Source of the DNA: Candidatus Kerfeldbacteria bacterium
GTDB taxonomy: Bacteria > Patescibacteriota > Patescibacteriia > JACPL01
Direction of reading: 5' to 3'
DNA: 55,164 nt
NCBI GenBank assembly: GCA_016182525.1
Contig: JACPGL010000028.1
Coordinates: 1-55,164, forward strand
Shown here: positions 1-55,164 of the stretch, in pieces
Layout of the letters: the number at the start of each line of letters is the position of its first letter
Numbering within the stretch: the stretch's first letter is position 1
Translations under genes and position numbers: made by a program
Notes under the pieces: model-generated
Seen by the model: the letters and a program-made list of their open reading frames with translations, nothing else
Told to the model about the DNA's origin: nothing
Database searches by the model: none

Positions 1-155
1 ACAGGAAAAAGAACAATGACCCGCGAACCGTCGACGTGGGCACCCTTAAAAAATCCGCGCCTTCCATGGTGTCATTTTCTATCGGTCAACCAGTGTGATC
101 CTTAGGGGTTTTCGGTGTCATAATTATATCGGTTGACACGGCTCCATGGATAGTT

Positions 156-189
156 GCGCACCCGTTCACATCGCATGAAACGGGTGCGC
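156..189. terminator. Hairpin downstream of the pyridoxal kinase gene (11-bp stem GCGCACCCGTT/AACGGGTGCGC, 12-nt loop), no clear U-tract
   Basis: Perfect inverted repeat read directly; lies 33 nt past the stop of the 222..1124 gene. Confidence 0.25.
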
Positions 190-221
190 TGGTCCAACAA
201 ACCTGCGTGTGGGAGCTGCCC

Positions 222-1124
222 CTACAATGATTCGTAGGTGTACGACAGCGCGTCTTGCCGCAAGGTGTGGAGCACTGATTCGAGTGCGACGCCCTCCCTG
301 CGTTCGTGATCGAAGCCGAACGACCAACGGATGGCCAGAGAGACAAACTGGACAGCTCGATCAAGAGCAGCGGGGAAGCTTTCTCCCCTCATCATACTCC
401 CGAGAAGAACACTTGTGAAGGTATCTCCGGTACCCGGGTAGTGGACGGGGATCCTTTCATTCTTCACCCGCCAGAAACGGTTCCCTTGAGCATCGAGACC
501 GATGACCGACGACTGGCCAGTTTCGTGCACTGGAACACTCGTCACCACGATGTACTTAGGACCGTTGTCAGCGAGTCTCCTCATCCACCGTTTGATCTCT
601 TCGAGTGCAGTTGTCTCGCTGTACGGCTCGCCGACGAGAAACGCAAGCTCCGTAAGATTCGGGGTGACGAGGTCAGCCTTCGCCACGAGCGTTCGCATAC
701 CCTCGACCATCTCTTGACCCATGGTCCTATAGAGCTTGCCGTCATCGGCCAGCACTGGATCGACGACCACAAGCTGCCTGTCGCTTCGGAAGTCGCTGAT
801 GAACCGAGAGACGACACCGATCTGCTTGGGCGAGCCAAGAAAGCCACTGTAGATCGCGTTGAATGTGACTCCGACGCTTTTCCAGTGGGCGACAATTCTT
901 TCCATCTCATCGGTCAGGTCCAGAAAACTGGGCCCAGTGAACCCCGTGTGAGTGGAAAGAATCGCGGTGGGTAAAGGACAAACCTGAATACCCAGCGAAG
1001 AGAGTGTTGGGATCACGATCGTGAGCGACGCCCTGCCGAATCCCGCGAGACCATGAATCGCCGCCACTCTTTGCGTCGTGTTCTGCACAGAGCCCTCCAT
1101 TCTGACTGTACGAAAGCTACGCAT
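222..1124 (-). CDS. pdxK: Pyridoxal/pyridoxamine kinase (PdxK/PdxY family, ribokinase fold)
   Basis: 300-aa ORF with VVDPVLADDGKLY and C-terminal GTGDTFTSVLLG motifs typical of vitamin B6 kinases; start could be internal Met9 (1100). Confidence 0.75.
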   Translation of the reverse strand: MRSFRTVRMEGSVQNTTQRVAAIHGLAGFGRASLTIVIPTLSSLGIQVCPLPTAILSTHTGFTGPSFLDLTDEMERIVAHWKSVGVTFNAIYSGFLGSPKQIGVVSRFISDFRSDRQLVVVDPVLADDGKLYRTMGQEMVEGMRTLVAKADLVTPNLTELAFLVGEPYSETTALEEIKRWMRRLADNGPKYIVVTSVPVHETGQSSVIGLDAQGNRFWRVKNERIPVHYPGTGDTFTSVLLGSMMRGESFPAALDRAVQFVSLAIRWSFGFDHERREGVALESVLHTLRQDALSYTYESL

Positions 1125-1173
1125 GCTCCCATAGTTCTACGCTAGCATGATCGAAGGAAATGATCAATTGTTG

Positions 1174-1247
1174 TGCGCCCGGTAGGACTTGAACCCACGA
1201 CCTACTGGTCCGAAGCCAGTCGCTCTAATCCGCTGAGCTACGGGCGC
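1174..1247 (-). tRNA. tRNA-Arg, anticodon UCG
   Basis: Reverse complement folds as a cloverleaf: acceptor GCGCCCG/CGGGCGC, D arm GCTC..GAGC, anticodon arm ACTGG-CTTCGGA-CCAGT, T arm GTGGG-TTCAAGT-CCTAC, discriminator A; CCA not encoded. Confidence 0.9.
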
Positions 1248-1331
1248 TTGTCAGAGTTTCGAAGAACATACGGAGGGTATCAAAAATTGCTGGCATCGTC
1301 AATACTATGATACAATAAAATCACTTTCTCT

Positions 1332-2498
1332 ATGCGATTCAAAAATCAATTTGCAAATATCGGGCTGTACGTCGCGCTCGCGCTCTTGCTTCGATTTGTG
1401 GTCGTGGATCGCGTTTTAGAAGCGCGGGAAGAATGGTGGCTCCAAGCTTTCGCCATCCTGCTCATCTTTGGCGTCGGCATCGCGTATGTTTTTCGCGGCA
1501 CAGCAAAGACGATCGAAGAAACAACCGATGTGCTCAAAGATCGAACCAAGCTTGCTGGTGGTTTTTTGCAAGCGTTCGGTACGGCTTTCCCCGATATGGT
1601 CATTGGCGTGGTGGCCGCTCTTGCATCTTTGCAGGTGCGGGACACTGACTACGTTCGCGCCATCAACTTGGCGATCATCGCCGCCTCGACAACATTCGGA
1701 TCCAACATCTACAACATCCTCCATGCGGCATGGTGCATCACGAGACAGAATATCGCAGACGTAAAAAACAGAGCCGTTTTGATGTTCCCGCCGTTTGCGT
1801 TTTCCGGCAAGCTTCAACCACTCCGCAAACATACGGCCAAACCAACCATTCAAGAGATGGACGGCGCTCTGCGTATCTTGACGGTTCTCACCCTTTTAAC
1901 AGCCTTTGTCGCAGTGAGCATGGTGCTGTTCGGCAAAGCCCGCGAAGAGACAGCTCTTTTCGAAGGCGATCTGTACCAATTGACTCGTCCGCTTGGTTTT
2001 GTGCTGTTTCTTTTTTGCGTCGGCGTGCTTTTCAAATTTCGCAAAAGCCATCGGCCTGAATCACCGATTGGCGAAATCGTTGAAGAAGAGCGATACTATG
2101 CCAGCAAACCAACCGTGCGGATATGGGTGGATCTTTTGCTTTCAGGAGTCGCGATTCTGTTCACCGCCGAAAGCATGGTGAGAGCAATGGAAACGTTCTC
2201 TCATCTGACGCACATTCCTTTTGTCGTTACTGGGATTCTTGCCGGCCTTATTGGGTGTTTAGGAGAAATGATTGTGATCCATAACTTCTCTGTGAACCCC
2301 AAGGGCCGTATTGGAGATGCGATCGTCGGCGTGTCGATGGATAACATTGTCACCACGCTCGGCGCATCGATTGTCGCCATGATGGGCGGTATTTTTTTGG
2401 GAGGCAATTCGTTGATCTTGATCTTTGTCATCATCCTCACCTCAAACACGCTCCTCATTGAACAGATCTCCCGACTGAAAAACACCTTGGCTCACTAG
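1332..2498 (+). CDS. Polytopic membrane protein, probable Ca2+/cation antiporter (CaCA/YrbG-like)
   Basis: 388-aa ORF with about 10 hydrophobic segments and two internal alpha-repeat-like motifs (GTAFPDMVIGVVAA; GCLGEMIVIHNF); family call from motif resemblance only. Confidence 0.55.
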   Translation: MRFKNQFANIGLYVALALLLRFVVVDRVLEAREEWWLQAFAILLIFGVGIAYVFRGTAKTIEETTDVLKDRTKLAGGFLQAFGTAFPDMVIGVVAALASLQVRDTDYVRAINLAIIAASTTFGSNIYNILHAAWCITRQNIADVKNRAVLMFPPFAFSGKLQPLRKHTAKPTIQEMDGALRILTVLTLLTAFVAVSMVLFGKAREETALFEGDLYQLTRPLGFVLFLFCVGVLFKFRKSHRPESPIGEIVEEERYYASKPTVRIWVDLLLSGVAILFTAESMVRAMETFSHLTHIPFVVTGILAGLIGCLGEMIVIHNFSVNPKGRIGDAIVGVSMDNIVTTLGASIVAMMGGIFLGGNSLILIFVIILTSNTLLIEQISRLKNTLAH

Positions 2499-3682
2499 AA
2501 CAAAGCCCGCTGTCGGTGATCCACGAGTGGTTCACGTAGACTTATTTTTTTCATACTAAACTCGAATACCGGCCGAACAGTCTTTTCCTTTTGAATAAGG
2601 AATAAAAATTCTTTATTTCGTATATCCTGACCATTTCCTCCATTGAGCCACTGATTTGTCCATGTCATTGTGGCCATGACATTCTTTTTATAGTCCATCT
2701 CGATGATAGAACATTCCATTTTCAATTCTCGCAGTATTTCAATGATCGCATCAAAGGTTGCCCTCCCATTATTGTTATACGATAAAACAATATACTTTGC
2801 TTTTGTCTCTTCTATAAGTCTTTTTAGAGCATCAATAACAATATATCTGCCTTCGGCATTCTTTCTAAACTCTTCAAAGACTGACCCAGCGATAACGTCA
2901 CTCACATCTTCACGTCGATGAGCAGCTCCAACAACTTTTGGTTTGTCATTCAAACAAATCGTTTTCCAAATATGATAATACGAAGCATAACGGACGCGCG
3001 AAGGAGGCATGAGCTCATTTGAAGAGCCGTAAGGCGGATCGTAGTATGCCAAATCTACTTCGATATCATCGAGTAAATCAAAAATATCGTTATTGAAAAC
3101 GTGATGACTCTTATCATCAATGACCAACTTTGGCACCTCCATTTTCATTGTGTTGTACGCTCGTGGTGCCCATTGTTTAAGGTAAGAAACATGATGTCCT
3201 ACGGAATTATCTACCTTATCCATGGCAAGAATCAAACTCGTCAAAAGAACCGATTTTTCTATTGCATTCTTAGAAATTTTATCAATTTCCTCCCGTATAG
3301 CATCAAGTTTCATTGTGTTGTGGAGCTGCCACATTCTTTTTTTCCCATCGCTGTGTATTGCGCTCCCGCTATTTGGTTCCCCACCGTAGTACTTCGAAAA
3401 CCAACCAAATTTTCCAGGAAGTTCGTTTAATAGATCAATAGAGCGTTGATAATATGACGCTGGTTTTCGATTTAACAAATAACAATCACTAAAGACCTTT
3501 GACCAAATTGCTATGTCGTTTGCATAGACGGTATACCCTTCTTTTTTAAATGCTTGAGAAACTCGAGTCGTCCCAGAGAATCCATCAAAAATTGTGCGGA
3601 CATCTAATGGGCGCACAAACTCAAGTAAGACCGGGATGATCTCCCTTTTTGAACCTGTATATTTTATGCCTTCAGTTTCCAT
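2495..3682 (-). CDS. N6-adenine DNA methyltransferase, D12/Dam-like class (type II R-M methylase)
   Basis: 395-aa ORF with N-terminal YTGSKR, motif I FDGFSGTTRV, motif IV DPPY (AYYDPPYGSS); visibly AT-rich (about 33% GC in sampled lines). Confidence 0.85.
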   Translation of the reverse strand: METEGIKYTGSKREIIPVLLEFVRPLDVRTIFDGFSGTTRVSQAFKKEGYTVYANDIAIWSKVFSDCYLLNRKPASYYQRSIDLLNELPGKFGWFSKYYGGEPNSGSAIHSDGKKRMWQLHNTMKLDAIREEIDKISKNAIEKSVLLTSLILAMDKVDNSVGHHVSYLKQWAPRAYNTMKMEVPKLVIDDKSHHVFNNDIFDLLDDIEVDLAYYDPPYGSSNELMPPSRVRYASYYHIWKTICLNDKPKVVGAAHRREDVSDVIAGSVFEEFRKNAEGRYIVIDALKRLIEETKAKYIVLSYNNNGRATFDAIIEILRELKMECSIIEMDYKKNVMATMTWTNQWLNGGNGQDIRNKEFLFLIQKEKTVRPVFEFSMKKISLREPLVDHRQRALF

Positions 3683-3731
3683 AGAATACCATTGAGTATC
3701 ATTGTACCAAATACGACAATCCTTTGAAAGG

Positions 3732-4571
3732 CTAAAGCATAGATTTTGTCTTAGATTTGGGAAACATTTTCAAAATCTGCTCGTGCTTTTCTTTGGGTGA
3801 GACGAGGATTTTTGAGAGCAAATGAATCAATGGCTCGTTAATATTATACTCACCTTTCAAAAGTTCCTTAAAGTATGGATGAGCCTTTTCAGTATGAGTC
3901 CACATCCCCCGTTGTAAGGCATTTGCCTTTGCGTCTCCATATCGTACTTCAAAAATATACTCATCCTTTGCATCATAAAATTTGTATATTGGAAAGGTAT
4001 GCCTATTTGATCCAAACTTTCTTTGTGAGAGAAATTTAATACGCCGTACAGATGCATATGCTCTCTGTAGATCAAAAACAATGACCTTAAAAGCCAGTTT
4101 TTTCTCGTCGTAAATCAAGGGCAAGATGTTTACCCCACTAAAACCAGCGAAGCATGGCCGATTCAAAATTCTCTCAATTTCTTTTACATTCTTTATCTCC
4201 CTATTCCCCACCTCCTTTTTGAGAGATGCAAACATTGAACTATCTTTGTTCGTTGAAAGCTGTAAAGGGCCAATCCCGTATGTTTTTATGCTGATTGGTA
4301 TCTCCTCCGTGGTTTGCAGATCCTTCACTCGTATATCCTCCTCAAATGCTTTTGCTCTAAATTTCTCCTTTCCAGTATGGATGGCGGAAAAACCTTCAAT
4401 AAATTGGTTGATGTATTCTGTGAGCGCGATCTCTGCAAGATCACCATGTGTTTTATTCCCAATAATTCTCATCGAGAAAACGTTGGCCAGAACTGTGTAC
4501 ATTGCCAACGGTCGCGTCTTGAAGCTTTGTTCTAATCTCTCCAAAAATTTTTGATAGGCCGAGATCTTCAT
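3732..4571 (-). CDS. Putative type II restriction endonuclease (assigned by context)
   Basis: 279-aa ORF between the C-protein gene (1-nt gap) and the methylase; no family recognised; possible PD-(D/E)xK-like arrangement (GDLAE ... EEDIRVKD ... ISIKT). Confidence 0.5.
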   Translation of the reverse strand: MKISAYQKFLERLEQSFKTRPLAMYTVLANVFSMRIIGNKTHGDLAEIALTEYINQFIEGFSAIHTGKEKFRAKAFEEDIRVKDLQTTEEIPISIKTYGIGPLQLSTNKDSSMFASLKKEVGNREIKNVKEIERILNRPCFAGFSGVNILPLIYDEKKLAFKVIVFDLQRAYASVRRIKFLSQRKFGSNRHTFPIYKFYDAKDEYIFEVRYGDAKANALQRGMWTHTEKAHPYFKELLKGEYNINEPLIHLLSKILVSPKEKHEQILKMFPKSKTKSML

Positions 4572-4572
4572 A

Positions 4573-4791
4573 TTAATGAAAATTCCTAAAAAAATCGGAA
4601 AGTTCTAAATTGAGAGCTTTCGAAACTTTTTCTATATTTTCCAACGTGATATTTTTCTCGGCTCGCTCGATCATGCCAATATATGTGCGATGCACACCTG
4701 CCCTGGATGCAAGCTCTTCCTGAGAAAATCCCAGCTCCATCCGTTTATCACGAACCCTTTTGCCAAATTTGATGAGAATTTCTTTTTTCAT
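4573..4791 (-). CDS. XRE-family HTH protein, probable R-M controller (C) protein
   Basis: 72-aa ORF with HTH ELGFSQEELASRAGVHRTYIGMIERAEKNITLENI, placed directly 5' of the putative endonuclease as in C-dependent R-M operons. Confidence 0.7.
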   Translation of the reverse strand: MKKEILIKFGKRVRDKRMELGFSQEELASRAGVHRTYIGMIERAEKNITLENIEKVSKALNLELSDFFRNFH

Positions 4792-4889
4792 ATTTTCATC
4801 TCAACAGTCTCAGTATAGATATTTGCTCACTTTAGTTCTACATACTATAGTTAGCACATAAACTTATATTTCATTCTGATAATAGAAAA

Positions 4890-4922
4890 TCAAAAACCCC
4901 TTTCCAAGAAAAGGGATTTTTG
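4890..4922 (-). terminator. Bidirectional intrinsic terminator-like hairpin between hup and the R-M island
   Basis: CCCTTT(4898-4903)/AAAGGG(4910-4915) stem with T/A runs on both sides. Confidence 0.45.
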
Positions 4923-4981
4923 AGCAACCCAGCACACGCGGGCACGACGCGCGTTCGGCTCGAGCTTCTTTTGTGCAAGGC

Positions 4982-5260
4982 TCACGCCTTTAGCGCGTCT
5001 TTGAGCGACTTGCCTGCCTTGAACTTGGGCACCACGACTTCCGGAATCTGAATCCGTTCTGTGGGCTTTTGAGGATTCACACCCATGCGCGCCGTGCGTC
5101 GGCGAGCGGAAAACGTGCCAAATCCGGTCAGCGTCACTTCGCTGCCTCCTTTGATTGTTTGCGTGACGACCTCTTCAAACGCTTCAAGCACATCCTCGAT
5201 TTGCTTGCGAGGAGCACCGACTTTTGAAGAGATTGCCTCTGCGAGTTCGACTTTGTTCAT
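4982..5260 (-). CDS. hup: HU-family DNA-binding protein
   Basis: 92-aa ORF MNKVELAE...GFGTFSARRRTARMGVNPQKPTERIQIPEVVVPKFKAGKSLKDAL; strong SD AAGGAGGTG 5-6 nt upstream. Confidence 0.9.
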   Translation of the reverse strand: MNKVELAEAISSKVGAPRKQIEDVLEAFEEVVTQTIKGGSEVTLTGFGTFSARRRTARMGVNPQKPTERIQIPEVVVPKFKAGKSLKDALKA

Positions 5261-5275
5261 CGTCCCACCTCCTTT

Positions 5276-6070
5276 CTATACGTTCGTGAGTTGTTGGTGA
5301 AGTTGTATGGTTTTCGTTTTGCCGGATGCATCGTCGATCCGGGCGACGAGCGCGTTGACCGTGACTTCTCCATGTTCCGGAATTTCATGCGCAACCGGCA
5401 CAGACGTTTTGAATGACCGAATGATCGCGTTTTTTTCCACCCCGATCACGGAATCGCGCGAGCCGGTCATGCCGACATCCGTGATGTAGCCGGTGCCGCC
5501 GGGCATGATCCATGCATCGGCAGTTGGCACATGCGTGTGCGTGCCGACGACGGTGGAGACACGTCCATCGAGATACCACCCAAGCGCGACTTTCTCCGAT
5601 GTGGCCTCGGCGTGCATGTCCACGAAGATCGCCGAGCGATCACCCAACGGGAGCGTTTCAAGGATGCGATCAATCACCTGGAACGGATCATCAATCTGCT
5701 CATGCATGAATACCCGTCCCTGTAAGTTTACCACGGAAAGCCGTTTCGTTCCAATCTCGATGGTTTTCACGCCCGTTCCCGGGTTCGTGGGCGGGTAGTT
5801 GGCCGGGCGAAGGAGCTTGGAATCGCGACGGTCGAGAATGGCCACGCCTTGCTTCTGTTTCCAGATGTGGTTGCCGGAGGTCATTACATCCACGCCCATG
5901 TCGAGCATTTCTTGGTAGGTGGAATCAGTGACGCCTTTCCCATGTGCAAGATTTTCGACATTTGCGATCACCGCATCAGGCTGAAATGTTCGTCGAAGAT
6001 CAGGCAGGACTTTTCGAACCGCCTCCCGCCCTATTTTTCCTATAATGTCTCCGAAGAAGAGGATGGTCAT
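5276..6070 (-). CDS. ymdB: YmdB-family metallophosphoesterase (2',3'-cyclic-nucleotide phosphodiesterase, TIGR00282-like)
   Basis: 264-aa ORF MTILFFGDIIGKIGREAV...VIANVENLAHGKGVT; downstream of rny as in Bacillus. Confidence 0.85.
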   Translation of the reverse strand: MTILFFGDIIGKIGREAVRKVLPDLRRTFQPDAVIANVENLAHGKGVTDSTYQEMLDMGVDVMTSGNHIWKQKQGVAILDRRDSKLLRPANYPPTNPGTGVKTIEIGTKRLSVVNLQGRVFMHEQIDDPFQVIDRILETLPLGDRSAIFVDMHAEATSEKVALGWYLDGRVSTVVGTHTHVPTADAWIMPGGTGYITDVGMTGSRDSVIGVEKNAIIRSFKTSVPVAHEIPEHGEVTVNALVARIDDASGKTKTIQLHQQLTNV

Positions 6071-6091
6071 ACATATAGAGGGTTGGAGTTA

Positions 6092-6254
6092 GACAGCGGA
6101 AAGGAAATCGCCCTTCTCGCGGCACCGGGTCGGTCGCCTCCTGCGGGCGACCGCCCTGCGCTCGGCTCGCCGCTCGGTCGCCTTTGGCGACCGAGACCAA
6201 GCCGGCGAGCCTGTGCAAGCAGCCGCTCCGAAGGTCAATTTCCTTTCCGCTGTC
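6092..6254. repeat. 163-bp GC-rich element with perfect 17-bp terminal inverted repeats (family A)
   Basis: GACAGCGGAAAGGAAAT (6092-6108) versus ATTTCCTTTCCGCTGTC (6238-6254); internal GGTCGCC-n-GGCGACC hairpins. Confidence 0.7.
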
Positions 6255-6297
6255 ACCCGTCATGATCTTCGCTCTTGAGATGGGATGCTCTCGCGAC

Positions 6298-6504
6298 ATC
6301 ACCCGCAAAGGATGCTGCGAAGGGATCCCGAGAGCAGCGAGCGGCCATGGTGTCCCGCACGAGATCCTTCGTCCGCCGTTGGCGGACTCAGGATGACAAA
6401 GGCCAGTCGACGGATGACAGTGCGGGACGAGCGAGCGCGAGGCAAAGTGCGGCCGGCTCGGAGGGCCGGCCGACACGGCCCGAAGCAGCACCTTTGCGGG
6501 TGAT
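6298..6504. repeat. 207-bp GC-rich element with 14-bp terminal inverted repeats (family B, copy 1) carrying a nested family-2 unit (6363-6397)
   Basis: ATCACCCGCAAAGG (6298-6311) versus CCTTTGCGGGTGAT (6491-6504); first about 35 nt and last about 60 nt closely match 32884..33032. Confidence 0.75.
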
Positions 6505-6522
6505 TTGAGCGATAAGGGACTT

Positions 6523-8049
6523 CTATCTCGCGTACTCGACAATACGCCTCTCGCGAATACAGTTGACTTTGATTTCCCCTGGATACTTCAGTTCACTCTC
6601 AATCTTGCGCGCAATGTTGCCTGCAAGCATCTGCATGCCATAGTCATCAACACGCTCCGGCGTCACAAACACGCGCACCTCGCGGCCTGCCTGAATGGCA
6701 TACGCTTTCTCAACGCCCTCAAACGCAAGCGCAACATTCTCAAGCTCTTCCAAGCGCTGAATATATTGCTCATACGAATCCTTGCGCGCGCCGGGTCGGC
6801 CACCACTGATCGAATCAGCGACTTTCACAATTATCCCCTCGAGTGTGCGCGGATGATCTTCGTGATGCGCAATGGCGATGTAGGCCAAGTCTTCCGGCAG
6901 CCCAAATTTTTTCATAATATCATAGCCGATCTGCGTGTGCGGGCCTTGCACTTCGTGGTCAACCGCTTTGCCGATGTCGTGGAGCAGGCCGCCTTTTTTC
7001 GCAATACTCACATCGGCACCCAACTGTTCTGCCAGCACACGCGACAAATGCGCCACTTCAATCGAATGGAGCAACACATTCTGACCATAGCTCGTGCGAT
7101 ATTTCAACCGACCCAAGATGTGCATGAGTTTAGGATCTAAACCGCCAACGCCAACTTCATAACAGGCATTCTCCCCGGCTTTTTTAATGTCGGAGGAGAG
7201 TTCCTTTTTCGCAATCTCCACGGTTTCTTCGATGCGTGTGGGGTGGATGCGGCCGTCGGAAATCAATTTTTCTAACGCAATACGCGCCAAGTGGCGGCGG
7301 ATCGGACTGAACCCGGAAACCATGATCGAACCTGGTGTTTCATCCACAATCAACTCCACGCCGGTCAACTGCTCGATCGCCTTAATATTGCGGCCTTCTT
7401 TGCCGATAATGCGGCCTTTCATTTCTTCAGAGGGAACAGTTACAGTCGTGGTTGTGGTTTCGGCAACATGCGAACCGACATACCGCTGCATGGCGGCGGC
7501 CAAGAGCGAACGCGCTTTCTCCTCATATTCTTCTGTCCCCTCTTGCTCAACTTTACGGATGCGGGATTGAATCGCTTCTCGCTCATCCCGCTCCACCGCT
7601 TTCAACAGCTCTTCTTTGGCTTCGTCGCGTGACATCGCGGCCACTGTCTCGAGCTTGGCTTTTTGATCATCTTTGATCTTCAAAATTTCCTGCTTGATAT
7701 CGTCAATCTTTTTCGCGCGATCTTGAATCTCTTTTTGCTTATTTTCCAAATCCAAAAGTTTCTGATCGAACACATTCTCGCGCTGTTCAACGCGTGATTG
7801 CATGTGATCCAATTCTTTTCGCCGTTTTTCCTCTTCGAGCTTGGCCTGCTCGATCATCGAAATCGCCTTATCCTTTGCTTCTAAGATAAGGTCTTTCTGC
7901 TTCTGTCGCCCCTCGGCCAGCATTTGTTCGACGCGCGCTTCGGCGGAATCCACTTCTCGGCTCGCGAGAACCTTGCGAGCATAATACCCAAGAAGCATCC
8001 CGAGTGGCGCCGCAATGGCCAGCGTGACGACAAAGATCAGATTTTCCAT
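6523..8049 (-). CDS. rny: Ribonuclease Y
   Basis: 508-aa ORF: N-terminal TM helix, long coiled coil, KH domain (GRIIGKEGRNIKAIEQLTGVELIVD), HD domain (LLHDIGKAVDHE). Confidence 0.95.
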   Translation of the reverse strand: MENLIFVVTLAIAAPLGMLLGYYARKVLASREVDSAEARVEQMLAEGRQKQKDLILEAKDKAISMIEQAKLEEEKRRKELDHMQSRVEQRENVFDQKLLDLENKQKEIQDRAKKIDDIKQEILKIKDDQKAKLETVAAMSRDEAKEELLKAVERDEREAIQSRIRKVEQEGTEEYEEKARSLLAAAMQRYVGSHVAETTTTTVTVPSEEMKGRIIGKEGRNIKAIEQLTGVELIVDETPGSIMVSGFSPIRRHLARIALEKLISDGRIHPTRIEETVEIAKKELSSDIKKAGENACYEVGVGGLDPKLMHILGRLKYRTSYGQNVLLHSIEVAHLSRVLAEQLGADVSIAKKGGLLHDIGKAVDHEVQGPHTQIGYDIMKKFGLPEDLAYIAIAHHEDHPRTLEGIIVKVADSISGGRPGARKDSYEQYIQRLEELENVALAFEGVEKAYAIQAGREVRVFVTPERVDDYGMQMLAGNIARKIESELKYPGEIKVNCIRERRIVEYAR

Positions 8050-8351
8050 AGTGTGATCCTTTCGTGAATGGATCAGGAGCGATCACACGAGTTCATGCGG
8101 CTTTTCCGCGAGTCAATGCGTGAAAACGCCAGCATTACTTGCCGGAATCCCGTAGAACGGATGTCCGTTGACGATCGATCATCAATTGTCGGAAAGAGAT
8201 AGTCATGGTCATTGTTGGGAGGGCAAAACCCGTGTACTCGAACCTGGTCGTTAAGATGAAGTCAGAACGTAGAGTAGCATGAATACCCGCCAAAGTCAAA
8301 ACACCCGAAAATACCGGAAAACGGGCAAAAAACGGGTTGTGGCGGCAAAAG

Positions 8352-8397
8352 TGTCCAAAGCTAAGCTTTGAACATGGCAAAAGCTTAGCTTTGGACA
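8352..8397. repeat. 46-bp double-palindrome repeat, copy 1 (downstream flank of clpP)
   Basis: TGTCCAAAGCTAAGCTTTGAACATGGCAAAAGCTTAGCTTTGGACA; 45/46 identical to 9040..9085. Confidence 0.85.
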
Positions 8398-8403
8398 CTA
8401 ATA

Positions 8404-9000
8404 CTATTCCCCTGTTGCGCGCTTGGGCTCGATAATACGGTCGATCATGCCGTAGTTTTTTGCTTCTTCGGCATCCATAAAGAAGTCACGATCCGTGTCT
8501 TTTTGGATCTTTTCAAGTGGTTGGCCGGTATGGGTGACCAAGATACGGTTCAAGCGGTCGCGGATTTTCAGGATATGTTCCGCTTGGATTTTGATGTCCG
8601 TGGCTTGGCCTTGCGCGCCGCCCATGACTTGGTGAATCATGACCTCAGCATTCGGTAACGCGAATCGCTTGCCGTGCGCTCCGGCAGCCAAAAGTGTGGC
8701 GCCCATCGACGCGGCGATTCCAATGCAAATAGTCGACACATCGGCTTTCACGTACTGCATCGTGTCGTAAATCGCGAGTCCTGCCGTGACCGATCCGCCA
8801 GGCGTGTTGACATAGAGCTTAATATCTTGTTTGGAGTTCTGCGAATCCAAGAACAGCATTTGGGCAATGACGATGTTGGCGACCACATCATCAATCGGCT
8901 CGCCAAGAAAAATAATCCGCTCTTTCAAGAGCCGAGAGTAGATATCGTAGACGCGCTCACCGTAGGTTTCGCGCTCAATGACGGTTGGGATAAGGGGCAT
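8404..9000 (-). CDS. clpP: ATP-dependent Clp protease proteolytic subunit
   Basis: [33 protein letters not shown]..., catalytic-region GIAASMGA; ATG at 9000 preferred over the upstream TTG because a consensus promoter ends 6 nt before it. Confidence 0.95.
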
Positions 9001-9006
9001 AGAGGT

Positions 9007-9036
9007 ATTGTACGTGCCAGCATGATGTGCTGTCAA
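9007..9036 (-). promoter_or_regulatory. clpP promoter, TTGACA-18-TACAAT, -10 ends 6 nt before the ATG (leaderless architecture)
   Basis: Minus strand reads gcTTGACAgcacatcatgctggcacgTACAATacctctATG. Confidence 0.6.
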
Positions 9037-9039
9037 GCA

Positions 9040-9085
9040 TGTCCAAAGCTAAGCTTTGGACATGGCAAAAGCTTAGCTTTGGACA
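9040..9085. repeat. 46-bp double-palindrome repeat, copy 2 (upstream flank of clpP, overlaps the stop of the DHH gene)
   Basis: TGTCCAAAGCTAAGCTTTGGACATGGCAAAAGCTTAGCTTTGGACA. Confidence 0.85.
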
Positions 9086-10044
9086 ACGTTGACGGTCCAC
9101 TTGTCTGGCTGCTCTTCAATGACGCCGGCAACCGTGAATCCTGCCGCCTTTTTGTGACCGCCGCCTCCAAACGCGCGGGCGATCTCGGCGACATCCACAT
9201 CATCATGCGTGGTACGTAAACTCCCTTTCACGAGCCCGCCGGCCTGCTCATTCAAAAACAGCACATACCGCACACCGGCAAGTGAATTCAAAAAGTTGGA
9301 GACACCGCTCGCATCTTCTTCTGTTGCCCCGGTTTCCTTAACATCTTTCTCGAAAATGGCTGTGGAAACGCCACCGGTTTCCGGATCAGTACGCAGCCGC
9401 TCGAACGCTCGTCCCCACAACTTCAACATGGGCAGCGTTTGGTTCGCAACCGTCTTTTCGATAATCTTCCGAAAGCGCGCGCCATATCCCAGCAGCTCCG
9501 ATGCAATGTTCATCGCTTGAATCGTTGTGCCTTGATTCGAAAAGTTGCCTGTGTCCGTCAAGATACCGGTCAATAAACAGGTGGCCATATCCGCGCTCCA
9601 CACGACGCGATGATAATCAAGAAATCGAAACACCACATCGGCCGTCGACGCCGCATGCGTATCCACAATGTTCACATCACCAAAAAACTCATTCGTGGAA
9701 TGATGGTCAATGTTCAAAATCTTGATTCGATCGCGCACTGGCAACACCTCATTTTCAATACCAAGATACCGCACATCGCCGCCGTCGAACGTGATCACGA
9801 GATCCGCTCCCTCAAACGCACGGCGATCCGTGGTAAATCGATCAGACCCGGGGAGAAAGCGGTAGCGCTTCGGAATCGGATCAACACAAAAACAGGAATG
9901 GTCTTTGTGACGATTCACGAGCCAATGGCTCATTGCGAGGGTTGAGCCAATGGTATCACCATCCGGCTTGGGATGAGACACAAGGATAATCCGCCTCGCT
10001 TCTTGAATCAATCGATCTGCCTGTTCAAAATCACGTGGTTCCAT
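9073..10044 (-). CDS. DHH/DHHA1 phosphoesterase, NrnA-like (nanoRNase/pAp phosphatase)
   Basis: SHPKPDGDTIGS, ITFDGGD, NIDHHSTNEFFG, C-terminal GGGHKKAAGF; start set at Met30 to avoid overlap with rbfA. Confidence 0.8.
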   Translation of the reverse strand: MEPRDFEQADRLIQEARRIILVSHPKPDGDTIGSTLAMSHWLVNRHKDHSCFCVDPIPKRYRFLPGSDRFTTDRRAFEGADLVITFDGGDVRYLGIENEVLPVRDRIKILNIDHHSTNEFFGDVNIVDTHAASTADVVFRFLDYHRVVWSADMATCLLTGILTDTGNFSNQGTTIQAMNIASELLGYGARFRKIIEKTVANQTLPMLKLWGRAFERLRTDPETGGVSTAIFEKDVKETGATEEDASGVSNFLNSLAGVRYVLFLNEQAGGLVKGSLRTTHDDVDVAEIARAFGGGGHKKAAGFTVAGVIEEQPDKWTVNVVQS

Positions 10045-10057
10045 AAAACAACCGAGC

Positions 10058-10396
10058 TTACAGGTCTTCCGAGAGGTTGTCAAGAAGAGCGTCGATGTGG
10101 CTGGCGTGCTTGGCGTGTTCGTCGATCGCAAGTGAAAGTTTTGGGGAAAATTTCATGGTGAGTTTTGGGACAAGCTCTTGTTGCAAATGTGGCAGTTGTT
10201 TGACAAGATACGAAAAGATCTCTTCCTCTCGATCTTGAGGGAGGATGGAAACATACACCTTTGCATGTTGCAGATCCCGCGAGGTTTCAACACGGGTCAC
10301 GGTCACGAGAGAATCATCCGGCAATTCAATCTCGCGTGGAAGAATCGCGGAAAATTCCGTACGAAGATGTTCGTTCACTTGATCAAGACGTTGCAT
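10058..10396 (-). CDS. rbfA: Ribosome-binding factor A
   Basis: 112-aa ORF, VTVTRVETSRDLQHAKVYVS; directly after infB with a 14-nt overlap (conserved synteny). Confidence 0.9.
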   Translation of the reverse strand: MQRLDQVNEHLRTEFSAILPREIELPDDSLVTVTRVETSRDLQHAKVYVSILPQDREEEIFSYLVKQLPHLQQELVPKLTMKFSPKLSLAIDEHAKHASHIDALLDNLSEDL

Positions 10397-12197
10397 TTCC
10401 TTGTTTCTCTAATTTGCGTGCGCGTTGTTCTTTCGTAAAGAACGTCAGTTCATCGCCAACAAGAATCGGCACCGCCGCTTTGACGCGCACACCGCATTCC
10501 AATCCTTCACGCACCTCTGGCACATCTTTCTTCTCTGCTTGAAGTTGCAAAACCGTGCCTTGACCCAGCGCTTCACCTTTTCGTTCAATGCGAATTTCGG
10601 CATTGCGCGCCACTTTGCCTTTCACGACCTTGCCTCCCACAATCTGCTCGGTTCCGCGTTGCTTAAAAAGTTGCAACACACGAAGCGCTCCAAGATCGAC
10701 TTCGATGATTTCAGGAGAAAGCAACGCTTCAAGATGCGCTTTGATCTCATCCAACAGCTCATAAATAATCGAAAACTCTTTGATCTTGACTGCGCGCTCC
10801 CGTGCAATCTCTTTTGCATCAGGTGTTGCTCTGACATTAAACGCGAGGAGCATGGCGCGGCCGGTATTGGCTTGATCCACATCTTTATCCGTGACATTGC
10901 CAAGTCCCTTCGAAAGAATACTCACGTGAACGCCTTCGTACGACATTTCAGCAATCGCCTCGGCAATCGCCTCTTGAGAGCTCACCGTATCCGTCTTTAA
11001 GACGATGTTCAGCTTTTTCACAAGAGATTTTTTATCCTCGTCCGTTTTCGTGGATGGCGGAGCGGCTTCTCGCGTGCGTCGGCGAGACGCGGCCATGGCA
11101 TGTTCGCGAATGGCCTTCTTGATCATTTGCCGATCCGAGGTGACGTGGAGAATATCCCCGACTTCCGGTGCCTCTTTCAATCCTAAAATTCGGACGGGCA
11201 TCGAAGGAACCGCTTCACGGACAGTTTCGCCGGTGTAGTCTTTGAGCGCTTTCACTTTTCCATAGACAGCGCCGACAGTCACCAGATCGCCCATGTGCAA
11301 CGTGCCGCTTTGGATAAGCACGGTTGCAACCGGACCCGCTCCTTTGTCGATATGCGCTTCGATGATGGTGCCAACCGCTTCGCGAGCCGGATTGGCTGTA
11401 ATCTCATCAGCGTGAAGATCAGCAACGAGCAAGACAAGATCCAACAGCTCATGAATCCCCGTGCCTTTTTTCGCCGACACTTCCGCAATCACGGTTTTGC
11501 CGCCCCAGTCTTCGGGTGTGAGTCCAATTTCCGTAAGCGACGTTTTGACGCGCTGAATATCCGCTCCTTCTTTATCAATCTTATTCAACGCCACAACAAA
11601 CGGCAGACCGGCGCGCTGAATAATTTCAAGCGCTTCTTTTGTTTGCGGTTTCAGACCGTCGTCGGCAGCAATCACGAGAATGGCAATATCAGCAACGTTT
11701 GCGCCTCGCGATCGCATGGCGCTGAACGCTTCGTGACCAGGAGTATCGATAAAGGTAATGGGCCGGTTATTCTCCAACACTTGATACGCGCCGATGGATT
11801 GGGTGATGCCGCCCGCTTCTCCGCCCGCGACATTGGTTTTTCGAATCGCGTCCAAGAGCGTGGTTTTGCCATGATCAACATGGCCCATGACGACGACGAC
11901 GGGAGCGCGAGCAACTGCTCCATTCGTTTGATCTTCTTTCAAAAGCTCTTCAAGTTTCTCAACATCAACCGCAACATTTTTTTGTTCCGCCTCTGCCGTA
12001 TCAGCTTTTTTCACTTCAACATCAAAATCACCGGCAATGATGGATGCGGTTTCAAAATCGATCCGTTCGTTGAGCGAGAGCATAATCCCATTCTGCATGA
12101 GATGAGCAATCACTTCCGGAATGGATCGGCCGAGCTTTTCGGCAAAATCCTTAATCACGATCGAGTCGCCGATCGAAATCACTTTTGGTTCTTCCAT
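10383..12197 (-). CDS. infB: Translation initiation factor IF-2 (short N-terminus)
   Basis: 604-aa ORF with G domain VVVVMGHVDHGKTTLLD, DTPGHEAF, NKIDK. Confidence 0.95.
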   Translation of the reverse strand: MEEPKVISIGDSIVIKDFAEKLGRSIPEVIAHLMQNGIMLSLNERIDFETASIIAGDFDVEVKKADTAEAEQKNVAVDVEKLEELLKEDQTNGAVARAPVVVVMGHVDHGKTTLLDAIRKTNVAGGEAGGITQSIGAYQVLENNRPITFIDTPGHEAFSAMRSRGANVADIAILVIAADDGLKPQTKEALEIIQRAGLPFVVALNKIDKEGADIQRVKTSLTEIGLTPEDWGGKTVIAEVSAKKGTGIHELLDLVLLVADLHADEITANPAREAVGTIIEAHIDKGAGPVATVLIQSGTLHMGDLVTVGAVYGKVKALKDYTGETVREAVPSMPVRILGLKEAPEVGDILHVTSDRQMIKKAIREHAMAASRRRTREAAPPSTKTDEDKKSLVKKLNIVLKTDTVSSQEAIAEAIAEMSYEGVHVSILSKGLGNVTDKDVDQANTGRAMLLAFNVRATPDAKEIARERAVKIKEFSIIYELLDEIKAHLEALLSPEIIEVDLGALRVLQLFKQRGTEQIVGGKVVKGKVARNAEIRIERKGEALGQGTVLQLQAEKKDVPEVREGLECGVRVKAAVPILVGDELTFFTKEQRARKLEKQGNATS

Positions 12198-12206
12198 ATC
12201 CCTCGT

Positions 12207-12235
12207 ATCCTACGCTGAATCCGCGGAAAAGTCAA
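12207..12235 (-). promoter_or_regulatory. infB promoter candidate TTGACT-17-TAGGAT, 9 nt from the ATG
   Basis: Minus strand gagTTGACTtttccgcggattcagcgTAGGATacgagggatATG. Confidence 0.5.
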
Positions 12236-12284
12236 CTCGCCATGCGAGTTGTCCTGAGCTGCCGAGAGGCAGCGAAGGACCTAG

Positions 12285-13037
12285 CTAAAACATTCGCTTT
12301 TTCCCGACGATGAGCTTCAGTTTATGAGGGACGACATTCACCATAGCAGGAGTTGAGATCTGAGTTTCTCCGTCAGCAAGAAGCGTCACGGCCTTTTCCC
12401 GAGAGGAGATTCTCATCTCTTTGACCGAGAAGACGCTATCAAGCTTGTGTGTTGCATGGAGCCGTTTTCGTTTTGCCGTATGAAACATGGCTTCTAATTT
12501 TCCGTCATGCGGATTATGCATCGACCCTACGCGCCCGCGAAACACTTCTCCGAAATTGCAGATCTGAATGGTCTCATTCAATCGCCGCGGATGAATGCGG
12601 AACGTGCGGTTGCACTCAATCGTCACCTGCTCCGCTTTCGGCACTTCAAGCACAGAAAAAAAGTAGTGATCGTTCACTTTTCCAAGATCCACGCGCTCGA
12701 TAATGCGCTGCGAAAGCACGTCGCATGCTTTGTCTTCAGCCGGGATGCCAAGCACGTTCGCAAGGTGATTAGCGCCGACGGGAATATACCCCAGTGTGAC
12801 AGGCAGCGACGCGACCACGTTAAAGACTTTGCGGAATGTACTGTCATTGCCGACTGCCACAACGGTTCGCGCTCCTTCTTTCACTCCATCGAGAAGAATC
12901 TCTTTCAAATTTTTCAAAATCGAAAGTTTCTCGACACGTCCGTTAATGCCGAGATCAATCAGCCGCGTTTCAATACGCGTCAACACACCGTCGTACTTCG
13001 GTGTGTTGAGATACGTGTCATAGAGATAGAGATACAT
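12285..13037 (-). CDS. Diacylglycerol/lipid kinase-family protein (DAGK_cat, YegS-like), variant nucleotide motif
   Basis: 250-aa ORF; TVVAVGNDSTF in place of the canonical GGDGT; GYIPVGANHLA; SD GGAGG upstream. Confidence 0.55.
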   Translation of the reverse strand: MYLYLYDTYLNTPKYDGVLTRIETRLIDLGINGRVEKLSILKNLKEILLDGVKEGARTVVAVGNDSTFRKVFNVVASLPVTLGYIPVGANHLANVLGIPAEDKACDVLSQRIIERVDLGKVNDHYFFSVLEVPKAEQVTIECNRTFRIHPRRLNETIQICNFGEVFRGRVGSMHNPHDGKLEAMFHTAKRKRLHATHKLDSVFSVKEMRISSREKAVTLLADGETQISTPAMVNVVPHKLKLIVGKKRMF

Positions 13038-13063
13038 GTCCGCCTCCGTTCCGCGTGAGTCAG

Positions 13064-13555
13064 TTACTTCTTCGACTTTTTGTCTTTTCCGTCGGCAACG
13101 CGCTCCATCTCGCCTGTTGCTTTTGTCGACTCAATCTTTTCTCCGCACTCACATCGTCCGTGAATAATGGCGCCGGAATCGATCGAAATTTCTCCAGCGC
13201 GAATATCGCCTTTAATGCGCGCGGTGCTTGTGAGTTCAATTTTATCTTTGATGGTGAGTTGCCCTTCGACGTGGCCGGAGACGAGCGCAGTTTGCGCTTG
13301 GATATCGGCTTGAATCACGGCGTTCTCTCCGACACGAAGATTTCGTGTTGTTTTTAATGTTCCGGTGACTGAACCTTCGACAATCACATCTCCTTGCCCA
13401 ACAAAGTTCCCTTCGACGTGCACCGAAGGACCAATAATCGTTTCGACTTCCGCCACGGACGGGCCATGATCCTCGTCTCGCTGTTCATCTCCTTTTTGAA
13501 AGAGTGTTGCCATGCGTTTCTCTCGTGAATAATCATCACCTGTATCTTGGCACAT
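13064..13555 (-). CDS. Bactofilin-family cytoskeletal protein
   Basis: Repetitive beta-helix segment IIGPSVHVEGNFVGQGDVIVEGSVTGTLKT...IKGDIRAGEISIDSGAIIHG; start may be Met15 (13513). Confidence 0.8.
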   Translation of the reverse strand: MCQDTGDDYSREKRMATLFQKGDEQRDEDHGPSVAEVETIIGPSVHVEGNFVGQGDVIVEGSVTGTLKTTRNLRVGENAVIQADIQAQTALVSGHVEGQLTIKDKIELTSTARIKGDIRAGEISIDSGAIIHGRCECGEKIESTKATGEMERVADGKDKKSKK

Positions 13556-13623
13556 TCCCGGCGAGAAATCAAGACCGGCGTGAACACCTATTGTGCTCAG
13601 GCGTATGGTGAATAAACGGCTAT

Positions 13624-13796
13624 GTCATCCTGAATCCCGACGTGTCGGGATGAAGGATCTCGAATGTTCTGCGTGAATTTCGGCGTGAATACAGCATTGA
13701 GATCCTTCACTTCCCCTTCACTTCGTTCAGGGCTCGGCTCCCGCCTCGGTTCAGGACGACCCTGCGGGTCGGAGTCTTCGCTTCGCTCAGAATGAC
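13624..13796. repeat. 173-bp composite palindromic element (family-2 units) abutting the stop codon of the giant gene
   Basis: Ends GTCATCCTGA... and ...TCAGAATGAC are inverted; internal units GTCATCCTGAATCCCGACGTGTCGGGATGAAGGATC (13624-13659) and reverse-orientation copies. Confidence 0.7.
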
Positions 13797-13797
13797 A

Positions 13798-16700
13798 TTA
13801 CACTCTCACCTTCTGAGGCATGTCCCCTGGGGGTTGACGTATGTCGCGACGAAGGATGAGCAAAGCCACAAGGACGGTCAGAATGATAATCACACCCACG
13901 AGAACGACATACACAATGATGTTCACCGTTGTCAGTTCCTTCTCCACAACGATCTTGGCAATTTCAATCTGCTCGCTTGTGCGCCCTTCCTGATCGGAAA
14001 CTTCTGCAAATACGCGATGCTCTCCTGTGTCCAAAAGTTCAGTCGCGACGTGCACTTCCCATTTCCCGTTCTCATCGGCCTGCGTGGTAAAAACAAGCGG
14101 CTCACTAAAAATCGTAATTCGCACAAACGAAAGCGGCTGAGCAAACCCGGAAAGGATCAGTGTGTCTTCTTGGGTGCGAAGCTCAATCTTTGATTTGTTC
14201 GCCACGACGGTTTTCTCCTCAGGCGACCCAACCGTGACAAGCTTGAAGTCCTTCAGGAGTCCATCTGAAACCTCCTCCGGAGTTTTTGGTTCAATCGTGA
14301 TAATCACTTGATCCGAGGTGGTCACTTTGCCTTCGCCCGGCGTTGGCTGTTCAATAGGCGCTTCGGGAGGTGGGCCAACATATCCGAAATTCGCCGATTG
14401 GAAACTTTCGCTTTGATCAAGGATAATACGATGAATCGAAGGGTCAGAGGTTAAACGATTCCCTGCAGGAAGTGACGATTCCAACACGTGGACAAAGAGG
14501 ATACCTCTCCCGACTCCTTGAAACGTATAGGTTCCATTTGTCGAGGTGGTGGCAGAGGCAACAAGAGTATCCTGATCTGGCTCCAGACCGCTATTTGCGT
14601 TTGCATCGCGATACAGGCGTACGGTCACGCCATTCATCCCCGCTTCATTCGTATCCTGCGCTCCATTTTCATTTGCATCAGCCCACACGCGGCCGGAAAT
14701 CGATCCGCTGACAACGCGATTCTCCGTGGTGTTCGTGTGAATTCCGCTCTGATTCTCGGACCAGGCAATCAATGCATCGTTTGTGAGTGTTGCGGAAACG
14801 AGCGGTTCATCAACACGCGTCGTATACGTCATCTCTACACTTTCTCCAGCATCCACAAGACCCAACGAGAATCGCAGCGTGTTTCCTTCGCGCGTCAACA
14901 GATCTCCATCATTCGCATCGGTCACCGATGTGTTGCCAACAGTGATCGATCCTGCAACAAGCGACGTATGATCCGGAAACGTATCCCACACCACCGTGTT
15001 GGTCGCTGCAGCCGGCCCCTTGTTTTCAAACGCAACCCGATAGGTCAAGGTGTCATGCGGAGAAACGGCGACTCCATCATCGAGAAACGGCGACTCACCA
15101 ATCACGCGATGCGCTTGCGTAATCAAGAAAACCGAAATCAACACGACAACACAAATCTTTGCGGCAACAATGGTAATGGCAAGCCCGGCCGTTGCCCGTG
15201 AGAAGCGATGGTGATCGCGGTAGGTCGAGAATGAATACACCCATCGGCCATCGGCGTCACGCGGAGCGACAGCATCAAAGGAATCTGCAGCGGGTTTGGC
15301 AAGGAACAGCCAGACATGTCGCATCTCGTGCGCCACTCCATGAGCGAATTCCGACAGACGAGACACGCGGAATGGCTTGCGCTGCCGAAGCGCGCCAACC
15401 GCATACCCAAGAGTCAAAAGCAGCAGCGTCAAAATCGCATAGTTCACAATGGGATGATTCACCGTCTCAAGCACCTGCACAATCCACAGATGATCTTTGA
15501 CAATAAATACCCGGCCAAACACACTTGGAAACGCCGTATCCGTCACCAGCTCCTCTTCTTTTGCACTGGCAAATCGAACAAACCACGTGAGCCATGACGG
15601 AAGCGCATCACCATTCAAAAAACTCGATCGTGCAGACGTATTCACTCCAACGGTCTTCACGGCAACAATATCCGTGTTCAGGCTTGTATTAATAGAGAAC
15701 GTGATCGGAGTTGAAAAATCAGAAGAAGCCCCACGAGCATCAACCGTTTTGACGGCATAGGTCCAACTGGTCTGATTCGCAAGCGCGCTCGAAGGCTCAA
15801 CCGATGTTTCTCCAGCGCGGCTCGTGATTTCCTGGTCAAACGAATTCTGGATTTCTCCGTCATCGTCAAAGCGCACAACATACTGAAGGGTTGATGGTGT
15901 ATCACTTGGATCAGCATCGGACGCAGCGTCCCACGAAATAGTGGGCGTTTGCGACGCAAGCCGCATATCTGCCGATGGCACAAATCCTGCCGTTGGAGCA
16001 GACGGCGCTTCGTTTTCAAGATCAACGACAAGCGAATCGTAGGCAATCTCACCCACATTGCCGACGGCATCCTTTGCAAAATAGGCCGCATAATAGTTAC
16101 CGTCGTCGCGGGTTGTGATCTCCATGGAGGAACGGGCGGCGGTTGGCGTGCTTGTCTTGGTCGTAACAATATCAAGATACGTTGCAGCAACGCCGCTTGC
16201 GTTATCTGTTGCGCCAGAAACAGTGATCGTCTGATCCTCAAGATCCGTGACAGGATCCTCTGGTGTGTCGGATGTGTATCCGGTTGGATCGGTGTCATCG
16301 AGAACATACGAAAACGTGTAGGACTGGGTATTCTGCACATTGTCCGCAATCGTTACACGAATCGGCGAATCACTTCCGGTGCTTGATGCGTTCACGGTAT
16401 ACGTGCCGGAAACACTCGGAAGCGATGTGTCGTCAGAAGGAGATGTGGCAAGACTCGGCTCACTACTGAATGTGACCCCGAGCGCGCCCGACCCCGTATC
16501 TGACGCCGTGCCACTGAGCACCATGTTCACCGACGATGGCATGAGATGGGAGAAATAGAACGTCGTGTTCGAAGAATTGTACTGCGCATACGGCGAGTCT
16601 TCGGTCACGTCACGGCTCCCAATCTCGGGCTTGGCATTATCCCATCCCACATCTTGATCATTTTGCGCATTTAGATTCACCGTCGTGCCGTAGACATTCA

Positions 16701-18969
16701 CTGCTCCTGTCGCAACACTTGCAATGGTGAGATTGTCATACGTTGCAACCGACCCTGTTGCAGGATTTTGTTCAATCGAAAGCGTGGCTACACCACTTTG
16801 AAACGCGCCGCTTGTTCCAAAAAAGTCGGTGTCGCTCTCAGTGCCAATAACTGCTGTTTCACCAGAAAGCGCCGTGCCAGCATTTTCAAGACGCGCTGTC
16901 ACCGAAACCGTCATCGCATCGCCGCTCCCGCTATTGTCATCCCAATACCGGAGGCTCGAATCTTGATACACATGATTTGAAATCGCGATATCGGTGATCT
17001 GCACGCGATCAACCGTCACCGTGGTATTTGTCGAATCGAATGTCTGTGTTGAGCCGCCAAGAAGGGTGACGTTTGGACTATACGTAAATGCTCCAAGAGT
17101 CGATGGCGTCGAGACGGTGATGGTTCCGTCGTTGCCTGTTCCGGCCGTGACCGTTTCGTCCACGTCATCTGACGGGAGCGGATTGCCTGTTGGATCCCGC
17201 AACGCTTGAACGCTTGTTACTTCGCTATCCGGCGGCTGCAGACTCGACCCTGCATAGGTGATGTCATAGGTGATCGCGCCCGTGCTGATGTCTGGATTGA
17301 GTGTCGAGTCCGTGAATTGCCATACATCGAGGCCATTCCCTGAACTCGTGTTCACGGCCAGAGTTTTTTTGGTATCAAAATACGAGCTCGCGAGCGTGGT
17401 GTAGCCGGCCGTCGCACTCGCGGCATCGGTCACCTGCGCCTGGAGGCTGATATCATCTTGTTCAATGCCGCTCCATCCAAACGTCACGTTCCAGTTCACG
17501 GTCAGTTGATTCCCGCTCGTGGACGTACTGCCGCTACTGACGGTGAATGCTGTTGATCCACTCTCGCGACTGAACGAATTCGTGGAAGCGGTGTAGAGAA
17601 AGACCGTCGCGATTGATTGTGGGGGATCCGTTTGCGTCGTCTGCGTAAACCGCAAGCGGACGGTTGAGATGTTGCTTGTCCCATTCCCATCTGCAACAAC
17701 CGCGCGGAACGTGTACGTCCGCAATCCCGCGTACACGTTATCGGTATCATCAGGATTTGTGATCGAGGCGGAAACAAGCGTTGGAGCGATGTTCGTATTC
17801 GCAAGCCAAGAGATGCCTGTGCTGTGCGCGCCGATCGCATCAAAATCGCCATCTTCATCAAGATCGTCCATCTGCGCGCCGCTTGGCGTTGTTGGAGTTG
17901 CGATGGCATTCATGCCCCAATCATCATTCGTGGTGACCGACCCATCGTTTTCAAACCAGTCAATCCGATTCCCGGATTGCGATGACGCAATAAGATCCGT
18001 GTCTCCATCGCCATCAAAGTCACCTGCGTCAACGCCAACAGGAGCGGCGTATGAGCTCGCTGCCGTGTAGCCGGTCCAGTTTTCTGCAGAGATCGTTCCG
18101 TTATTTCGGTACCACTTCACTTGGTTGTCGGAGGTGTTGGCGGCCACGATATCGGTTCTGCCATCGCTATCCACATCGGCAACAATGATCTCGCTGACCC
18201 CATCGGCTGATGCGTCAAGCGTGTGGAGGGTGAATGTCGGATCAGCTGCGCCGTTGCTTGCATACACGTTGATCGCGTTGCCCACATTCGCGCCCGCAAT
18301 CACATCGCGGTCGCCGTCGCCGTCAAGATCCGACGCGAGAACATACGCAGCTCCGTCGATATTCGCGTCAATCGTATTCGTCGTCCACCCGCCGTTCCCC
18401 GGCGTGCCATCACTCTCATACCACACGAGATCATCGGCAATGGCTGCTGTCGCGAGCACATCGAGGTCGCCGTCGCCGTCAAGATCCGCGACATCCACTC
18501 CGTACGCACCATTGAACGAACTGCCGATGGTGTTTTTCGTCCAGCCGCCATCTTCGGGCGTGCCATCATTTTGCCACCACTCAATCGCATCCTCGGTAAA
18601 TCCTGCGCCGATAATATCTTGATCGCCATCCGCGTCAAGATCAGCAACGTCAACGATCCGAATATCATACGACGCCTGAACCGATCGCTCGGTAAACGAT
18701 TCGGATCCATTATTTTGAAACCACGAAATCTCATTATCGTCATCCGAACCTGAAGCAATATCTTTGCCTGTGCCGCCGTTCAGATCAACGACGATAAATT
18801 GCTTATTCCCTGCGAAACTCGTGGCGATATTTGCCGATGAGCTAAAGGTGATTGTAGCGCTCTGGACCATTCGAGGATCAAGAATCAACGCAAACGCAAG
18901 AAGTATGACAATTCCTGATACAAAAAATGAGCCCACTCCTTTACGATGAATTTTCCTGTGTCCTGTCAC
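13798..18969 (-). CDS. Giant (1723-aa) membrane-anchored surface protein: FG-GAP/VCBS beta-propeller, Ig-like repeats, DUF11-like and SdrD-B/Cna-B-like domains
   Basis: GTG start; N-terminal anchor GSFFVSGIVILLAFALIL; seven DxDxDGxxD...W(Y/F)xNxG repeats; DUF11-like LTYRVAFENKGPAAATN; B-type repeat GRVWADANENGAQD...NGTYTF; C-terminal TM VVLVGVIIILTVLVALLIL. Confidence 0.85.
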   Translation of the reverse strand: MTGHRKIHRKGVGSFFVSGIVILLAFALILDPRMVQSATITFSSSANIATSFAGNKQFIVVDLNGGTGKDIASGSDDDNEISWFQNNGSESFTERSVQASYDIRIVDVADLDADGDQDIIGAGFTEDAIEWWQNDGTPEDGGWTKNTIGSSFNGAYGVDVADLDGDGDLDVLATAAIADDLVWYESDGTPGNGGWTTNTIDANIDGAAYVLASDLDGDGDRDVIAGANVGNAINVYASNGAADPTFTLHTLDASADGVSEIIVADVDSDGRTDIVAANTSDNQVKWYRNNGTISAENWTGYTAASSYAAPVGVDAGDFDGDGDTDLIASSQSGNRIDWFENDGSVTTNDDWGMNAIATPTTPSGAQMDDLDEDGDFDAIGAHSTGISWLANTNIAPTLVSASITNPDDTDNVYAGLRTYTFRAVVADGNGTSNISTVRLRFTQTTQTDPPQSIATVFLYTASTNSFSRESGSTAFTVSSGSTSTSGNQLTVNWNVTFGWSGIEQDDISLQAQVTDAASATAGYTTLASSYFDTKKTLAVNTSSGNGLDVWQFTDSTLNPDISTGAITYDITYAGSSLQPPDSEVTSVQALRDPTGNPLPSDDVDETVTAGTGNDGTITVSTPSTLGAFTYSPNVTLLGGSTQTFDSTNTTVTVDRVQITDIAISNHVYQDSSLRYWDDNSGSGDAMTVSVTARLENAGTALSGETAVIGTESDTDFFGTSGAFQSGVATLSIEQNPATGSVATYDNLTIASVATGAVNVYGTTVNLNAQNDQDVGWDNAKPEIGSRDVTEDSPYAQYNSSNTTFYFSHLMPSSVNMVLSGTASDTGSGALGVTFSSEPSLATSPSDDTSLPSVSGTYTVNASSTGSDSPIRVTIADNVQNTQSYTFSYVLDDTDPTGYTSDTPEDPVTDLEDQTITVSGATDNASGVAATYLDIVTTKTSTPTAARSSMEITTRDDGNYYAAYFAKDAVGNVGEIAYDSLVVDLENEAPSAPTAGFVPSADMRLASQTPTISWDAASDADPSDTPSTLQYVVRFDDDGEIQNSFDQEITSRAGETSVEPSSALANQTSWTYAVKTVDARGASSDFSTPITFSINTSLNTDIVAVKTVGVNTSARSSFLNGDALPSWLTWFVRFASAKEEELVTDTAFPSVFGRVFIVKDHLWIVQVLETVNHPIVNYAILTLLLLTLGYAVGALRQRKPFRVSRLSEFAHGVAHEMRHVWLFLAKPAADSFDAVAPRDADGRWVYSFSTYRDHHRFSRATAGLAITIVAAKICVVVLISVFLITQAHRVIGESPFLDDGVAVSPHDTLTYRVAFENKGPAAATNTVVWDTFPDHTSLVAGSITVGNTSVTDANDGDLLTREGNTLRFSLGLVDAGESVEMTYTTRVDEPLVSATLTNDALIAWSENQSGIHTNTTENRVVSGSISGRVWADANENGAQDTNEAGMNGVTVRLYRDANANSGLEPDQDTLVASATTSTNGTYTFQGVGRGILFVHVLESSLPAGNRLTSDPSIHRIILDQSESFQSANFGYVGPPPEAPIEQPTPGEGKVTTSDQVIITIEPKTPEEVSDGLLKDFKLVTVGSPEEKTVVANKSKIELRTQEDTLILSGFAQPLSFVRITIFSEPLVFTTQADENGKWEVHVATELLDTGEHRVFAEVSDQEGRTSEQIEIAKIVVEKELTTVNIIVYVVLVGVIIILTVLVALLILRRDIRQPPGDMPQKVRV

Positions 18970-18995
18970 AAGATGGTGTGTTACGATATGAACAC

Positions 18996-19024
18996 ATTAT
19001 AGCATATTTTTCATCATAAATCAA
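18996..19024 (-). promoter_or_regulatory. Promoter of the giant surface-protein gene, TTGATT-17-TATAAT
   Basis: Minus strand gcgaTTGATTtatgatgaaaaatatgcTATAATgtg, 26 nt before the GTG start. Confidence 0.6.
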
Positions 19025-19097
19025 TCGCGAGAGCGAGCGTTTCAAGGCGCGTGCGAGCAAGACGCTCGTCGGCCGCCACACCCCATTTCAAAAATCG

Positions 19098-19150
19098 AGA
19101 TCCGTTCTCATTGAAACTGTGGATAACGAGAACGGATCTGGTTATCCACA
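19098..19150. promoter_or_regulatory. Two interleaved, mutually exclusive hairpins; the second pair of arms are perfect DnaA-box 9-mers in inverted orientation
   Basis: A AGATCCGTTCTC (19098-19109) pairs with A' GAGAACGGATCT (19128-19139); B TGTGGATAAC (19118-19127) pairs with B' GTTATCCACA (19141-19150). Confidence 0.4.
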
Positions 19151-19237
19151 ATTTTGGGGAGAGTGGATCCAACATGAAAGAGCGGCGGAGGATCACGTGG
19201 ATCCCCCGCCGGCTGCTCTTCGTGAGGTGGCGGCGCG

Positions 19238-19513
19238 TCAGACGGCGCCGACGCTTTTGCCACAGCGAACGTGGACGTAACCCTCCATGCCTTTCTGAAT
19301 GACGAAGGGTTGATCCTCAAGGAGAGTCTCGGCCCTCCCTGTGGCCCATCCGCCGACGGTATCGACGTCGAGCACCATCCCCTTTCGACGCGGCATACAG
19401 CCACAAGGGCTGTGGTCAGCAGTTTCGAAGGGAACTTGTAGGGTCGACCCGATAGGTAACCCGTTCCTCTTGTGGCCGAGCCATTCCTCGAACGCACGAG
19501 TATTGCGTTCCAT
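19238..19513 (-). CDS. Hypothetical 91-aa protein (Cys-containing, no family recognised)
   Basis: ORF preceded by strong SD GAGGAGGG 6 nt before the ATG and by a GGTCGCC-TAA-GGCGACC hairpin; follows a terminator, so probably its own transcription unit. Confidence 0.55.
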   Translation of the reverse strand: MERNTRAFEEWLGHKRNGLPIGSTLQVPFETADHSPCGCMPRRKGMVLDVDTVGGWATGRAETLLEDQPFVIQKGMEGYVHVRCGKSVGAV

Positions 19514-19590
19514 GATCTGCCCTCCTCGGTCGCCTTAGGCGACCGGTTCTTACGACAGGCCCATCCCTGCCACAAGAATTCTCTCCATAC

Positions 19591-19613
19591 ACAAAAACCG
19601 CCCGGTGGGGCGG
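19591..19613 (-). terminator. Intrinsic terminator after sodX
   Basis: Minus strand CCGCCCcaccGGGCGG followed by TTTTTGT. Confidence 0.6.
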
Positions 19614-19696
19614 CAAGTGACACGAACGCGTGAAACGAAACTAGCACCCCATGGAAAGGAGAGAAGATTCGTTCCACCAAGATGTGTTTCGTGTCA

Positions 19697-20179
19697 TCAT
19701 GTCAGGAGTGTATCAGGCCGTAGCTCATCTGTCAAACGCGGCAGATGCGCTGTGACTTTGCCGATGATGCGTTCGCGCGCGATGCCGCCAAAACTCCAGC
19801 CGTCAGTGCTTGCGCGATCCATGCCGACAAGAAAAACCTGCTCATCGTGAATCCTGTCGATTCTTTTGATGATGAACATTTTTTGAAACGGATGACGAGC
19901 GACAACGATATCTCCAACCTCAAGTTGGTCGCTCTTGCCTACGCGTTTTACAAACACTTGATCCCCTTCGCGCAGCATGGGCTCCATCGAACTCCCGCGA
20001 ACAAGAAATCGCTGTCTTCTTCCCATAAGCCAGAAAAGGACTTCAGGAAAAGAAGAAACTTTTGATATCGGAAAACGACGGGTGGCAGGCGGGAAGGCTT
20101 CCACCCCGCCGAAGCTGCATAGCGTGTAGGCGGGGTGGAAGGGAGCCCGCCTGACAGGACCCGTGGGGAGTGATCTCAT
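19697..20179 (-). CDS. sodX: Ni-SOD maturation protease SodX (S26 signal-peptidase-like)
   Basis: RGSSMEPMLREGDQVFV...GDIVVARHP...IIKRI; ATGA start/stop overlap with sodN at 20176-20179; alternative start Met at 20026 if the GC-rich hairpin 20098-20141 is non-coding. Confidence 0.75.
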   Translation of the reverse strand: MRSLPTGPVRRAPFHPAYTLCSFGGVEAFPPATRRFPISKVSSFPEVLFWLMGRRQRFLVRGSSMEPMLREGDQVFVKRVGKSDQLEVGDIVVARHPFQKMFIIKRIDRIHDEQVFLVGMDRASTDGWSFGGIARERIIGKVTAHLPRLTDELRPDTLLT

Positions 20180-20649
20180 GGATTCGCAGGTTCCCATTTC
20201 ACGTCCCGTCCTTTCGTTGCCCAAAACATTTCGTGAATTTTCTTTACCGCGTCCAGCATTTCTTGCGCGTGCGCAAGACTGACTTCTTGTTTGGCAGAGG
20301 AACATGCCTTTGCCGCTTTCCAAAAGATCGTGTGGAGGTCAGGATACTTCTCAAGATGTTCGGGCTTAAAATAATCGGTCCAGAGCACCAAAAGATGATG
20401 CTTGGTTTCTTCCGCTTGCTGTTCTTTAATTTGGATATAACGAGCCGCCGTGTTGAGATACGCGAGCATGGCTTGGGTGTTGCCCGCTGCCGGCATTTCG
20501 AGCGCAAGGAGTTTTTTCGTCATGGATACGACCGCTTCCGCCGTGACGCGCGCTTGTGCCGGATCATACACGCCGCACGGTCCGTCACAGTGCGCATACA
20601 CTTCGTCGGCCGGTTCGAACGCTCGCAAAAGAGAAGTCAAAAATTTCAT
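20176..20649 (-). CDS. sodN: Nickel-containing superoxide dismutase precursor
   Basis: 157-aa ORF; propeptide MKFLTSLLRAFEPADEVYA followed by Ni-hook HCDGPCGVYDPAQAR. Confidence 0.95.
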   Translation of the reverse strand: MKFLTSLLRAFEPADEVYAHCDGPCGVYDPAQARVTAEAVVSMTKKLLALEMPAAGNTQAMLAYLNTAARYIQIKEQQAEETKHHLLVLWTDYFKPEHLEKYPDLHTIFWKAAKACSSAKQEVSLAHAQEMLDAVKKIHEMFWATKGRDVKWEPANP

Positions 20650-20668
20650 GGGTAGAAAATGAATGATC

Positions 20669-20887
20669 TTATTCGTTTTTGGATGAGCGCTCGCGTGAGC
20701 GTGTGGCCATGACTCGCCCGATCACCACTCCAACGATCACTGCAACAACAACCGGCAAAAGATGCGTCGGCGAAAGATAATGGACAAACTCTGTTGCCGG
20801 TGCTATCGCATCTGCATGTCCATCGTGCGCATGGGCGACGATGGGCAGCAGGAATGATGCAACGAAGAGAGGGAGAAAATGTTTCAT
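20669..20887 (-). CDS. Small secreted/membrane-anchored His-rich protein (possible metal-binding accessory of the Ni-SOD operon)
   Basis: MKHFLPLFVASFLLPIVAHA-HDGHADAI... then TM LLPVVVAVIVGVVIG; 19 nt upstream of sodN on the same strand; an upstream ATG at 20911 is also possible. Confidence 0.6.
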   Translation of the reverse strand: MKHFLPLFVASFLLPIVAHAHDGHADAIAPATEFVHYLSPTHLLPVVVAVIVGVVIGRVMATRSRERSSKNE

Positions 20888-20936
20888 ACGTGATGAGTTA
20901 AGTGTCAACATATCCAGTATACCACGCTCGCTCGAT

Positions 20937-20962
20937 AAGAAAAGGCCGGAGACGCTCCGGCC
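20937..20962 (-). terminator. Intrinsic terminator (bidirectional-looking)
   Basis: GGCCGGAG-acg-CTCCGGCC with T-runs on both strands, immediately after the stop of the 20969..21205 fragment. Confidence 0.55.
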
Positions 20963-20968
20963 GTTTCT

Positions 20969-21205
20969 TTATGCGATGATTGACCCTGCCCACAAATCTC
21001 CAAGAAATGTTTTCCAAGGCATAATCGTTATGCCGTTGACATCGCGAGATCGCCTATCCATCGAGACAATGATCGCCTTTTTGGGTTTATATTCTTCTCG
21101 AAACGCTCTCATACTTCGTGAATGATGCGAGTGAACCTCGGAGACGCCCTTGACTTCGAGCGCTTGTACATAAGTTTTATTATTGCATGATATTCTAAAA
21201 ATCAA
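20969..21205 (-). pseudogene. C-terminal fragment of a DUF4143/AAA-type ATPase (COG1373-like)
   Basis: 78-aa ORF ...ALEVKGVSEVHSHHSRSMRAFREEYKPKKAIIVSMD...ITIMPWKTFL resembles only the C-terminal about 80 aa of about 400-aa ATPases; the ATPase domain is absent. Confidence 0.5.
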
Positions 21206-21241
21206 CTTTAGTATATCATGTAGAAAGCTTTGAAAATCAAT

Positions 21242-21275
21242 GAAGAAACGCCCGGAGACGTTCGGCCGTTTCTTC
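21242..21275 (-). terminator. Hairpin downstream of tRNA-Glu
   Basis: GAAGAAACG...CGTTTCTTC 9-bp stem plus an inner CCG/CGG stem; loop sequence related to the 20944-20962 hairpin. Confidence 0.35.
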
Positions 21276-21283
21276 TAAAAACT

Positions 21284-21358
21284 TGGTAGCCCCACGGGGA
21301 ATCGAACCCCGGTTACCAGGATGAAAACCTGGTGTCCTAACCACTAGACGATAGGGCC
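21284..21358 (-). tRNA. tRNA-Glu, anticodon UUC, CCA encoded
   Basis: Reverse complement GGCCCTA TC GTCT AGTGGTTA GGAC A CCAGG TTTTCAT CCTGG TAAC CGGGG TTCGATT CCCCG TGGGGCT A CCA. Confidence 0.9.
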
Positions 21359-21403
21359 GTGGTTTTTTTCGAGCAAACGCCGAAAATACAAAAGCAGTCT
21401 ACT

Positions 21404-21430
21404 GGAGAATTGACGCAGCGTCAAGAGTCG
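21404..21430 (+). repeat. 27-bp direct repeat, left copy, flanking the MntA/HepT cassette
   Basis: GGAGAATTGACGCAGCGTCAAGAGTCG; 26/27 identical to 21934..21960. Confidence 0.85.
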
Positions 21431-21433
21431 AGT

Positions 21434-21626
21434 CTACTCCTCTAAAAGCTTTTCAACAGCTCGACGAAGAGATGGGAGATCCTCTTGAACGGTCTTCCAT
21501 ACCACCTCAAGATCCACACCAAAATACTCATGAGTCAAGATATTCCGCATTCCCACAATATCGTCCCACGGGATATTCTTCGCCTTCAAGGATATGACCG
21601 AGGTATACGCTAGGATCGATTTTCAT
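21434..21626 (-). pseudogene. hepT: Decayed HepT (HEPN/DUF86) toxin: internal deletion plus frameshift
   Basis: Frame 1 from ATG 21626 gives MKIDPSVYLGHILEGEE...; a second frame gives NIPWDDIVGMRNILTHEYFGVDLEVVWKTVQEDLPSLRRAVEKLLEE* with the RxxxxH HEPN motif. Only 64 codons of space versus about 110-140 expected. Confidence 0.7.
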
Positions 21627-21897
21627 AGAGTATCTTCTGATCCTTGAGGATTCGCTGTTTGATGCGTGGATGAAGAGACCGATATGTCACAAGATCAACG
21701 GGCTTCCTGACAAGGCGTTCAAGCTCACGTTGAAGATGAGCCACCTCGAGAAGGGTCGGAGTGATGGAGAATTCCACAAGGAGGTCAATATCACTGCGGG
21801 GAGTTTGCTCTCCTCGTGCAACCGATCCAAAAAGTGCGGCCTTTTTGACCCCACGTCGTTTAAGCAGAGAGATCATTTTTTTCGTTTGAGTTGTCAT
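21610..21897 (-). CDS. mntA: MntA-type minimal nucleotidyltransferase antitoxin
   Basis: 95-aa ORF, FGSVARGEQTPRSDIDLLVEF (GS...DxD NTase motif); 3' end overlaps the hepT remnant start by 17 nt. Confidence 0.85.
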   Translation of the reverse strand: MTTQTKKMISLLKRRGVKKAALFGSVARGEQTPRSDIDLLVEFSITPTLLEVAHLQRELERLVRKPVDLVTYRSLHPRIKQRILKDQKILYENRS

Positions 21898-21933
21898 AAA
21901 ACTATTGTATCAGGATTCATTACAAAATGAAAG

Positions 21934-21960
21934 GGAGAATTGACGGAGCGTCAAGAGTCG
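21934..21960 (+). repeat. 27-bp direct repeat, right copy; contains the -35 of the tsaD promoter
   Basis: GGAGAATTGACGGAGCGTCAAGAGTCG. Confidence 0.85.
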
Positions 21961-21968
21961 CGTATGCT
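21940..21968 (+). promoter_or_regulatory. tsaD promoter TTGACG-17-TATGCT, -10 ends 6 nt before the ATG
   Basis: aaTTGACGgagcgtcaagagtcgcgTATGCTgtcggcATG. Confidence 0.55.
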
Positions 21969-21974
21969 GTCGGC

Positions 21975-23045
21975 ATGATGATCCTCGGGATCGAAACGTC
22001 ATGCGATGAAACGTCGGCTGCCGTGTTGGAGGTGAAACGCGGACGGTTTGATTTGCGGTCACACGTTGTGGCCTCGCAAGTGGCGGTGCACACGAAAACC
22101 GGCGGTGTGGTGCCGGAGGTGGCGGCGCGCGAACACATGGTCACGATCCTGCCGACGATTCAGAAGGCGCTTGAGGGCGTAAAGCCGTCGTCGCTTGATG
22201 CGATTGGCGTGACGAGCGGGCCGGGGCTGCTCACCTCCCTGCTTGTTGGCGTCGAAACCGCAAAGGCACTTTCGTATGCATGGAGTGTGCCGCTCGTGCG
22301 CGTAAATCACATCGAAGGACACATTTACGCGAACTGGCTAGAGCCGACACTCGCAACGAGTGAGAACTCGTCATTGCGAGGAGGCGCGCAGCCGACGAAG
22401 CAATCTGACGCGAAGCGTCATCCTGAGCAATGTCAGGGTGAGCCTGTCGAACCCCTTGTCGAAGGATCTATACAGATCGCCACGTCGTCCCGACAAATGT
22501 CGGGACTCCTCGCGATGACGGATACGCAACTCTTCCCTCTCCTCATTCTTGTCGTCTCTGGCGGGCACACTGAACTCATTTTGATGAAAGGCCACGGACG
22601 ATACACAAAGATCGGCGGCACACAGGATGATGCAGCTGCGGTGCTTTATGAAACGCAAAGCCAGAGATCCTTCGACTCGCTTCGCTCGCTCAGGATGACA
22701 AACGCGCCCTTCAAGATGACAAAAGGGAGAGTCAACAACATTGCCGCGTCATTCCAACAAGCGGTGGTGGATGTGCTTGTTGAAAAGACGATACGGGCAG
22801 CAATAAAGCACAAAGTCAAAGGCGTGTTGCTCTCTGGCGGAGTTGCCGCGAACCGCCTCTTGCGAGAAACGCTTTCGGAACACGTCAAGAACGAACTCCC
22901 CGGCACATTCTACGCCCAACCGCGCCGCGAGTACTGCACCGACAACGCCGCAATGATCGCCGCAGCCGCCTATTTTCACGCTCGCAAAAAGGATTTCACG
23001 CCGTTTCGAAAACTTAAAGCCGACGCCAACTGGGAACTCGTCTAG
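21975..23045 (+). CDS. tsaD: tRNA N6-adenosine threonylcarbamoyltransferase TsaD, interrupted in-frame by repeat elements and lacking the central conserved segment
   Basis: MMILGIETSCDETSAAV, VVPEVAAREH, GPGLLTSLLVG, NHIEGH, VVSGGHTEL, GGVAANRLLR, CTDNAAMIA; the ORF is open throughout. Confidence 0.85.
   Translation: MMILGIETSCDETSAAVLEVKRGRFDLRSHVVASQVAVHTKTGGVVPEVAAREHMVTILPTIQKALEGVKPSSLDAIGVTSGPGLLTSLLVGVETAKALSYAWSVPLVRVNHIEGHIYANWLEPTLATSENSSLRGGAQPTKQSDAKRHPEQCQGEPVEPLVEGSIQIATSSRQMSGLLAMTDTQLFPLLILVVSGGHTELILMKGHGRYTKIGGTQDDAAAVLYETQSQRSFDSLRSLRMTNAPFKMTKGRVNNIAASFQQAVVDVLVEKTIRAAIKHKVKGVLLSGGVAANRLLRETLSEHVKNELPGTFYAQPRREYCTDNAAMIAAAAYFHARKKDFTPFRKLKADANWELV
22370..22519. mobile_element. 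150-bp MITE-like palindromic element inserted in-frame in tsaD
   Basis: Terminal inverted repeats GTCATTGCGAGG (22370-22381) and CCTCGCGATGAC (22508-22519), 11/12 complementary; length is exactly 50 codons; carries family-1 and family-2 modules. Confidence 0.6.
22666..22699. repeat. Half copy of the family-2 element inside tsaD
   Basis: GATCCTTCGACTCGCTTCGCTCGCTCAGGATGAC is the reverse complement of the GTCATCCTGAGC...GAAGGATC module. Confidence 0.7.
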
Positions 23046-23082
23046 ACCTGCCAAACATAGCGTGTGAAGGACGCGCCATTAT

Positions 23083-23313
23083 TTATTTCTTCGCAAACTC
23101 CAAAAACTCCTCCACGGTGAGACCGGCCTGTCGAATAATTGCGCGAAGCGTTCCTTTTTTGATGTCGCGGGCGTGAATTGGGATAACTGGCTGATGCGAT
23201 GATCCGTCTTTGACCATGATGAGATGACTTCCGCGTTGCCGGTATTGTCGATAGCCCATCCGCTCAAAGGCGCGAACCACCTCGCGAGGTTTGAGTGACG
23301 GGAGCACCGGCAT
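23083..23313 (-). CDS. hicA: HicA-family mRNA interferase toxin
   Basis: 76-aa ORF, LKPREVVRAFERMGY...RGSHLIM...IPIHARDIKKGTLRAIIRQAG. Confidence 0.85.
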   Translation of the reverse strand: MPVLPSLKPREVVRAFERMGYRQYRQRGSHLIMVKDGSSHQPVIPIHARDIKKGTLRAIIRQAGLTVEEFLEFAKK

Positions 23314-23316
23314 ATC

Positions 23317-23574
23317 CTAAGCTGGGATCCGATCAAGATCAATCGAGATCTTTCCCTTAAAAAAGTTCGGTTCAATGTCTTCGGGAAACGGCAGCTTTCG
23401 CTCGGCAAGGGTTTCCAGTGTCAGTTCAATCGCCTCTCGCGCGTTCTTTTTTGCTTCTTCTACTGTTTCTCCTTGCGTGTGGCAACCGGGCAGTGCGGGA
23501 ACTTCAACACTAAATCCGCCGCTTTCGTCATCGGGTGTAAAAAGGACCGTATATTGGAGTATTTTGTGAGCCAT
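23317..23574 (-). CDS. hicB: HicB-family antitoxin (short form, no obvious DNA-binding domain)
   Basis: 85-aa ORF, YTVLFTPDDESGGFSVEVPALPGCHTQGETVEEAKKNAREAIEL. Confidence 0.8.
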   Translation of the reverse strand: MAHKILQYTVLFTPDDESGGFSVEVPALPGCHTQGETVEEAKKNAREAIELTLETLAERKLPFPEDIEPNFFKGKISIDLDRIPA

Positions 23575-23597
23575 ATCGTTTGAATGTATCTGATTCG

Positions 23598-23626
23598 AGT
23601 ATACGAGCTGCTCTATCGTTTGTCAA
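23598..23626 (-). promoter_or_regulatory. hicBA promoter TTGACA-17-TATACT
   Basis: Minus strand gTTGACAaacgatagagcagctcgTATACT, 23 nt before the hicB ATG. Confidence 0.6.
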
Positions 23627-23637
23627 CGGAGGCGAGC

Positions 23638-23734
23638 AAGGTCGGATCCAAAACCGGCCTTTGAGATCCGACCCAAAAGAGCCATTTTGGATCCGACCTT
23701 TTTGGGCCGTTTTAGGTCGGATCTTGTTTTTTCC
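23638..23734 (+). promoter_or_regulatory. Four GGTCGGATC units in alternating orientation forming alternative hairpins; the last hairpin plus T-run looks like an intrinsic terminator just upstream of ribBA
   Basis: Unit 1 23638-23653 is the perfect 16-nt complement of unit 3 23685-23700; unit 2 is 23665-23673. GATCCGACCT (23690-23699) pairs with AGGTCGGATC (23714-23723), followed by TTGTTTTTT. Confidence 0.4.
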
Positions 23735-23758
23735 TCATATCCATACTATAGTCACGAC

Positions 23759-24958
23759 ATGAATACGCCCCAAGAATTGATTGAAGAGATCAGAGCCGGC
23801 CGGATGGTCGTGCTTATGGATGATGAAACCCGCGAAAACGAGGGGGATTTAGTGATGGCTGCCGAAAAAGTGACGGCAGAGGCGATCAATTTTATGGCAA
23901 CGTTTGGCCGCGGGCTCATCTGTGTGCCGATGACCGAGAAGCGTTTGGATGAACTTGGTCTCGATCAAATGACTGACATAAACACCGAAGCCCATGAAAC
24001 CGCATTCACCGTTTCAGTGGATGCGAAACACGAAACCACAACCGGCATTTCCGCACACGACCGCGCGACAACCATCAAAACCATGCTCGCACCCGAAACC
24101 AAACCCGAAGATTTAGCTCGGCCAGGCCACGTGTTCCCTCTTCGCGCACTCGAGGGAGGAGTATTGCGCCGCGTTGGCCACACCGAAGCGTCCGTGGATC
24201 TTGCGCGCCTGGCTGGGCTGCAACCTGCGGGTGTGATCTGCGAAATCATGAGCCACGATGGCACCATGGCTCGCCTCCCTGAACTCCTCGACTTTGCCGC
24301 CGTGCACAACCTCAAAATCGGAACCATCAAAGATCTTGTACACCACCGCCGCACGCGCGAAAAGCTCGTGGAACGTGTTGCCTGTACGCGCCTCCCCACG
24401 CGCTACGGCGACTTCTCGGCGTGCGTCTACGAAACGACTGAAGACAGCTATCATCACATCGCGCTCGTGAAAGGTGACGTAGCGGGCAAGAGCAATGTAC
24501 TCGTGCGCGTGCACTCGCAGTGCCTCACGGGCGACGTGTTCGGCTCCAACCGCTGCGACTGCGGCGAGCAACTCCACGCCGCGCTTGAAATGATCGAGCG
24601 CGAAGGTCAAGGCGTGCTCCTGTACATGCGTCAAGAAGGCCGCGGCATTGGGCTGCTCAATAAAATGAAAGCGTACGAACTGCAAGAGCAGGGTTTGGAC
24701 ACAGTTGAAGCGAACGTTCAACTGGGATTCAAACCAGACCTGCGCGACTACGGCACCGGCGCGCAAATCTTGAAAGACCTCGGCCTCACGACCATTCGCC
24801 TCCTGACCAACAACCCAAAAAAAGTCGTGGGCTTGGAAGGATTCGACCTCACCATCACCGAACGCGTGCCCATCGAAATGCCTGCAAACGAACACAACAC
24901 AACCTATCTCAAGACGAAGAAGGAAAAGCTGGATCACCTCCTTCATTTTATTACCTAG
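23759..24958 (+). CDS. ribBA: Bifunctional 3,4-dihydroxy-2-butanone-4-phosphate synthase / GTP cyclohydrolase II
   Basis: [36 protein letters not shown] (RibB half); [33 protein letters not shown] (RibA half); start at Met25 of the ORF-track entry. Confidence 0.95.
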
Positions 24959-24961
24959 GAC

Positions 24962-25018
24962 TTGCTTCATTTGGCAGTAGAGTGTATACTATAGACTGGT
25001 AATACCCATAAATGGGTA
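24962..25018 (+). promoter_or_regulatory. abiE promoter candidate (TTGCTT-17-TATACT) followed by palindrome TACCCA-TAAA-TGGGTA
   Basis: -35 24962-24967, -10 24985-24990, palindrome 25003-25018. Confidence 0.4.
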
Positions 25019-25045
25019 CTACTGGTTCAAATCCTCTATTCCACA

Positions 25046-25630
25046 ATGAAAAAAGACTATCTCCTCGATCTGGTACGCTCAAAAAACACCGTTTTCACCA
25101 CCAACGATGTCTCTTTGCTTTGGGGGGAATCAAACATCGCGTTCATCAGAAAAAAAATGTATCGGTACATCAAGGCAGGTAAATTGACCTCCGTTAGAAA
25201 AGGGATCTACGTTAAGGACAAGCAGTATGAGAAGTACGAACTGGCCACAAAAATCTTTACGCCCTCCTACATCAGTTTCGAGACCGTCTTGGCAAGCGCA
25301 GGCGTTACTTTTCAATTTTATAGTCACATTTTTGTCGCCTCGTATTTAACCCGCGAATTGACGATTGATGAACAAATCTATTCGTTCAAGAAAATCAAAG
25401 ACTCCATCCTTACGAACAAAACTGGCATCGAAGTGAGAGATAATTATTTTATCGCCTCACCCGAGAGAGCATTCTTGGATGTTGTCTATCTCAACACCGA
25501 TTACTTCTTTGACAATCTTTCGAATATCAACTGGAAAAAGGTGTCTTCCATTCTCCCGATCTATAACAATAAACGCATGGAAGCAAAAGTGAAAAAATAT
25601 CAGAAAGACACTGAAGAAACTCAAGAATGA
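25046..25630 (+). CDS. abiEi: AbiEi-family antitoxin-like protein (short form)
   Basis: 194-aa ORF; N-terminal wHTH-like ...FTTNDVSLLW...IRKKMYRYIKAGKLTSVRKGIYV; directly upstream of the AbiEii gene. Confidence 0.7.
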   Translation: MKKDYLLDLVRSKNTVFTTNDVSLLWGESNIAFIRKKMYRYIKAGKLTSVRKGIYVKDKQYEKYELATKIFTPSYISFETVLASAGVTFQFYSHIFVASYLTRELTIDEQIYSFKKIKDSILTNKTGIEVRDNYFIASPERAFLDVVYLNTDYFFDNLSNINWKKVSSILPIYNNKRMEAKVKKYQKDTEETQE

Positions 25631-25644
25631 TTTTTTGAAAACGC

Positions 25645-26337
25645 ATGCTCACGATTGAAAAACACAAAAGTATTCTTATCCGGATTCTGAAGGACATCTA
25701 TACCGATAACACGCTCGGCCCTCTTTTAGGATTCAAAGGCGGAACCGCTGCGTTCTTATTCTACGATCTCCCGCGATTTTCGGTCGACCTTGATTTTGAT
25801 TTACTTGATGCGAGTACAGAGGACGAGGTTTTTGAAAAAGTTGGCACGATTCTTTCGGGATATGGAAAAGTCAAGGGGCAAAGAAAAAAATACTACACAT
25901 TATTTTTCGAACTTTCTTATGCCGACGCCGACCAGAACATTAAAGTCGAAATCAGCCGCCGCTCTTTTGAATCAAAATATGAGGTGGTGAACTACTTTGG
26001 TATTTCTATGAACGTGATGGTGAAAGAAGATATGTTTGCAAACAAAATCATGGCTCTCTACGAACGAATGGAACGAGCGAATCGAGACATTTTTGATGTG
26101 TGGTTTTTTCTCCAAAACAACTGGCCAATCAATGTAGAATTGGTTGAGAAGAGAATGGAGCTGCCTTTTCAGGAATTTCTTGCAAAGTGCATTCGAAAAT
26201 TGGAAAAAATCTCAAGCAGGAGTATTTTGGCCGGTATGGGTGAGTTGCTTGATGCCAAACAAAAGGCGTGGGCAAAGGCAAAATTAAAACAAGAGACGCT
26301 TTTTTTGCTCAAGGTGCTGCTTGATCAAAAAAAATAA
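25645..26337 (+). CDS. abiEii: AbiEii/AbiGii-family nucleotidyltransferase toxin
   Basis: 230-aa ORF, LGFKGGTAAFLFYDLPRFSVDLDFDL signature. Confidence 0.85.
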   Translation: MLTIEKHKSILIRILKDIYTDNTLGPLLGFKGGTAAFLFYDLPRFSVDLDFDLLDASTEDEVFEKVGTILSGYGKVKGQRKKYYTLFFELSYADADQNIKVEISRRSFESKYEVVNYFGISMNVMVKEDMFANKIMALYERMERANRDIFDVWFFLQNNWPINVELVEKRMELPFQEFLAKCIRKLEKISSRSILAGMGELLDAKQKAWAKAKLKQETLFLLKVLLDQKK

Positions 26338-26345
26338 TTCTCTCT

Positions 26346-29006
26346 ATGAACGACCTTCCAAAAGCATACGATCCGAAAAACGTCGAGGATGATATCTCAA
26401 GAGCATGGGAAGCATCTGGCTATTTCAACCCAGACACGTTACCCATTCCCAAAAATGCTGAAGCGTTTAGTATTGTACTCCCGCCGCCCACTGTCACCAG
26501 CACACTCCATCTTGGCCACGCGATGTATGTGATTGAAGACGTGATGATTCGCCACGCGCGGATGCAAGGGAAACGCACGCTCTGGCTCCCCGGAATGGAT
26601 CATGCCGCGATCGCCACGCAAAACAAAGTGGAAAGAATCGTATGGGATAAAGAGAAAAAAACGCGTCACGATCTTGGCCGCGAGGAACTTATACGGCGAA
26701 TTGATGCGTTCGTTGCCGACTCTCGCTCCACCATCACAAACCAACTTAAGAAAATGGGATTCTCGCTTGATTGGTCGCGCGAGCGCTTTACGCTCGACCC
26801 GGCGATCTCTCGCGCCGTGCAAAAAATGTTCGTGGACATGCACACAGATGGATTGATCTACCGCGGCTCGCGCATTGTGAACTGGTGCCCGCGCTGCCAA
26901 TCCACCTTGGCCGACGATGAAGTGGAATACAAAGAGGAGCGAACACCTTTCTATTATTTTAAGTACGGCCCGTTCTCTATTGCAACGGTGCGGCCCGAAA
27001 CGAAAATCGGCGACAAGGTGGTGATCGTGCACCCGAAAGACAAACGCTACACGAAATATCACGGCAAAACATTTCCATTGCCGTGGATTGATGGAGATAT
27101 TGAAGCGCGCGTGATCGCCGATGAAGCATCGGATCCTGAACTTGGCTCTGGCGCGATGACCATCACCCCTGCACACAGCTTTGTGGATTTTGAACTCGCA
27201 AAAAAATACGGCATCGAAATTGAAAACATCATTGGGCAAGATGGACGCCTCACAAACGCGGCTGGAAAATACGCCGGTCTCACGACGCAAGAGGCGAGAA
27301 AAAAGTTTGTTGAAATTCTCCAAAAAAAAGGCCTTGTCGAGAAAATTGACGAAAACTACACACACAATCTCACGGTCTGTTACCGCTGCGGCACGGCCGT
27401 TGAACCGCTTGTAAGCCCGCAGTGGTTTGTGGACGTGAACAAACCTGTCGTGACATGGAAGGGCGTAAAAAAAAGTCTGAAAGACGTGGCGATCGAGGTC
27501 GTGAAATCCGGCGACATCGAAATCATCCCTGACCGATTCGAAAAAACGTATTTTCAATGGATAGAGAATCTCCACGACTGGTGCATCTCGCGGCAGTTGT
27601 GGTATGGCCATCGTATCCCGGTGTGGTATTGCGTTGGCGACGAACATGAAGGCGCGGTGTGCAAACTGGAATGCCGGCAGCCGGTCGTGCAGACTGACCA
27701 TCCTATAGAATGCCGCTACTGCGGCTCAAAAAATCTTCGCCAAGATCCTGACACGCTCGACACGTGGTTCTCAAGCGGGATGTGGACGTTCACAACGCTC
27801 GGCTGGCCGGAGAAAACACGCGACCTGAAAACATTTCACCCGACAAACGTGCTCGAAACCGGCTACGACATTTTGTTCTTTTGGGTGGCGCGCATGATTC
27901 TCATGACAACGTATGCGACCGGCGAGGTTCCCTTCCGCACGGTGTACTTGCACGGGTTAGTGCGCGACAAGGAAGGCCGCAAGATGTCGAAGTCGCTCGG
28001 CAATATCATTGACCCGCTCGACATGTCGGCAAAGTACGGCACCGATGCGTTGCGGCTTGCGCTCATGACCGGAACGACTCCGGGGAATGACGTGAACTTG
28101 TACGAAGAAAAAATCGCCGGTTACCGAAATTTTGTGAATAAATTTTGGAACATCGCGCGGTTTATCCTGACCACTGTTGAGACACCACGCTACGTAGACA
28201 CCATGCCGACACTCGCGACAGATGCCGATCGTTGGATCATCTCGCGCCTGCACGAAACGACGAGAGGCGTGAACAAACTCATGGATAAATATCAGTATGG
28301 GTTGGCTATTGAAAAGCTCTATCGCTTCACGTGGAACGACTTGGCCGACTGGTACCTCGAAATCGCGAAAGTGGAACGCCCCGTCATTGCGAGCGAAGCG
28401 AAGCAATCCCCTCTCCTCCTCTTCATTCTCCAAAACCTCCTCAAACTCTGGCACCCGTACGCGCCGTTCATTACCGAGCATGTGTACCAAATGCTCAATG
28501 GGCATCCAAAAAATATGCTCATGATCGAAACATGGCCGAACGAGAAAACCACACAGACCACATTCGCGCATGAATCAGAGCGAGCAATCTTGGCCATGCA
28601 AGACATCGTGAATGCGATCCGCGAAAAACGGTCGTGGCTTGCCATCCCCTACACAACAACACTCGAACTCTCAGGCAAGATGGGAAAAGCAAAGGGGCTC
28701 GAACATCTCATCGAGCATTTCGGCAAGGTGAAGATGGTGAAGAAGCCACAAGGAAAAACGCTCGCGCTCACGAATGGCTTATCCCTTTCCGGATTTACTG
28801 GCGTAAACTTTGAAAAAGAACACGCCAAAACCAAAAAGGAACTCAAGAATCTCGAAGGTTATATCACTGGCCTCGCAAAAAAACTCGCGAACGAAAAATT
28901 CACCTCCAACGCCCCGAAAAACATCATCGAACAAGAACGCGCCAAACTCGAAGCTGCCACCGAACGCGTAAAAGACTTGAAAAATAAACTGAAGCAACTC
29001 ACGTAA
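26346..29006 (+). CDS. valS: Valine--tRNA ligase
   Basis: 886-aa ORF; HIGH-type PPPTVTSTLHLGHAM, KMSKS RKMSKSLGN, C-terminal coiled coil. Confidence 0.97.
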   Translation: MNDLPKAYDPKNVEDDISRAWEASGYFNPDTLPIPKNAEAFSIVLPPPTVTSTLHLGHAMYVIEDVMIRHARMQGKRTLWLPGMDHAAIATQNKVERIVWDKEKKTRHDLGREELIRRIDAFVADSRSTITNQLKKMGFSLDWSRERFTLDPAISRAVQKMFVDMHTDGLIYRGSRIVNWCPRCQSTLADDEVEYKEERTPFYYFKYGPFSIATVRPETKIGDKVVIVHPKDKRYTKYHGKTFPLPWIDGDIEARVIADEASDPELGSGAMTITPAHSFVDFELAKKYGIEIENIIGQDGRLTNAAGKYAGLTTQEARKKFVEILQKKGLVEKIDENYTHNLTVCYRCGTAVEPLVSPQWFVDVNKPVVTWKGVKKSLKDVAIEVVKSGDIEIIPDRFEKTYFQWIENLHDWCISRQLWYGHRIPVWYCVGDEHEGAVCKLECRQPVVQTDHPIECRYCGSKNLRQDPDTLDTWFSSGMWTFTTLGWPEKTRDLKTFHPTNVLETGYDILFFWVARMILMTTYATGEVPFRTVYLHGLVRDKEGRKMSKSLGNIIDPLDMSAKYGTDALRLALMTGTTPGNDVNLYEEKIAGYRNFVNKFWNIARFILTTVETPRYVDTMPTLATDADRWIISRLHETTRGVNKLMDKYQYGLAIEKLYRFTWNDLADWYLEIAKVERPVIASEAKQSPLLLFILQNLLKLWHPYAPFITEHVYQMLNGHPKNMLMIETWPNEKTTQTTFAHESERAILAMQDIVNAIREKRSWLAIPYTTTLELSGKMGKAKGLEHLIEHFGKVKMVKKPQGKTLALTNGLSLSGFTGVNFEKEHAKTKKELKNLEGYITGLAKKLANEKFTSNAPKNIIEQERAKLEAATERVKDLKNKLKQLT
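28383..28408. repeat. Family-1 repeat module inside valS, in-frame (translated VIASEAKQS)
   Basis: GTCATTGCGAGCGAAGCGAAGCAATC, same module as 29036, 22370 and 41540/41595. Confidence 0.7.
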
Positions 29007-29035
29007 CCATTCGAGGGCGAAGTTGCTCAAAATAG

Positions 29036-29067
29036 TCATTGCGAGGAACGAAGTGACGAAGCAATCT
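29036..29067. repeat. Family-1 repeat module 30 nt downstream of the valS stop
   Basis: GTCATTGCGAGGAACGAAGTGACGAAGCAATC. Confidence 0.7.
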
Positions 29068-29178
29068 TTCTCAAAGCGAAGAGGGGCCTCGGCGACGGAC
29101 GTTCCGTTGCCTTGGCCCCTTCGAGGTCCACGAGCTCTTCCAGAGCATCTGCTCGTGACCTCAGTTCGATCCGAGAGT

Positions 29179-29445
29179 TCAGCCTACCCGCGCGGTGGAC
29201 TTGGGAGGAGGACTCGATTTCATCCCCTCCACCTCCATGAGCGCGAGGACGATCGCGAAGTGGATCATGAAGCCGACGGCGACTGCCGTCATAACGCAGC
29301 TCACCGCCAGTAAGACTACGTCGTAGGAAGTTTCCGCATCCGACTGACAGATGACCGTACCAGCCAATAGGCCAGCGAGAGCGGCTGATACGAGGAACCA
29401 CTCTTTGTAGCCCATCATGTTCTCCCGCTCTGGAAGCCGCGACAC
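29179..29445 (-). CDS. Hypothetical small membrane protein (2 TM)
   Basis: 88-aa ORF with WFLVSAALAGLLAGTVI and VVLLAVSCVMTAVAVGFMIHFAIVLAL; no family recognised. Confidence 0.35.
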   Translation of the reverse strand: MSRLPERENMMGYKEWFLVSAALAGLLAGTVICQSDAETSYDVVLLAVSCVMTAVAVGFMIHFAIVLALMEVEGMKSSPPPKSTARVG

Positions 29446-29723
29446 ATGGCCTCAAGAGCGAAGCAGCTCAGCATAGAATAACGTAACGAGCCTGTCAACC
29501 CAGAAATCGTCTTTCTGCTTTATCTTAGCGAAAATTCAATCTCTCCCCTTGACAACCCACTCAAAATATGGGAAGGTTTTCCGTTATCAATTACATCCCC
29601 AGCGTTTTCTTCGCGTGATTCAACCACCAGGAGAACAGTGGGGGTGTCTTCGATGATCATCGAAGAAATTTCTCACACCAGAGAACGTCGTGGTCCAAAC
29701 CATAGACGTTTGAGGAGAGCATC

Positions 29724-30260
29724 ATGAAGCATCGCAGCGTTCTCGGACTGGTGGGACTCGCTTTCGCCCTTGCGATGGTGATCGGTTGCAGCGAGGCGGA
29801 GCCGAAGCTCAAGCCCGGTGAGTGCCGGCTGATCTCGGATAATCGCGTCATCACCCAGGCAAATGCGTTGGGTATCGGTCGCGTGACTCGCGACGGCAGG
29901 TATGCCTATGACGTGACCGCAGATACGCTGCTTGTCGTCTGGGGTGACTGCAATATCCGATTTCAGCCTGTCGCAGGCAGAATCATCGACATGGATAAGG
30001 ATCTCTCAGCCTATCAGGCAGAGAAGGTCTGCGGCGACGAGTGGGTATACTCGGACTGCATCCGAGTCGCGAATAATCTGTTCCCCTCCGACTTCTCCGA
30101 TACGACGAGGGTAATACGAACGATCAAAATCGAGGAGACCAGGTCAACGGATTCTACGCTCGTTCCTCTCAACACTCTCGATCCGACCCGACGATGGAGT
30201 ATCGGGAGACATCTAGGAGTGTTCATCGCCTTCTCGAGGAGCATGTGCGCCGATCAGTAG
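29724..30260 (+). CDS. Hypothetical lipoprotein
   Basis: 178-aa ORF with signal peptide and lipobox MKHRSVLGLVGLAFALAMVIG-C; SD-like GAGGAG upstream. Confidence 0.65.
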   Translation: MKHRSVLGLVGLAFALAMVIGCSEAEPKLKPGECRLISDNRVITQANALGIGRVTRDGRYAYDVTADTLLVVWGDCNIRFQPVAGRIIDMDKDLSAYQAEKVCGDEWVYSDCIRVANNLFPSDFSDTTRVIRTIKIEETRSTDSTLVPLNTLDPTRRWSIGRHLGVFIAFSRSMCADQ

Positions 30261-30476
30261 ATGAGTAGCCGCACGAATCGTAACCTCTTCCTCAAGAAGG
30301 AAGAATGTTATGCGGCGCTGATGCTGAGTCATGTTCTACGCGAGCAACACCCCGACCTTGGAGAAGTCGGGGTGAATGATCTTTCCCTCCAACTTCTGGT
30401 GGTTGACTTTTGTTTTATGATTGGTATGATACAAATGGTGGCAACGATCGTCACCGTGCTCTTTCACAAGCGATAG
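30261..30476 (+). CDS. Hypothetical small protein with hydrophobic C-terminus
   Basis: 71-aa ORF whose ATG immediately follows the lipoprotein stop codon. Confidence 0.3.
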   Translation: MSSRTNRNLFLKKEECYAALMLSHVLREQHPDLGEVGVNDLSLQLLVVDFCFMIGMIQMVATIVTVLFHKR

Positions 30477-30512
30477 AATGATATCGCACCACCTTTCTAG
30501 GATTGGAGAATC

Positions 30513-31037
30513 ATGAACATGTTTGAAATACCGATGGGACAGAGAATTGAACGCAGATTGTTTGGACTGTTAGACGAAGAGATTCGCGCGCAGGAGCCGG
30601 CTTGCTACCAAGGCTACTATGCTTCACAAGAATTTGTGAAGGCAGGTACGCTATGGAAACCGAGTTGGGCACAAACGGAATTCCTCTGTGACCTGCAACG
30701 CAATCTTGTAGAAAAGATGCGACTCCGTGATACGTCATGTGTCGAGTGCTACACTTCACTCTATACAAACCTTGACCGCTACCACGGGATCGACGCTTTT
30801 CTCGTCATCACGCTTGGCCCGGGGAAAATCGAAACCGTTACACTCGATGTGACGGCTCGCGAGGACAAGTTTGAGAGACGAAAAGAGTATTCGGCGAATA
30901 TCGTTTTTCTCGCACAATACGAAGACATGACGTCACGAGCGCTACGCTCCAAAGCGTCCGGTCTTGCGGATGAGATTGTGGCACATCTTCTAACGCCACA
31001 GTATCTCCGCCGGTCGATACGATACGCACGATCGTAA
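30513..31037 (+). CDS. Hypothetical protein
   Basis: 174-aa ORF, GGAG 4 nt before the ATG; no family recognised. Confidence 0.55.
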   Translation: MNMFEIPMGQRIERRLFGLLDEEIRAQEPACYQGYYASQEFVKAGTLWKPSWAQTEFLCDLQRNLVEKMRLRDTSCVECYTSLYTNLDRYHGIDAFLVITLGPGKIETVTLDVTAREDKFERRKEYSANIVFLAQYEDMTSRALRSKASGLADEIVAHLLTPQYLRRSIRYARS

Positions 31038-31104
31038 CCGCCAACCATAACGAGCCTGCCCATTATCGAGATTACACGTCTCTTTCGGAACGGCTCGTTT
31101 TCCT

Positions 31105-32835
31105 TTATTTCTCTTCGGCGACACGGAAGACTTCGTCGACGGTCGTGATGCCGTCAATTGCTTTAAGCAATCCATCTTGCACCATTGAAATCATGCCGCC
31201 CTGCGCCGCAAGCTCGCGCATCTCATACTCCGAGACTTTACCAGAGAGAATGACGCGTTCAATATCCGCACTCATAGTGAAAATTTCGTAAATGCCAACG
31301 CGGCCTTTGTACCCGAGTGAGCGACACGCAGCGCATCCACGCCCGTGCACAAATTTCACGCTCGCAAGATCATTCGCCTTTGCCTTTTCCTCCGACCCTT
31401 CAGGTAAGGACGACAAAATCTCTTTAACGCGTTCAAGCACAGCGGGCTCGAGTGCTACCTCCTCTTTGCATTCTTCGCACACGCGCCGAACCAACCGCTG
31501 CCCGATCACTGCGTTCAAGGCCGGCGCAAGCAAAAACGGCTTCACGCCCATAGAGAGGAACCGCGGAATCGCGCCGGCCGCGTCGTTCGTGTGCAAAGTC
31601 GACACAACAAGGTGGCCAGTCAACGCGGCTTGAATCGCAATCTCAGCAGTTTCCAAATCTCGCACCTCACCAATCATCAAAATATCCGGATCTTGCCGCA
31701 AGAGCGAGCGCAACCCGCGAGCAAAACTGTATCCAGCCTCGGCATCCACTTGGCTCTGATTCACGCCCGCGAGCTTGTATTCGATCGGATCTTCCATCGT
31801 CAAAATCTTGACGCCCGGTGTGTTCAACTTTTTCAAGATGGCATAGAGGGTTGTCGTTTTCCCAGATCCTGTTGGCCCGGTGGTCATAATCATGCCGTTC
31901 GGCCGTTCGACTTCGCGTTTCAAATCTTGATATGCACGACCGCGAATCCCCAAATCTTCAAACGCCATCGCTGTTGCCGAACCGCGCAGCAGCCGCATCA
32001 CCACACTTTCGCCATACGAGGTTGGAACCGACGACACACGGATTTCGATCTTTTCGCCCTTGAGCTGAATCGTGATGCGCCCATCTTGCGGCGTGTTCGT
32101 CACATTGATTTTCATTTTCGCCACCACCTTGATGCGTGAGATGATCTTTTTCCAGAAATCTTTGGGCACGGATGCGGCGTCTTGCAAAATTCCATCGATG
32201 CGGTAGCGGATTTTGACATCGGTCTCTTCAGCTTCAATGTGAATATCACTGGCGTCCGAAACGATTCCGCCCACGAGAATCGCCGTAAACGCTTCGGTCA
32301 TGTTCACGTCTTTCAACAGCCCGGCAACGTCAGCAAACGAATGCACGCGCGATTGGTAATTTTCGAATTCGGAATCGGTAATTTCGTAGTTTGTCTTGAT
32401 CGCAACAAACTTCGGCAACTTTTTATAGGCCGCAAGAGCGCGCTTCAAACTCTCTTCAGAAATTTGGTACACGGCAACCGTTGCCTTGCGTTCACTTTGG
32501 AGCTCTTCGACAAGATTTTGCACGTCATCAGATTCTGGCTGGAGCGACCCTAAACGAATATCCTGATCCGTTGCCAAAAAGCACACGGTTTTGAGTTCGC
32601 GCGCGCGCGCTTCGGGAATCATCCCAATCGCTTCAACGCCAATAGGGAAATCGCCAAGCGAAATGTACGGCACGCCGAGCTCGGCCGCTTGGGCTTGGGC
32701 TTCGCCTTCGAGCGCTTCAACCTCGAGTTGCCGCTTCTTCTCTTTATATGCTTCGCGAACATCGTCAGACGCTATCTTCAAAGGCGCGGAAGACACTTTG
32801 TCCGTTTGGAATGAATTGTATGTAGAAGTTGTCAC
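31105..32835 (-). CDS. pilB: Type IV pilus / type II secretion assembly ATPase (PilB/GspE family)
   Basis: 576-aa ORF; Walker A TGPTGSGKTT, Asp box, Walker B ILMIGEVRD, tetracysteine CEECK...CAAC; GTG start. Confidence 0.9.
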   Translation of the reverse strand: MTTSTYNSFQTDKVSSAPLKIASDDVREAYKEKKRQLEVEALEGEAQAQAAELGVPYISLGDFPIGVEAIGMIPEARARELKTVCFLATDQDIRLGSLQPESDDVQNLVEELQSERKATVAVYQISEESLKRALAAYKKLPKFVAIKTNYEITDSEFENYQSRVHSFADVAGLLKDVNMTEAFTAILVGGIVSDASDIHIEAEETDVKIRYRIDGILQDAASVPKDFWKKIISRIKVVAKMKINVTNTPQDGRITIQLKGEKIEIRVSSVPTSYGESVVMRLLRGSATAMAFEDLGIRGRAYQDLKREVERPNGMIMTTGPTGSGKTTTLYAILKKLNTPGVKILTMEDPIEYKLAGVNQSQVDAEAGYSFARGLRSLLRQDPDILMIGEVRDLETAEIAIQAALTGHLVVSTLHTNDAAGAIPRFLSMGVKPFLLAPALNAVIGQRLVRRVCEECKEEVALEPAVLERVKEILSSLPEGSEEKAKANDLASVKFVHGRGCAACRSLGYKGRVGIYEIFTMSADIERVILSGKVSEYEMRELAAQGGMISMVQDGLLKAIDGITTVDEVFRVAEEK

Positions 32836-32883
32836 TCCTTGAGTATATCAAAAAACACCCAAAACAAAAAGGATATTTGCGAC

Positions 32884-33032
32884 ATCACCCGCAAAGGATG
32901 CTGCGAAGGGATCCCGCAGCGCGAGCGGCCACGGTGTCTCCGCCGCAGGCGGAGACGAGCGAGCGCGAGGCAAAGCGCGATTTCCCCGGTGGGGAAATCG
33001 ACGCGGCCCGTAGCAGCGTCTTTGCGGGTGAT
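32884..33032. repeat. 149-bp GC-rich inverted-repeat element (family B, copy 2)
   Basis: ATCACCCGCAAAGGATGCTGCGAAGGGATCCCG...GAGCGAGCGCGAGGCAAAG...CTTTGCGGGTGAT; ends and core match 6298..6504. Confidence 0.75.
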
Positions 33033-33086
33033 TGAAGCGGGGGACGATTCTGGTGCCGCGTGAAGGATTTTTCCTTTCCTCTCTTT

Positions 33087-34226
33087 TTATTGCCCACTCT
33101 TGCCTGTCTTGGAACGCACGTGCTCTAGAATCTTGGCCTCTGCGTCTTTGATGGGCATGTTCGCGACGCGAATGCGCGTAAAGTCTTTGCTCCCTTTTGG
33201 TTCAAACGGTTCAAAAAACTCCAGCGCGTTGATATGCGCCGGTGTGTACACAATGCCAGTTGCGCCATCGCCTTCTTCGTACAACACCATTACAAATTCG
33301 GATTCAGGTGTGTTGATGATTAGCTCGTCAATTACGCTTTCCAACGCATCGGTATCAGTGCCAGCGCGATCAAAATCCTCTTTCTTCAGCACAGACCACA
33401 CCATCTTCATTTGATCATCCGAATGTAATCGCGCAAGCACGCGTCCCCACAACCGCAACACCGGAATGGATTTGGTTTGGTACAAATGGCGCACAATGTC
33501 GTCTCGCCGCGCGCCAGAAGAAATCAAGTGCGACGCAATCGACAAAGACTTGGGCGTCACGGTCGACGTCTGAAAACTCTTGGTCTTTGAAATAATCCCA
33601 GCCAAGAGATGCGTGGCAAGATACTCATCCAGCGCGTGCTCGTCGATTTTTTTAATCAAATCAAAAATAATTTCAGATGTGGAGGTTGCCGTCAAATCCA
33701 CGATATTAATTTCTCCAAAATGCTCGTTCGACGCACTGTGATCAATGTTCACGACAGGGGTGTGATAAAAAAACTCGGCATTGGTGTCGTACAGTTTGCC
33801 AAGTGATTCCAAATCCGGCGCATCCACAACAAAAATCAAATCAAAGGCGTAATCAGATGAGCCAAACGTCACATCCCGTTCGCGAAAAAATCCGCTCTTC
33901 GGGGTAATGAAAATCTGGAGCGTCTTGTCCTTGATATCGTAACTCAACTCTTCCACCGGCGTTTGCGAAACATCCAAGTTGATGACGAACTTTTTCAGGG
34001 ACGTTAAATCGCTCTCGATCTCCCGACTTTTTGGCAAGAGGTGTTCGGATGGGAAAACGTTCACATTCTCAGCCACGACTTTTACGTTTTTGCCTTCTTT
34101 CCCTAAGACCTCGGAGAGGGCAAGACTCGACGCAATCGCATCGAGCGACGGGTCGCGAGCAAGAGCGATGAGAACGTTTTTCGCTTTGGTGATCTGTTCG
34201 ATTGTTTGGTCGATCGGTGAGTGCAT
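33087..34226 (-). CDS. DHH-family phosphoesterase paralogue with degenerate catalytic motifs
   Basis: Same architecture as 9073..10044, but DPSLDAIASS replaces DGDTIGS and NIDHSASN replaces NIDHH; start at Met32 supported by TTGACG-17-TATAGT 10 nt upstream. Confidence 0.7.
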   Translation of the reverse strand: MHSPIDQTIEQITKAKNVLIALARDPSLDAIASSLALSEVLGKEGKNVKVVAENVNVFPSEHLLPKSREIESDLTSLKKFVINLDVSQTPVEELSYDIKDKTLQIFITPKSGFFRERDVTFGSSDYAFDLIFVVDAPDLESLGKLYDTNAEFFYHTPVVNIDHSASNEHFGEINIVDLTATSTSEIIFDLIKKIDEHALDEYLATHLLAGIISKTKSFQTSTVTPKSLSIASHLISSGARRDDIVRHLYQTKSIPVLRLWGRVLARLHSDDQMKMVWSVLKKEDFDRAGTDTDALESVIDELIINTPESEFVMVLYEEGDGATGIVYTPAHINALEFFEPFEPKGSKDFTRIRVANMPIKDAEAKILEHVRSKTGKSGQ

Positions 34227-34354
34227 ACGATAGATTACTATACGTGAGGATTTTGTGGACGTCAAGAACAAAGAGTGGAAAAGCATCCCCTCCTCGCGTC
34301 CATGATTTATGAAGGACAAGCCATCCTACATGTTCCGCGAAATCCTGTCAACTC

Positions 34355-34383
34355 TTTACAAAAAGAGGGGTAAAACGTAAGCT
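34355..34383 (+). promoter_or_regulatory. tsaE promoter TTTACA-17-TAAGCT, -10 ends 6 nt before the ATG
   Basis: cTTTACAaaaagaggggtaaaacgTAAGCTacggacATG. Confidence 0.5.
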
Positions 34384-34389
34384 ACGGAC

Positions 34390-34869
34390 ATGTCTGTCTC
34401 GATCACCCAATCTGCGAAGGAAACACAAAAACTCGCTGCGAAACTGGCACAAAACTGCCGCGGCGGGGAGGTGTTTTGCCTGTCGGGCGAGCTTGGCGCC
34501 GGAAAAACCACCTTTGTGCAAGGATTTGCAAAAGCCCTCGGGATCGCGGCTGCCATCACCAGCCCGACGTTTGTCTTGGAGAAAATCTACCCCATCCGCA
34601 CTCACTCTACGGTGACGCGGCTTGTGCATGTCGATGCCTACCGCATCGGCACCGACGCCACTCCGCCGCTCGACCTCACCGATCACCTCAATGACCCACA
34701 CACGATCGTTCTCATCGAATGGCCTGACCACCTCTCCTCCCTTCTCCAAAATGTTGAGTATAATAATGTAACTTTTCGGGTTGTTGATCCCGGTGAAAGA
34801 GAAATTGAGATAAAGGAATACTACGGACAGTGGCGGGTGGCAGCGGGAAAGCGGTCACACCGAGCGTAG
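34390..34869 (+). CDS. tsaE: tRNA t6A biosynthesis ATPase TsaE
   Basis: 159-aa ORF, Walker A GELGAGKTTFVQG, SPTF, HVDAYR; the C-terminal about 15 aa run into a GC-rich repeat. Confidence 0.85.
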   Translation: MSVSITQSAKETQKLAAKLAQNCRGGEVFCLSGELGAGKTTFVQGFAKALGIAAAITSPTFVLEKIYPIRTHSTVTRLVHVDAYRIGTDATPPLDLTDHLNDPHTIVLIEWPDHLSSLLQNVEYNNVTFRVVDPGEREIEIKEYYGQWRVAAGKRSHRA

Positions 34870-34962
34870 TGGGAGGGCGAAAGCCCGAGCATGGAGCGAG
34901 GTGTGACAGGGTGCCCGCTGACAGGACCCGCCATCTCCGGCTGTACCCTCCTCTCGACTCCA

Positions 34963-34991
34963 TTTACATATTCCGAGTATTCTTGTATAAT
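34963..34991 (+). promoter_or_regulatory. Strong promoter TTTACA-17-(TG)TATAAT for hsp20
   Basis: -35 34963-34968, extended -10 TGTATAAT 34984-34991; lies inside the long ORF-track version of the gene. Confidence 0.6.
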
Positions 34992-35016
34992 AAAACAGAC
35001 ATTCACACAAAAACCC

Positions 35017-35541
35017 GTGGACGATACGAACATTTCTAAACTTCACAACACGCTTCGAGATTTGAACAACGAGCAGGACGTTGATTTTTTCAATCGGCAG
35101 GCTGATCGTGCAGAAAAAAGCACAGAGAAACAGACTGAAACTCCGGAAGCGCCAGCCGTTTCCTCCTCACAAACTCGCGAAGACTGGTTCGAGAATGCGT
35201 CGTATGACGGCCAGCTCTCAGTCGACGTCTTTCAAACTCCTGATTCGGTCGTCATCCAGTCAACGATTGCAGGAGTCAAACCCGACGATCTCGACATCTC
35301 CATTCAAAGCGACATGGTGACGATCCGCGGCAAGCGATCCCGCACGCATGAAGTGCAAGACGAAAATTATCTCTACCAAGAATGTTACTGGGGAGGATTT
35401 TCCCGTTCGATCATCTTGCCCGTGGAAATCCGCGACGACAAAGCCGCCGCAGAAATGGAAGACGGCATTCTCACGATTACGCTCCCCAAAGCCAACAAAT
35501 CAAAAGTGACAACACTTAAAGTCAACCATAAAGAATCTTAA
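35017..35541 (+). CDS. Small heat-shock protein (Hsp20/alpha-crystallin family)
   Basis: ACD: DGQLSVDVFQTPDSVVIQSTIAGVKPDDLDISIQSDMVTIRG...GGFSRSIILP...AEMEDGILTITLPK; GTG 35017 chosen because the promoter lies downstream of the ATG at 34891; exact start uncertain. Confidence 0.8.
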   Translation: MDDTNISKLHNTLRDLNNEQDVDFFNRQADRAEKSTEKQTETPEAPAVSSSQTREDWFENASYDGQLSVDVFQTPDSVVIQSTIAGVKPDDLDISIQSDMVTIRGKRSRTHEVQDENYLYQECYWGGFSRSIILPVEIRDDKAAAEMEDGILTITLPKANKSKVTTLKVNHKES

Positions 35542-35551
35542 AGCACAGGTT

Positions 35552-36793
35552 ATGATTCAACGCTTTCTTCTCTCGGTGGGGGTGCTTGCGATCGTCGTTT
35601 TCGCGGGCGGGCAATCAGCAGCGGCTGCATCGCTCCGTGAAACCGATAGTGCGGCAAAGTCAAAATACGATACTGCCCGGTCCGAAACCGTGCAGGCAAT
35701 GAATGTTTACCAATCGGCTCGAGCCGACTATCTCTCTGCGCGCGCAAAATACCAACAGACAAAAAGCAATGCGGATCTGAAAACAACCTTGACCGAAGCG
35801 AAAGACTATCTCTTGAAAGCCGACCGAGCCATGACGGCGTACTTAGGGCAGCTCAAAGCCAAGGTGGAGATGACCGACGGAATGTCCGATGCCGATCAAA
35901 GCGCGTCTTTGGCCGAGCTCAATGCCGACATCGCCTGGCTCAAGAGTCAGGAAAGCACGATCCAATCGGCGGACAGTCGTGACGCATTAGTCGCCGCTGC
36001 AACTCCAGTGAAAAATCGATGGCAGACGATCCGCGTATCCGCAAAACGAATCACTGGGCGAGTCATCGCTGCCGGAACGAATGCGGTTATCACAAAATTA
36101 GAAGAAGCCGAACAGAAGGCCGACGATCGGATCGCTCAAGCCAAGGGCGAAGGATACGACACAACCGATGTTGAAGCATTGCAGACGACTCTCGAATCTC
36201 AACTCGCCCTCGCACGAACGTCATATAAAGAAGCGACGGTGAAATTCAACGCGATCACGAATCTTGAGAGTGCCGACACGCTGCTTCGCGAGGGCAAGAA
36301 CAGCATCAATCAGGCGAACACGCATGTACGATCGGCCCACGCGACCCTGAAAAACCTCATTGCCGAGATGAAAAAATTGCAAAAGGCGGAGGTCACGGGG
36401 AGCGGACTGATCACGTTCCAAGGCAATGGCTCGGCTGTCCTGATTGGAAACGGACGTGTCTCGGGCACAACCGGCGTCTCCACTGATCAAACGGCTGCAA
36501 CGCTCAGAGTCGAAGACCGCGCGGGCGATGCGAACGTCACGACAGACGGGAAGGGAACGAGCGAAAAAGTCGACAACAAAATAACCGTGTACACCGGTCT
36601 TGGTCAAGCAACCGTGACGGGAACCGATGTCACCGTGACCATCACCGGGCCGGGGCTTGATGTGAGCGCATCCGGAACAGGGACGGTGAAACTCACCGGA
36701 AAAGGTTCGTACAAGGTCGGCAAGGACGGCACGTCCAAGACATTAGATGGAAAGGTGGAATTGCAGATTGTTGGGCCTGCGGTCGCTGAATAA
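35552..36793 (+). CDS. Secreted protein: helical/coiled-coil N-half, Gly/Thr-rich beta-type C-half; function unknown
   Basis: 413-aa ORF, signal peptide MIQRFLLSVGVLAIVVFAGGQSAAA. Confidence 0.65.
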   Translation: MIQRFLLSVGVLAIVVFAGGQSAAAASLRETDSAAKSKYDTARSETVQAMNVYQSARADYLSARAKYQQTKSNADLKTTLTEAKDYLLKADRAMTAYLGQLKAKVEMTDGMSDADQSASLAELNADIAWLKSQESTIQSADSRDALVAAATPVKNRWQTIRVSAKRITGRVIAAGTNAVITKLEEAEQKADDRIAQAKGEGYDTTDVEALQTTLESQLALARTSYKEATVKFNAITNLESADTLLREGKNSINQANTHVRSAHATLKNLIAEMKKLQKAEVTGSGLITFQGNGSAVLIGNGRVSGTTGVSTDQTAATLRVEDRAGDANVTTDGKGTSEKVDNKITVYTGLGQATVTGTDVTVTITGPGLDVSASGTGTVKLTGKGSYKVGKDGTSKTLDGKVELQIVGPAVAE

Positions 36794-36820
36794 TCATCAT
36801 CGTTGAATAAACATACGCTT

Positions 36821-37090
36821 ATGAAAAAAATTCTCGCCCCGCTCACCGTCATCCTCGTTATTATCCTCCTCGTCATCGCAATTATGGCCGCTCGTCAATC
36901 GAGAAATTCGAACACAAATACGAATCGAACCTCGAACACGGAACCCGGAACGCGAACGACGGACACAACGAAAGACGTGACCGATACCGCCGATCTTGAG
37001 GTCACCGAACTTGAGGAGGCATTGTCGGATATTGATACGACGACAGAGCAGCTCGAAGTGCCGGATATTGATCCGACAGTTGAGTTTTAG
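36821..37090 (+). CDS. Small single-pass membrane protein with acidic Thr/Asp/Glu-rich tail
   Basis: MKKILAPLTVILVIILLVIAIMAA...; the upstream TTG (36803) is the ORF-track start. Confidence 0.5.
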   Translation: MKKILAPLTVILVIILLVIAIMAARQSRNSNTNTNRTSNTEPGTRTTDTTKDVTDTADLEVTELEEALSDIDTTTEQLEVPDIDPTVEF

Positions 37091-38932
37091 ATGCCTCAAA
37101 AAACACCACCCAAAAAACCATCTCATCTTCGCCCGTTCCCGATCGCATGCGGATTGCTTGTCGGCATTGTTGTCGTGCTTGCTGTTCTTGTGATCTACGA
37201 TCGGGCGTATCGTGGACGAATCTACCCTGGCGTAGCCATTGGGAATACTGAAGTGGGCGGTAAAACACCAGAAGCGGTGCTTGCGGATCTTGACGAACGC
37301 ACGAGCGACGTGTTGAAAACTGGGTTGGTGTTTCAAACCCCAGAAGCGACGGTGACCATCCCCGCAGCGATCGCTACGCAAGATTTTTCGTACGATATTT
37401 TGGCGTTCGATCACAATGCGAGCGTGAACGCTGCGTATGCCTTTGGCCGGCAAAATGATACGTGGACGAACATTCGCGAGCGGCTGTCGGCTTTGGTGTT
37501 TGACTATACGGTTCCACCGTCCTCTACCTTTGACGAGCAAGAATTTTTGTCCGTCTTTTCAGAAAATGTTCAGAATCTGGAAACGCCAAAGGTGGATGCC
37601 GAGTTGATGGTGAAAGCGGATGGATCGCTGGATATTCAACCTGAAAAAAGCGGGCAGGCATTTGTCCGCAAAACACTCGTCTCTCGAGTTGAAAATCAGA
37701 TATGGGATCTTTCGTTTGATCCATTGCCCATTGCTCTTGAAACAGATGTGCCCGCGATCACAGAGCAGGATGCACAACCGCTTCTGCCGAGCGCTCGTGG
37801 CATTGCCGCACGCGCTCCTCTCACCCTCACGTTTGAAGACAAAAAATGGGAAGTTGGAGAAGCCGAAGTGAGCACATGGCTCGCGCTTCGAACAGGCGAC
37901 AAGGGGATTACGCTCGATCTTCGCCAAGACCATGTGGATCAAACGTTGGATCGACTTCGCCCAGAGGTGGATGTTGAAGCGAAGAACGGAAAATTTTCCA
38001 TTTCCGATGGCAAGGTGAGTGAATTCCAACAAGCGAGCGTTGGCCGAACGGTTGACTCTGATGAAACATTCGCCGCTCTTCGCACGCTCCTCTTAGAGAC
38101 GACCGACACCACGGCTTCACTTGTTGTGACTACACTCAAGCCCGAAGTTGCGGGTGAAATTAATCCTGCTGAATTTGGAATTGTTGAACTGTTGGGGACT
38201 GGCCATACGAACTTCCGTGGAAGCCCACCGAATCGCATCCATAATATCACGAATGGCGCAACCATTTTGAATGGGCTGTTGGTGAAACCCGGGGATGAAT
38301 TTTCTCTCGTCACCTCGCTCTTGCCGTTTGACACGGATCATGGCTGGAAAGAAGAGCTTGTCATTAAAGGCAATCGCACGATCCCCGAGGTCGGCGGTGG
38401 AGGATGTCAACTCGGCACAACGTTCTTCCGCGCGGCACTGAACTCCGCCATGCCGATCACTGCTCGGCGCAATCACTCCTACATTGTTTCATATTACTAC
38501 GACGAAGAAGGCAAGCCCGGCAAAGACGCAACGATTTATGACCCGCAACCCGATTTCCGATTCAAAAATGACACCGGCAAATATGTCTTAATCCAAACGC
38601 GCATTGAAGGATTTGATTTTTACGTGGACTTTTGGGGAACCGAAGATGGCCGCTCGCAAGTGCAGACAAGCACGGTGGTGACGAACTGGACCAATCCTGA
38701 ACCGCCAAAAACGATCAAGACCACCGACATTCCGCCGGGCGAACGGAAGCAGCTTGAAAAAGCGCACAAGGGCGCAAGCACGTCGTTCGACTACATCATC
38801 ACCTATCCCGAGGGCACACAAGATACAACGACCTTCGCGTCAAAGTATAAAGCGTGGCAAGAGGTGTGGCTCGAAGGCGTGACGCCGGAAGAGTTCAAAG
38901 CTGACCAAGAGAAAGAACAAAAGCCATCGTAA
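37091..38932 (+). CDS. VanW-family protein with N-terminal membrane anchor
   Basis: 613-aa ORF; TM IACGLLVGIVVVLAVLVIY; VanW core GGGCQLGTTFFRAALNSAMPITARRNHSY. Confidence 0.8.
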   Translation: MPQKTPPKKPSHLRPFPIACGLLVGIVVVLAVLVIYDRAYRGRIYPGVAIGNTEVGGKTPEAVLADLDERTSDVLKTGLVFQTPEATVTIPAAIATQDFSYDILAFDHNASVNAAYAFGRQNDTWTNIRERLSALVFDYTVPPSSTFDEQEFLSVFSENVQNLETPKVDAELMVKADGSLDIQPEKSGQAFVRKTLVSRVENQIWDLSFDPLPIALETDVPAITEQDAQPLLPSARGIAARAPLTLTFEDKKWEVGEAEVSTWLALRTGDKGITLDLRQDHVDQTLDRLRPEVDVEAKNGKFSISDGKVSEFQQASVGRTVDSDETFAALRTLLLETTDTTASLVVTTLKPEVAGEINPAEFGIVELLGTGHTNFRGSPPNRIHNITNGATILNGLLVKPGDEFSLVTSLLPFDTDHGWKEELVIKGNRTIPEVGGGGCQLGTTFFRAALNSAMPITARRNHSYIVSYYYDEEGKPGKDATIYDPQPDFRFKNDTGKYVLIQTRIEGFDFYVDFWGTEDGRSQVQTSTVVTNWTNPEPPKTIKTTDIPPGERKQLEKAHKGASTSFDYIITYPEGTQDTTTFASKYKAWQEVWLEGVTPEEFKADQEKEQKPS

Positions 38933-39015
38933 GTGATTCGCGAAGACGAGATCTGTTGACAAAGAGAGGAATCTCATGTAGAAGGGGCATATCCCTTTCA
39001 CCCTAGGAGATCCTC

Positions 39016-39327
39016 ATGGGAAGGTACCGCTCGAAGCATACCACGTACATCTCTGGCGCCCGCCGGTTTGGCGAGAGTCTGGCCGATCTGCCACATGTAG
39101 CACGGGTTACCTGTGGTCCAATCCGATACCGTGGTTCTCATTCAGGGAGTCGGATCCGGATTACATGCACTCGAACGAGTGTCAGGGTGACCTTTAGTAC
39201 CGGGAGCGGCCATCAAGACTTTTTCGCCGTCCCAGATGCGACGACGAAAGTCGAGGAGCTCTGGAGGATCCTGCATGAGCACTTCGGTGGTCATACGCCG
39301 CCGGGCGGGCATGCCCGTGATGGCTGA
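39016..39327 (+). CDS. Hypothetical protein
   Basis: 103-aa ORF with AGGAG 6 nt before the ATG; no family recognised. Confidence 0.45.
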   Translation: MGRYRSKHTTYISGARRFGESLADLPHVARVTCGPIRYRGSHSGSRIRITCTRTSVRVTFSTGSGHQDFFAVPDATTKVEELWRILHEHFGGHTPPGGHARDG

Positions 39328-39353
39328 TCCTTTGTGACGATAGGGGCATCGCC

Positions 39354-39378
39354 GGGCGAGAGAACCGTTCTCTCGCCC
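39354..39378. terminator. Perfect 11-bp hairpin between convergent genes
   Basis: GGGCGAGAGAA-ccg-TTCTCTCGCCC; no U-tract. Confidence 0.35.
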
Positions 39379-39406
39379 GCGCCCATCCTCCGAGAGATGG
39401 GCACTT

Positions 39407-40144
39407 TTACTTTTTCGGGGGTGGGGTCACTTCCCACAACATTTCGAAAATCGACCCAAAAATATCCACCATGGCCGGGATGGCGATGACAACGGCAAGA
39501 GATGCAAACTCTGGGCTAACAACCAGGATCTTGTCATCAAAAATATCGATTGTGCTACGGAATCCATAGGTTGAGGGGAGATAGCGATACTCTCGTCGGA
39601 GGCGAGGATCTGTTGGATTGATCTCTTTGGAATCTGCACTTAACAAAAGCCGGGTCGAAATCCGTACTGCGCCACGGTCTTTGCGGAATTGCACGAAAAA
39701 CGCTGGATCAATCCCCTCCCATCCTTTTGCGCTACTAATAATCCGATAGGACCGACCTTTGTACTCAATGAGAATTCCACGATAGAACTCTTGGAGCTCG
39801 TCTTTGGTTTCGATAAATCGAAGACCGAAATCGCGTGTTTCGCGCTTTTCAAAAGATTCGAGCACAGGGATGATGGTCGTAAAGGCATCGAGCTTTCTCT
39901 CAAACAGCCCGGCAACGCGAGCGGGTTTTTGCGCATAGTAAAACTGCTGCGACTTGCGGTAATACATCGTCACAAATCCTTTTCGTGAAAGCGATTTGAG
40001 AATCGGATAGACCGTGGTGCGCTTCAGGCCGGTCTCTCGCGCTACTCGACTTGCTCGCGACCCGCCGATTTTGAGCAGTGCAAGATAGATTCGCGCCTCC
40101 TGCTCCGAAAGTCCAAGACTTTCAAGTATTTTGCTATTCTTCAT
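39407..40144 (-). CDS. TrmB-family transcriptional regulator
   Basis: LGLSEQEARIYLALLKIGGSRASRVARETGLKRTTVYPILKSLSRKGFV. Confidence 0.8.
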   Translation of the reverse strand: MKNSKILESLGLSEQEARIYLALLKIGGSRASRVARETGLKRTTVYPILKSLSRKGFVTMYYRKSQQFYYAQKPARVAGLFERKLDAFTTIIPVLESFEKRETRDFGLRFIETKDELQEFYRGILIEYKGRSYRIISSAKGWEGIDPAFFVQFRKDRGAVRISTRLLLSADSKEINPTDPRLRREYRYLPSTYGFRSTIDIFDDKILVVSPEFASLAVVIAIPAMVDIFGSIFEMLWEVTPPPKK

Positions 40145-40238
40145 ATTCTGAATGTGTCAAGATTTTTCAACACTTCCTTATCCTGATCAATTTGTACTTT
40201 ATTCTAGCTGAAATGTCAATACTTGTCGTCAAGAATGT

Positions 40239-40267
40239 TTGACCATATTTTACACTCCCCTCATACT
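40239..40267 (+). promoter_or_regulatory. Promoter candidate TTGACC-17-CATACT for the 40312 gene
   Basis: Read directly; supports the plus-strand ORF over the antisense 40261..40725 ORF. Confidence 0.4.
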
Positions 40268-40311
40268 TCCCTCACGAGGTGAATCCACGCCTCACGAACC
40301 GGAGGGACGAA

Positions 40312-40938
40312 ATGCGCCTTCAATACGACATTGTCTGCTACGATGATGCGACAAAAAAGGATCGGCTTATTCAAGGCGCGAGAACACGGAAGATCAATCT
40401 CCAATCGCTGCGAGAGACCGGTGTCGACTGCCAGACGGTCGAACCCCTTAAGGAAGACCAACTCGTGTTTTTCCAGAGGACCAACGCGTTCGGGTACTTT
40501 CTCCGTGATCTGGCGTGCTTTCCGAATAAGGTTTTCCCGCTCGGCGAATACTATTTCGATCTGGGTTATCCAGTGATACGGTATGTGCGCGATCTCTTGC
40601 TCGCAACGCACGCGATCGCCCTCACCATAGAGGTCTTCCGCCACAAGGGCGAGCAGAAAATTCTCGTCATGCGGATCATCCTCGAGCATCCCGATGGGTT
40701 CACGAGCACGTGGGGTCAGCCGCACAAAGGAGAGGAGGAGCTCTACTCCCTGGAATTCTCCTTACGAAGGGCGTGGGATGGTTCCGTAGGGCTGCACCGA
40801 CTCTTGTTCGATAAGCTCGAGAGCCTGGCTGTGAACTTCAGTCACTACGGCAAGATCATGTATCAGGTGCCCGAGGAGCTTTCGGAGCAGTACCCTGAAA
40901 AGCTCCCTGTCCCCGACCGACCCGATCGCGAGTCCTGA
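40312..40938 (+). CDS. Hypothetical protein
   Basis: 208 aa from Met12 of the ORF-track entry; GGAGGG 5 nt before this ATG; no family recognised. Confidence 0.6.
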   Translation: MRLQYDIVCYDDATKKDRLIQGARTRKINLQSLRETGVDCQTVEPLKEDQLVFFQRTNAFGYFLRDLACFPNKVFPLGEYYFDLGYPVIRYVRDLLLATHAIALTIEVFRHKGEQKILVMRIILEHPDGFTSTWGQPHKGEEELYSLEFSLRRAWDGSVGLHRLLFDKLESLAVNFSHYGKIMYQVPEELSEQYPEKLPVPDRPDRES

Positions 40939-41128
40939 TTGTAGACTCACCTCAAAAATCCCGCGCTGTGTGGAGGAGCAGCGCGGAGTTATTCATTTCA
41001 GAACATGGTTGAACTACTTCTTGAGATCATCTCGAGAATACAATTCTGGTTCATCATTAAGAAAATCAAAAGCACCGCCGCGAGCATTGATCACTGTAAT
41101 TTCGTCGAGGTCACTCTCTTCTTGAGTT

Positions 41129-41443
41129 TTAGACAACTCGGATTCCGGTTTTTCGGATTTCATAGGCCATCGGATCGGCATCGTTTGCAAAACCCCGCAC
41201 AGTAAACCCATGAGGCTCGATGCGAGTATCAACATGCCGACGAACTTTCCATAAGAGAAGCCGATCATTATCCTTTTTCTTTCGAAATCGATCCGAGACA
41301 ACAGCAACATCAATATCACTCCACTTGTTAGATTTTCCCCTAATCTGGGAACCAAAAATATATAATGCCGAATAGGGGAAATCGGACTTGCGCAACGCCT
41401 CACCGTACTTTTTGACGATCTTTTTTACTTCAGCTTTCGACAT
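41129..41443 (-). CDS. Minimal nucleotidyltransferase (MNT-type), orphan
   Basis: 104-aa ORF, LYIFGSQIRGKSNKWSDIDVAVV NTase motif; no intact HEPN partner seen. Confidence 0.8.
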   Translation of the reverse strand: MSKAEVKKIVKKYGEALRKSDFPYSALYIFGSQIRGKSNKWSDIDVAVVSDRFRKKKDNDRLLLWKVRRHVDTRIEPHGFTVRGFANDADPMAYEIRKTGIRVV

Positions 41444-41539
41444 AATTTTTTGTATAAAGCAACAATCTTTTCAAAATGCTCTTCTGTATATTTTTGTGTA
41501 CATGTTTTGTAGAACTGCAACTTGAGTCTGTAGAAATTC

Positions 41540-41627
41540 GTCACTCGCGAGTCCCGAAGGGGCGAAGCAATCTATCGTTTCTCTAACAAACAAGAGATTG
41601 CTTCGTCGCTTCGCTCCTCGCAATGAC
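41540..41627. repeat. Complete 88-bp family-1 palindromic element (both arms)
   Basis: GTCACTCGCGAGTCCCGAAGGGGCGAAGCAATCT...AGATTGCTTCGTCGCTTCGCTCCTCGCAATGAC; flanks CTGTAGAAA/TTTCTACAG extend the palindrome. Confidence 0.75.
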
Positions 41628-41729
41628 AGAAAAAGTAAGTTTTTCTACAGTCTCAATTTCCTTTACTTTCTTTCCATCCATACATTCATACTATAGGAGA
41701 CGGCTATGAAAATCAAGCCCCGCCTTCTC

Positions 41730-42521
41730 CTATTCCGAAACAATGATCACCTTGGCGCCAGTGGTCATCTTTTCTTCAGAACCCGGCCAATCATGCATCG
41801 CATTCAGAATGGTGTCGTAGGAGTAGCGATAGAGTTCGCCGCGGCGCGTGCCGGGGTCGTTGGTAATAAACTCGCTGGTCGTATCATCGTAGCCGCGGAT
41901 CACCAAGTAATGAAACACCGGCCCGGGCGCGGTGTAATACGGATTGCCAAGCAACTGGCCAGCCATGGGCGCCGCGATCGGTTTGCCGGCGGCGAGTTTC
42001 TTTTTCATATCTTCAAGCGTGGGGTTTTCGATAACCGAGTATGATTCATCATAAAACTTCTCGGCAAACTCTACGGTTTGTTCCGCGGTCGTATCTTCGT
42101 AGAATCCAAAAATTTTCACTTCATACGCCACAAGATCCTTAATCGCTTGATCCGCGTCGTCAGCACTGATGGAAGCAACTTTTTTATTCGCAAGATGGAG
42201 CATGAGCATGGCCGCCTCTTCGCATGCTTCTTTGTAGGGTAAACTCCAATCTGCATGCGGCGCCTGCGAGGTGAATGGAACATCAAGCAGAACAGAGGGC
42301 GGAAGTTCTTTGTCGTTCTGAGCGGCCTCTTGCTCCTCTTCCTCTGCTCCTCCGCCAACCGCTGGTTCATCATCTTTTTCAGCTTCAGCATTCACAAGTG
42401 TGTTCGAGATATTCGTGTTCGCCTCATTCGTCGCGACTGGCGTCACTCGGTCGCCATACACCACCCATGCCGTTATCCCAACGGCAGCACCAAAAATAAA
42501 GAGAGTAATTCCTTTGGTCAT
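41730..42521 (-). CDS. Membrane-anchored C39-like cysteine peptidase domain protein
   Basis: TM GITLFIFGAAVGITAWVV, acidic linker, then VPFTSQAPHADWSLPYKEACEEAAMLM typical of Peptidase_C39_2-like domains. Confidence 0.65.
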   Translation of the reverse strand: MTKGITLFIFGAAVGITAWVVYGDRVTPVATNEANTNISNTLVNAEAEKDDEPAVGGGAEEEEQEAAQNDKELPPSVLLDVPFTSQAPHADWSLPYKEACEEAAMLMLHLANKKVASISADDADQAIKDLVAYEVKIFGFYEDTTAEQTVEFAEKFYDESYSVIENPTLEDMKKKLAAGKPIAAPMAGQLLGNPYYTAPGPVFHYLVIRGYDDTTSEFITNDPGTRRGELYRYSYDTILNAMHDWPGSEEKMTTGAKVIIVSE

Positions 42522-42596
42522 ATAGGATAAGCATACCGTGATTTGAGGGAACAGGCAAGAATGTGCTAAGATGGAAAGAGAAAGGAGGTGAACTCT

Positions 42597-42839
42597 ATGT
42601 GTTGTGGAAGTCCACATGAAAAATCAATGAAACCCGTCAAAGGTCTGGTGCTGATTGTGATTGGTATTTTGTGGTGGTTTACAAACGCCGGATTACTTGA
42701 TGGGGCGTTTTGGGATTGGCTTCTTCCGGTTCTCGTCATCGCCCTTGGATTGAAAATGGTTGTGCTCGCGTCATGTCAGTGTGAAGCATGCAGAGAATGC
42801 AAAGATGAAAAGATGGAAACCAAGTCTCAAAAGAAATAG
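42597..42839 (+). CDS. Small Cys-rich membrane protein
   Basis: AAAGGAGG 8 nt before ATG 42597; two TM segments, C-terminal CQCEACRECK. Confidence 0.55.
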   Translation: MCCGSPHEKSMKPVKGLVLIVIGILWWFTNAGLLDGAFWDWLLPVLVIALGLKMVVLASCQCEACRECKDEKMETKSQKK

Positions 42840-42886
42840 AGGGGTAACGCAAAACATCCCGCACGCGCGGGGTGTTTTGATTTTGA

Positions 42887-43240
42887 TTACACTTCTACCT
42901 CTTTCCACACAAGATCGCGAGCATGAAGGTAGCGACGGGTAAATTCGACCGCATCCGTGACCGAAAACGGTTTACAGGTGTACGCGTCCACTGTAAAGAG
43001 TGGTGGAGTGGTGGGATAGGAATAAAAGTGCGCGCCGGATGTTACCCAATGAATCCAGCCGCCATAACCCATATCTTCGGCCGGATACGCGAAAGGAGCT
43101 TGCAGTTGGCGCATTCCAACCACCTTTGAAAGTTCGTGGAGATAGGATGTGATGCGATCTGGTTCGACAATCGTTTCGGTCGTTCCTTCAATAATGACGC
43201 GTTGTCGAACAAGATCAGGGGCAAGGTTTTTCCACGGCAT
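42887..43240 (-). CDS. S-adenosylmethionine decarboxylase-related (SpeH-like) protein, tentative
   Basis: 117 aa from Met43; ...IIEGTT...WVTSGAHFYSYP...TVDAYTCKPF resembles the AdoMetDC fold pattern. The longer ORF start would be back-to-back (CATATG) with the 43367 gene. Confidence 0.4.
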   Translation of the reverse strand: MPWKNLAPDLVRQRVIIEGTTETIVEPDRITSYLHELSKVVGMRQLQAPFAYPAEDMGYGGWIHWVTSGAHFYSYPTTPPLFTVDAYTCKPFSVTDAVEFTRRYLHARDLVWKEVEV

Positions 43241-43331
43241 AAAGAGAAAAGAAGAGTATGCCTCCTCTATACCGCACACAGAAATATGTGTCGAGAAAAA
43301 GAGAGAAGGAAAGGAGCTAGTAAACAAACTC

Positions 43332-43360
43332 TTTACTCTAAAACGAATCTTTGGTAGGAT
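43332..43360 (+). promoter_or_regulatory. Promoter TTTACT-17-TAGGAT ending 6 nt before ATG 43367
   Basis: cTTTACTctaaaacgaatctttggTAGGATtggcatATG. Confidence 0.45.
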
Positions 43361-43366
43361 TGGCAT

Positions 43367-44218
43367 ATGTTTCTACGCAAACACTTCTCACTCGACGATC
43401 GCATTCTTGCCCATCTCCAGCATGGGTCGATGATTATTCTCGATCTCATAGCCACGATCAAACGCGAGCGGCCAGGCACCACAAAACAGGGCGTATATGC
43501 TGCGCTTCGGATTTTAAAAAAAGAAGAGGTCGTTGTGCTTCATGCCGGACGTGCTTCGTTGAATGCCGCGTGGCTCACGAACGTCCATCGCTACTTCACC
43601 ATTGCCGAGCACTATTACTTTCAAAAAAATGTGGGCGCTGGACACTTTGCCAATTTGCGCGAGGGAGAAAAGATTCAATACACATTCACCAGTCCTCTCG
43701 TTGCGGACACGTTTTGGATTCATGCACTCTTTATTCTTATTGAGACCACGCCGCCCGGTGCACACTTCATTGCGTACGACCCGCACTGCTGGTTCTTTTT
43801 GGCACACGCGGAAAGTGAGCGTGGATTTGTTCGATTTGCTCGCGTGCACAAACGGCTGTACCTCGTGAGTGTCGGCGCTCGCACTCCTCTTGATCGCCTG
43901 GTCGCGCGCGAAGTAGATGGAACGCACAGTCAGTACGCAATGCTCACTCCTGCTCCCTTCCCTTCAACGCGATATATCAATATCATTGGAGACTATGTGA
44001 TTGACGTGTCACTTGAGAAACGGGTTGCCGATGCGATGGATGCGTTTTACACGCGGACGCGAGAATGGACGCCGGACGTGGGAAGAGCATTACGCCATCT
44101 TGTTGAAGAACGCGGACGAACAAAGCTTGTCATTTCGCGCAACGCCAAAAAAGCCGAGCAACTCCGCCGCAAATTCCTCAAATCTTTTTATATTCCAAAA
44201 GAGATCAACGTAAACTGA
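43367..44218 (+). CDS. wHTH protein, divergent TrmB-like paralogue
   Basis: 283-aa ORF; N-terminal wHTH-like ILDLIATIKRERPGTTKQGVYAALRILKKEEVV; C-terminal YINIIGDYVIDV parallels VDIFGDYVVTF in 46359..47111. Confidence 0.6.
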   Translation: MFLRKHFSLDDRILAHLQHGSMIILDLIATIKRERPGTTKQGVYAALRILKKEEVVVLHAGRASLNAAWLTNVHRYFTIAEHYYFQKNVGAGHFANLREGEKIQYTFTSPLVADTFWIHALFILIETTPPGAHFIAYDPHCWFFLAHAESERGFVRFARVHKRLYLVSVGARTPLDRLVAREVDGTHSQYAMLTPAPFPSTRYINIIGDYVIDVSLEKRVADAMDAFYTRTREWTPDVGRALRHLVEERGRTKLVISRNAKKAEQLRRKFLKSFYIPKEINVN

Positions 44219-52986: not shown

Positions 52987-53268
52987 TTACGCAGCAGGTG
53001 ACGCGGGCAAGCTAATCACTTCTAACGTCGCCTTCACGGAGGCGTTGTCTGAAGGCAAGAGAGTGACCTTTCCAGGATACTCCAAAAACAGCGGGGTCAA
53101 AAATTCATCGGCCCACGAAGGCGCGAATACATCAACACCAGAAAAATCCACCTCAATCGTCTCGCCCTGCTCTTTCGGTAAACTGTACGCTTTGGCAACA
53201 AGGTACGCCTCCTTGCCTGCGGGACGAGATGTCAAAACCGTGCCGAATTTTTTAAGTTCAATTTTCAT
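52987..53268 (-). CDS. STAS-like small protein (DUF4325-like)
   Basis: 93-aa ORF, GTVLTSRPAGKEAY...IEVDFSGVDVFAPSWADEFL pattern. Confidence 0.55.
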   Translation of the reverse strand: MKIELKKFGTVLTSRPAGKEAYLVAKAYSLPKEQGETIEVDFSGVDVFAPSWADEFLTPLFLEYPGKVTLLPSDNASVKATLEVISLPASPAA

Positions 53269-53652
53269 CGCTTCAAAATTTAATATAAGTCGTTGTGCCG
53301 GGGATCGTCACGTTCGATGGTTGAATCGTCAATCCCGACCCCGAGATGATCGCCATTACGCTCCCCGTAATGAATGACCTGCGCCAAGAGCGCAGGGAAA
53401 AATCAAGTTTTAAAAGTTTGATTGTGGAGCGGGAGTATGAAAGCTATTCAAACCGTGGTGCGGAAACTCATTGAGTGGGTAGAGGGTGTGGATAAGCCCA
53501 TACCGCCCTTAATATCATAACAAGAGGTACAAGTCCCGTCCACGCTTCGTGAATACCAGGCTGGATGGAACGGGCCGACATCGCATCCGCGTGTCGGCCC
53601 GAATCGTGGATGACGCTTCCCCTACATCTTCCACGAGTCCAAACGCACGAGA

Positions 53653-53823
53653 TCAGTGCTCCGCGCGGAAGAGAAATACGGCAGCCGTGACCACCATGAA
53701 GAGCACGAGGACCCCAGTCGTGATCGACCAGCCCCAATCGGTATGACCGCCTATCCAGATCGCTGGAAGAGCAAGCCCTACCATTGCGGCCGTCGTTCGT
53801 CGTGTTGCCGTCTTCGTTCTCAT
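53653..53823 (-). CDS. Hypothetical 56-aa membrane peptide
   Basis: GGGAGG 8 nt before the ATG; basic N-terminus then two hydrophobic stretches. Confidence 0.3.
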   Translation of the reverse strand: MRTKTATRRTTAAMVGLALPAIWIGGHTDWGWSITTGVLVLFMVVTAAVFLFRAEH

Positions 53824-54363
53824 ACTGCATACCTCCCTGGGGAAGCTTCTGACTCGCCTCACCAGGATGGCGCCCCCCTGTCCGCGTCCGGAGGACCGAT
53901 AGAGCACCGGAAACCTCAATCTGCGCCGCGTTTCGCGGCCGCGCCAAGCCGTCTCGCGCTTGAACCTCCCATCGGGGGTTGAGCCGAAGCACTTGAATGA
54001 GGCGATGTGTCCCCGGACCATGGCGCATTGCCGAATCATTGCAAACACTGTAGGCCACGCCCAATATATAACCTCGATGGGCCAAGCGGAACGGAATGGC
54101 GCACGACGATGAGAAATCGGCGAAATCTACCTAGGTAGTCATGACCTGCCGATCCAGGCAGGAAGATTCCCGTATAAGGCGATGAGTTCCATGAACGGGA
54201 GACCCGATGCCTGCGTATGATAATCAGTCACCATAACTGGCATCGGTCCGTCTCGTCTGCGATGACCACCCACGAGGCCGGGGCGCGATATTGACGAACC
54301 AGTCGACGTGGATGCACAATTACACTAGTCTGCGGGATATGTCAAGCCCTGGAGAACACAGCG

Positions 54364-54804
54364 CTATGCATCTTCGGCGCACACTCGAGCCGGGCAACAA
54401 AGGTGAATAATAAAGGCGAGCCCGTAACACCATATGGCGGCACCGATTAACATATAGATACTTGCGCCACTATAGAATGCAGATCTTGCGTCTTGTGCGT
54501 CCGGAGCGTTCACCGCGGACAAGCCCGGGAGGGCCATACCGTACCCAATCGTTGTAAGGGTCTGTACAGCAAAGTATTCGCCCTCGAATGGCTCCGCAGT
54601 ACACGCGGAATGTGCGCTGCAGAATGCATTGTACCAGCCAGAACATGCGCTTATGTATATCGAGACGACGAATGATGTACAAAGGAACGCGTTGAGAATG
54701 TGCTGCCATTGGGTCCGGTCCCAGCGCAGGAAGCGGAGCGTACCAACGATCATCCAGAGAACGTAAATGGCCATCGCGATTGCGCCGATGCGATCAGCTA
54801 TCAA
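54364..54804 (-). CDS. Small K+-channel-like pore protein (TTIGYG selectivity-filter signature)
   Basis: 146-aa ORF (TTG start; ATG alternative at 54774); hydrophobic helices flank YFAVQTLTTIGYGM. Confidence 0.6.
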   Translation of the reverse strand: MIADRIGAIAMAIYVLWMIVGTLRFLRWDRTQWQHILNAFLCTSFVVSIYISACSGWYNAFCSAHSACTAEPFEGEYFAVQTLTTIGYGMALPGLSAVNAPDAQDARSAFYSGASIYMLIGAAIWCYGLAFIIHLCCPARVCAEDA

Positions 54805-55074
54805 GGTGGATTCCCGTGTCCGTCTGTATACTGTGTAGGTGGCGCACCCCCAGGACGAGGAATACTACCAGTAGAACGAGAAGCAGAGCATTCAGATGCG
54901 GAATGAATGTAGGACGGCAGATGATGAGCCAGGTGGTAGTCGTGGCGAGGCAGAAGTCAATGAGCGGCGGCCGAGTTCGCGGTGTGGAGGGGGCATCGAC
55001 GCCCTTCCGGCTGACGGGGGCAACTGGTAAGGACCCCTTTCTTTTGACACATATTTCCTAAGGTTTTCTAGGAT

Positions 55075-55099
55075 AGCTCTTGCTCCAAGAGCTGTTTTT
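55075..55099 (+). terminator. Intrinsic terminator on the plus strand
   Basis: AGCTCTTG-ctc-CAAGAGCT followed by GTTTTTG; no convincing plus-strand gene upstream. Confidence 0.45.
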
Positions 55100-55164
55100 G
55101 TATACTAAAAGCACCCTCACTCCAGGAGAACGGGAGTTCTTTAACACCAAACATATGGCTCAAT

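Follow-up and report, generated by a model that had tools for sequence, protein, structure and literature searches.

The window analysed here, 55,164 nucleotides of a contig from a Candidatus Kerfeldbacteria bacterium, contains a decayed toxin–antitoxin gene pair lying between two nearly identical 27-bp direct repeats, in the gap between a tRNA-Glu gene and tsaD. This locus raises the question of how a gene cassette could enter the promoter region of these two genes, and of where the repeats that bracket it came from. We propose that the cassette was probably inserted with a long target duplication of a shared promoter core, its toxin gene being lost afterwards.

The repeat, GGAGAATTGACG(C/G)AGCGTCAAGAGTCG, was found at 21404–21430 (left copy, C allele) and at 21934–21960 (right copy, G allele), the copies being identical at 26 of 27 positions, as the initial annotation had reported. 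With as many as three mismatches allowed, the 55-kb window had no further match, and no match was obtained in any of 100 shuffles. The repeat finder lengthened both copies to 35 nt, at an identity of 89%, and the locus can also be read in an alternative register, with a 35-bp unit composed of an octamer (a) and the 27-mer (b). The octamer, AGTCTACT, occurs twice in the window: at 21396–21403, just before the left 27-mer, and, as an exact second copy, at 21431–21438, directly after it. The last five nucleotides of the second copy are the hepT stop codon and, in the hepT sense, the two nucleotides preceding it. The order of elements is then a-b-a[cassette]b-c. The proposed search for the 27-mer at other cassette junctions, carried out with GAATTGACGNAGCGTCAAGAG, gave no match in GTDB genomes and a single one in JGI metagenomes, located in a phage ORF of unrelated context and occurring at the frequency predicted by chance. 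A structured recombination site was rejected, since the 27-mer folds into a weak 6-bp hairpin (−4.6 kcal/mol) that is no better than those of shuffled sequences. Rfam searches over 20500–23800 matched the tRNA alone and nothing at the 27-mer.

The left neighbour is a tRNA-Glu(UUC) gene on the minus strand (21284–21358; ARAGORN, and Rfam tRNA at 64.4 bits), transcribed away from the repeat and separated from it by 45 nt, and not by the 46 nt initially counted. The right neighbour, on the plus strand, is tsaD (21975–23045), called in the protein database as a product of 356 aa (P0001) whose start coincides with the ATG at 21975. A promoter scan located on the plus strand, upstream of tsaD, a TTGACG box (21940–21945, in the right copy) followed after 17 nt by a −10 box TATGCT (21963–21968), separated from the tsaD ATG by 6 nt. 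Upstream of tRNA-Glu, the scan located TTGACG on the minus strand (read as CGTCAA at 21419–21424, in the left copy) and, after 17 nt, the −10 box TAGACT (21401–21396), borne by the minus strand of the first octamer. The claim that the right copy supplies the −35 box of tsaD was therefore confirmed by the scan, but it has to be widened, since the 27-mer would also serve tRNA-Glu. The repeat core is palindromic, as had been noticed, and the palindrome, TTGACGnnnCGTCAA, which has a 3-nt spacer, corresponds to two TTGACG boxes placed face to face. The tsaD half of this arrangement (ATTGACG-17-TATGCT-6-ATG) is conserved in the related loci L082, L083, L085 and L089. In the comparison with L083, the right copy together with its right flank was identical at 36 of 36 positions and the adjoining spacer at about 62%, which indicates that the 27-mer is under strong constraint. 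From these data we infer a compact bidirectional promoter that has the 27-mer as its core and is predicted to serve tRNA-Glu and a leaderless tsaD. The palindrome is a pair of opposed putative −35 boxes, not a recombination site, and after the duplication each of the neighbouring genes retains a complete predicted promoter.

The coding region of tsaD contains a 150-nt MITE-like insert (22370–22519) and, at about 22665–22725, a second, short one; between the two, 162 nt are deleted in frame (junction 22637|22638). The gene looks damaged in the window. On the other side of the locus, a gene remnant at 20969–21205 has a duplicated terminator around it; the 78-aa ORF at these positions had no Pfam or NCBIfam match.

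The 503 bp between the repeat copies (21431–21933) contain mntA and a remnant of hepT only; ORF and Pfam analyses bore out the initial annotation on this point, no other ORF of the insert having a family match. The mntA gene (21610–21897, minus strand) codes for an intact nucleotidyltransferase antitoxin of 95 aa, in which GSVARGEQTPRSDID corresponds to the motif GSX10DXD. The protein matched Polbeta/NTP_transf_2 in Pfam (2e-19) and MntA_antitoxin in NCBIfam (61.7 bits, cut-off 60). The start chosen in the database gives 88 aa versus the 95-aa ORF considered here; the nearest homologues, 76–80% identical and located in loci L085–L092, have the same N-terminus. The informative relatives of TsaD and MntA were drawn from the protein index, and species-representative genomes yielded no close relatives of either (best identities 57% for MntA and 41% for tsaD). 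Upstream of mntA, the cassette continues from 21898 to 21933 with a predicted extended −10 box, TGATACAAT (21912–21904), which ends 6 nt before the mntA ATG and would make this gene leaderless as well.

The ends of the cassette could be defined by comparison with its relatives. Its right edge (...AAAATGAAAG in the window; AAAAT(A/G)AAAG in general) is situated some 36 nt upstream of the start codon of mntA and is the exact point at which the right 27-mer starts. The edge is kept in L085, L088, L089, L091 and L092, and the sequences diverge immediately past it. Cassette homologues (76–80% identical) in four other contexts end abruptly at the hepT stop and at the mntA upstream edge, their left ends reading CTACT or CTACA. 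None of these homologues carries a copy of the 27-mer or an att-like sequence, and their flanks are unrelated. The GC3 of the cassette is 45–50%, against 65–71% in tsaD, and looks foreign. To judge by these boundaries, the cassette is a minimal unit formed by its own putative promoter and two genes.

The second of these genes is broken. The N-terminal 15 codons of hepT (MKIDPSVYLGHILEG, 21582–21626, minus strand) overlap with their start the end of mntA, and a C-terminal part of 48 codons plus the stop (21434–21581, minus strand) lies out of frame with them. The initial annotation had counted 17 N-terminal and 48 C-terminal codons in different frames; the latter number and the change of frame stand, and the former is reduced to about 15. 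The C-terminal frame (21434–21589, minus strand) aligned with positions 75–120 of the 120 positions of the Pfam HepT-like model (5e-17), the remnant reached 36.3 bits with NCBIfam HepT_toxin (cut-off 60), and the HEPN motif RX4HXY is retained as RNILTHEY. The stop codon (21434–21436) is found, as described, 3 nt from the left repeat. The size of the loss was obtained by alignment with intact hepT genes coding for 110–111 aa: 143 nt are deleted at the junction 21582|21581, which amounts to 47.7 codons (about 50 had been estimated) and causes a frameshift. An intact HepT of 110–111 aa follows MntA in every relative with a long enough contig. The Logan contig L084, an independent assembly from SRR12113385, is identical to the window from 21404 to about 22425 and includes both repeats and the same hepT deletion, so the broken hepT is not an error of one assembly, which had been foreseen as the case against toxin decay. 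Together, the intact genes of the relatives and the deletion shared by two assemblies support that the toxin was lost after the insertion, leaving mntA as an orphan antitoxin. The initial annotation had anticipated this outcome, and the GSX10DXD motif of MntA and the extended −10 box upstream of it are both intact.

The direction of the change was established from the closest TsaD relatives, P0003 (locus L083) and P0002 (locus L082). L083, which comes from SRR22388054, contains, in this order, tRNA-Glu, a diverged spacer, TACT, one 27-mer with the G allele found in the right copy, CGTATGCTG and the tsaD ATG. This one contig represents the empty site: it corresponds to the left flank of the left copy of the window joined to the right flank of the right copy. 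It is the arrangement (tRNA-Glu, one 27-mer, tsaD) that the initial annotation had proposed to look for, and it supports the claim that a toxin–antitoxin cassette was inserted in the tsaD promoter region with duplication of a 27-bp site. Since the repeat is present in this empty site and absent from the cassette homologues, it comes from the target and not from the cassette. Nucleotide identities of tsaD (81.7% between the window and L083, 78.7% between the window and L082, and 78.3% between L083 and L082) point weakly to a sister relationship between the window and L083. Divergent tRNA-Glu and tsaD genes separated by 115–137 nt were also found in the distant CPR genomes L003, L029, L057 and L064, and in other lineages the gap holds an ECF-sigma-like gene (L002) or an MFS transporter gene (L047). 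As the cargo-free divergent synteny is widespread in CPR (Patescibacteria), the empty state is ancestral and the insertion derived, and the variety of genes in the gap indicates that this site is a recurrent insertion point.

The opposite polarity would require that the two copies were ancient separate promoters or operators and that L083 lost the cassette. Recombination between the repeats would indeed restore the exact sequence of L083, and the strong constraint on the 27-mer (36/36 against about 62% in the spacer) makes repeat identity a poor clock. We consider this history highly improbable in view of the widespread cargo-free compact arrangement in CPR, the foreign-looking GC3 of the cassette and the halves of the repeat not needed by the adjacent gene, which are intact in both window copies and decayed in L082. 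The same low probability is assigned to an assembly artefact, against which the two agreeing assemblies (the window and L084) argue.

In L082 the same site is occupied by another gene. This contig starts inside tRNA-Glu and contains, between the tRNA and tsaD, a GT4 glycosyltransferase gene on the minus strand (L082:131–1231). The tRNA-side copy of the repeat, CAGTCTACTGAAAAATCGAAAGAGCGTCAAGAG, keeps the minus-strand −35 (CGTCAA) and −10 boxes, and its plus-strand −35 box is decayed (TCGAAA). Reciprocally, the tsaD-side copy, AAGTCTTGGGAATTGACGAGCGCGCAAGAGTTGCGTATGCT, keeps the plus-strand −35 (TTGACG) and −10 boxes, and its minus-strand −35 box is decayed (GCGCAA). Both copies align significantly to the single site of L083, with alignments that overlap by about 25 nt, and the order of elements is a-b[GT4]a′-b-c. 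Because the copies of the window are 26/27 identical, unneeded halves included, whereas those halves are decayed in L082, the window event is younger and independent. Since the different cargo of L082 also lies between promoter copies, the duplication is a property of the target, or of selection, and not of the toxin–antitoxin cassette. The nearest homologues of the GT4 gene (56% and 45% identity) are located in polysaccharide gene clusters and not beside tsaD.

Based on these results, the following course of events is proposed. In the ancestor, tRNA-Glu (minus strand) and tsaD (plus strand) would have diverged from one compact promoter, with the −35 boxes opposed in the palindrome and each of them 17 nt from its own −10 box, TAGACT for the tRNA and TATGCT for leaderless tsaD. 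A self-contained cassette, with its extended −10 promoter, a leaderless mntA and an overlapping hepT, would have entered this promoter core; the inserted span, bounded by the hepT stop and by a point some 36 nt upstream of the start codon of mntA, would have measured about 650 bp when intact and measures 503 bp now. The 27-bp core would have been duplicated from the target, so that the left copy with its −10 box would drive tRNA-Glu and the right copy with its own would drive tsaD. Later, the 143-nt frameshifting deletion would have destroyed hepT and turned mntA into an orphan. As to the joining itself, a cargo without recombinase or transposon ends could have been joined into a break at which both ends retained the 25–35-bp core, the break having arisen by long staggered nicks followed by fill-in or by equivalent repair synthesis, and selection would retain only those events that left both promoters whole. 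Searches for ORFs, Pfam domains and repeats in the 503-bp insert revealed neither terminal inverted repeats nor a recombinase gene. That the duplication occurred in one step, and not by one of the two-step or homology-anchored routes discussed below, is a conjecture to which we give slightly less than an even chance.

The order a-b-a[cassette]b-c is not predicted by a plain staggered-cut duplication of b, and it fits a prior 35-bp tandem duplication. In such a two-step history, slipped mispairing between the similar flanking octamers AGTCTACT and CGTATGCT, which are identical at 5 of 8 positions, would first have produced a tandem a-b-a-b-c, providing two complete promoters around a dispensable joint. 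Cargo would then have landed in the joint: in the window after the second a and before the second b, in L082 (the GT4 gene) after the first b and before the second a. This history accounts for the exact 8/8 octamers that flank the left 27-mer and occur nowhere else in the 55 kb, as well as for the order a-b[GT4]a′-b-c of L082, and no long repeats accompany other insertions in this genome. However, copy decay showed the window and L082 events to be independent, so two rare events would be needed in each of two lineages, and no cargo-free tandem intermediate was found. Moreover, CTACT belongs to the cassette end itself in the relatives; it makes up five of the eight bases of the octamer and leaves 3 nt to explain. 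We therefore regard the two-step history as unlikely.

The right junction offers another line of evidence. The boundary between cassette and promoter agrees within 2 nt between the window and L085/L089 despite a TsaD identity of 53–59%, which hints at transfer of the cassette along with the promoter–tsaD flank, or at a site preference. In the first case, a donor carrying the cassette upstream of its tsaD promoter, as in L085 and L089, would have been anchored by homology in the promoter and the 5′ region of tsaD, and the heterologous left end would have been joined illegitimately just after the 27-mer of the recipient, duplicating the intervening segment. Such a transfer would agree with the start of the right copy exactly at the end of the cassette homology, with the low GC3 of the cassette, with MntA being 79% identical when TsaD is 53–59% identical, and with the occurrence of window-type and L085-type contigs in one sample (SRR12113385). 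The identity contrast is weak, however, since MntA also exceeds TsaD between L085 and L089 (97% versus 82%). Furthermore, no donor-type promoter bases were found at the junction, both window copies being of the L083 type, and the parallel prediction failed for L082, the GT4 homologues lying in polysaccharide clusters and not by tsaD. This route seems to us quite unlikely.

Insertion accompanied by a long duplication of the target, the explanation that we prefer, also has to be weighed against an enzyme-made duplication, due to a transposase or integrase acting in trans, and against an att site of a tyrosine or serine recombinase near a tRNA. IS1202-like elements make duplications of 24–29 bp, and Cas1/casposase-like enzymes are a further candidate. 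The length of the repeat is within the range of IS1202-group duplications and att cores, its core is palindromic, a tRNA gene adjoins it, and a cassette of the same family in L092, downstream of tsaD, is flanked by a 59-nt direct repeat (88% identity). On the other hand, the insert lacks terminal inverted repeats and a recombinase gene, and the cassette homologues lack the 27-mer and have unrelated flanks. The lengths of the flanking repeats vary (27–35 nt in the window, about 25–35 nt in L082 and 59 nt in L092), the repeat occupies the promoter of the tRNA gene instead of its 3′ end, the palindrome with its 3-nt spacer is accounted for by two −35 boxes, and the same site holds different cargo in L082. 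An enzyme or att site of this kind is thus very improbable.

A broader process may also be conceived, in which an insertion machinery of CPR acting in trans opens DNA at short regulatory palindromes such as promoter cores and terminator hairpins, generates staggered ends of 25–60 nt and installs there cassettes made of a promoter and a gene and devoid of a recombinase. It would link five cases: the duplicated promoters around the window cassette and around the GT4 gene of L082, the 59-nt terminator duplication of L092, the duplicated terminator around the remnant at 20969–21205, and the recurrence of the cassette, which adjoins tsaD or tRNA-Glu in various arrangements. We view this process as speculative and of low probability. 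Elsewhere in the window, an AbiE-like cassette between ribBA and valS, a site that is empty in L082, has no long repeat, so long duplications are no general by-product of insertion in this genome. Around hicAB and the AbiE-like pair of the window, direct repeats were limited to 13-nt (11/13) and 8-nt matches, at chance level.

The locus provides, in uncultured CPR bacteria, an example of three states of one site: empty (L083), filled with a toxin–antitoxin cassette (window) and filled with a glycosyltransferase gene (L082). It shows how a host can survive the entry of genes into the middle of a regulatory element that is essential, the promoter core being duplicated in both filled sites, and in the older case, L082, it illustrates subfunctionalisation within a promoter of 27 bp. 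The window cassette has also met the end that is usual for its kind, in which the toxin is gone and the orphan antitoxin stays.

Among known modes of gene entry, the insertion best fits the class of insertion with long target duplication, described for restriction-modification genes that are flanked by long duplications of variable length and carry no mobility genes (Nobusato et al. 2000, Gene 259:99; PMC2853133). In those cases it is often the start or stop of a gene that the repeats cover, so that the target stays intact, and an operational cut-off of more than 30 bp is applied (Furuta, Abe, Kobayashi 2010, PMC2853133). The window shares with them a small addiction-type module devoid of transposase, integrase and terminal repeats, flanking repeats that both match the single copy in a relative's empty site (L083), a repeat that is locally unique (two copies in the 55-kb window), an insert with a GC content below that of its surroundings, and a repeat that spans a regulatory boundary and leaves the target genes intact. 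As to length, the exact repeat is of 27 bp, under the cut-off of more than 30 bp, and it reaches 35 bp when extended at 89% identity or read as the a-b unit. The window departs from the restriction-modification cases in its cargo, a type VII toxin–antitoxin pair; the duplicated target is a predicted bidirectional promoter core instead of a gene start or stop, and the host is a CPR bacterium. Breakage of DNA by the restriction enzyme, suggested to drive insertion (PMC2853133), is inapplicable to an RNase toxin; cargos that do not cut DNA were inserted likewise, which argues for a mechanism independent of DNA-cutting cargo. The locus extends this mode of insertion from restriction-modification genes to a toxin–antitoxin pair and a metabolic gene. 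The gene pair itself, as far as its sequence tells, is a decayed member of the HepT/MntA type VII family. It has mntA upstream of and overlapping hepT, the motifs GSX10DXD and RX4HXY as defined by Yao et al. (2020, PMC7641770) and the Pfam pair PF01909/PF01934, and it differs in its toxin gene, which a frameshifting deletion of 143 nt has disrupted, so that the antitoxin alone could be made.

Three other known types of mobile unit were compared with the cassette and rejected. In integrons, the attC site (about 57–141 nt, with paired inverted core sites GTTRRRY and RYYYAAC) travels with the cassette; here the stem is of 6 bp only, the junctions AAAG|GGAGAA and GAGTCG|AGTCTA lack the GTT core, and the repeat is missing from cassette homologues elsewhere. 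Integrase islands at tRNA genes contain an integrase gene and are flanked by a direct repeat derived from the tRNA 3′ end; the 503 bp contain no integrase, and the repeat lies in the predicted promoter of the tRNA gene, upstream of its 5′ end by 45 nt. Transposons and IS elements are recognised by a transposase together with terminal inverted repeats, or by MITE-like ends that all copies share; this insert has no terminal inverted repeats, its ends are the hepT stop and the mntA promoter, and the repeat lengths vary.

Homology-facilitated illegitimate recombination, reportedly described in natural transformation by de Vries and Wackernagel in 2002, resembles what can be conceived here, with one homologous anchor (the promoter and the 5′ end of tsaD) and one illegitimate joint, and the right junction that the window has in common with L085 and L089 is consistent with it. 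Unlike the window event, such events usually delete recipient DNA and do not duplicate it; the window junction has no donor-type bases, and the prediction for the GT4 gene failed. The duplication–degeneration–complementation model (subfunctionalisation) of regulatory elements, said to have been framed for duplicated genes by Force et al. in 1999, finds a parallel in L082, where each promoter copy has kept only the −35 box needed by the adjacent gene; the window would represent an earlier stage, with both copies whole. The difference lies in what is duplicated, which here is a promoter of 27–35 bp, as a side effect of gene insertion. The locus is thus no new kind of system but a clear and fairly ordinary instance of a known route of gene entry.

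The gap between tRNA-Glu and tsaD, which in the window holds the mntA-hepT cassette, is occupied in the relative L082 (positions 1-1330) by a gene for a GT4 glycosyltransferase whose nearest homologues are located in polysaccharide gene clusters. This gene is bracketed by two copies of the promoter core, which have decayed in complementary ways. At the left copy of the 27-mer (21404-21430), an independently assembled Logan contig matching the window (L084, from SRR12113385) has its end precisely where the repeat begins, on the first base; this end may correspond to a branch in the assembly graph, caused by allele heterogeneity or amplification, or simply to coverage. At the related cassette locus L085 (1350-1450), the conserved promoter of tsaD, together with its ATG, stands about 100 nt away from the point where tsaD actually starts, and the intervening stretch contains a GGGATTCAACCC...GGGTTGAATCCC hairpin; in L089, another such locus, the start codon of tsaD immediately adjoins the promoter.

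Directly 3' of tRNA-Glu, a terminator-like hairpin (AAGAAA.G.CCGGAGACG..CGGCCGTTTCTT) was found at 20937-20969 and again at 21243-21274, these being the only two copies in the window. The 273-nt segment enclosed by them is of low GC content and contains an ORF of 78 aa on the minus strand (20969-21205), which gave no match in a family search and looks like a gene remnant. The hairpin-bracketed segment is possibly another case in which an insertion duplicated its target.

The tsaD gene of the window (21975-23045) looks damaged, but its reading frame is nevertheless open. Using as reference L083, a relative with an empty site, it carries an in-frame MITE-like insert of 150 nt (22370-22519) with inverted ends of 14 nt (GTCATTGCGAGGAG / CTCCTCGCGATGAC), and another short insert at about 22665-22725 coding for SFDSLRSLRMT. 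Moreover, it lacks 162 nt present in L083 (junction 22637|22638), which encode the conserved GEAFDKVAKLLGLGYPGGP...SGLKT segment. Related inserts are also present in L082 at both insert positions.

Two other cassettes lie in the window. A hicA/hicB pair (23083-23574) follows tsaD; since its position is occupied by an unrelated gene in L082 and L083, this pair represents a substitution and not a simple insertion. In the interval between hicB and ribBA (23638-23724) there is a cluster of inverted repeats containing GGTCGGATCC, and comparable motifs were seen in L085, L091 and L092, all loci of related mntA-hepT cassettes, suggesting a small clade-wide repeat family. The other pair (25046-26337), inserted between ribBA and valS, comprises a gene for an AbiEii-family toxin (230 aa; Pfam 1e-19) and, upstream of it, a gene coding for a 194-aa protein without a Pfam match, presumed to be its AbiEi-like partner. 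This segment has a low GC content and its flanks carry no long repeat; in L082, only 56 nt lie between ribBA and valS.

On either side of clpP lies a copy of a 60-nt direct repeat (88% identical; 8338-8397 and 9026-9085) that consists of two TGTCCAAAGCT.AGCTTTGGACA palindromes; its possible identities are operator, terminator and REP-like element. Since clpP is a core gene, repeats bracketing a gene are not always a sign of insertion.

Cassettes of the same mntA-hepT family were also found at other sites. In L092, from another relative, a cassette with an intact hepT lies shortly 3' of the end of tsaD. The direct repeat flanking it there is 59 nt long (88% identical; 1624-1682 and 2366-2424 of that locus) and includes the terminator hairpin of tsaD as well as a GGATCCGACC motif. 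In L088 (1200-2940), an mntA homologue (79% identical) adjoins 17 nt that repeat part of the 3' end of tRNA-Glu, with the full tRNA-Glu located about 1.6 kb away, a layout that looks like that of a small island integrated at the 3' end of tRNA-Glu.

Follow-up and report, generated by a model that had tools for sequence, protein, structure and literature searches.

In-frame REP-type hairpin modules and a separate core deletion in the tsaD gene of a Candidatus Kerfeldbacteria contig

The question raised by this locus is what an inverted repeat of 150 bp is doing in frame inside tsaD, a gene for a t6A enzyme, and whether that gene can still specify a working protein. We addressed it using the whole stretch of DNA analysed, 55,164 nt from Candidatus Kerfeldbacteria (hereafter the window), in which the gene is placed as follows.

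21927..23045, + strand: tsaD ORF, 372 aa, matching Pfam PF00814 in two stretches (E = 1.2e-61)

TsaD chains from the PDB aligned with the same ORF at E = 1.6e-50, with the match split into three stretches, whilst the protein in the database is 356 aa long, being translated from the second ATG (21975). The HxxxH, SGGHT, GGVxxN and DNAAM motifs are all kept, and a domain search returned TsaD-type domains only, with no recognizable domain in the 50 aa insert. The initial annotation had described an inverted repeat bounding 150 bp, formed by the 12-mer GTCATTGCGAGG (22370-22381) and, at 22508-22519, a reverse complement that matches it at 11 of 12 positions; this was confirmed, and in a repeat search the arms reach 20 nt at 85 % complementarity (22369-22388 and 22501-22520). 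The 150 nt from 22370 to 22519 are stop-free in the tsaD frame alone, their translation in that frame is the peptide exactly as it had been quoted, and this peptide does lie, as had been stated, between the HIEGH and VVSGGHTE motifs. Approximately 64 residues separate the aligned parts of the protein that flank the insert, compared with six in the TsaD of Thermotoga and seven in the closest insert-free relative. Alignment to relatives bore out the presence of extra DNA but not limits at exactly 22370-22519, as the extra DNA relative to the empty site amounts to ∼56 codons and starts ∼21 nt upstream of 22370.

The 150 bp are a composite of three separate hairpin modules of 36-52 nt, not one unit, and a fourth module lies within tsaD, 150 nt downstream of this cluster. 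All four were matched by a covariance model that had been built from 47 modules of other loci, with the window modules left out.

22370-22405, + strand: REP module 1, GTC-ATTGC-GAG...GAA-GCAAT-C (GTCATTGCGAGG...GACGAAGCAATC), read as SLRGGAQPTKQS; model match 22368-22408, 38.9 bits, E = 1.5e-7, with head and tail cognate
22417-22468, + strand: REP module 2, GTC-ATCCT-GAG...GA-AGGAT-C with a long inner part (GTCATCCTGAGC...GTCGAAGGATC), nested between modules 1 and 3; model match 22415-22471, E = 8.4e-4
22475-22519, - strand: REP module 3, GTC-ATCGC-GAG, inner hairpin TCCCGAC/GTCGGGA, GCGAT-C (reverse complement of GTCATCGCGAGG...GGCGATC); model match 22472-22521, E = 1.1e-3
22666-22699, - strand: REP module 4, of the module 2 type, in the loop after AVLYE, read as RSFDSLRSLRMT; model match 22663-22701, 35.3 bits, E = 1.2e-6

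Modules 1 and 3 constitute a pair with tags outside (HH), module 3 being an arm of the inverted repeat and part of the closing stem in the predicted fold. The stems of the window copies (ATTGC/GCAAT, ATCCT/AGGAT and ATCGC/GCGAT) all begin with AT; the GTC tag is preceded by C in modules 1-3 (22369, 22416 and, on the reverse strand, 22520) and by T in module 4 (22700, reverse strand); and the tails are CTG, CTA, CTC, CCC or CTT. The 158 nt stretch folds far better than shuffled sequences, with z = -4.2 as DNA and -7.2 as RNA. With up to one mismatch allowed, the 12-mer GTCATTGCGAGG is present in six copies in the window, against a mean of 0.35 in shuffles (none of 100 reached six), whilst a search for a second copy of the whole 150 bp unit within the 55 kb found none. 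An earlier proposal that a MITE- or REP-like element had landed in a TsaD loop is therefore upheld for a REP-like, in-frame repeat and abandoned for a single 150 bp MITE with terminal inverted repeats, the supposed terminal repeats being the tagged ends of two hairpin modules.

At E ≤ 1.1e-3 the model gave nine matches in the 55 kb: four in tsaD, one in valS (the identity of which is borne out by the presence of ValRS domains) and the rest intergenic. The copies outside tsaD, weaker ones included, are listed below.

28383-28408, + strand: single REP module of 26 nt, in frame in valS, read as VIASEAKQS; model span 28381-28411, E = 1.5e-7
29035-29066, + strand: intergenic REP module just 3' of the valS stop codon; model match from 29033, E = 4.5e-7
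41538..41629, no single strand: intergenic REP dimer with tags outside, 23 nt spacer and a degenerate left module; model E = 0.09 (41538-41575, +) and 2e-8 (41593-41629, -)
6360..6399, - strand: intergenic REP module in the 452 nt spacer between ymdB and rny; model E = 6.4e-5
13622..13798, no single strand: intergenic REP module cluster of 13622-13662 (+), 13698-13762 (-) and 13769-13798 (-); model E = 8.5e-4, 1.8 and 0.14, in that order

Recurrences had previously been listed for parts of the insert, and those at 6363 (here 6363-6397, -), 13624 (13624-13659, +), 22666, 28383 and 29036 (starting here at 29035) were recovered. The one at 41538-41575 proved to be the degenerate module of the dimer, that at 12251 was lost (12248-12281 is a degenerate regular-expression match at which the covariance model has none), and a further copy was confirmed at 41596-41627 (-).

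The design of the repeat family was established across 2.3 Mb of sequence, to which genomes and SRA assemblies contributed 82 TsaD loci and IMG/VR 120 contigs, in addition to the window. A rule of GTCAT plus any 5 bp stem was too permissive (15 matches vs 7.3 in shuffles) and was replaced by a test for cognate heads and tails, together with the covariance model. A cognate complementary tail (stem plus ATC) followed the GTCAT head in 40 of 178 cases, with 3.4 expected, and the head-by-tail table was diagonal across nine stem variants, which amounts to covariation of the 5 bp stem. The AT at the stem start was imposed by the broad search pattern, and independent evidence for it comes from the window copies and the covariation. 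The inner helix, which lay outside the search pattern, was 69 % paired, with GC, CG, AU and UA pairs alternating. Amongst 392 modules the base before GTC was a pyrimidine in 90 % (C in 39 %, T in 51 %) and the tail was C-Y-M, that is C, then C/T (89 %), then A/C (81 %), with CCA common in short-loop types only. The layout thus opens with a Y-GTC tag that stays unpaired and a stem that begins with AT; next come a purine internal loop (GAG/GAA) and a variable inner hairpin, and the module closes with the complementary strand of the stem and the C-Y-M tail. A classic copy with an 8 bp stem and a 5 nt loop, GTCATTCCGCGCTTGACGCGGAATCCA, was found at a related locus (L034). Adjacent modules (90 pairs) had their tags outside in 62 cases, inside in 13 and in tandem in 15, with spacers that were most often 22-24 nt long and frequently of the form cag...ctg. 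Long ORFs contained 32-40 % of modules vs 76-89 % of random sites, and about a third of modules were in frame inside genes, one example being an Elp3-like ORF in L020. A flanking direct repeat of the kind left by target-site duplication was found neither at the 62 dimers nor at the tsaD cluster, and lengths varied continuously. Within the 2.3 Mb there was no Y1, RAYT or other transposase between inverted modules, where a search for REPtron-like genes returned phage proteins or proteins of unassigned function only, and there was no transposase amongst the annotated ORFs of the window. As no transposase or mobilizing function was found, that the modules are mobile is something we infer. Literature searches using the module sequences and their peptides returned nothing relevant, and one for REP sequences in Patescibacteria returned nothing.

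The history of the insert was approached through its closest homologues, P0003 (the TsaD of locus L001) and P0002 (that of L002), both from independent SRA assemblies and with tsaD DNA 76-79 % identical to that of the window, the TsaD of which is termed P0001. Gene order (tsaD, ribBA, valS) is common to L002 and the window. The tsaD of L001 has neither insert, its first loop comprising the seven residues given above, whereas that of L002 has module clusters at exactly the same two sites as the window. A single L002 module is still strong (E = 2.8e-6 at 1825-1863), the rest being degenerate, including the one at the second site, where the window has module 4 and L001 has none; the window modules, by contrast, have perfect stems. 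The middle module of L002 is inverted relative to module 2 of the window, and the ends of the outer modules span 121 nt in L002 vs 150 in the window. At the valS site, the single module of the window has as its counterpart in L002 an HH dimer that is 54 nt longer. The insert DNA of the two loci is 66 % identical with many indels, compared with 78-79 % for the gene. Such sharing of sites with diverged content implies that the landing sites in tsaD and valS are old or recurrent, and that their content turns over whilst total length is held in frame. The perfect stems and the inverted middle module make a single ancient insertion too simple an account, so that re-insertion at a hotspot or gene conversion is needed. 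The figure of exactly 50 codons is an outcome of frame selection and not a property of the repeat. We also considered whether insertion is nucleated by the conserved D-D-A codons of tsaD (GAT GAC GCN, the reverse complement of which is a CGTCATC head). The window, however, has GATGAT there, and strict-pattern modules are not enriched in tsaD, which contains two of about 30 across 80 genome loci, so that this candidate is speculation.

It had been assumed at the outset that tsaD is intact and essential; this copy, in fact, is without 54 codons of the conserved core.

22635..22638, + strand: in-frame deletion junction, GCAGCT/GCGGTG, with CTG microhomology, located by DNA alignment with L001 and L002

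The loss is of 162 nt (54 codons) and appears as a single 162-column gap against both L001 and L002, with which the protein and PDB alignments agree, the latter setting query residues 242-266 against residues 168-227 of Thermotoga TsaD. At ∼22637 DDAA directly abuts AVLYE, and the segment lost is GEAFDKVAKLLGLGYPGGP...FPRPM...FDFSFSGLKT (including GEAFDK and GYPGGP), which is amongst the most conserved parts of the TsaD family. We take motifs of the GEAFDK/GYPGGP/FSFSGLKT type to contribute to substrate binding in the Kae1/TsaD fold. In an alignment of 120 homologues, the window TsaD alone lacks 12 columns that are ≥ 90 % conserved and has the flanking motifs replaced, whilst the conserved columns beyond the deletion zone show no deviation specific to the P0001 lineage. 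On the strength of these alignments, the product of the window tsaD is probably inactive, and this owing to the core deletion rather than to the insert. Neither a second tsaD nor a relocated copy of the 54 aa segment was found in the window, where the partner gene was located as follows.

34390-34866: tsaE, intact, with the Walker A motif present

Since neither the rest of tsaD nor tsaE shows decay, we concluded that the deletion either is an inactivating lesion of recent origin or belongs to a defective allele that entered the assembly. Recombination between modules was rejected as its source, because the repeats do not reach the junction and the two CAGGATGA motifs close to it are still in place.

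The explanation that we consider likely is a mosaic of three REP modules of the CGTC type that spread selfishly and is read through as a tolerated loop, with a separate deletion likely to have inactivated the protein. According to this explanation, the repeats would spread as non-coding selfish DNA, and those copies that keep the frame and fall in a tolerant surface loop would survive. Such copies would be transcribed and translated, so that ∼50 additional, mostly disordered residues would follow the HxxxH helix and precede the VSGGHT strand. The cluster would predate the split from L002 and would have turned over since, whilst the in-frame, microhomology-type deletion of 162 nt of conserved core would be a separate event, after which the product is most likely inactive.

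Amongst the alternatives, a chimeric or collapsed assembly join through the repeats, creating the insert, the deletion or both, is improbable. It is favoured by the presence of repeats on a metagenomic contig and by the observation that the allele with the deletion is seen on that one contig only: an exact look-up of the 372 aa product gave no match elsewhere, and there is no close relative in the JGI metagenomes, where a scan with a clade-specific tsaD 23-mer gave four loci, the best of which has 55 % amino acid identity to P0003 and 40 % to the window TsaD. In disagreement with this, however, an independent SRA run, that of L002, shows clustered modules at both of these tsaD sites and also at that in valS, the frame is kept throughout, and the deletion junction is not in a repeat but is a clean loss of 162 nt at 3 nt of microhomology, which is atypical of assemblers.

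An inserted repeat that is part of the gene itself can instead be compared with known systems, the nearest of which is the superfamily of CGTC-tagged REPs (Di Nocera, De Gregorio and Rocco 2013, BMC Genomics 14:522; PMC3733652), including RPE-4 and RPE-6 of Rickettsia conorii and dRS3 of Neisseria. As described in that paper, these are defined by an unpaired CGTC tag (with TGTC or CCTC variants) and A-T at stem positions 1-2, with stems of 8-9 bp and loops of 4-5 nt in four published families and a 3 nt unpaired tail with the consensus CCA (PMC3733652). HH dimers predominate whilst tags-inside and tandem arrangements are rare, spacer ends are often complementary, no transposase is associated with the repeats, and most are intergenic, with a minority in frame in housekeeping genes (PMC3733652). 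The intragenic copies are reported there to encode peptides such as VIPAKAGI, SFPRKRES, DSRFRGND and ...AGMT, in hosts that include a tRNA ribosyltransferase-isomerase, TruB, GlyRS and IleRS, with clusters encoding 43-82 aa (PMC3733652). Patescibacteria are absent from the phyla listed in that article (PMC3733652). The window modules are alike in their (C/T)GTC tag and AT stem start, in the excess of HH dimers and complementary spacer ends, and in being mainly intergenic with an in-frame minority in genes. They differ in an outer stem of 5 bp, followed by an internal GAG/GAA loop and an inner hairpin that varies, with a length of 26-52 nt. Their 3 nt tails are mostly CTC, CCC or CTA and rarely CCA, and no transposase was associated with them at the loci examined or amongst the window ORFs. 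Judged by this description, the window modules can be assigned to the CGTC-tagged REP class, of which their types are arguably best treated as a structural variant. REPINs and BIMEs are doublets of GTAG-tagged REPs that are mobilized by RAYT transposases. They resemble the present modules in their short hairpins, conserved unpaired tag, inverted doublets with a short spacer and mosaics, but they differ in the GTAG tag and the RAYT gene, the tag here being YGTC and the 2.3 Mb having no RAYT or Y1 gene between modules.

A MITE is recognized by defined terminal inverted repeats, by target-site duplications and by its unit length. Correia/NEMIS, ERIC and Nezha elements are, like the tsaD cluster, small, non-coding, structured and at times intragenic; these three defining features, however, are all absent in the tsaD cluster. 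That the 150 bp are a single MITE with terminal inverted repeats of 12-20 bp, cut and pasted by a DDE transposase, is accordingly a reading to which we give little weight. Its inverted termini, its 150 bp and its strong folding would fit, as would the similar size of the RPE-1 elements of Rickettsia (PMC10969869). What look like termini, however, are tagged module ends, and such modules are found alone elsewhere (at 26 nt in valS, for example), a third independent module sits inside, L002 has the same outer modules around a different, inverted middle with its outer ends only 121 nt apart, no direct repeat flanks the element, and the whole unit is unrepeated in the window. RPE-1 (Ogata et al. 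2000) is itself a ∼150 bp palindromic repeat found in frame in unrelated housekeeping genes, where the inserts are translated and have been judged compatible with protein fold and function (PMC10969869, PMC3733652). It recurs as a unit and encodes a conserved peptide, whereas the 150 bp of the window are an ad hoc cluster of three modules: the sub-modules recur, the 150 bp unit is single in the window, and it is unlike the L002 cluster at the same site. The mosaic of CGTC-type modules thus remains our preferred account of the anatomy.

With regard to the fate of the insert in the protein, the TsaD of L002 (P0002) neither deviates from the 120 homologues nor is gapped at any conserved column, and its AlphaFold model shows the TsaD fold confidently (pTM 0.85), dropping to low confidence in the inserts only. 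Structure prediction of the insert had been proposed earlier, and in the models of both proteins it came out as a low-confidence loop, with pLDDT < 50 in P0001 over residues 127-172 and in P0002 over residues 147-186, and a confident fold elsewhere. As L002 has inserts at the same sites in a fully conserved TsaD, the insert is most likely tolerated as a disordered extra loop. The initial annotation had left three fates side by side, namely tolerance, removal and inactivation; the first is favoured by the L002 protein, the second lacks an intron or intein signal, and inactivation would be due to the deletion instead. Amongst 120 Patescibacteria TsaDs, loop 1 is extended in 22 and loop 2 in 19. 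Recognizable REP read-through peptides (e.g. VIASEAKQS...IAASS...PRND) occur in at least 13 extended loops from 12 proteins, and in L011 REP modules in the TsaD loop were confirmed at the DNA level.

Extension of the same two loops in so many Patescibacteria TsaDs would also be expected if the repeat-derived loops had been co-opted as a new surface for partners or tRNA and were kept by selection, a possibility with which the perfect stems of the window, despite ∼22 % divergence of the gene from L002, are in keeping. Co-option is nevertheless quite improbable, as inserts are unrelated between lineages, of low complexity and predicted to be disordered, the inserts of the window and L002 have diverged further (66 % identity, many indels) than the gene, and the closest relative is without one. 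It is scarcely credible that the insert behaves as a mini-intron or intein-like element and is lost from the RNA or the protein, leaving a normal TsaD loop, for although a strong predicted RNA structure joins its ends, Rfam searches at permissive and gathering thresholds found no family in or near it, group I and II introns included, the domain search gave no intein signal, its 50 aa are far below the size of an intein and without splice-junction residues, and homologous TsaD inserts vary in sequence and length yet are always in frame, as would be expected of translated DNA. Read-through of selfish repeats as a tolerated loop accordingly stays the preferred explanation.

The modules extend well beyond this clade. 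The type-A pattern is present in at least 120 IMG/VR contigs, against a chance expectation that we roughly estimate at a few, and near-identical copies occur in genomes of Dehalococcoidia and Patescibacteria. GTAG REPs are seldom conserved across phyla, whereas the 32 nt module of the window is 100 % identical on plasmids of Methylosinus trichosporium, 91-97 % identical on replicons of Methylocystis, Halomonas, Calothrix and Aulosira, and also present in uncultured phage records. We put forward, as an unlikely but not negligible suggestion, that these hairpins are a pan-bacterial element that is still active, with gain, loss or inversion of modules at their sites in tsaD and valS after the lineages of the window and L002 had parted. 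If this is true, then CGTC-type REPs would be moved either horizontally, perhaps by phages, or by a host function that is universal, and the recurrently struck TsaD loops of Patescibacteria would provide a natural system in which to identify the mobilizing machinery and the target rule.

In-frame insertions of the REP/RPE type are of a kind already known from Rickettsia and a few other bacteria, and what is new here is their presence in Patescibacteria. Unexplained inserts are common in the conserved proteins of this group, the genomes of which are tiny, and a reading as translated selfish hairpins is now available for some of them. For annotation this carries a warning, as 'hypothetical' peptides such as VIASEAKQS, SLRG..., ...LAMT and ...RND are repeat read-through, and the tsaD of the window, an intact ORF minus a core segment, is not to be counted as evidence of a working t6A pathway. 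The identity of modules across phyla, moreover, sharpens the question of what moves CGTC-type REPs.

The window copy of tsaD (21927-23045, + strand), which encodes a t6A tRNA-modification enzyme, is missing 54 conserved core residues through a 162-nt in-frame deletion with its junction at 22635-22638. Among 120 homologues this deletion was found in the window copy alone, and outside it the gene displays no decay. In addition, tsaE, whose product works together with TsaD to make t6A, appears intact as judged from its sequence, which conflicts with tsaD being long dead. This gene and the toxin-antitoxin genes of the window are as follows.

21434-21589 and 21610-21897, both - strand: MNT/HepT toxin-antitoxin pair, directly upstream of tsaD
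23083-23574, - strand: HicA/HicB pair, between tsaD and ribBA
25645-26334, + strand: AbiEii-type toxin gene
34390-34866, + strand: tsaE (PF02367, E = 7e-32; Walker A GELGAGKTT)
44208-44906, - strand: AbiEii-type toxin gene

Toxin-antitoxin modules are thus dense in these 55 kb, comprising two AbiEii-type genes as well as MNT/HepT and HicAB. The HepT toxin appears to be N-terminally truncated, as its ORF spans just 50 aa and matches positions 76-120 of the 120 in the profile. The slot between tsaD and ribBA is variable, given that a relative's locus (L002) carries, in place of HicA/HicB, an unrelated 253-aa ORF (2774-3535) for which no Pfam match was found.

REP modules, the short hairpin repeats of the CGTC-tagged class, were also found outside tsaD. 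The unusually long, GC-rich ymdB-rny spacer (6071-6522; 452 nt) contains one clear module (6360-6399) along with several degenerate REP-like hairpins, and matched no family in Rfam. Directly upstream of tsaD, modules occupy apparently equivalent positions in two other genomes (L023, 9840-9865; L042, 9894-9919), and a compensatory change in the stem (ATTCT/AGAAT vs ATCCT/AGGAT) distinguishes one from the other. A further locus, L049, holds 2.5 copies of a 200-bp unit at 97% identity (18496-19000), each bearing a tags-outside heterodimer, in which two inverted modules of different REP types, their Y-GTC tags at the outer ends, flank a conserved 35-nt spacer. Here a REP dimer seems to have been amplified in tandem together with its flank. 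One 32-nt window module, GTCATTGCGAGGAGCGAAGCGACGAAGCAATC, has 100% identical copies on Methylosinus trichosporium OB3b plasmids:

NZ_CP023738.1, 100184-100215
NZ_CP119870.1, 96936-96967

Replicons of Methylocystis, Halomonas, Calothrix and Aulosira carry copies at 91-97% identity, and such conservation across phyla is unusual for a REP.

Six other TsaD homologues from Patescibacteria (P0036, P0050, P0051, P0052, P0007 and P0044) possess a distinct low-complexity insert family (for example KSQIPNPKQIQNSK and PISNIQ) in loops 1 and 2, the same Patescibacteria TsaD loops that hold REP-derived inserts; these peptides suggest a second kind of repeat read-through. Finally, an in-frame tags-outside REP dimer (L020, 8893-8985) lies inside the ORF at 7517-9220, where it separates the radical-SAM from the GNAT domain of an Elp3-like protein, making this a further tRNA-modification enzyme that bears REP modules.

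Follow-up and report, generated by a model that had tools for sequence, protein, structure and literature searches.

An in-frame gap of 162 bp in a Patescibacteria tsaD gene that carries intragenic hairpin repeats

The tsaD gene on a contig of a Candidatus Kerfeldbacteria bacterium (JACPGL010000028.1; the 55,164 nt analysed here are called the window) lacks exactly 162 nt, or 54 codons, relative to both of its closest relatives, and its reading frame stays open. On balance, we read it as a recent, probably catalytically dead deletion allele that also contains independent, older hairpin repeats, which did not cause the loss. A young dead allele is the most likely account, an assembly error is less likely, and a new kind of enzyme is not what the data describe. 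The event itself is ordinary: a known enzyme has lost an in-frame segment beside intragenic hairpin repeats of a known type, in an uncommon place.

The segment missing from TsaD

The gene product (Table 1) belongs to the TsaD/Kae1/Qri7 family of tRNA A37 threonylcarbamoyltransferases (PF00814, TIGR03723). It scores 209 bits against PF00814 (cutoff 24.8) and 221.8 bits against TIGR00329 (cutoff 207.8), a PDB sequence search returned TsaD chains as top matches, and bacterial TsaD gives its best matches in both sequence and structure. The N-lobe is fully conserved, and the family motifs GIETSCDET, HIEGH, SGGHT, GGVAAN and CTDNAAM are kept. HIEGH and CTDNAAM fall in invariant columns and supply the His-x3-His and C-terminal Asp pattern of the metal ligands, which are H111, H115 and D300 in E. 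coli TsaD (PMC7913687). The score against the equivalog model TIGR03723, however, is 260 bits, below the cutoff of 296.1, the PF00814 match is broken into two stretches, and the profile matches as a whole are fragmented into two to three. The alignment breaks at the site where an earlier, sequence-only reading of this DNA had suspected a gap, and residues 168–227 of T. maritima TsaD have no aligned counterpart in the window protein in the PDB alignment. Among GTDB species genomes the closest tsaD, in a Komeilibacteria MAG, is 41% identical; the close relatives used for comparison were P0003 (338 aa, Logan SRR22388054) and P0002 (429 aa, Logan SRR32573209), aligned with the window TsaD and ten other proteins. 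At the nucleotide level, the window was compared with relatives L001 and L002.

Table 1. Coordinates of the features discussed (window positions unless another sequence is named)
Feature	Position	Strand	Description
tsaD ORF	21927..23045	+	372 aa from first ATG; ORF list
tsaD, gene caller's version (P0001)	starts 21975	+	356 aa
Deletion junction	22637..22638	+	GATGATGCAGCT/GCGGTGCTTTATGAA (DDAA/AVLYE); DNA alignment with L001 and L002
REP1	22370..22406	+	GTCATTGCGAGG...GAAGCAATCT; first of three in-frame copies in the HIEGH–SGGHT loop
REP2	22417..22469	+	GTCATCCTGAGC-29 nt-GTCGAAGGATCT; long-loop copy, translated RHPEQCQGEPVEPLVEGS
REP3	22474..22519	-	strong inner hairpin GTCATCGCGAGG...GGCGATCT
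REP4	22665..22699	-	complete short-loop copy GTCATCCTGAGC-GAGCGAAGCGA-GTCGAAGGATCT (minus strand), 35 nt
Intergenic repeat copy	6363-6398	-	
Intergenic repeat copy	13624-13660	+	
Intergenic repeat copy	29035-29067	+	
Intergenic repeat copy	41595-41627	-	
valS	26346-29006	+	
In-frame repeat copy in valS	28383-28409		peptide PVIASEAKQS, anticodon-binding domain
tsaE	34390..34869	+	partner ATPase of the t6A transfer complex, apparently intact; PF02367, 110.5 bits (cutoff 26.6)
HepT-like toxin, truncated	21434-21589	-	51 aa; profile positions 75-120 of 120
MNT nucleotidyltransferase, intact	21610-21897	-	adjoins HepT
Toxin–antitoxin region	21434-21897		
Toxin–antitoxin region	23083-23574		
Toxin–antitoxin region	25046-26337		
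Toxin–antitoxin region	44205-44906		
TrmB-type regulator	39407-40144	-	
TrmB-type regulator	46359-47111	+	
TrmB-type regulator	50104-50928	-	
GTCAT-NNN-GA-type repeat	L007 20247-20325		
GTCAT-NNN-GA-type repeat	L025 7754-7904		
GTCAT-NNN-GA-type repeat	L096 6386-6446		
GTCAT-NNN-GA-type repeat	L098/L099 6755-6786		
Same-strain contig L167	21404-22425		SRR12113385; 100% identity
Same-strain contig L165	22672-23738		SRR12113385; 100% identity
Same-strain contig L163	22710-27209		SRR12113422; 99.96% identity
Same-strain contig L166	22995-24017		SRR12113419; 100% identity

The DNA alignment contains a clean gap of 162 columns: L001 and L002 each hold 162 nt between the points homologous to the junction, rather than the 100–120 nt that had been estimated from the sequence. 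The window protein reads DDAA-AVLYETQSQRSFDSLRSLRMTNAPFKMTKGRVNN-IAASFQ, which leaves 34 residues where relatives have about 72 and bears out the earlier remark that about 34 residues, with none of the conserved motifs, separate these two landmarks. In the protein alignment AVLYE, which directly follows FSFSGLKT in every relative, comes straight after DDAA in the window. The lost part corresponds to G163–T216 of E. coli TsaD and carries GEAFDK with Asp167, YPGGP and FSFSGLKT; these 54 residues, present in all other homologues examined, account for 15 of the 63 columns that are invariant when 81 sequences are aligned. The combined absence of GEAFDK, YPGG and FSFSGLK sets the window protein apart from all others of the 120 best homologues. 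Its DDAA and GGVAAN motifs are 66 residues apart; in 101 others the spacing is 101–152. A recognised short TsaD subfamily had been considered as an innocent explanation; none sharing the gap was found among the homologues listed, the best 120 of which were checked motif by motif. Nor did tblastn, with the missing 54 aa and an intact relative as queries, find a second tsaD, a tsaB or a displaced copy of the lost segment in the 55 kb. With the central segment gone and no second copy in the window, the only tsaD present, although an open frame, is very probably compromised, as had been proposed as one alternative. MAFFT paired the repeat-encoded SFDSLRSL with FSFSGLKT; this match was rejected as chance, since the DNA alignment identifies the stretch as repeat sequence.

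An AlphaFold model of an intact relative (pLDDT 96) places a helix (165–175), a second helix (182–190), a long loop with helix 203–206 and the start of helix 215–225 in the segment. Judged from this model, the segment comprises both the TsaD-specific nucleotide-binding insert and the helix that opens the C-terminal ASKHA lobe. The AF2 model of the window protein, a type of model that cannot show stability, has a pLDDT of 81.8, with values of 53–79 around the junction and below 50 in both repeat-encoded stretches (residues 130–175 and 228–243). The first C-lobe helix is missing from it, and because the in-frame deletion runs from the start of one helix to the middle of another, the model draws a continuous chimeric helix. 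It matches TsaD structures with TM 0.70–0.77 (E 1e-24), and TsaB (YeaZ) appears at rank 49. In E. coli TsaD Asp167 is a ribose ligand: its carboxylate hydrogen-bonds the sugar hydroxyls of BK951, a TC-AMP mimic, and likewise binds those of ATPgammaS (PMC7913687). A protein that has lost this residue together with the YPGG loop and the initial helix of the C-lobe would not be expected to bind TC-AMP productively. The deletion product keeps the N-lobe, the metal ligands and GGVAAN/CTDNAAM; from structure and conservation, it would be unable to hold TC-AMP normally and should be catalytically dead.

The codons that remain give no sign of relaxed constraint: dN/dS is about 0.06 over the 268 that align reliably, and lineage-specific amino-acid changes number 7 in the window, 14 in L001 and 20 in L002; none of those in the window falls at a column conserved in 77 outgroups when the misaligned deletion zone is set aside. 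The window and L002 are separated by a dS above 1. These values argue that tsaD has not been pseudogene-like for any appreciable time. Combined with an apparently intact tsaE 11 kb away (match to PF02367 profile positions 2–118 of 128), they indicate that the deletion is young. We propose that a Patescibacteria tsaD, well preserved in all other respects, has recently lost 162 bp from its interior in one simple in-frame deletion, and that the allele is probably a strain-level variant within the population sampled, or else marks the onset of pseudogenisation. In E. coli tsaD is essential, and cells die when either tsaC or tsaD is depleted (PMC9654439), so fixation of a null allele would be unexpected if there were neither a further copy nor an intact allele elsewhere.

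Breakpoints and repeats within tsaD

Both breakpoints lie in unique sequence, neither within nor adjoining a repeat copy. Microhomology between them amounts to at most 1–3 nt: a single G, or CTG should the ancestral sequence have been GCAGCTGGC. Direct repeats flanking the homologous points were not found in L001 and L002, where the two breakpoint regions share at most 5 nt (L001) or an out-of-register 10-mer (L002). No k-mer of at least 15 nt from 22300–22760 recurs in the window. There is thus no sequence basis for repeat recombination or for a repeat-driven assembly collapse, the two routes put forward by the sequence-only reading. The pattern instead points to a simple illegitimate deletion, which may have arisen by illegitimate recombination or by replication slippage with minimal microhomology.

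The repeat closest to the junction, REP4, starts 27 nt downstream of it, and the intervening 27 nt are ordinary tsaD sequence (AVLYE...). The idea that the segment had been replaced by this repeat therefore does not hold: the gap is clean and AVLYE is the normal continuation of the gene. The element had also been described as a reverse-orientation half copy at 22666–22699; its minus orientation stands, but the copy is complete, sharing a 12-nt head and an 11-nt tail with REP2 around a centre of 11 instead of 29 nt. REP4 is translated in frame as RSFDSLRSLRMT within a 20-residue insert, TQSQRSFDSLRSLRMTNAPF (22653–22712), in the variable loop after AVLYE where P0003 has VRDK, and by itself forms a weak hairpin (−2.4 kcal/mol, z +0.95). 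L002 has a homologous, longer and partly degenerate long-loop copy at this loop, oriented alike (local alignment score 56, shuffle maximum 32), together with an intact central segment. Given the dS above 1 between the two lineages, the repeat in this loop is old and has been tolerated by a functional tsaD.

The other three copies make up an insert at 22347–22529, which adds ~58 residues between HIEGH and SGGHT and, in the DNA alignment, is absent from L001 and partly common to L002. REP3 is a strong hairpin (−13.5 kcal/mol, z −3.6). In Patescibacteria TsaD the HxEGH–SGGHT loop is a hot spot for insertions: it has at least 25 residues in 44 of 102 homologues (mode 20), the 78 residues of the window being the longest when compared with homologues P0002–P0120. 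Many of the loop peptides look repeat-encoded, for example HSEERSDEESR...SFASLRMT and MRGGNDN. REP4 and the three copies in the other loop are in-frame insertions in permissive surface loops, independent of the deletion and much older, and the short hairpin repeat near the junction is harmless. That the repeats caused the loss, either through recombination between copies or through replacement of the segment on insertion, is very improbable. REP4 is close to the junction and the four copies in tsaD make the nearby DNA repeat-rich, which would favour such a mechanism, but neither breakpoint touches a copy, the DNA between junction and REP4 is ordinary tsaD, and in L002 a repeat at this very loop coexists with the complete segment.

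The repeat family and the genomic neighbourhood

The strict pattern TCAT-NNN-GA...GA(A)-N'N'N'-AT has eight matches in the window, compared with 0.11 in shuffles, and two degenerate copies occur in addition. All copies read GTC-AT-NNN ... N'N'N'-AT with a covarying 3-nt core (TGC/GCA, CCT/AGG, CGC/GCG); in ten copies the base before GTC is C four times, T five times and A once. A 5-bp outer stem and a GA/GA internal loop are followed by an inner stem of 7–8 bp in three copies and by an unstructured centre of 11–29 nt in the remainder, and the tail is CT or CC. Three copies are strong hairpins (z about −4), whereas the short-loop copies, REP4 included, are not. The intergenic copies lie 29–140 nt past the stop codons of rny, a 1723-aa FG-GAP gene, valS and a C39-like peptidase gene. 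Two of them (6363–6398 and 13624–13660) are strong hairpins with a 7-bp inner stem, and a terminator or mRNA-end role would suit such structures past stop codons. The in-frame valS copy sits at an offset of 2038 nt, identical to that of a copy in L002 valS (L002 6838–6868), and the two centres differ by 6 nt, which makes the repeat orthologous, with remodelling in multiples of three. In L002 valS a second, reverse-oriented copy adjoins the first.

Repeats of the same type, GTCAT-NNN-GA...GAA-N'N'N'-ATC, are found in loci from Chloroflexia and Armatimonadota MAGs and in other Patescibacteria tsaD genes (Table 1), and this (C/T)GTC-AT family thus spans phyla. An Rfam scan of the whole window at gathering thresholds returned two tRNAs and no family for the repeat; full-text searches with the repeat sequences gave unrelated primers only, a literature search for REP elements in Patescibacteria found nothing on the subject, and the supplements of the paper on CGTC-tagged REPs (PMC3733652) contain no sequence matching the window repeat. 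The CGTC-tagged REPs, of which Rickettsia RPE-4 and RPE-6 and the Neisseria element dRS3 are examples (Di Nocera et al. 2013), have a CGTC/TGTC head, a stem of 8–9 bp, a loop of 4–5 nt and a CCA tail, and lie mostly just downstream of ORFs, with some in frame within genes for known proteins (PMC3733652). The window repeats share the unpaired CGTC/TGTC head, a stem opening with A-T and T-A pairs and a short unpaired tail, as well as the dispersed placement, mainly just 3' of ORFs and in some cases intragenic (here tsaD and valS). They differ in the stem, which has 5 bp, the GA/GA loop and then a variable inner hairpin or an 11–29 nt centre and so departs from the CGTC-tagged definition, in the CT or CC tail in place of CCA, and in their host, as Patescibacteria lie outside the Di Nocera survey (PMC3733652).

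Rickettsia palindromic elements (RPEs) are like the window repeats in encoding in-frame peptides in permissive loops of essential genes (here tsaD and valS) and in that the encoded peptides persist across speciation. RPE-1 is about 100–150 nt in size, whereas the window elements are much shorter (about 25–53 nt) and belong to a different host lineage. In their sequence features, the window repeats resemble elements of the CGTC-tagged REP or Rickettsia RPE type.

The window is a stretch of Patescibacteria (CPR) housekeeping genes, encoding IF-2, RNase Y, ClpP, ValS, ArgRS, RibBA, TsaE and a type IV pilus ATPase, along with several toxin–antitoxin pairs. The gene order tsaD, ribBA, valS is common to the window and L002; between tsaD and ribBA, L002 has a single 253-aa gene where the window has hicAB. 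Toxin–antitoxin modules are dense near tsaD (MNT/HepT, HicA/HicB and an AbiEii toxin after a 194-aa ORF), with a second AbiEii-like gene further on. The HepT-like toxin, about 340 nt upstream of tsaD, has lost about 70 N-terminal residues and is a second truncated gene, and just 20 nt separate the HepT and MNT ORFs; the HepT truncation shows deletional decay in the tsaD neighbourhood and so counts in favour of a genuine tsaD deletion. Three paralogous TrmB-type winged-helix regulators of about 245–274 aa lie within 12 kb.

Alternative readings and what the gap would mean

The deletion rests on one assembled contig, and no same-strain contig replicates the junction. The strain is present in three other Logan assemblies, none of which has a contig spanning the junction, and the stretch 22426–22671 that holds it is on none of the same-strain contigs retrieved. 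These contigs end within or just past repeat copies (9 nt into REP2, 7 nt into REP4), breaks that could stem from low coverage, from heterogeneity of the strain or from repeats in other parts of the genome. The start of one contig at 22672 was considered as a k=31 branch at the junction and dropped, being offset from it by 34 nt. It is accordingly a serious though lesser possibility that the true tsaD is intact and that the gap is an artefact or an unrepresentative minority variant, introduced in assembly or consensus building, for example when a read is chimeric or derives from amplification, or when a graph bubble is resolved in favour of a rare deletion variant. An artefact would likewise leave tsaD entirely free of decay, as observed, with fewer lineage-specific changes than either L001 or L002; the intact tsaE and the essentiality of tsaD in E. 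coli (PMC9654439) are in line with this, the fragmentation of same-strain assemblies between 22425 and 22672 hints at a difficult or heterogeneous region, and the homologue search and exact look-up found the deletion allele in no other public assembly. Against it, the breakpoints share no k-mers that could collapse a de Bruijn graph (microhomology of 1–3 nt at most), no repeat of 15 nt or longer from the region recurs in the window, and a chimera of two organisms is contradicted by flanks that belong to the same gene within the synteny shared with L002. Protein searches found no fragment of an intact allele from the same strain: queries with a reconstructed intact centre gave best identities of 61% and 77% and no same-strain fragment with or without the 54 residues, although these searches apparently list nothing longer than about 1.75 times the query and may miss short fragments. 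The exact-protein look-up of P0001 gave no record, nor did that of MNT from its first ATG; in JGI metagenomes a clade DNA pattern had 0 matches, and a protein-pattern scan reached 57% identity at best, with no near-identical contig.

The deletion protein might alternatively be a functional short variant, kept as a non-catalytic scaffold or regulator like TsaB while a second tsaD elsewhere provides catalysis. TsaB (YeaZ) is a TsaD paralogue with the ASKHA fold and a truncated C-terminal lobe that binds neither nucleotide nor metal (PMC9654439); the window protein likewise has a reduced C-lobe and is predicted to have no competent nucleotide site. The in-frame loss from a helix start into the middle of another helix, which the model renders as one continuous chimeric helix, and the strong constraint on the retained parts would both fit such a role. 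That constraint, however, stems from a history in common with intact relatives (dS above 1) and is uninformative about the time since the deletion, and one third of random deletions would be in frame. Unlike TsaB, the protein retains the metal ligands and all TsaD-specific motifs outside the gap, without TsaB-like drift; it scores 59.9 against the TsaB profile TIGR03725, below the cutoff of 69.3, its model is structurally far closer to TsaD than to YeaZ, and no homologue examined shares the deletion. We give this reading little credence and retain that of a young, probably dead deletion allele.

A real and fixed deletion would leave this bacterium without a working t6A transferase despite its tsaE; it would be a rare case of a reduced genome naturally losing a tRNA modification that is nearly universal. 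Were the scaffold reading true, a TsaB-like scaffold would have emerged from TsaD by one clean in-frame loss of the nucleotide-binding insert. As a young null allele or an artefact is more likely, the finding matters mainly for annotation: subfamily models would call the ORF tsaD, and a flag marking it as defective is warranted. Of more general use are the short (C/T)GTC-AT hairpin repeats, which inflate and obscure protein alignments and break short-read assemblies; in Patescibacteria they occupy permissive loops of the essential genes tsaD and valS, keep the reading frame and persist across speciation.
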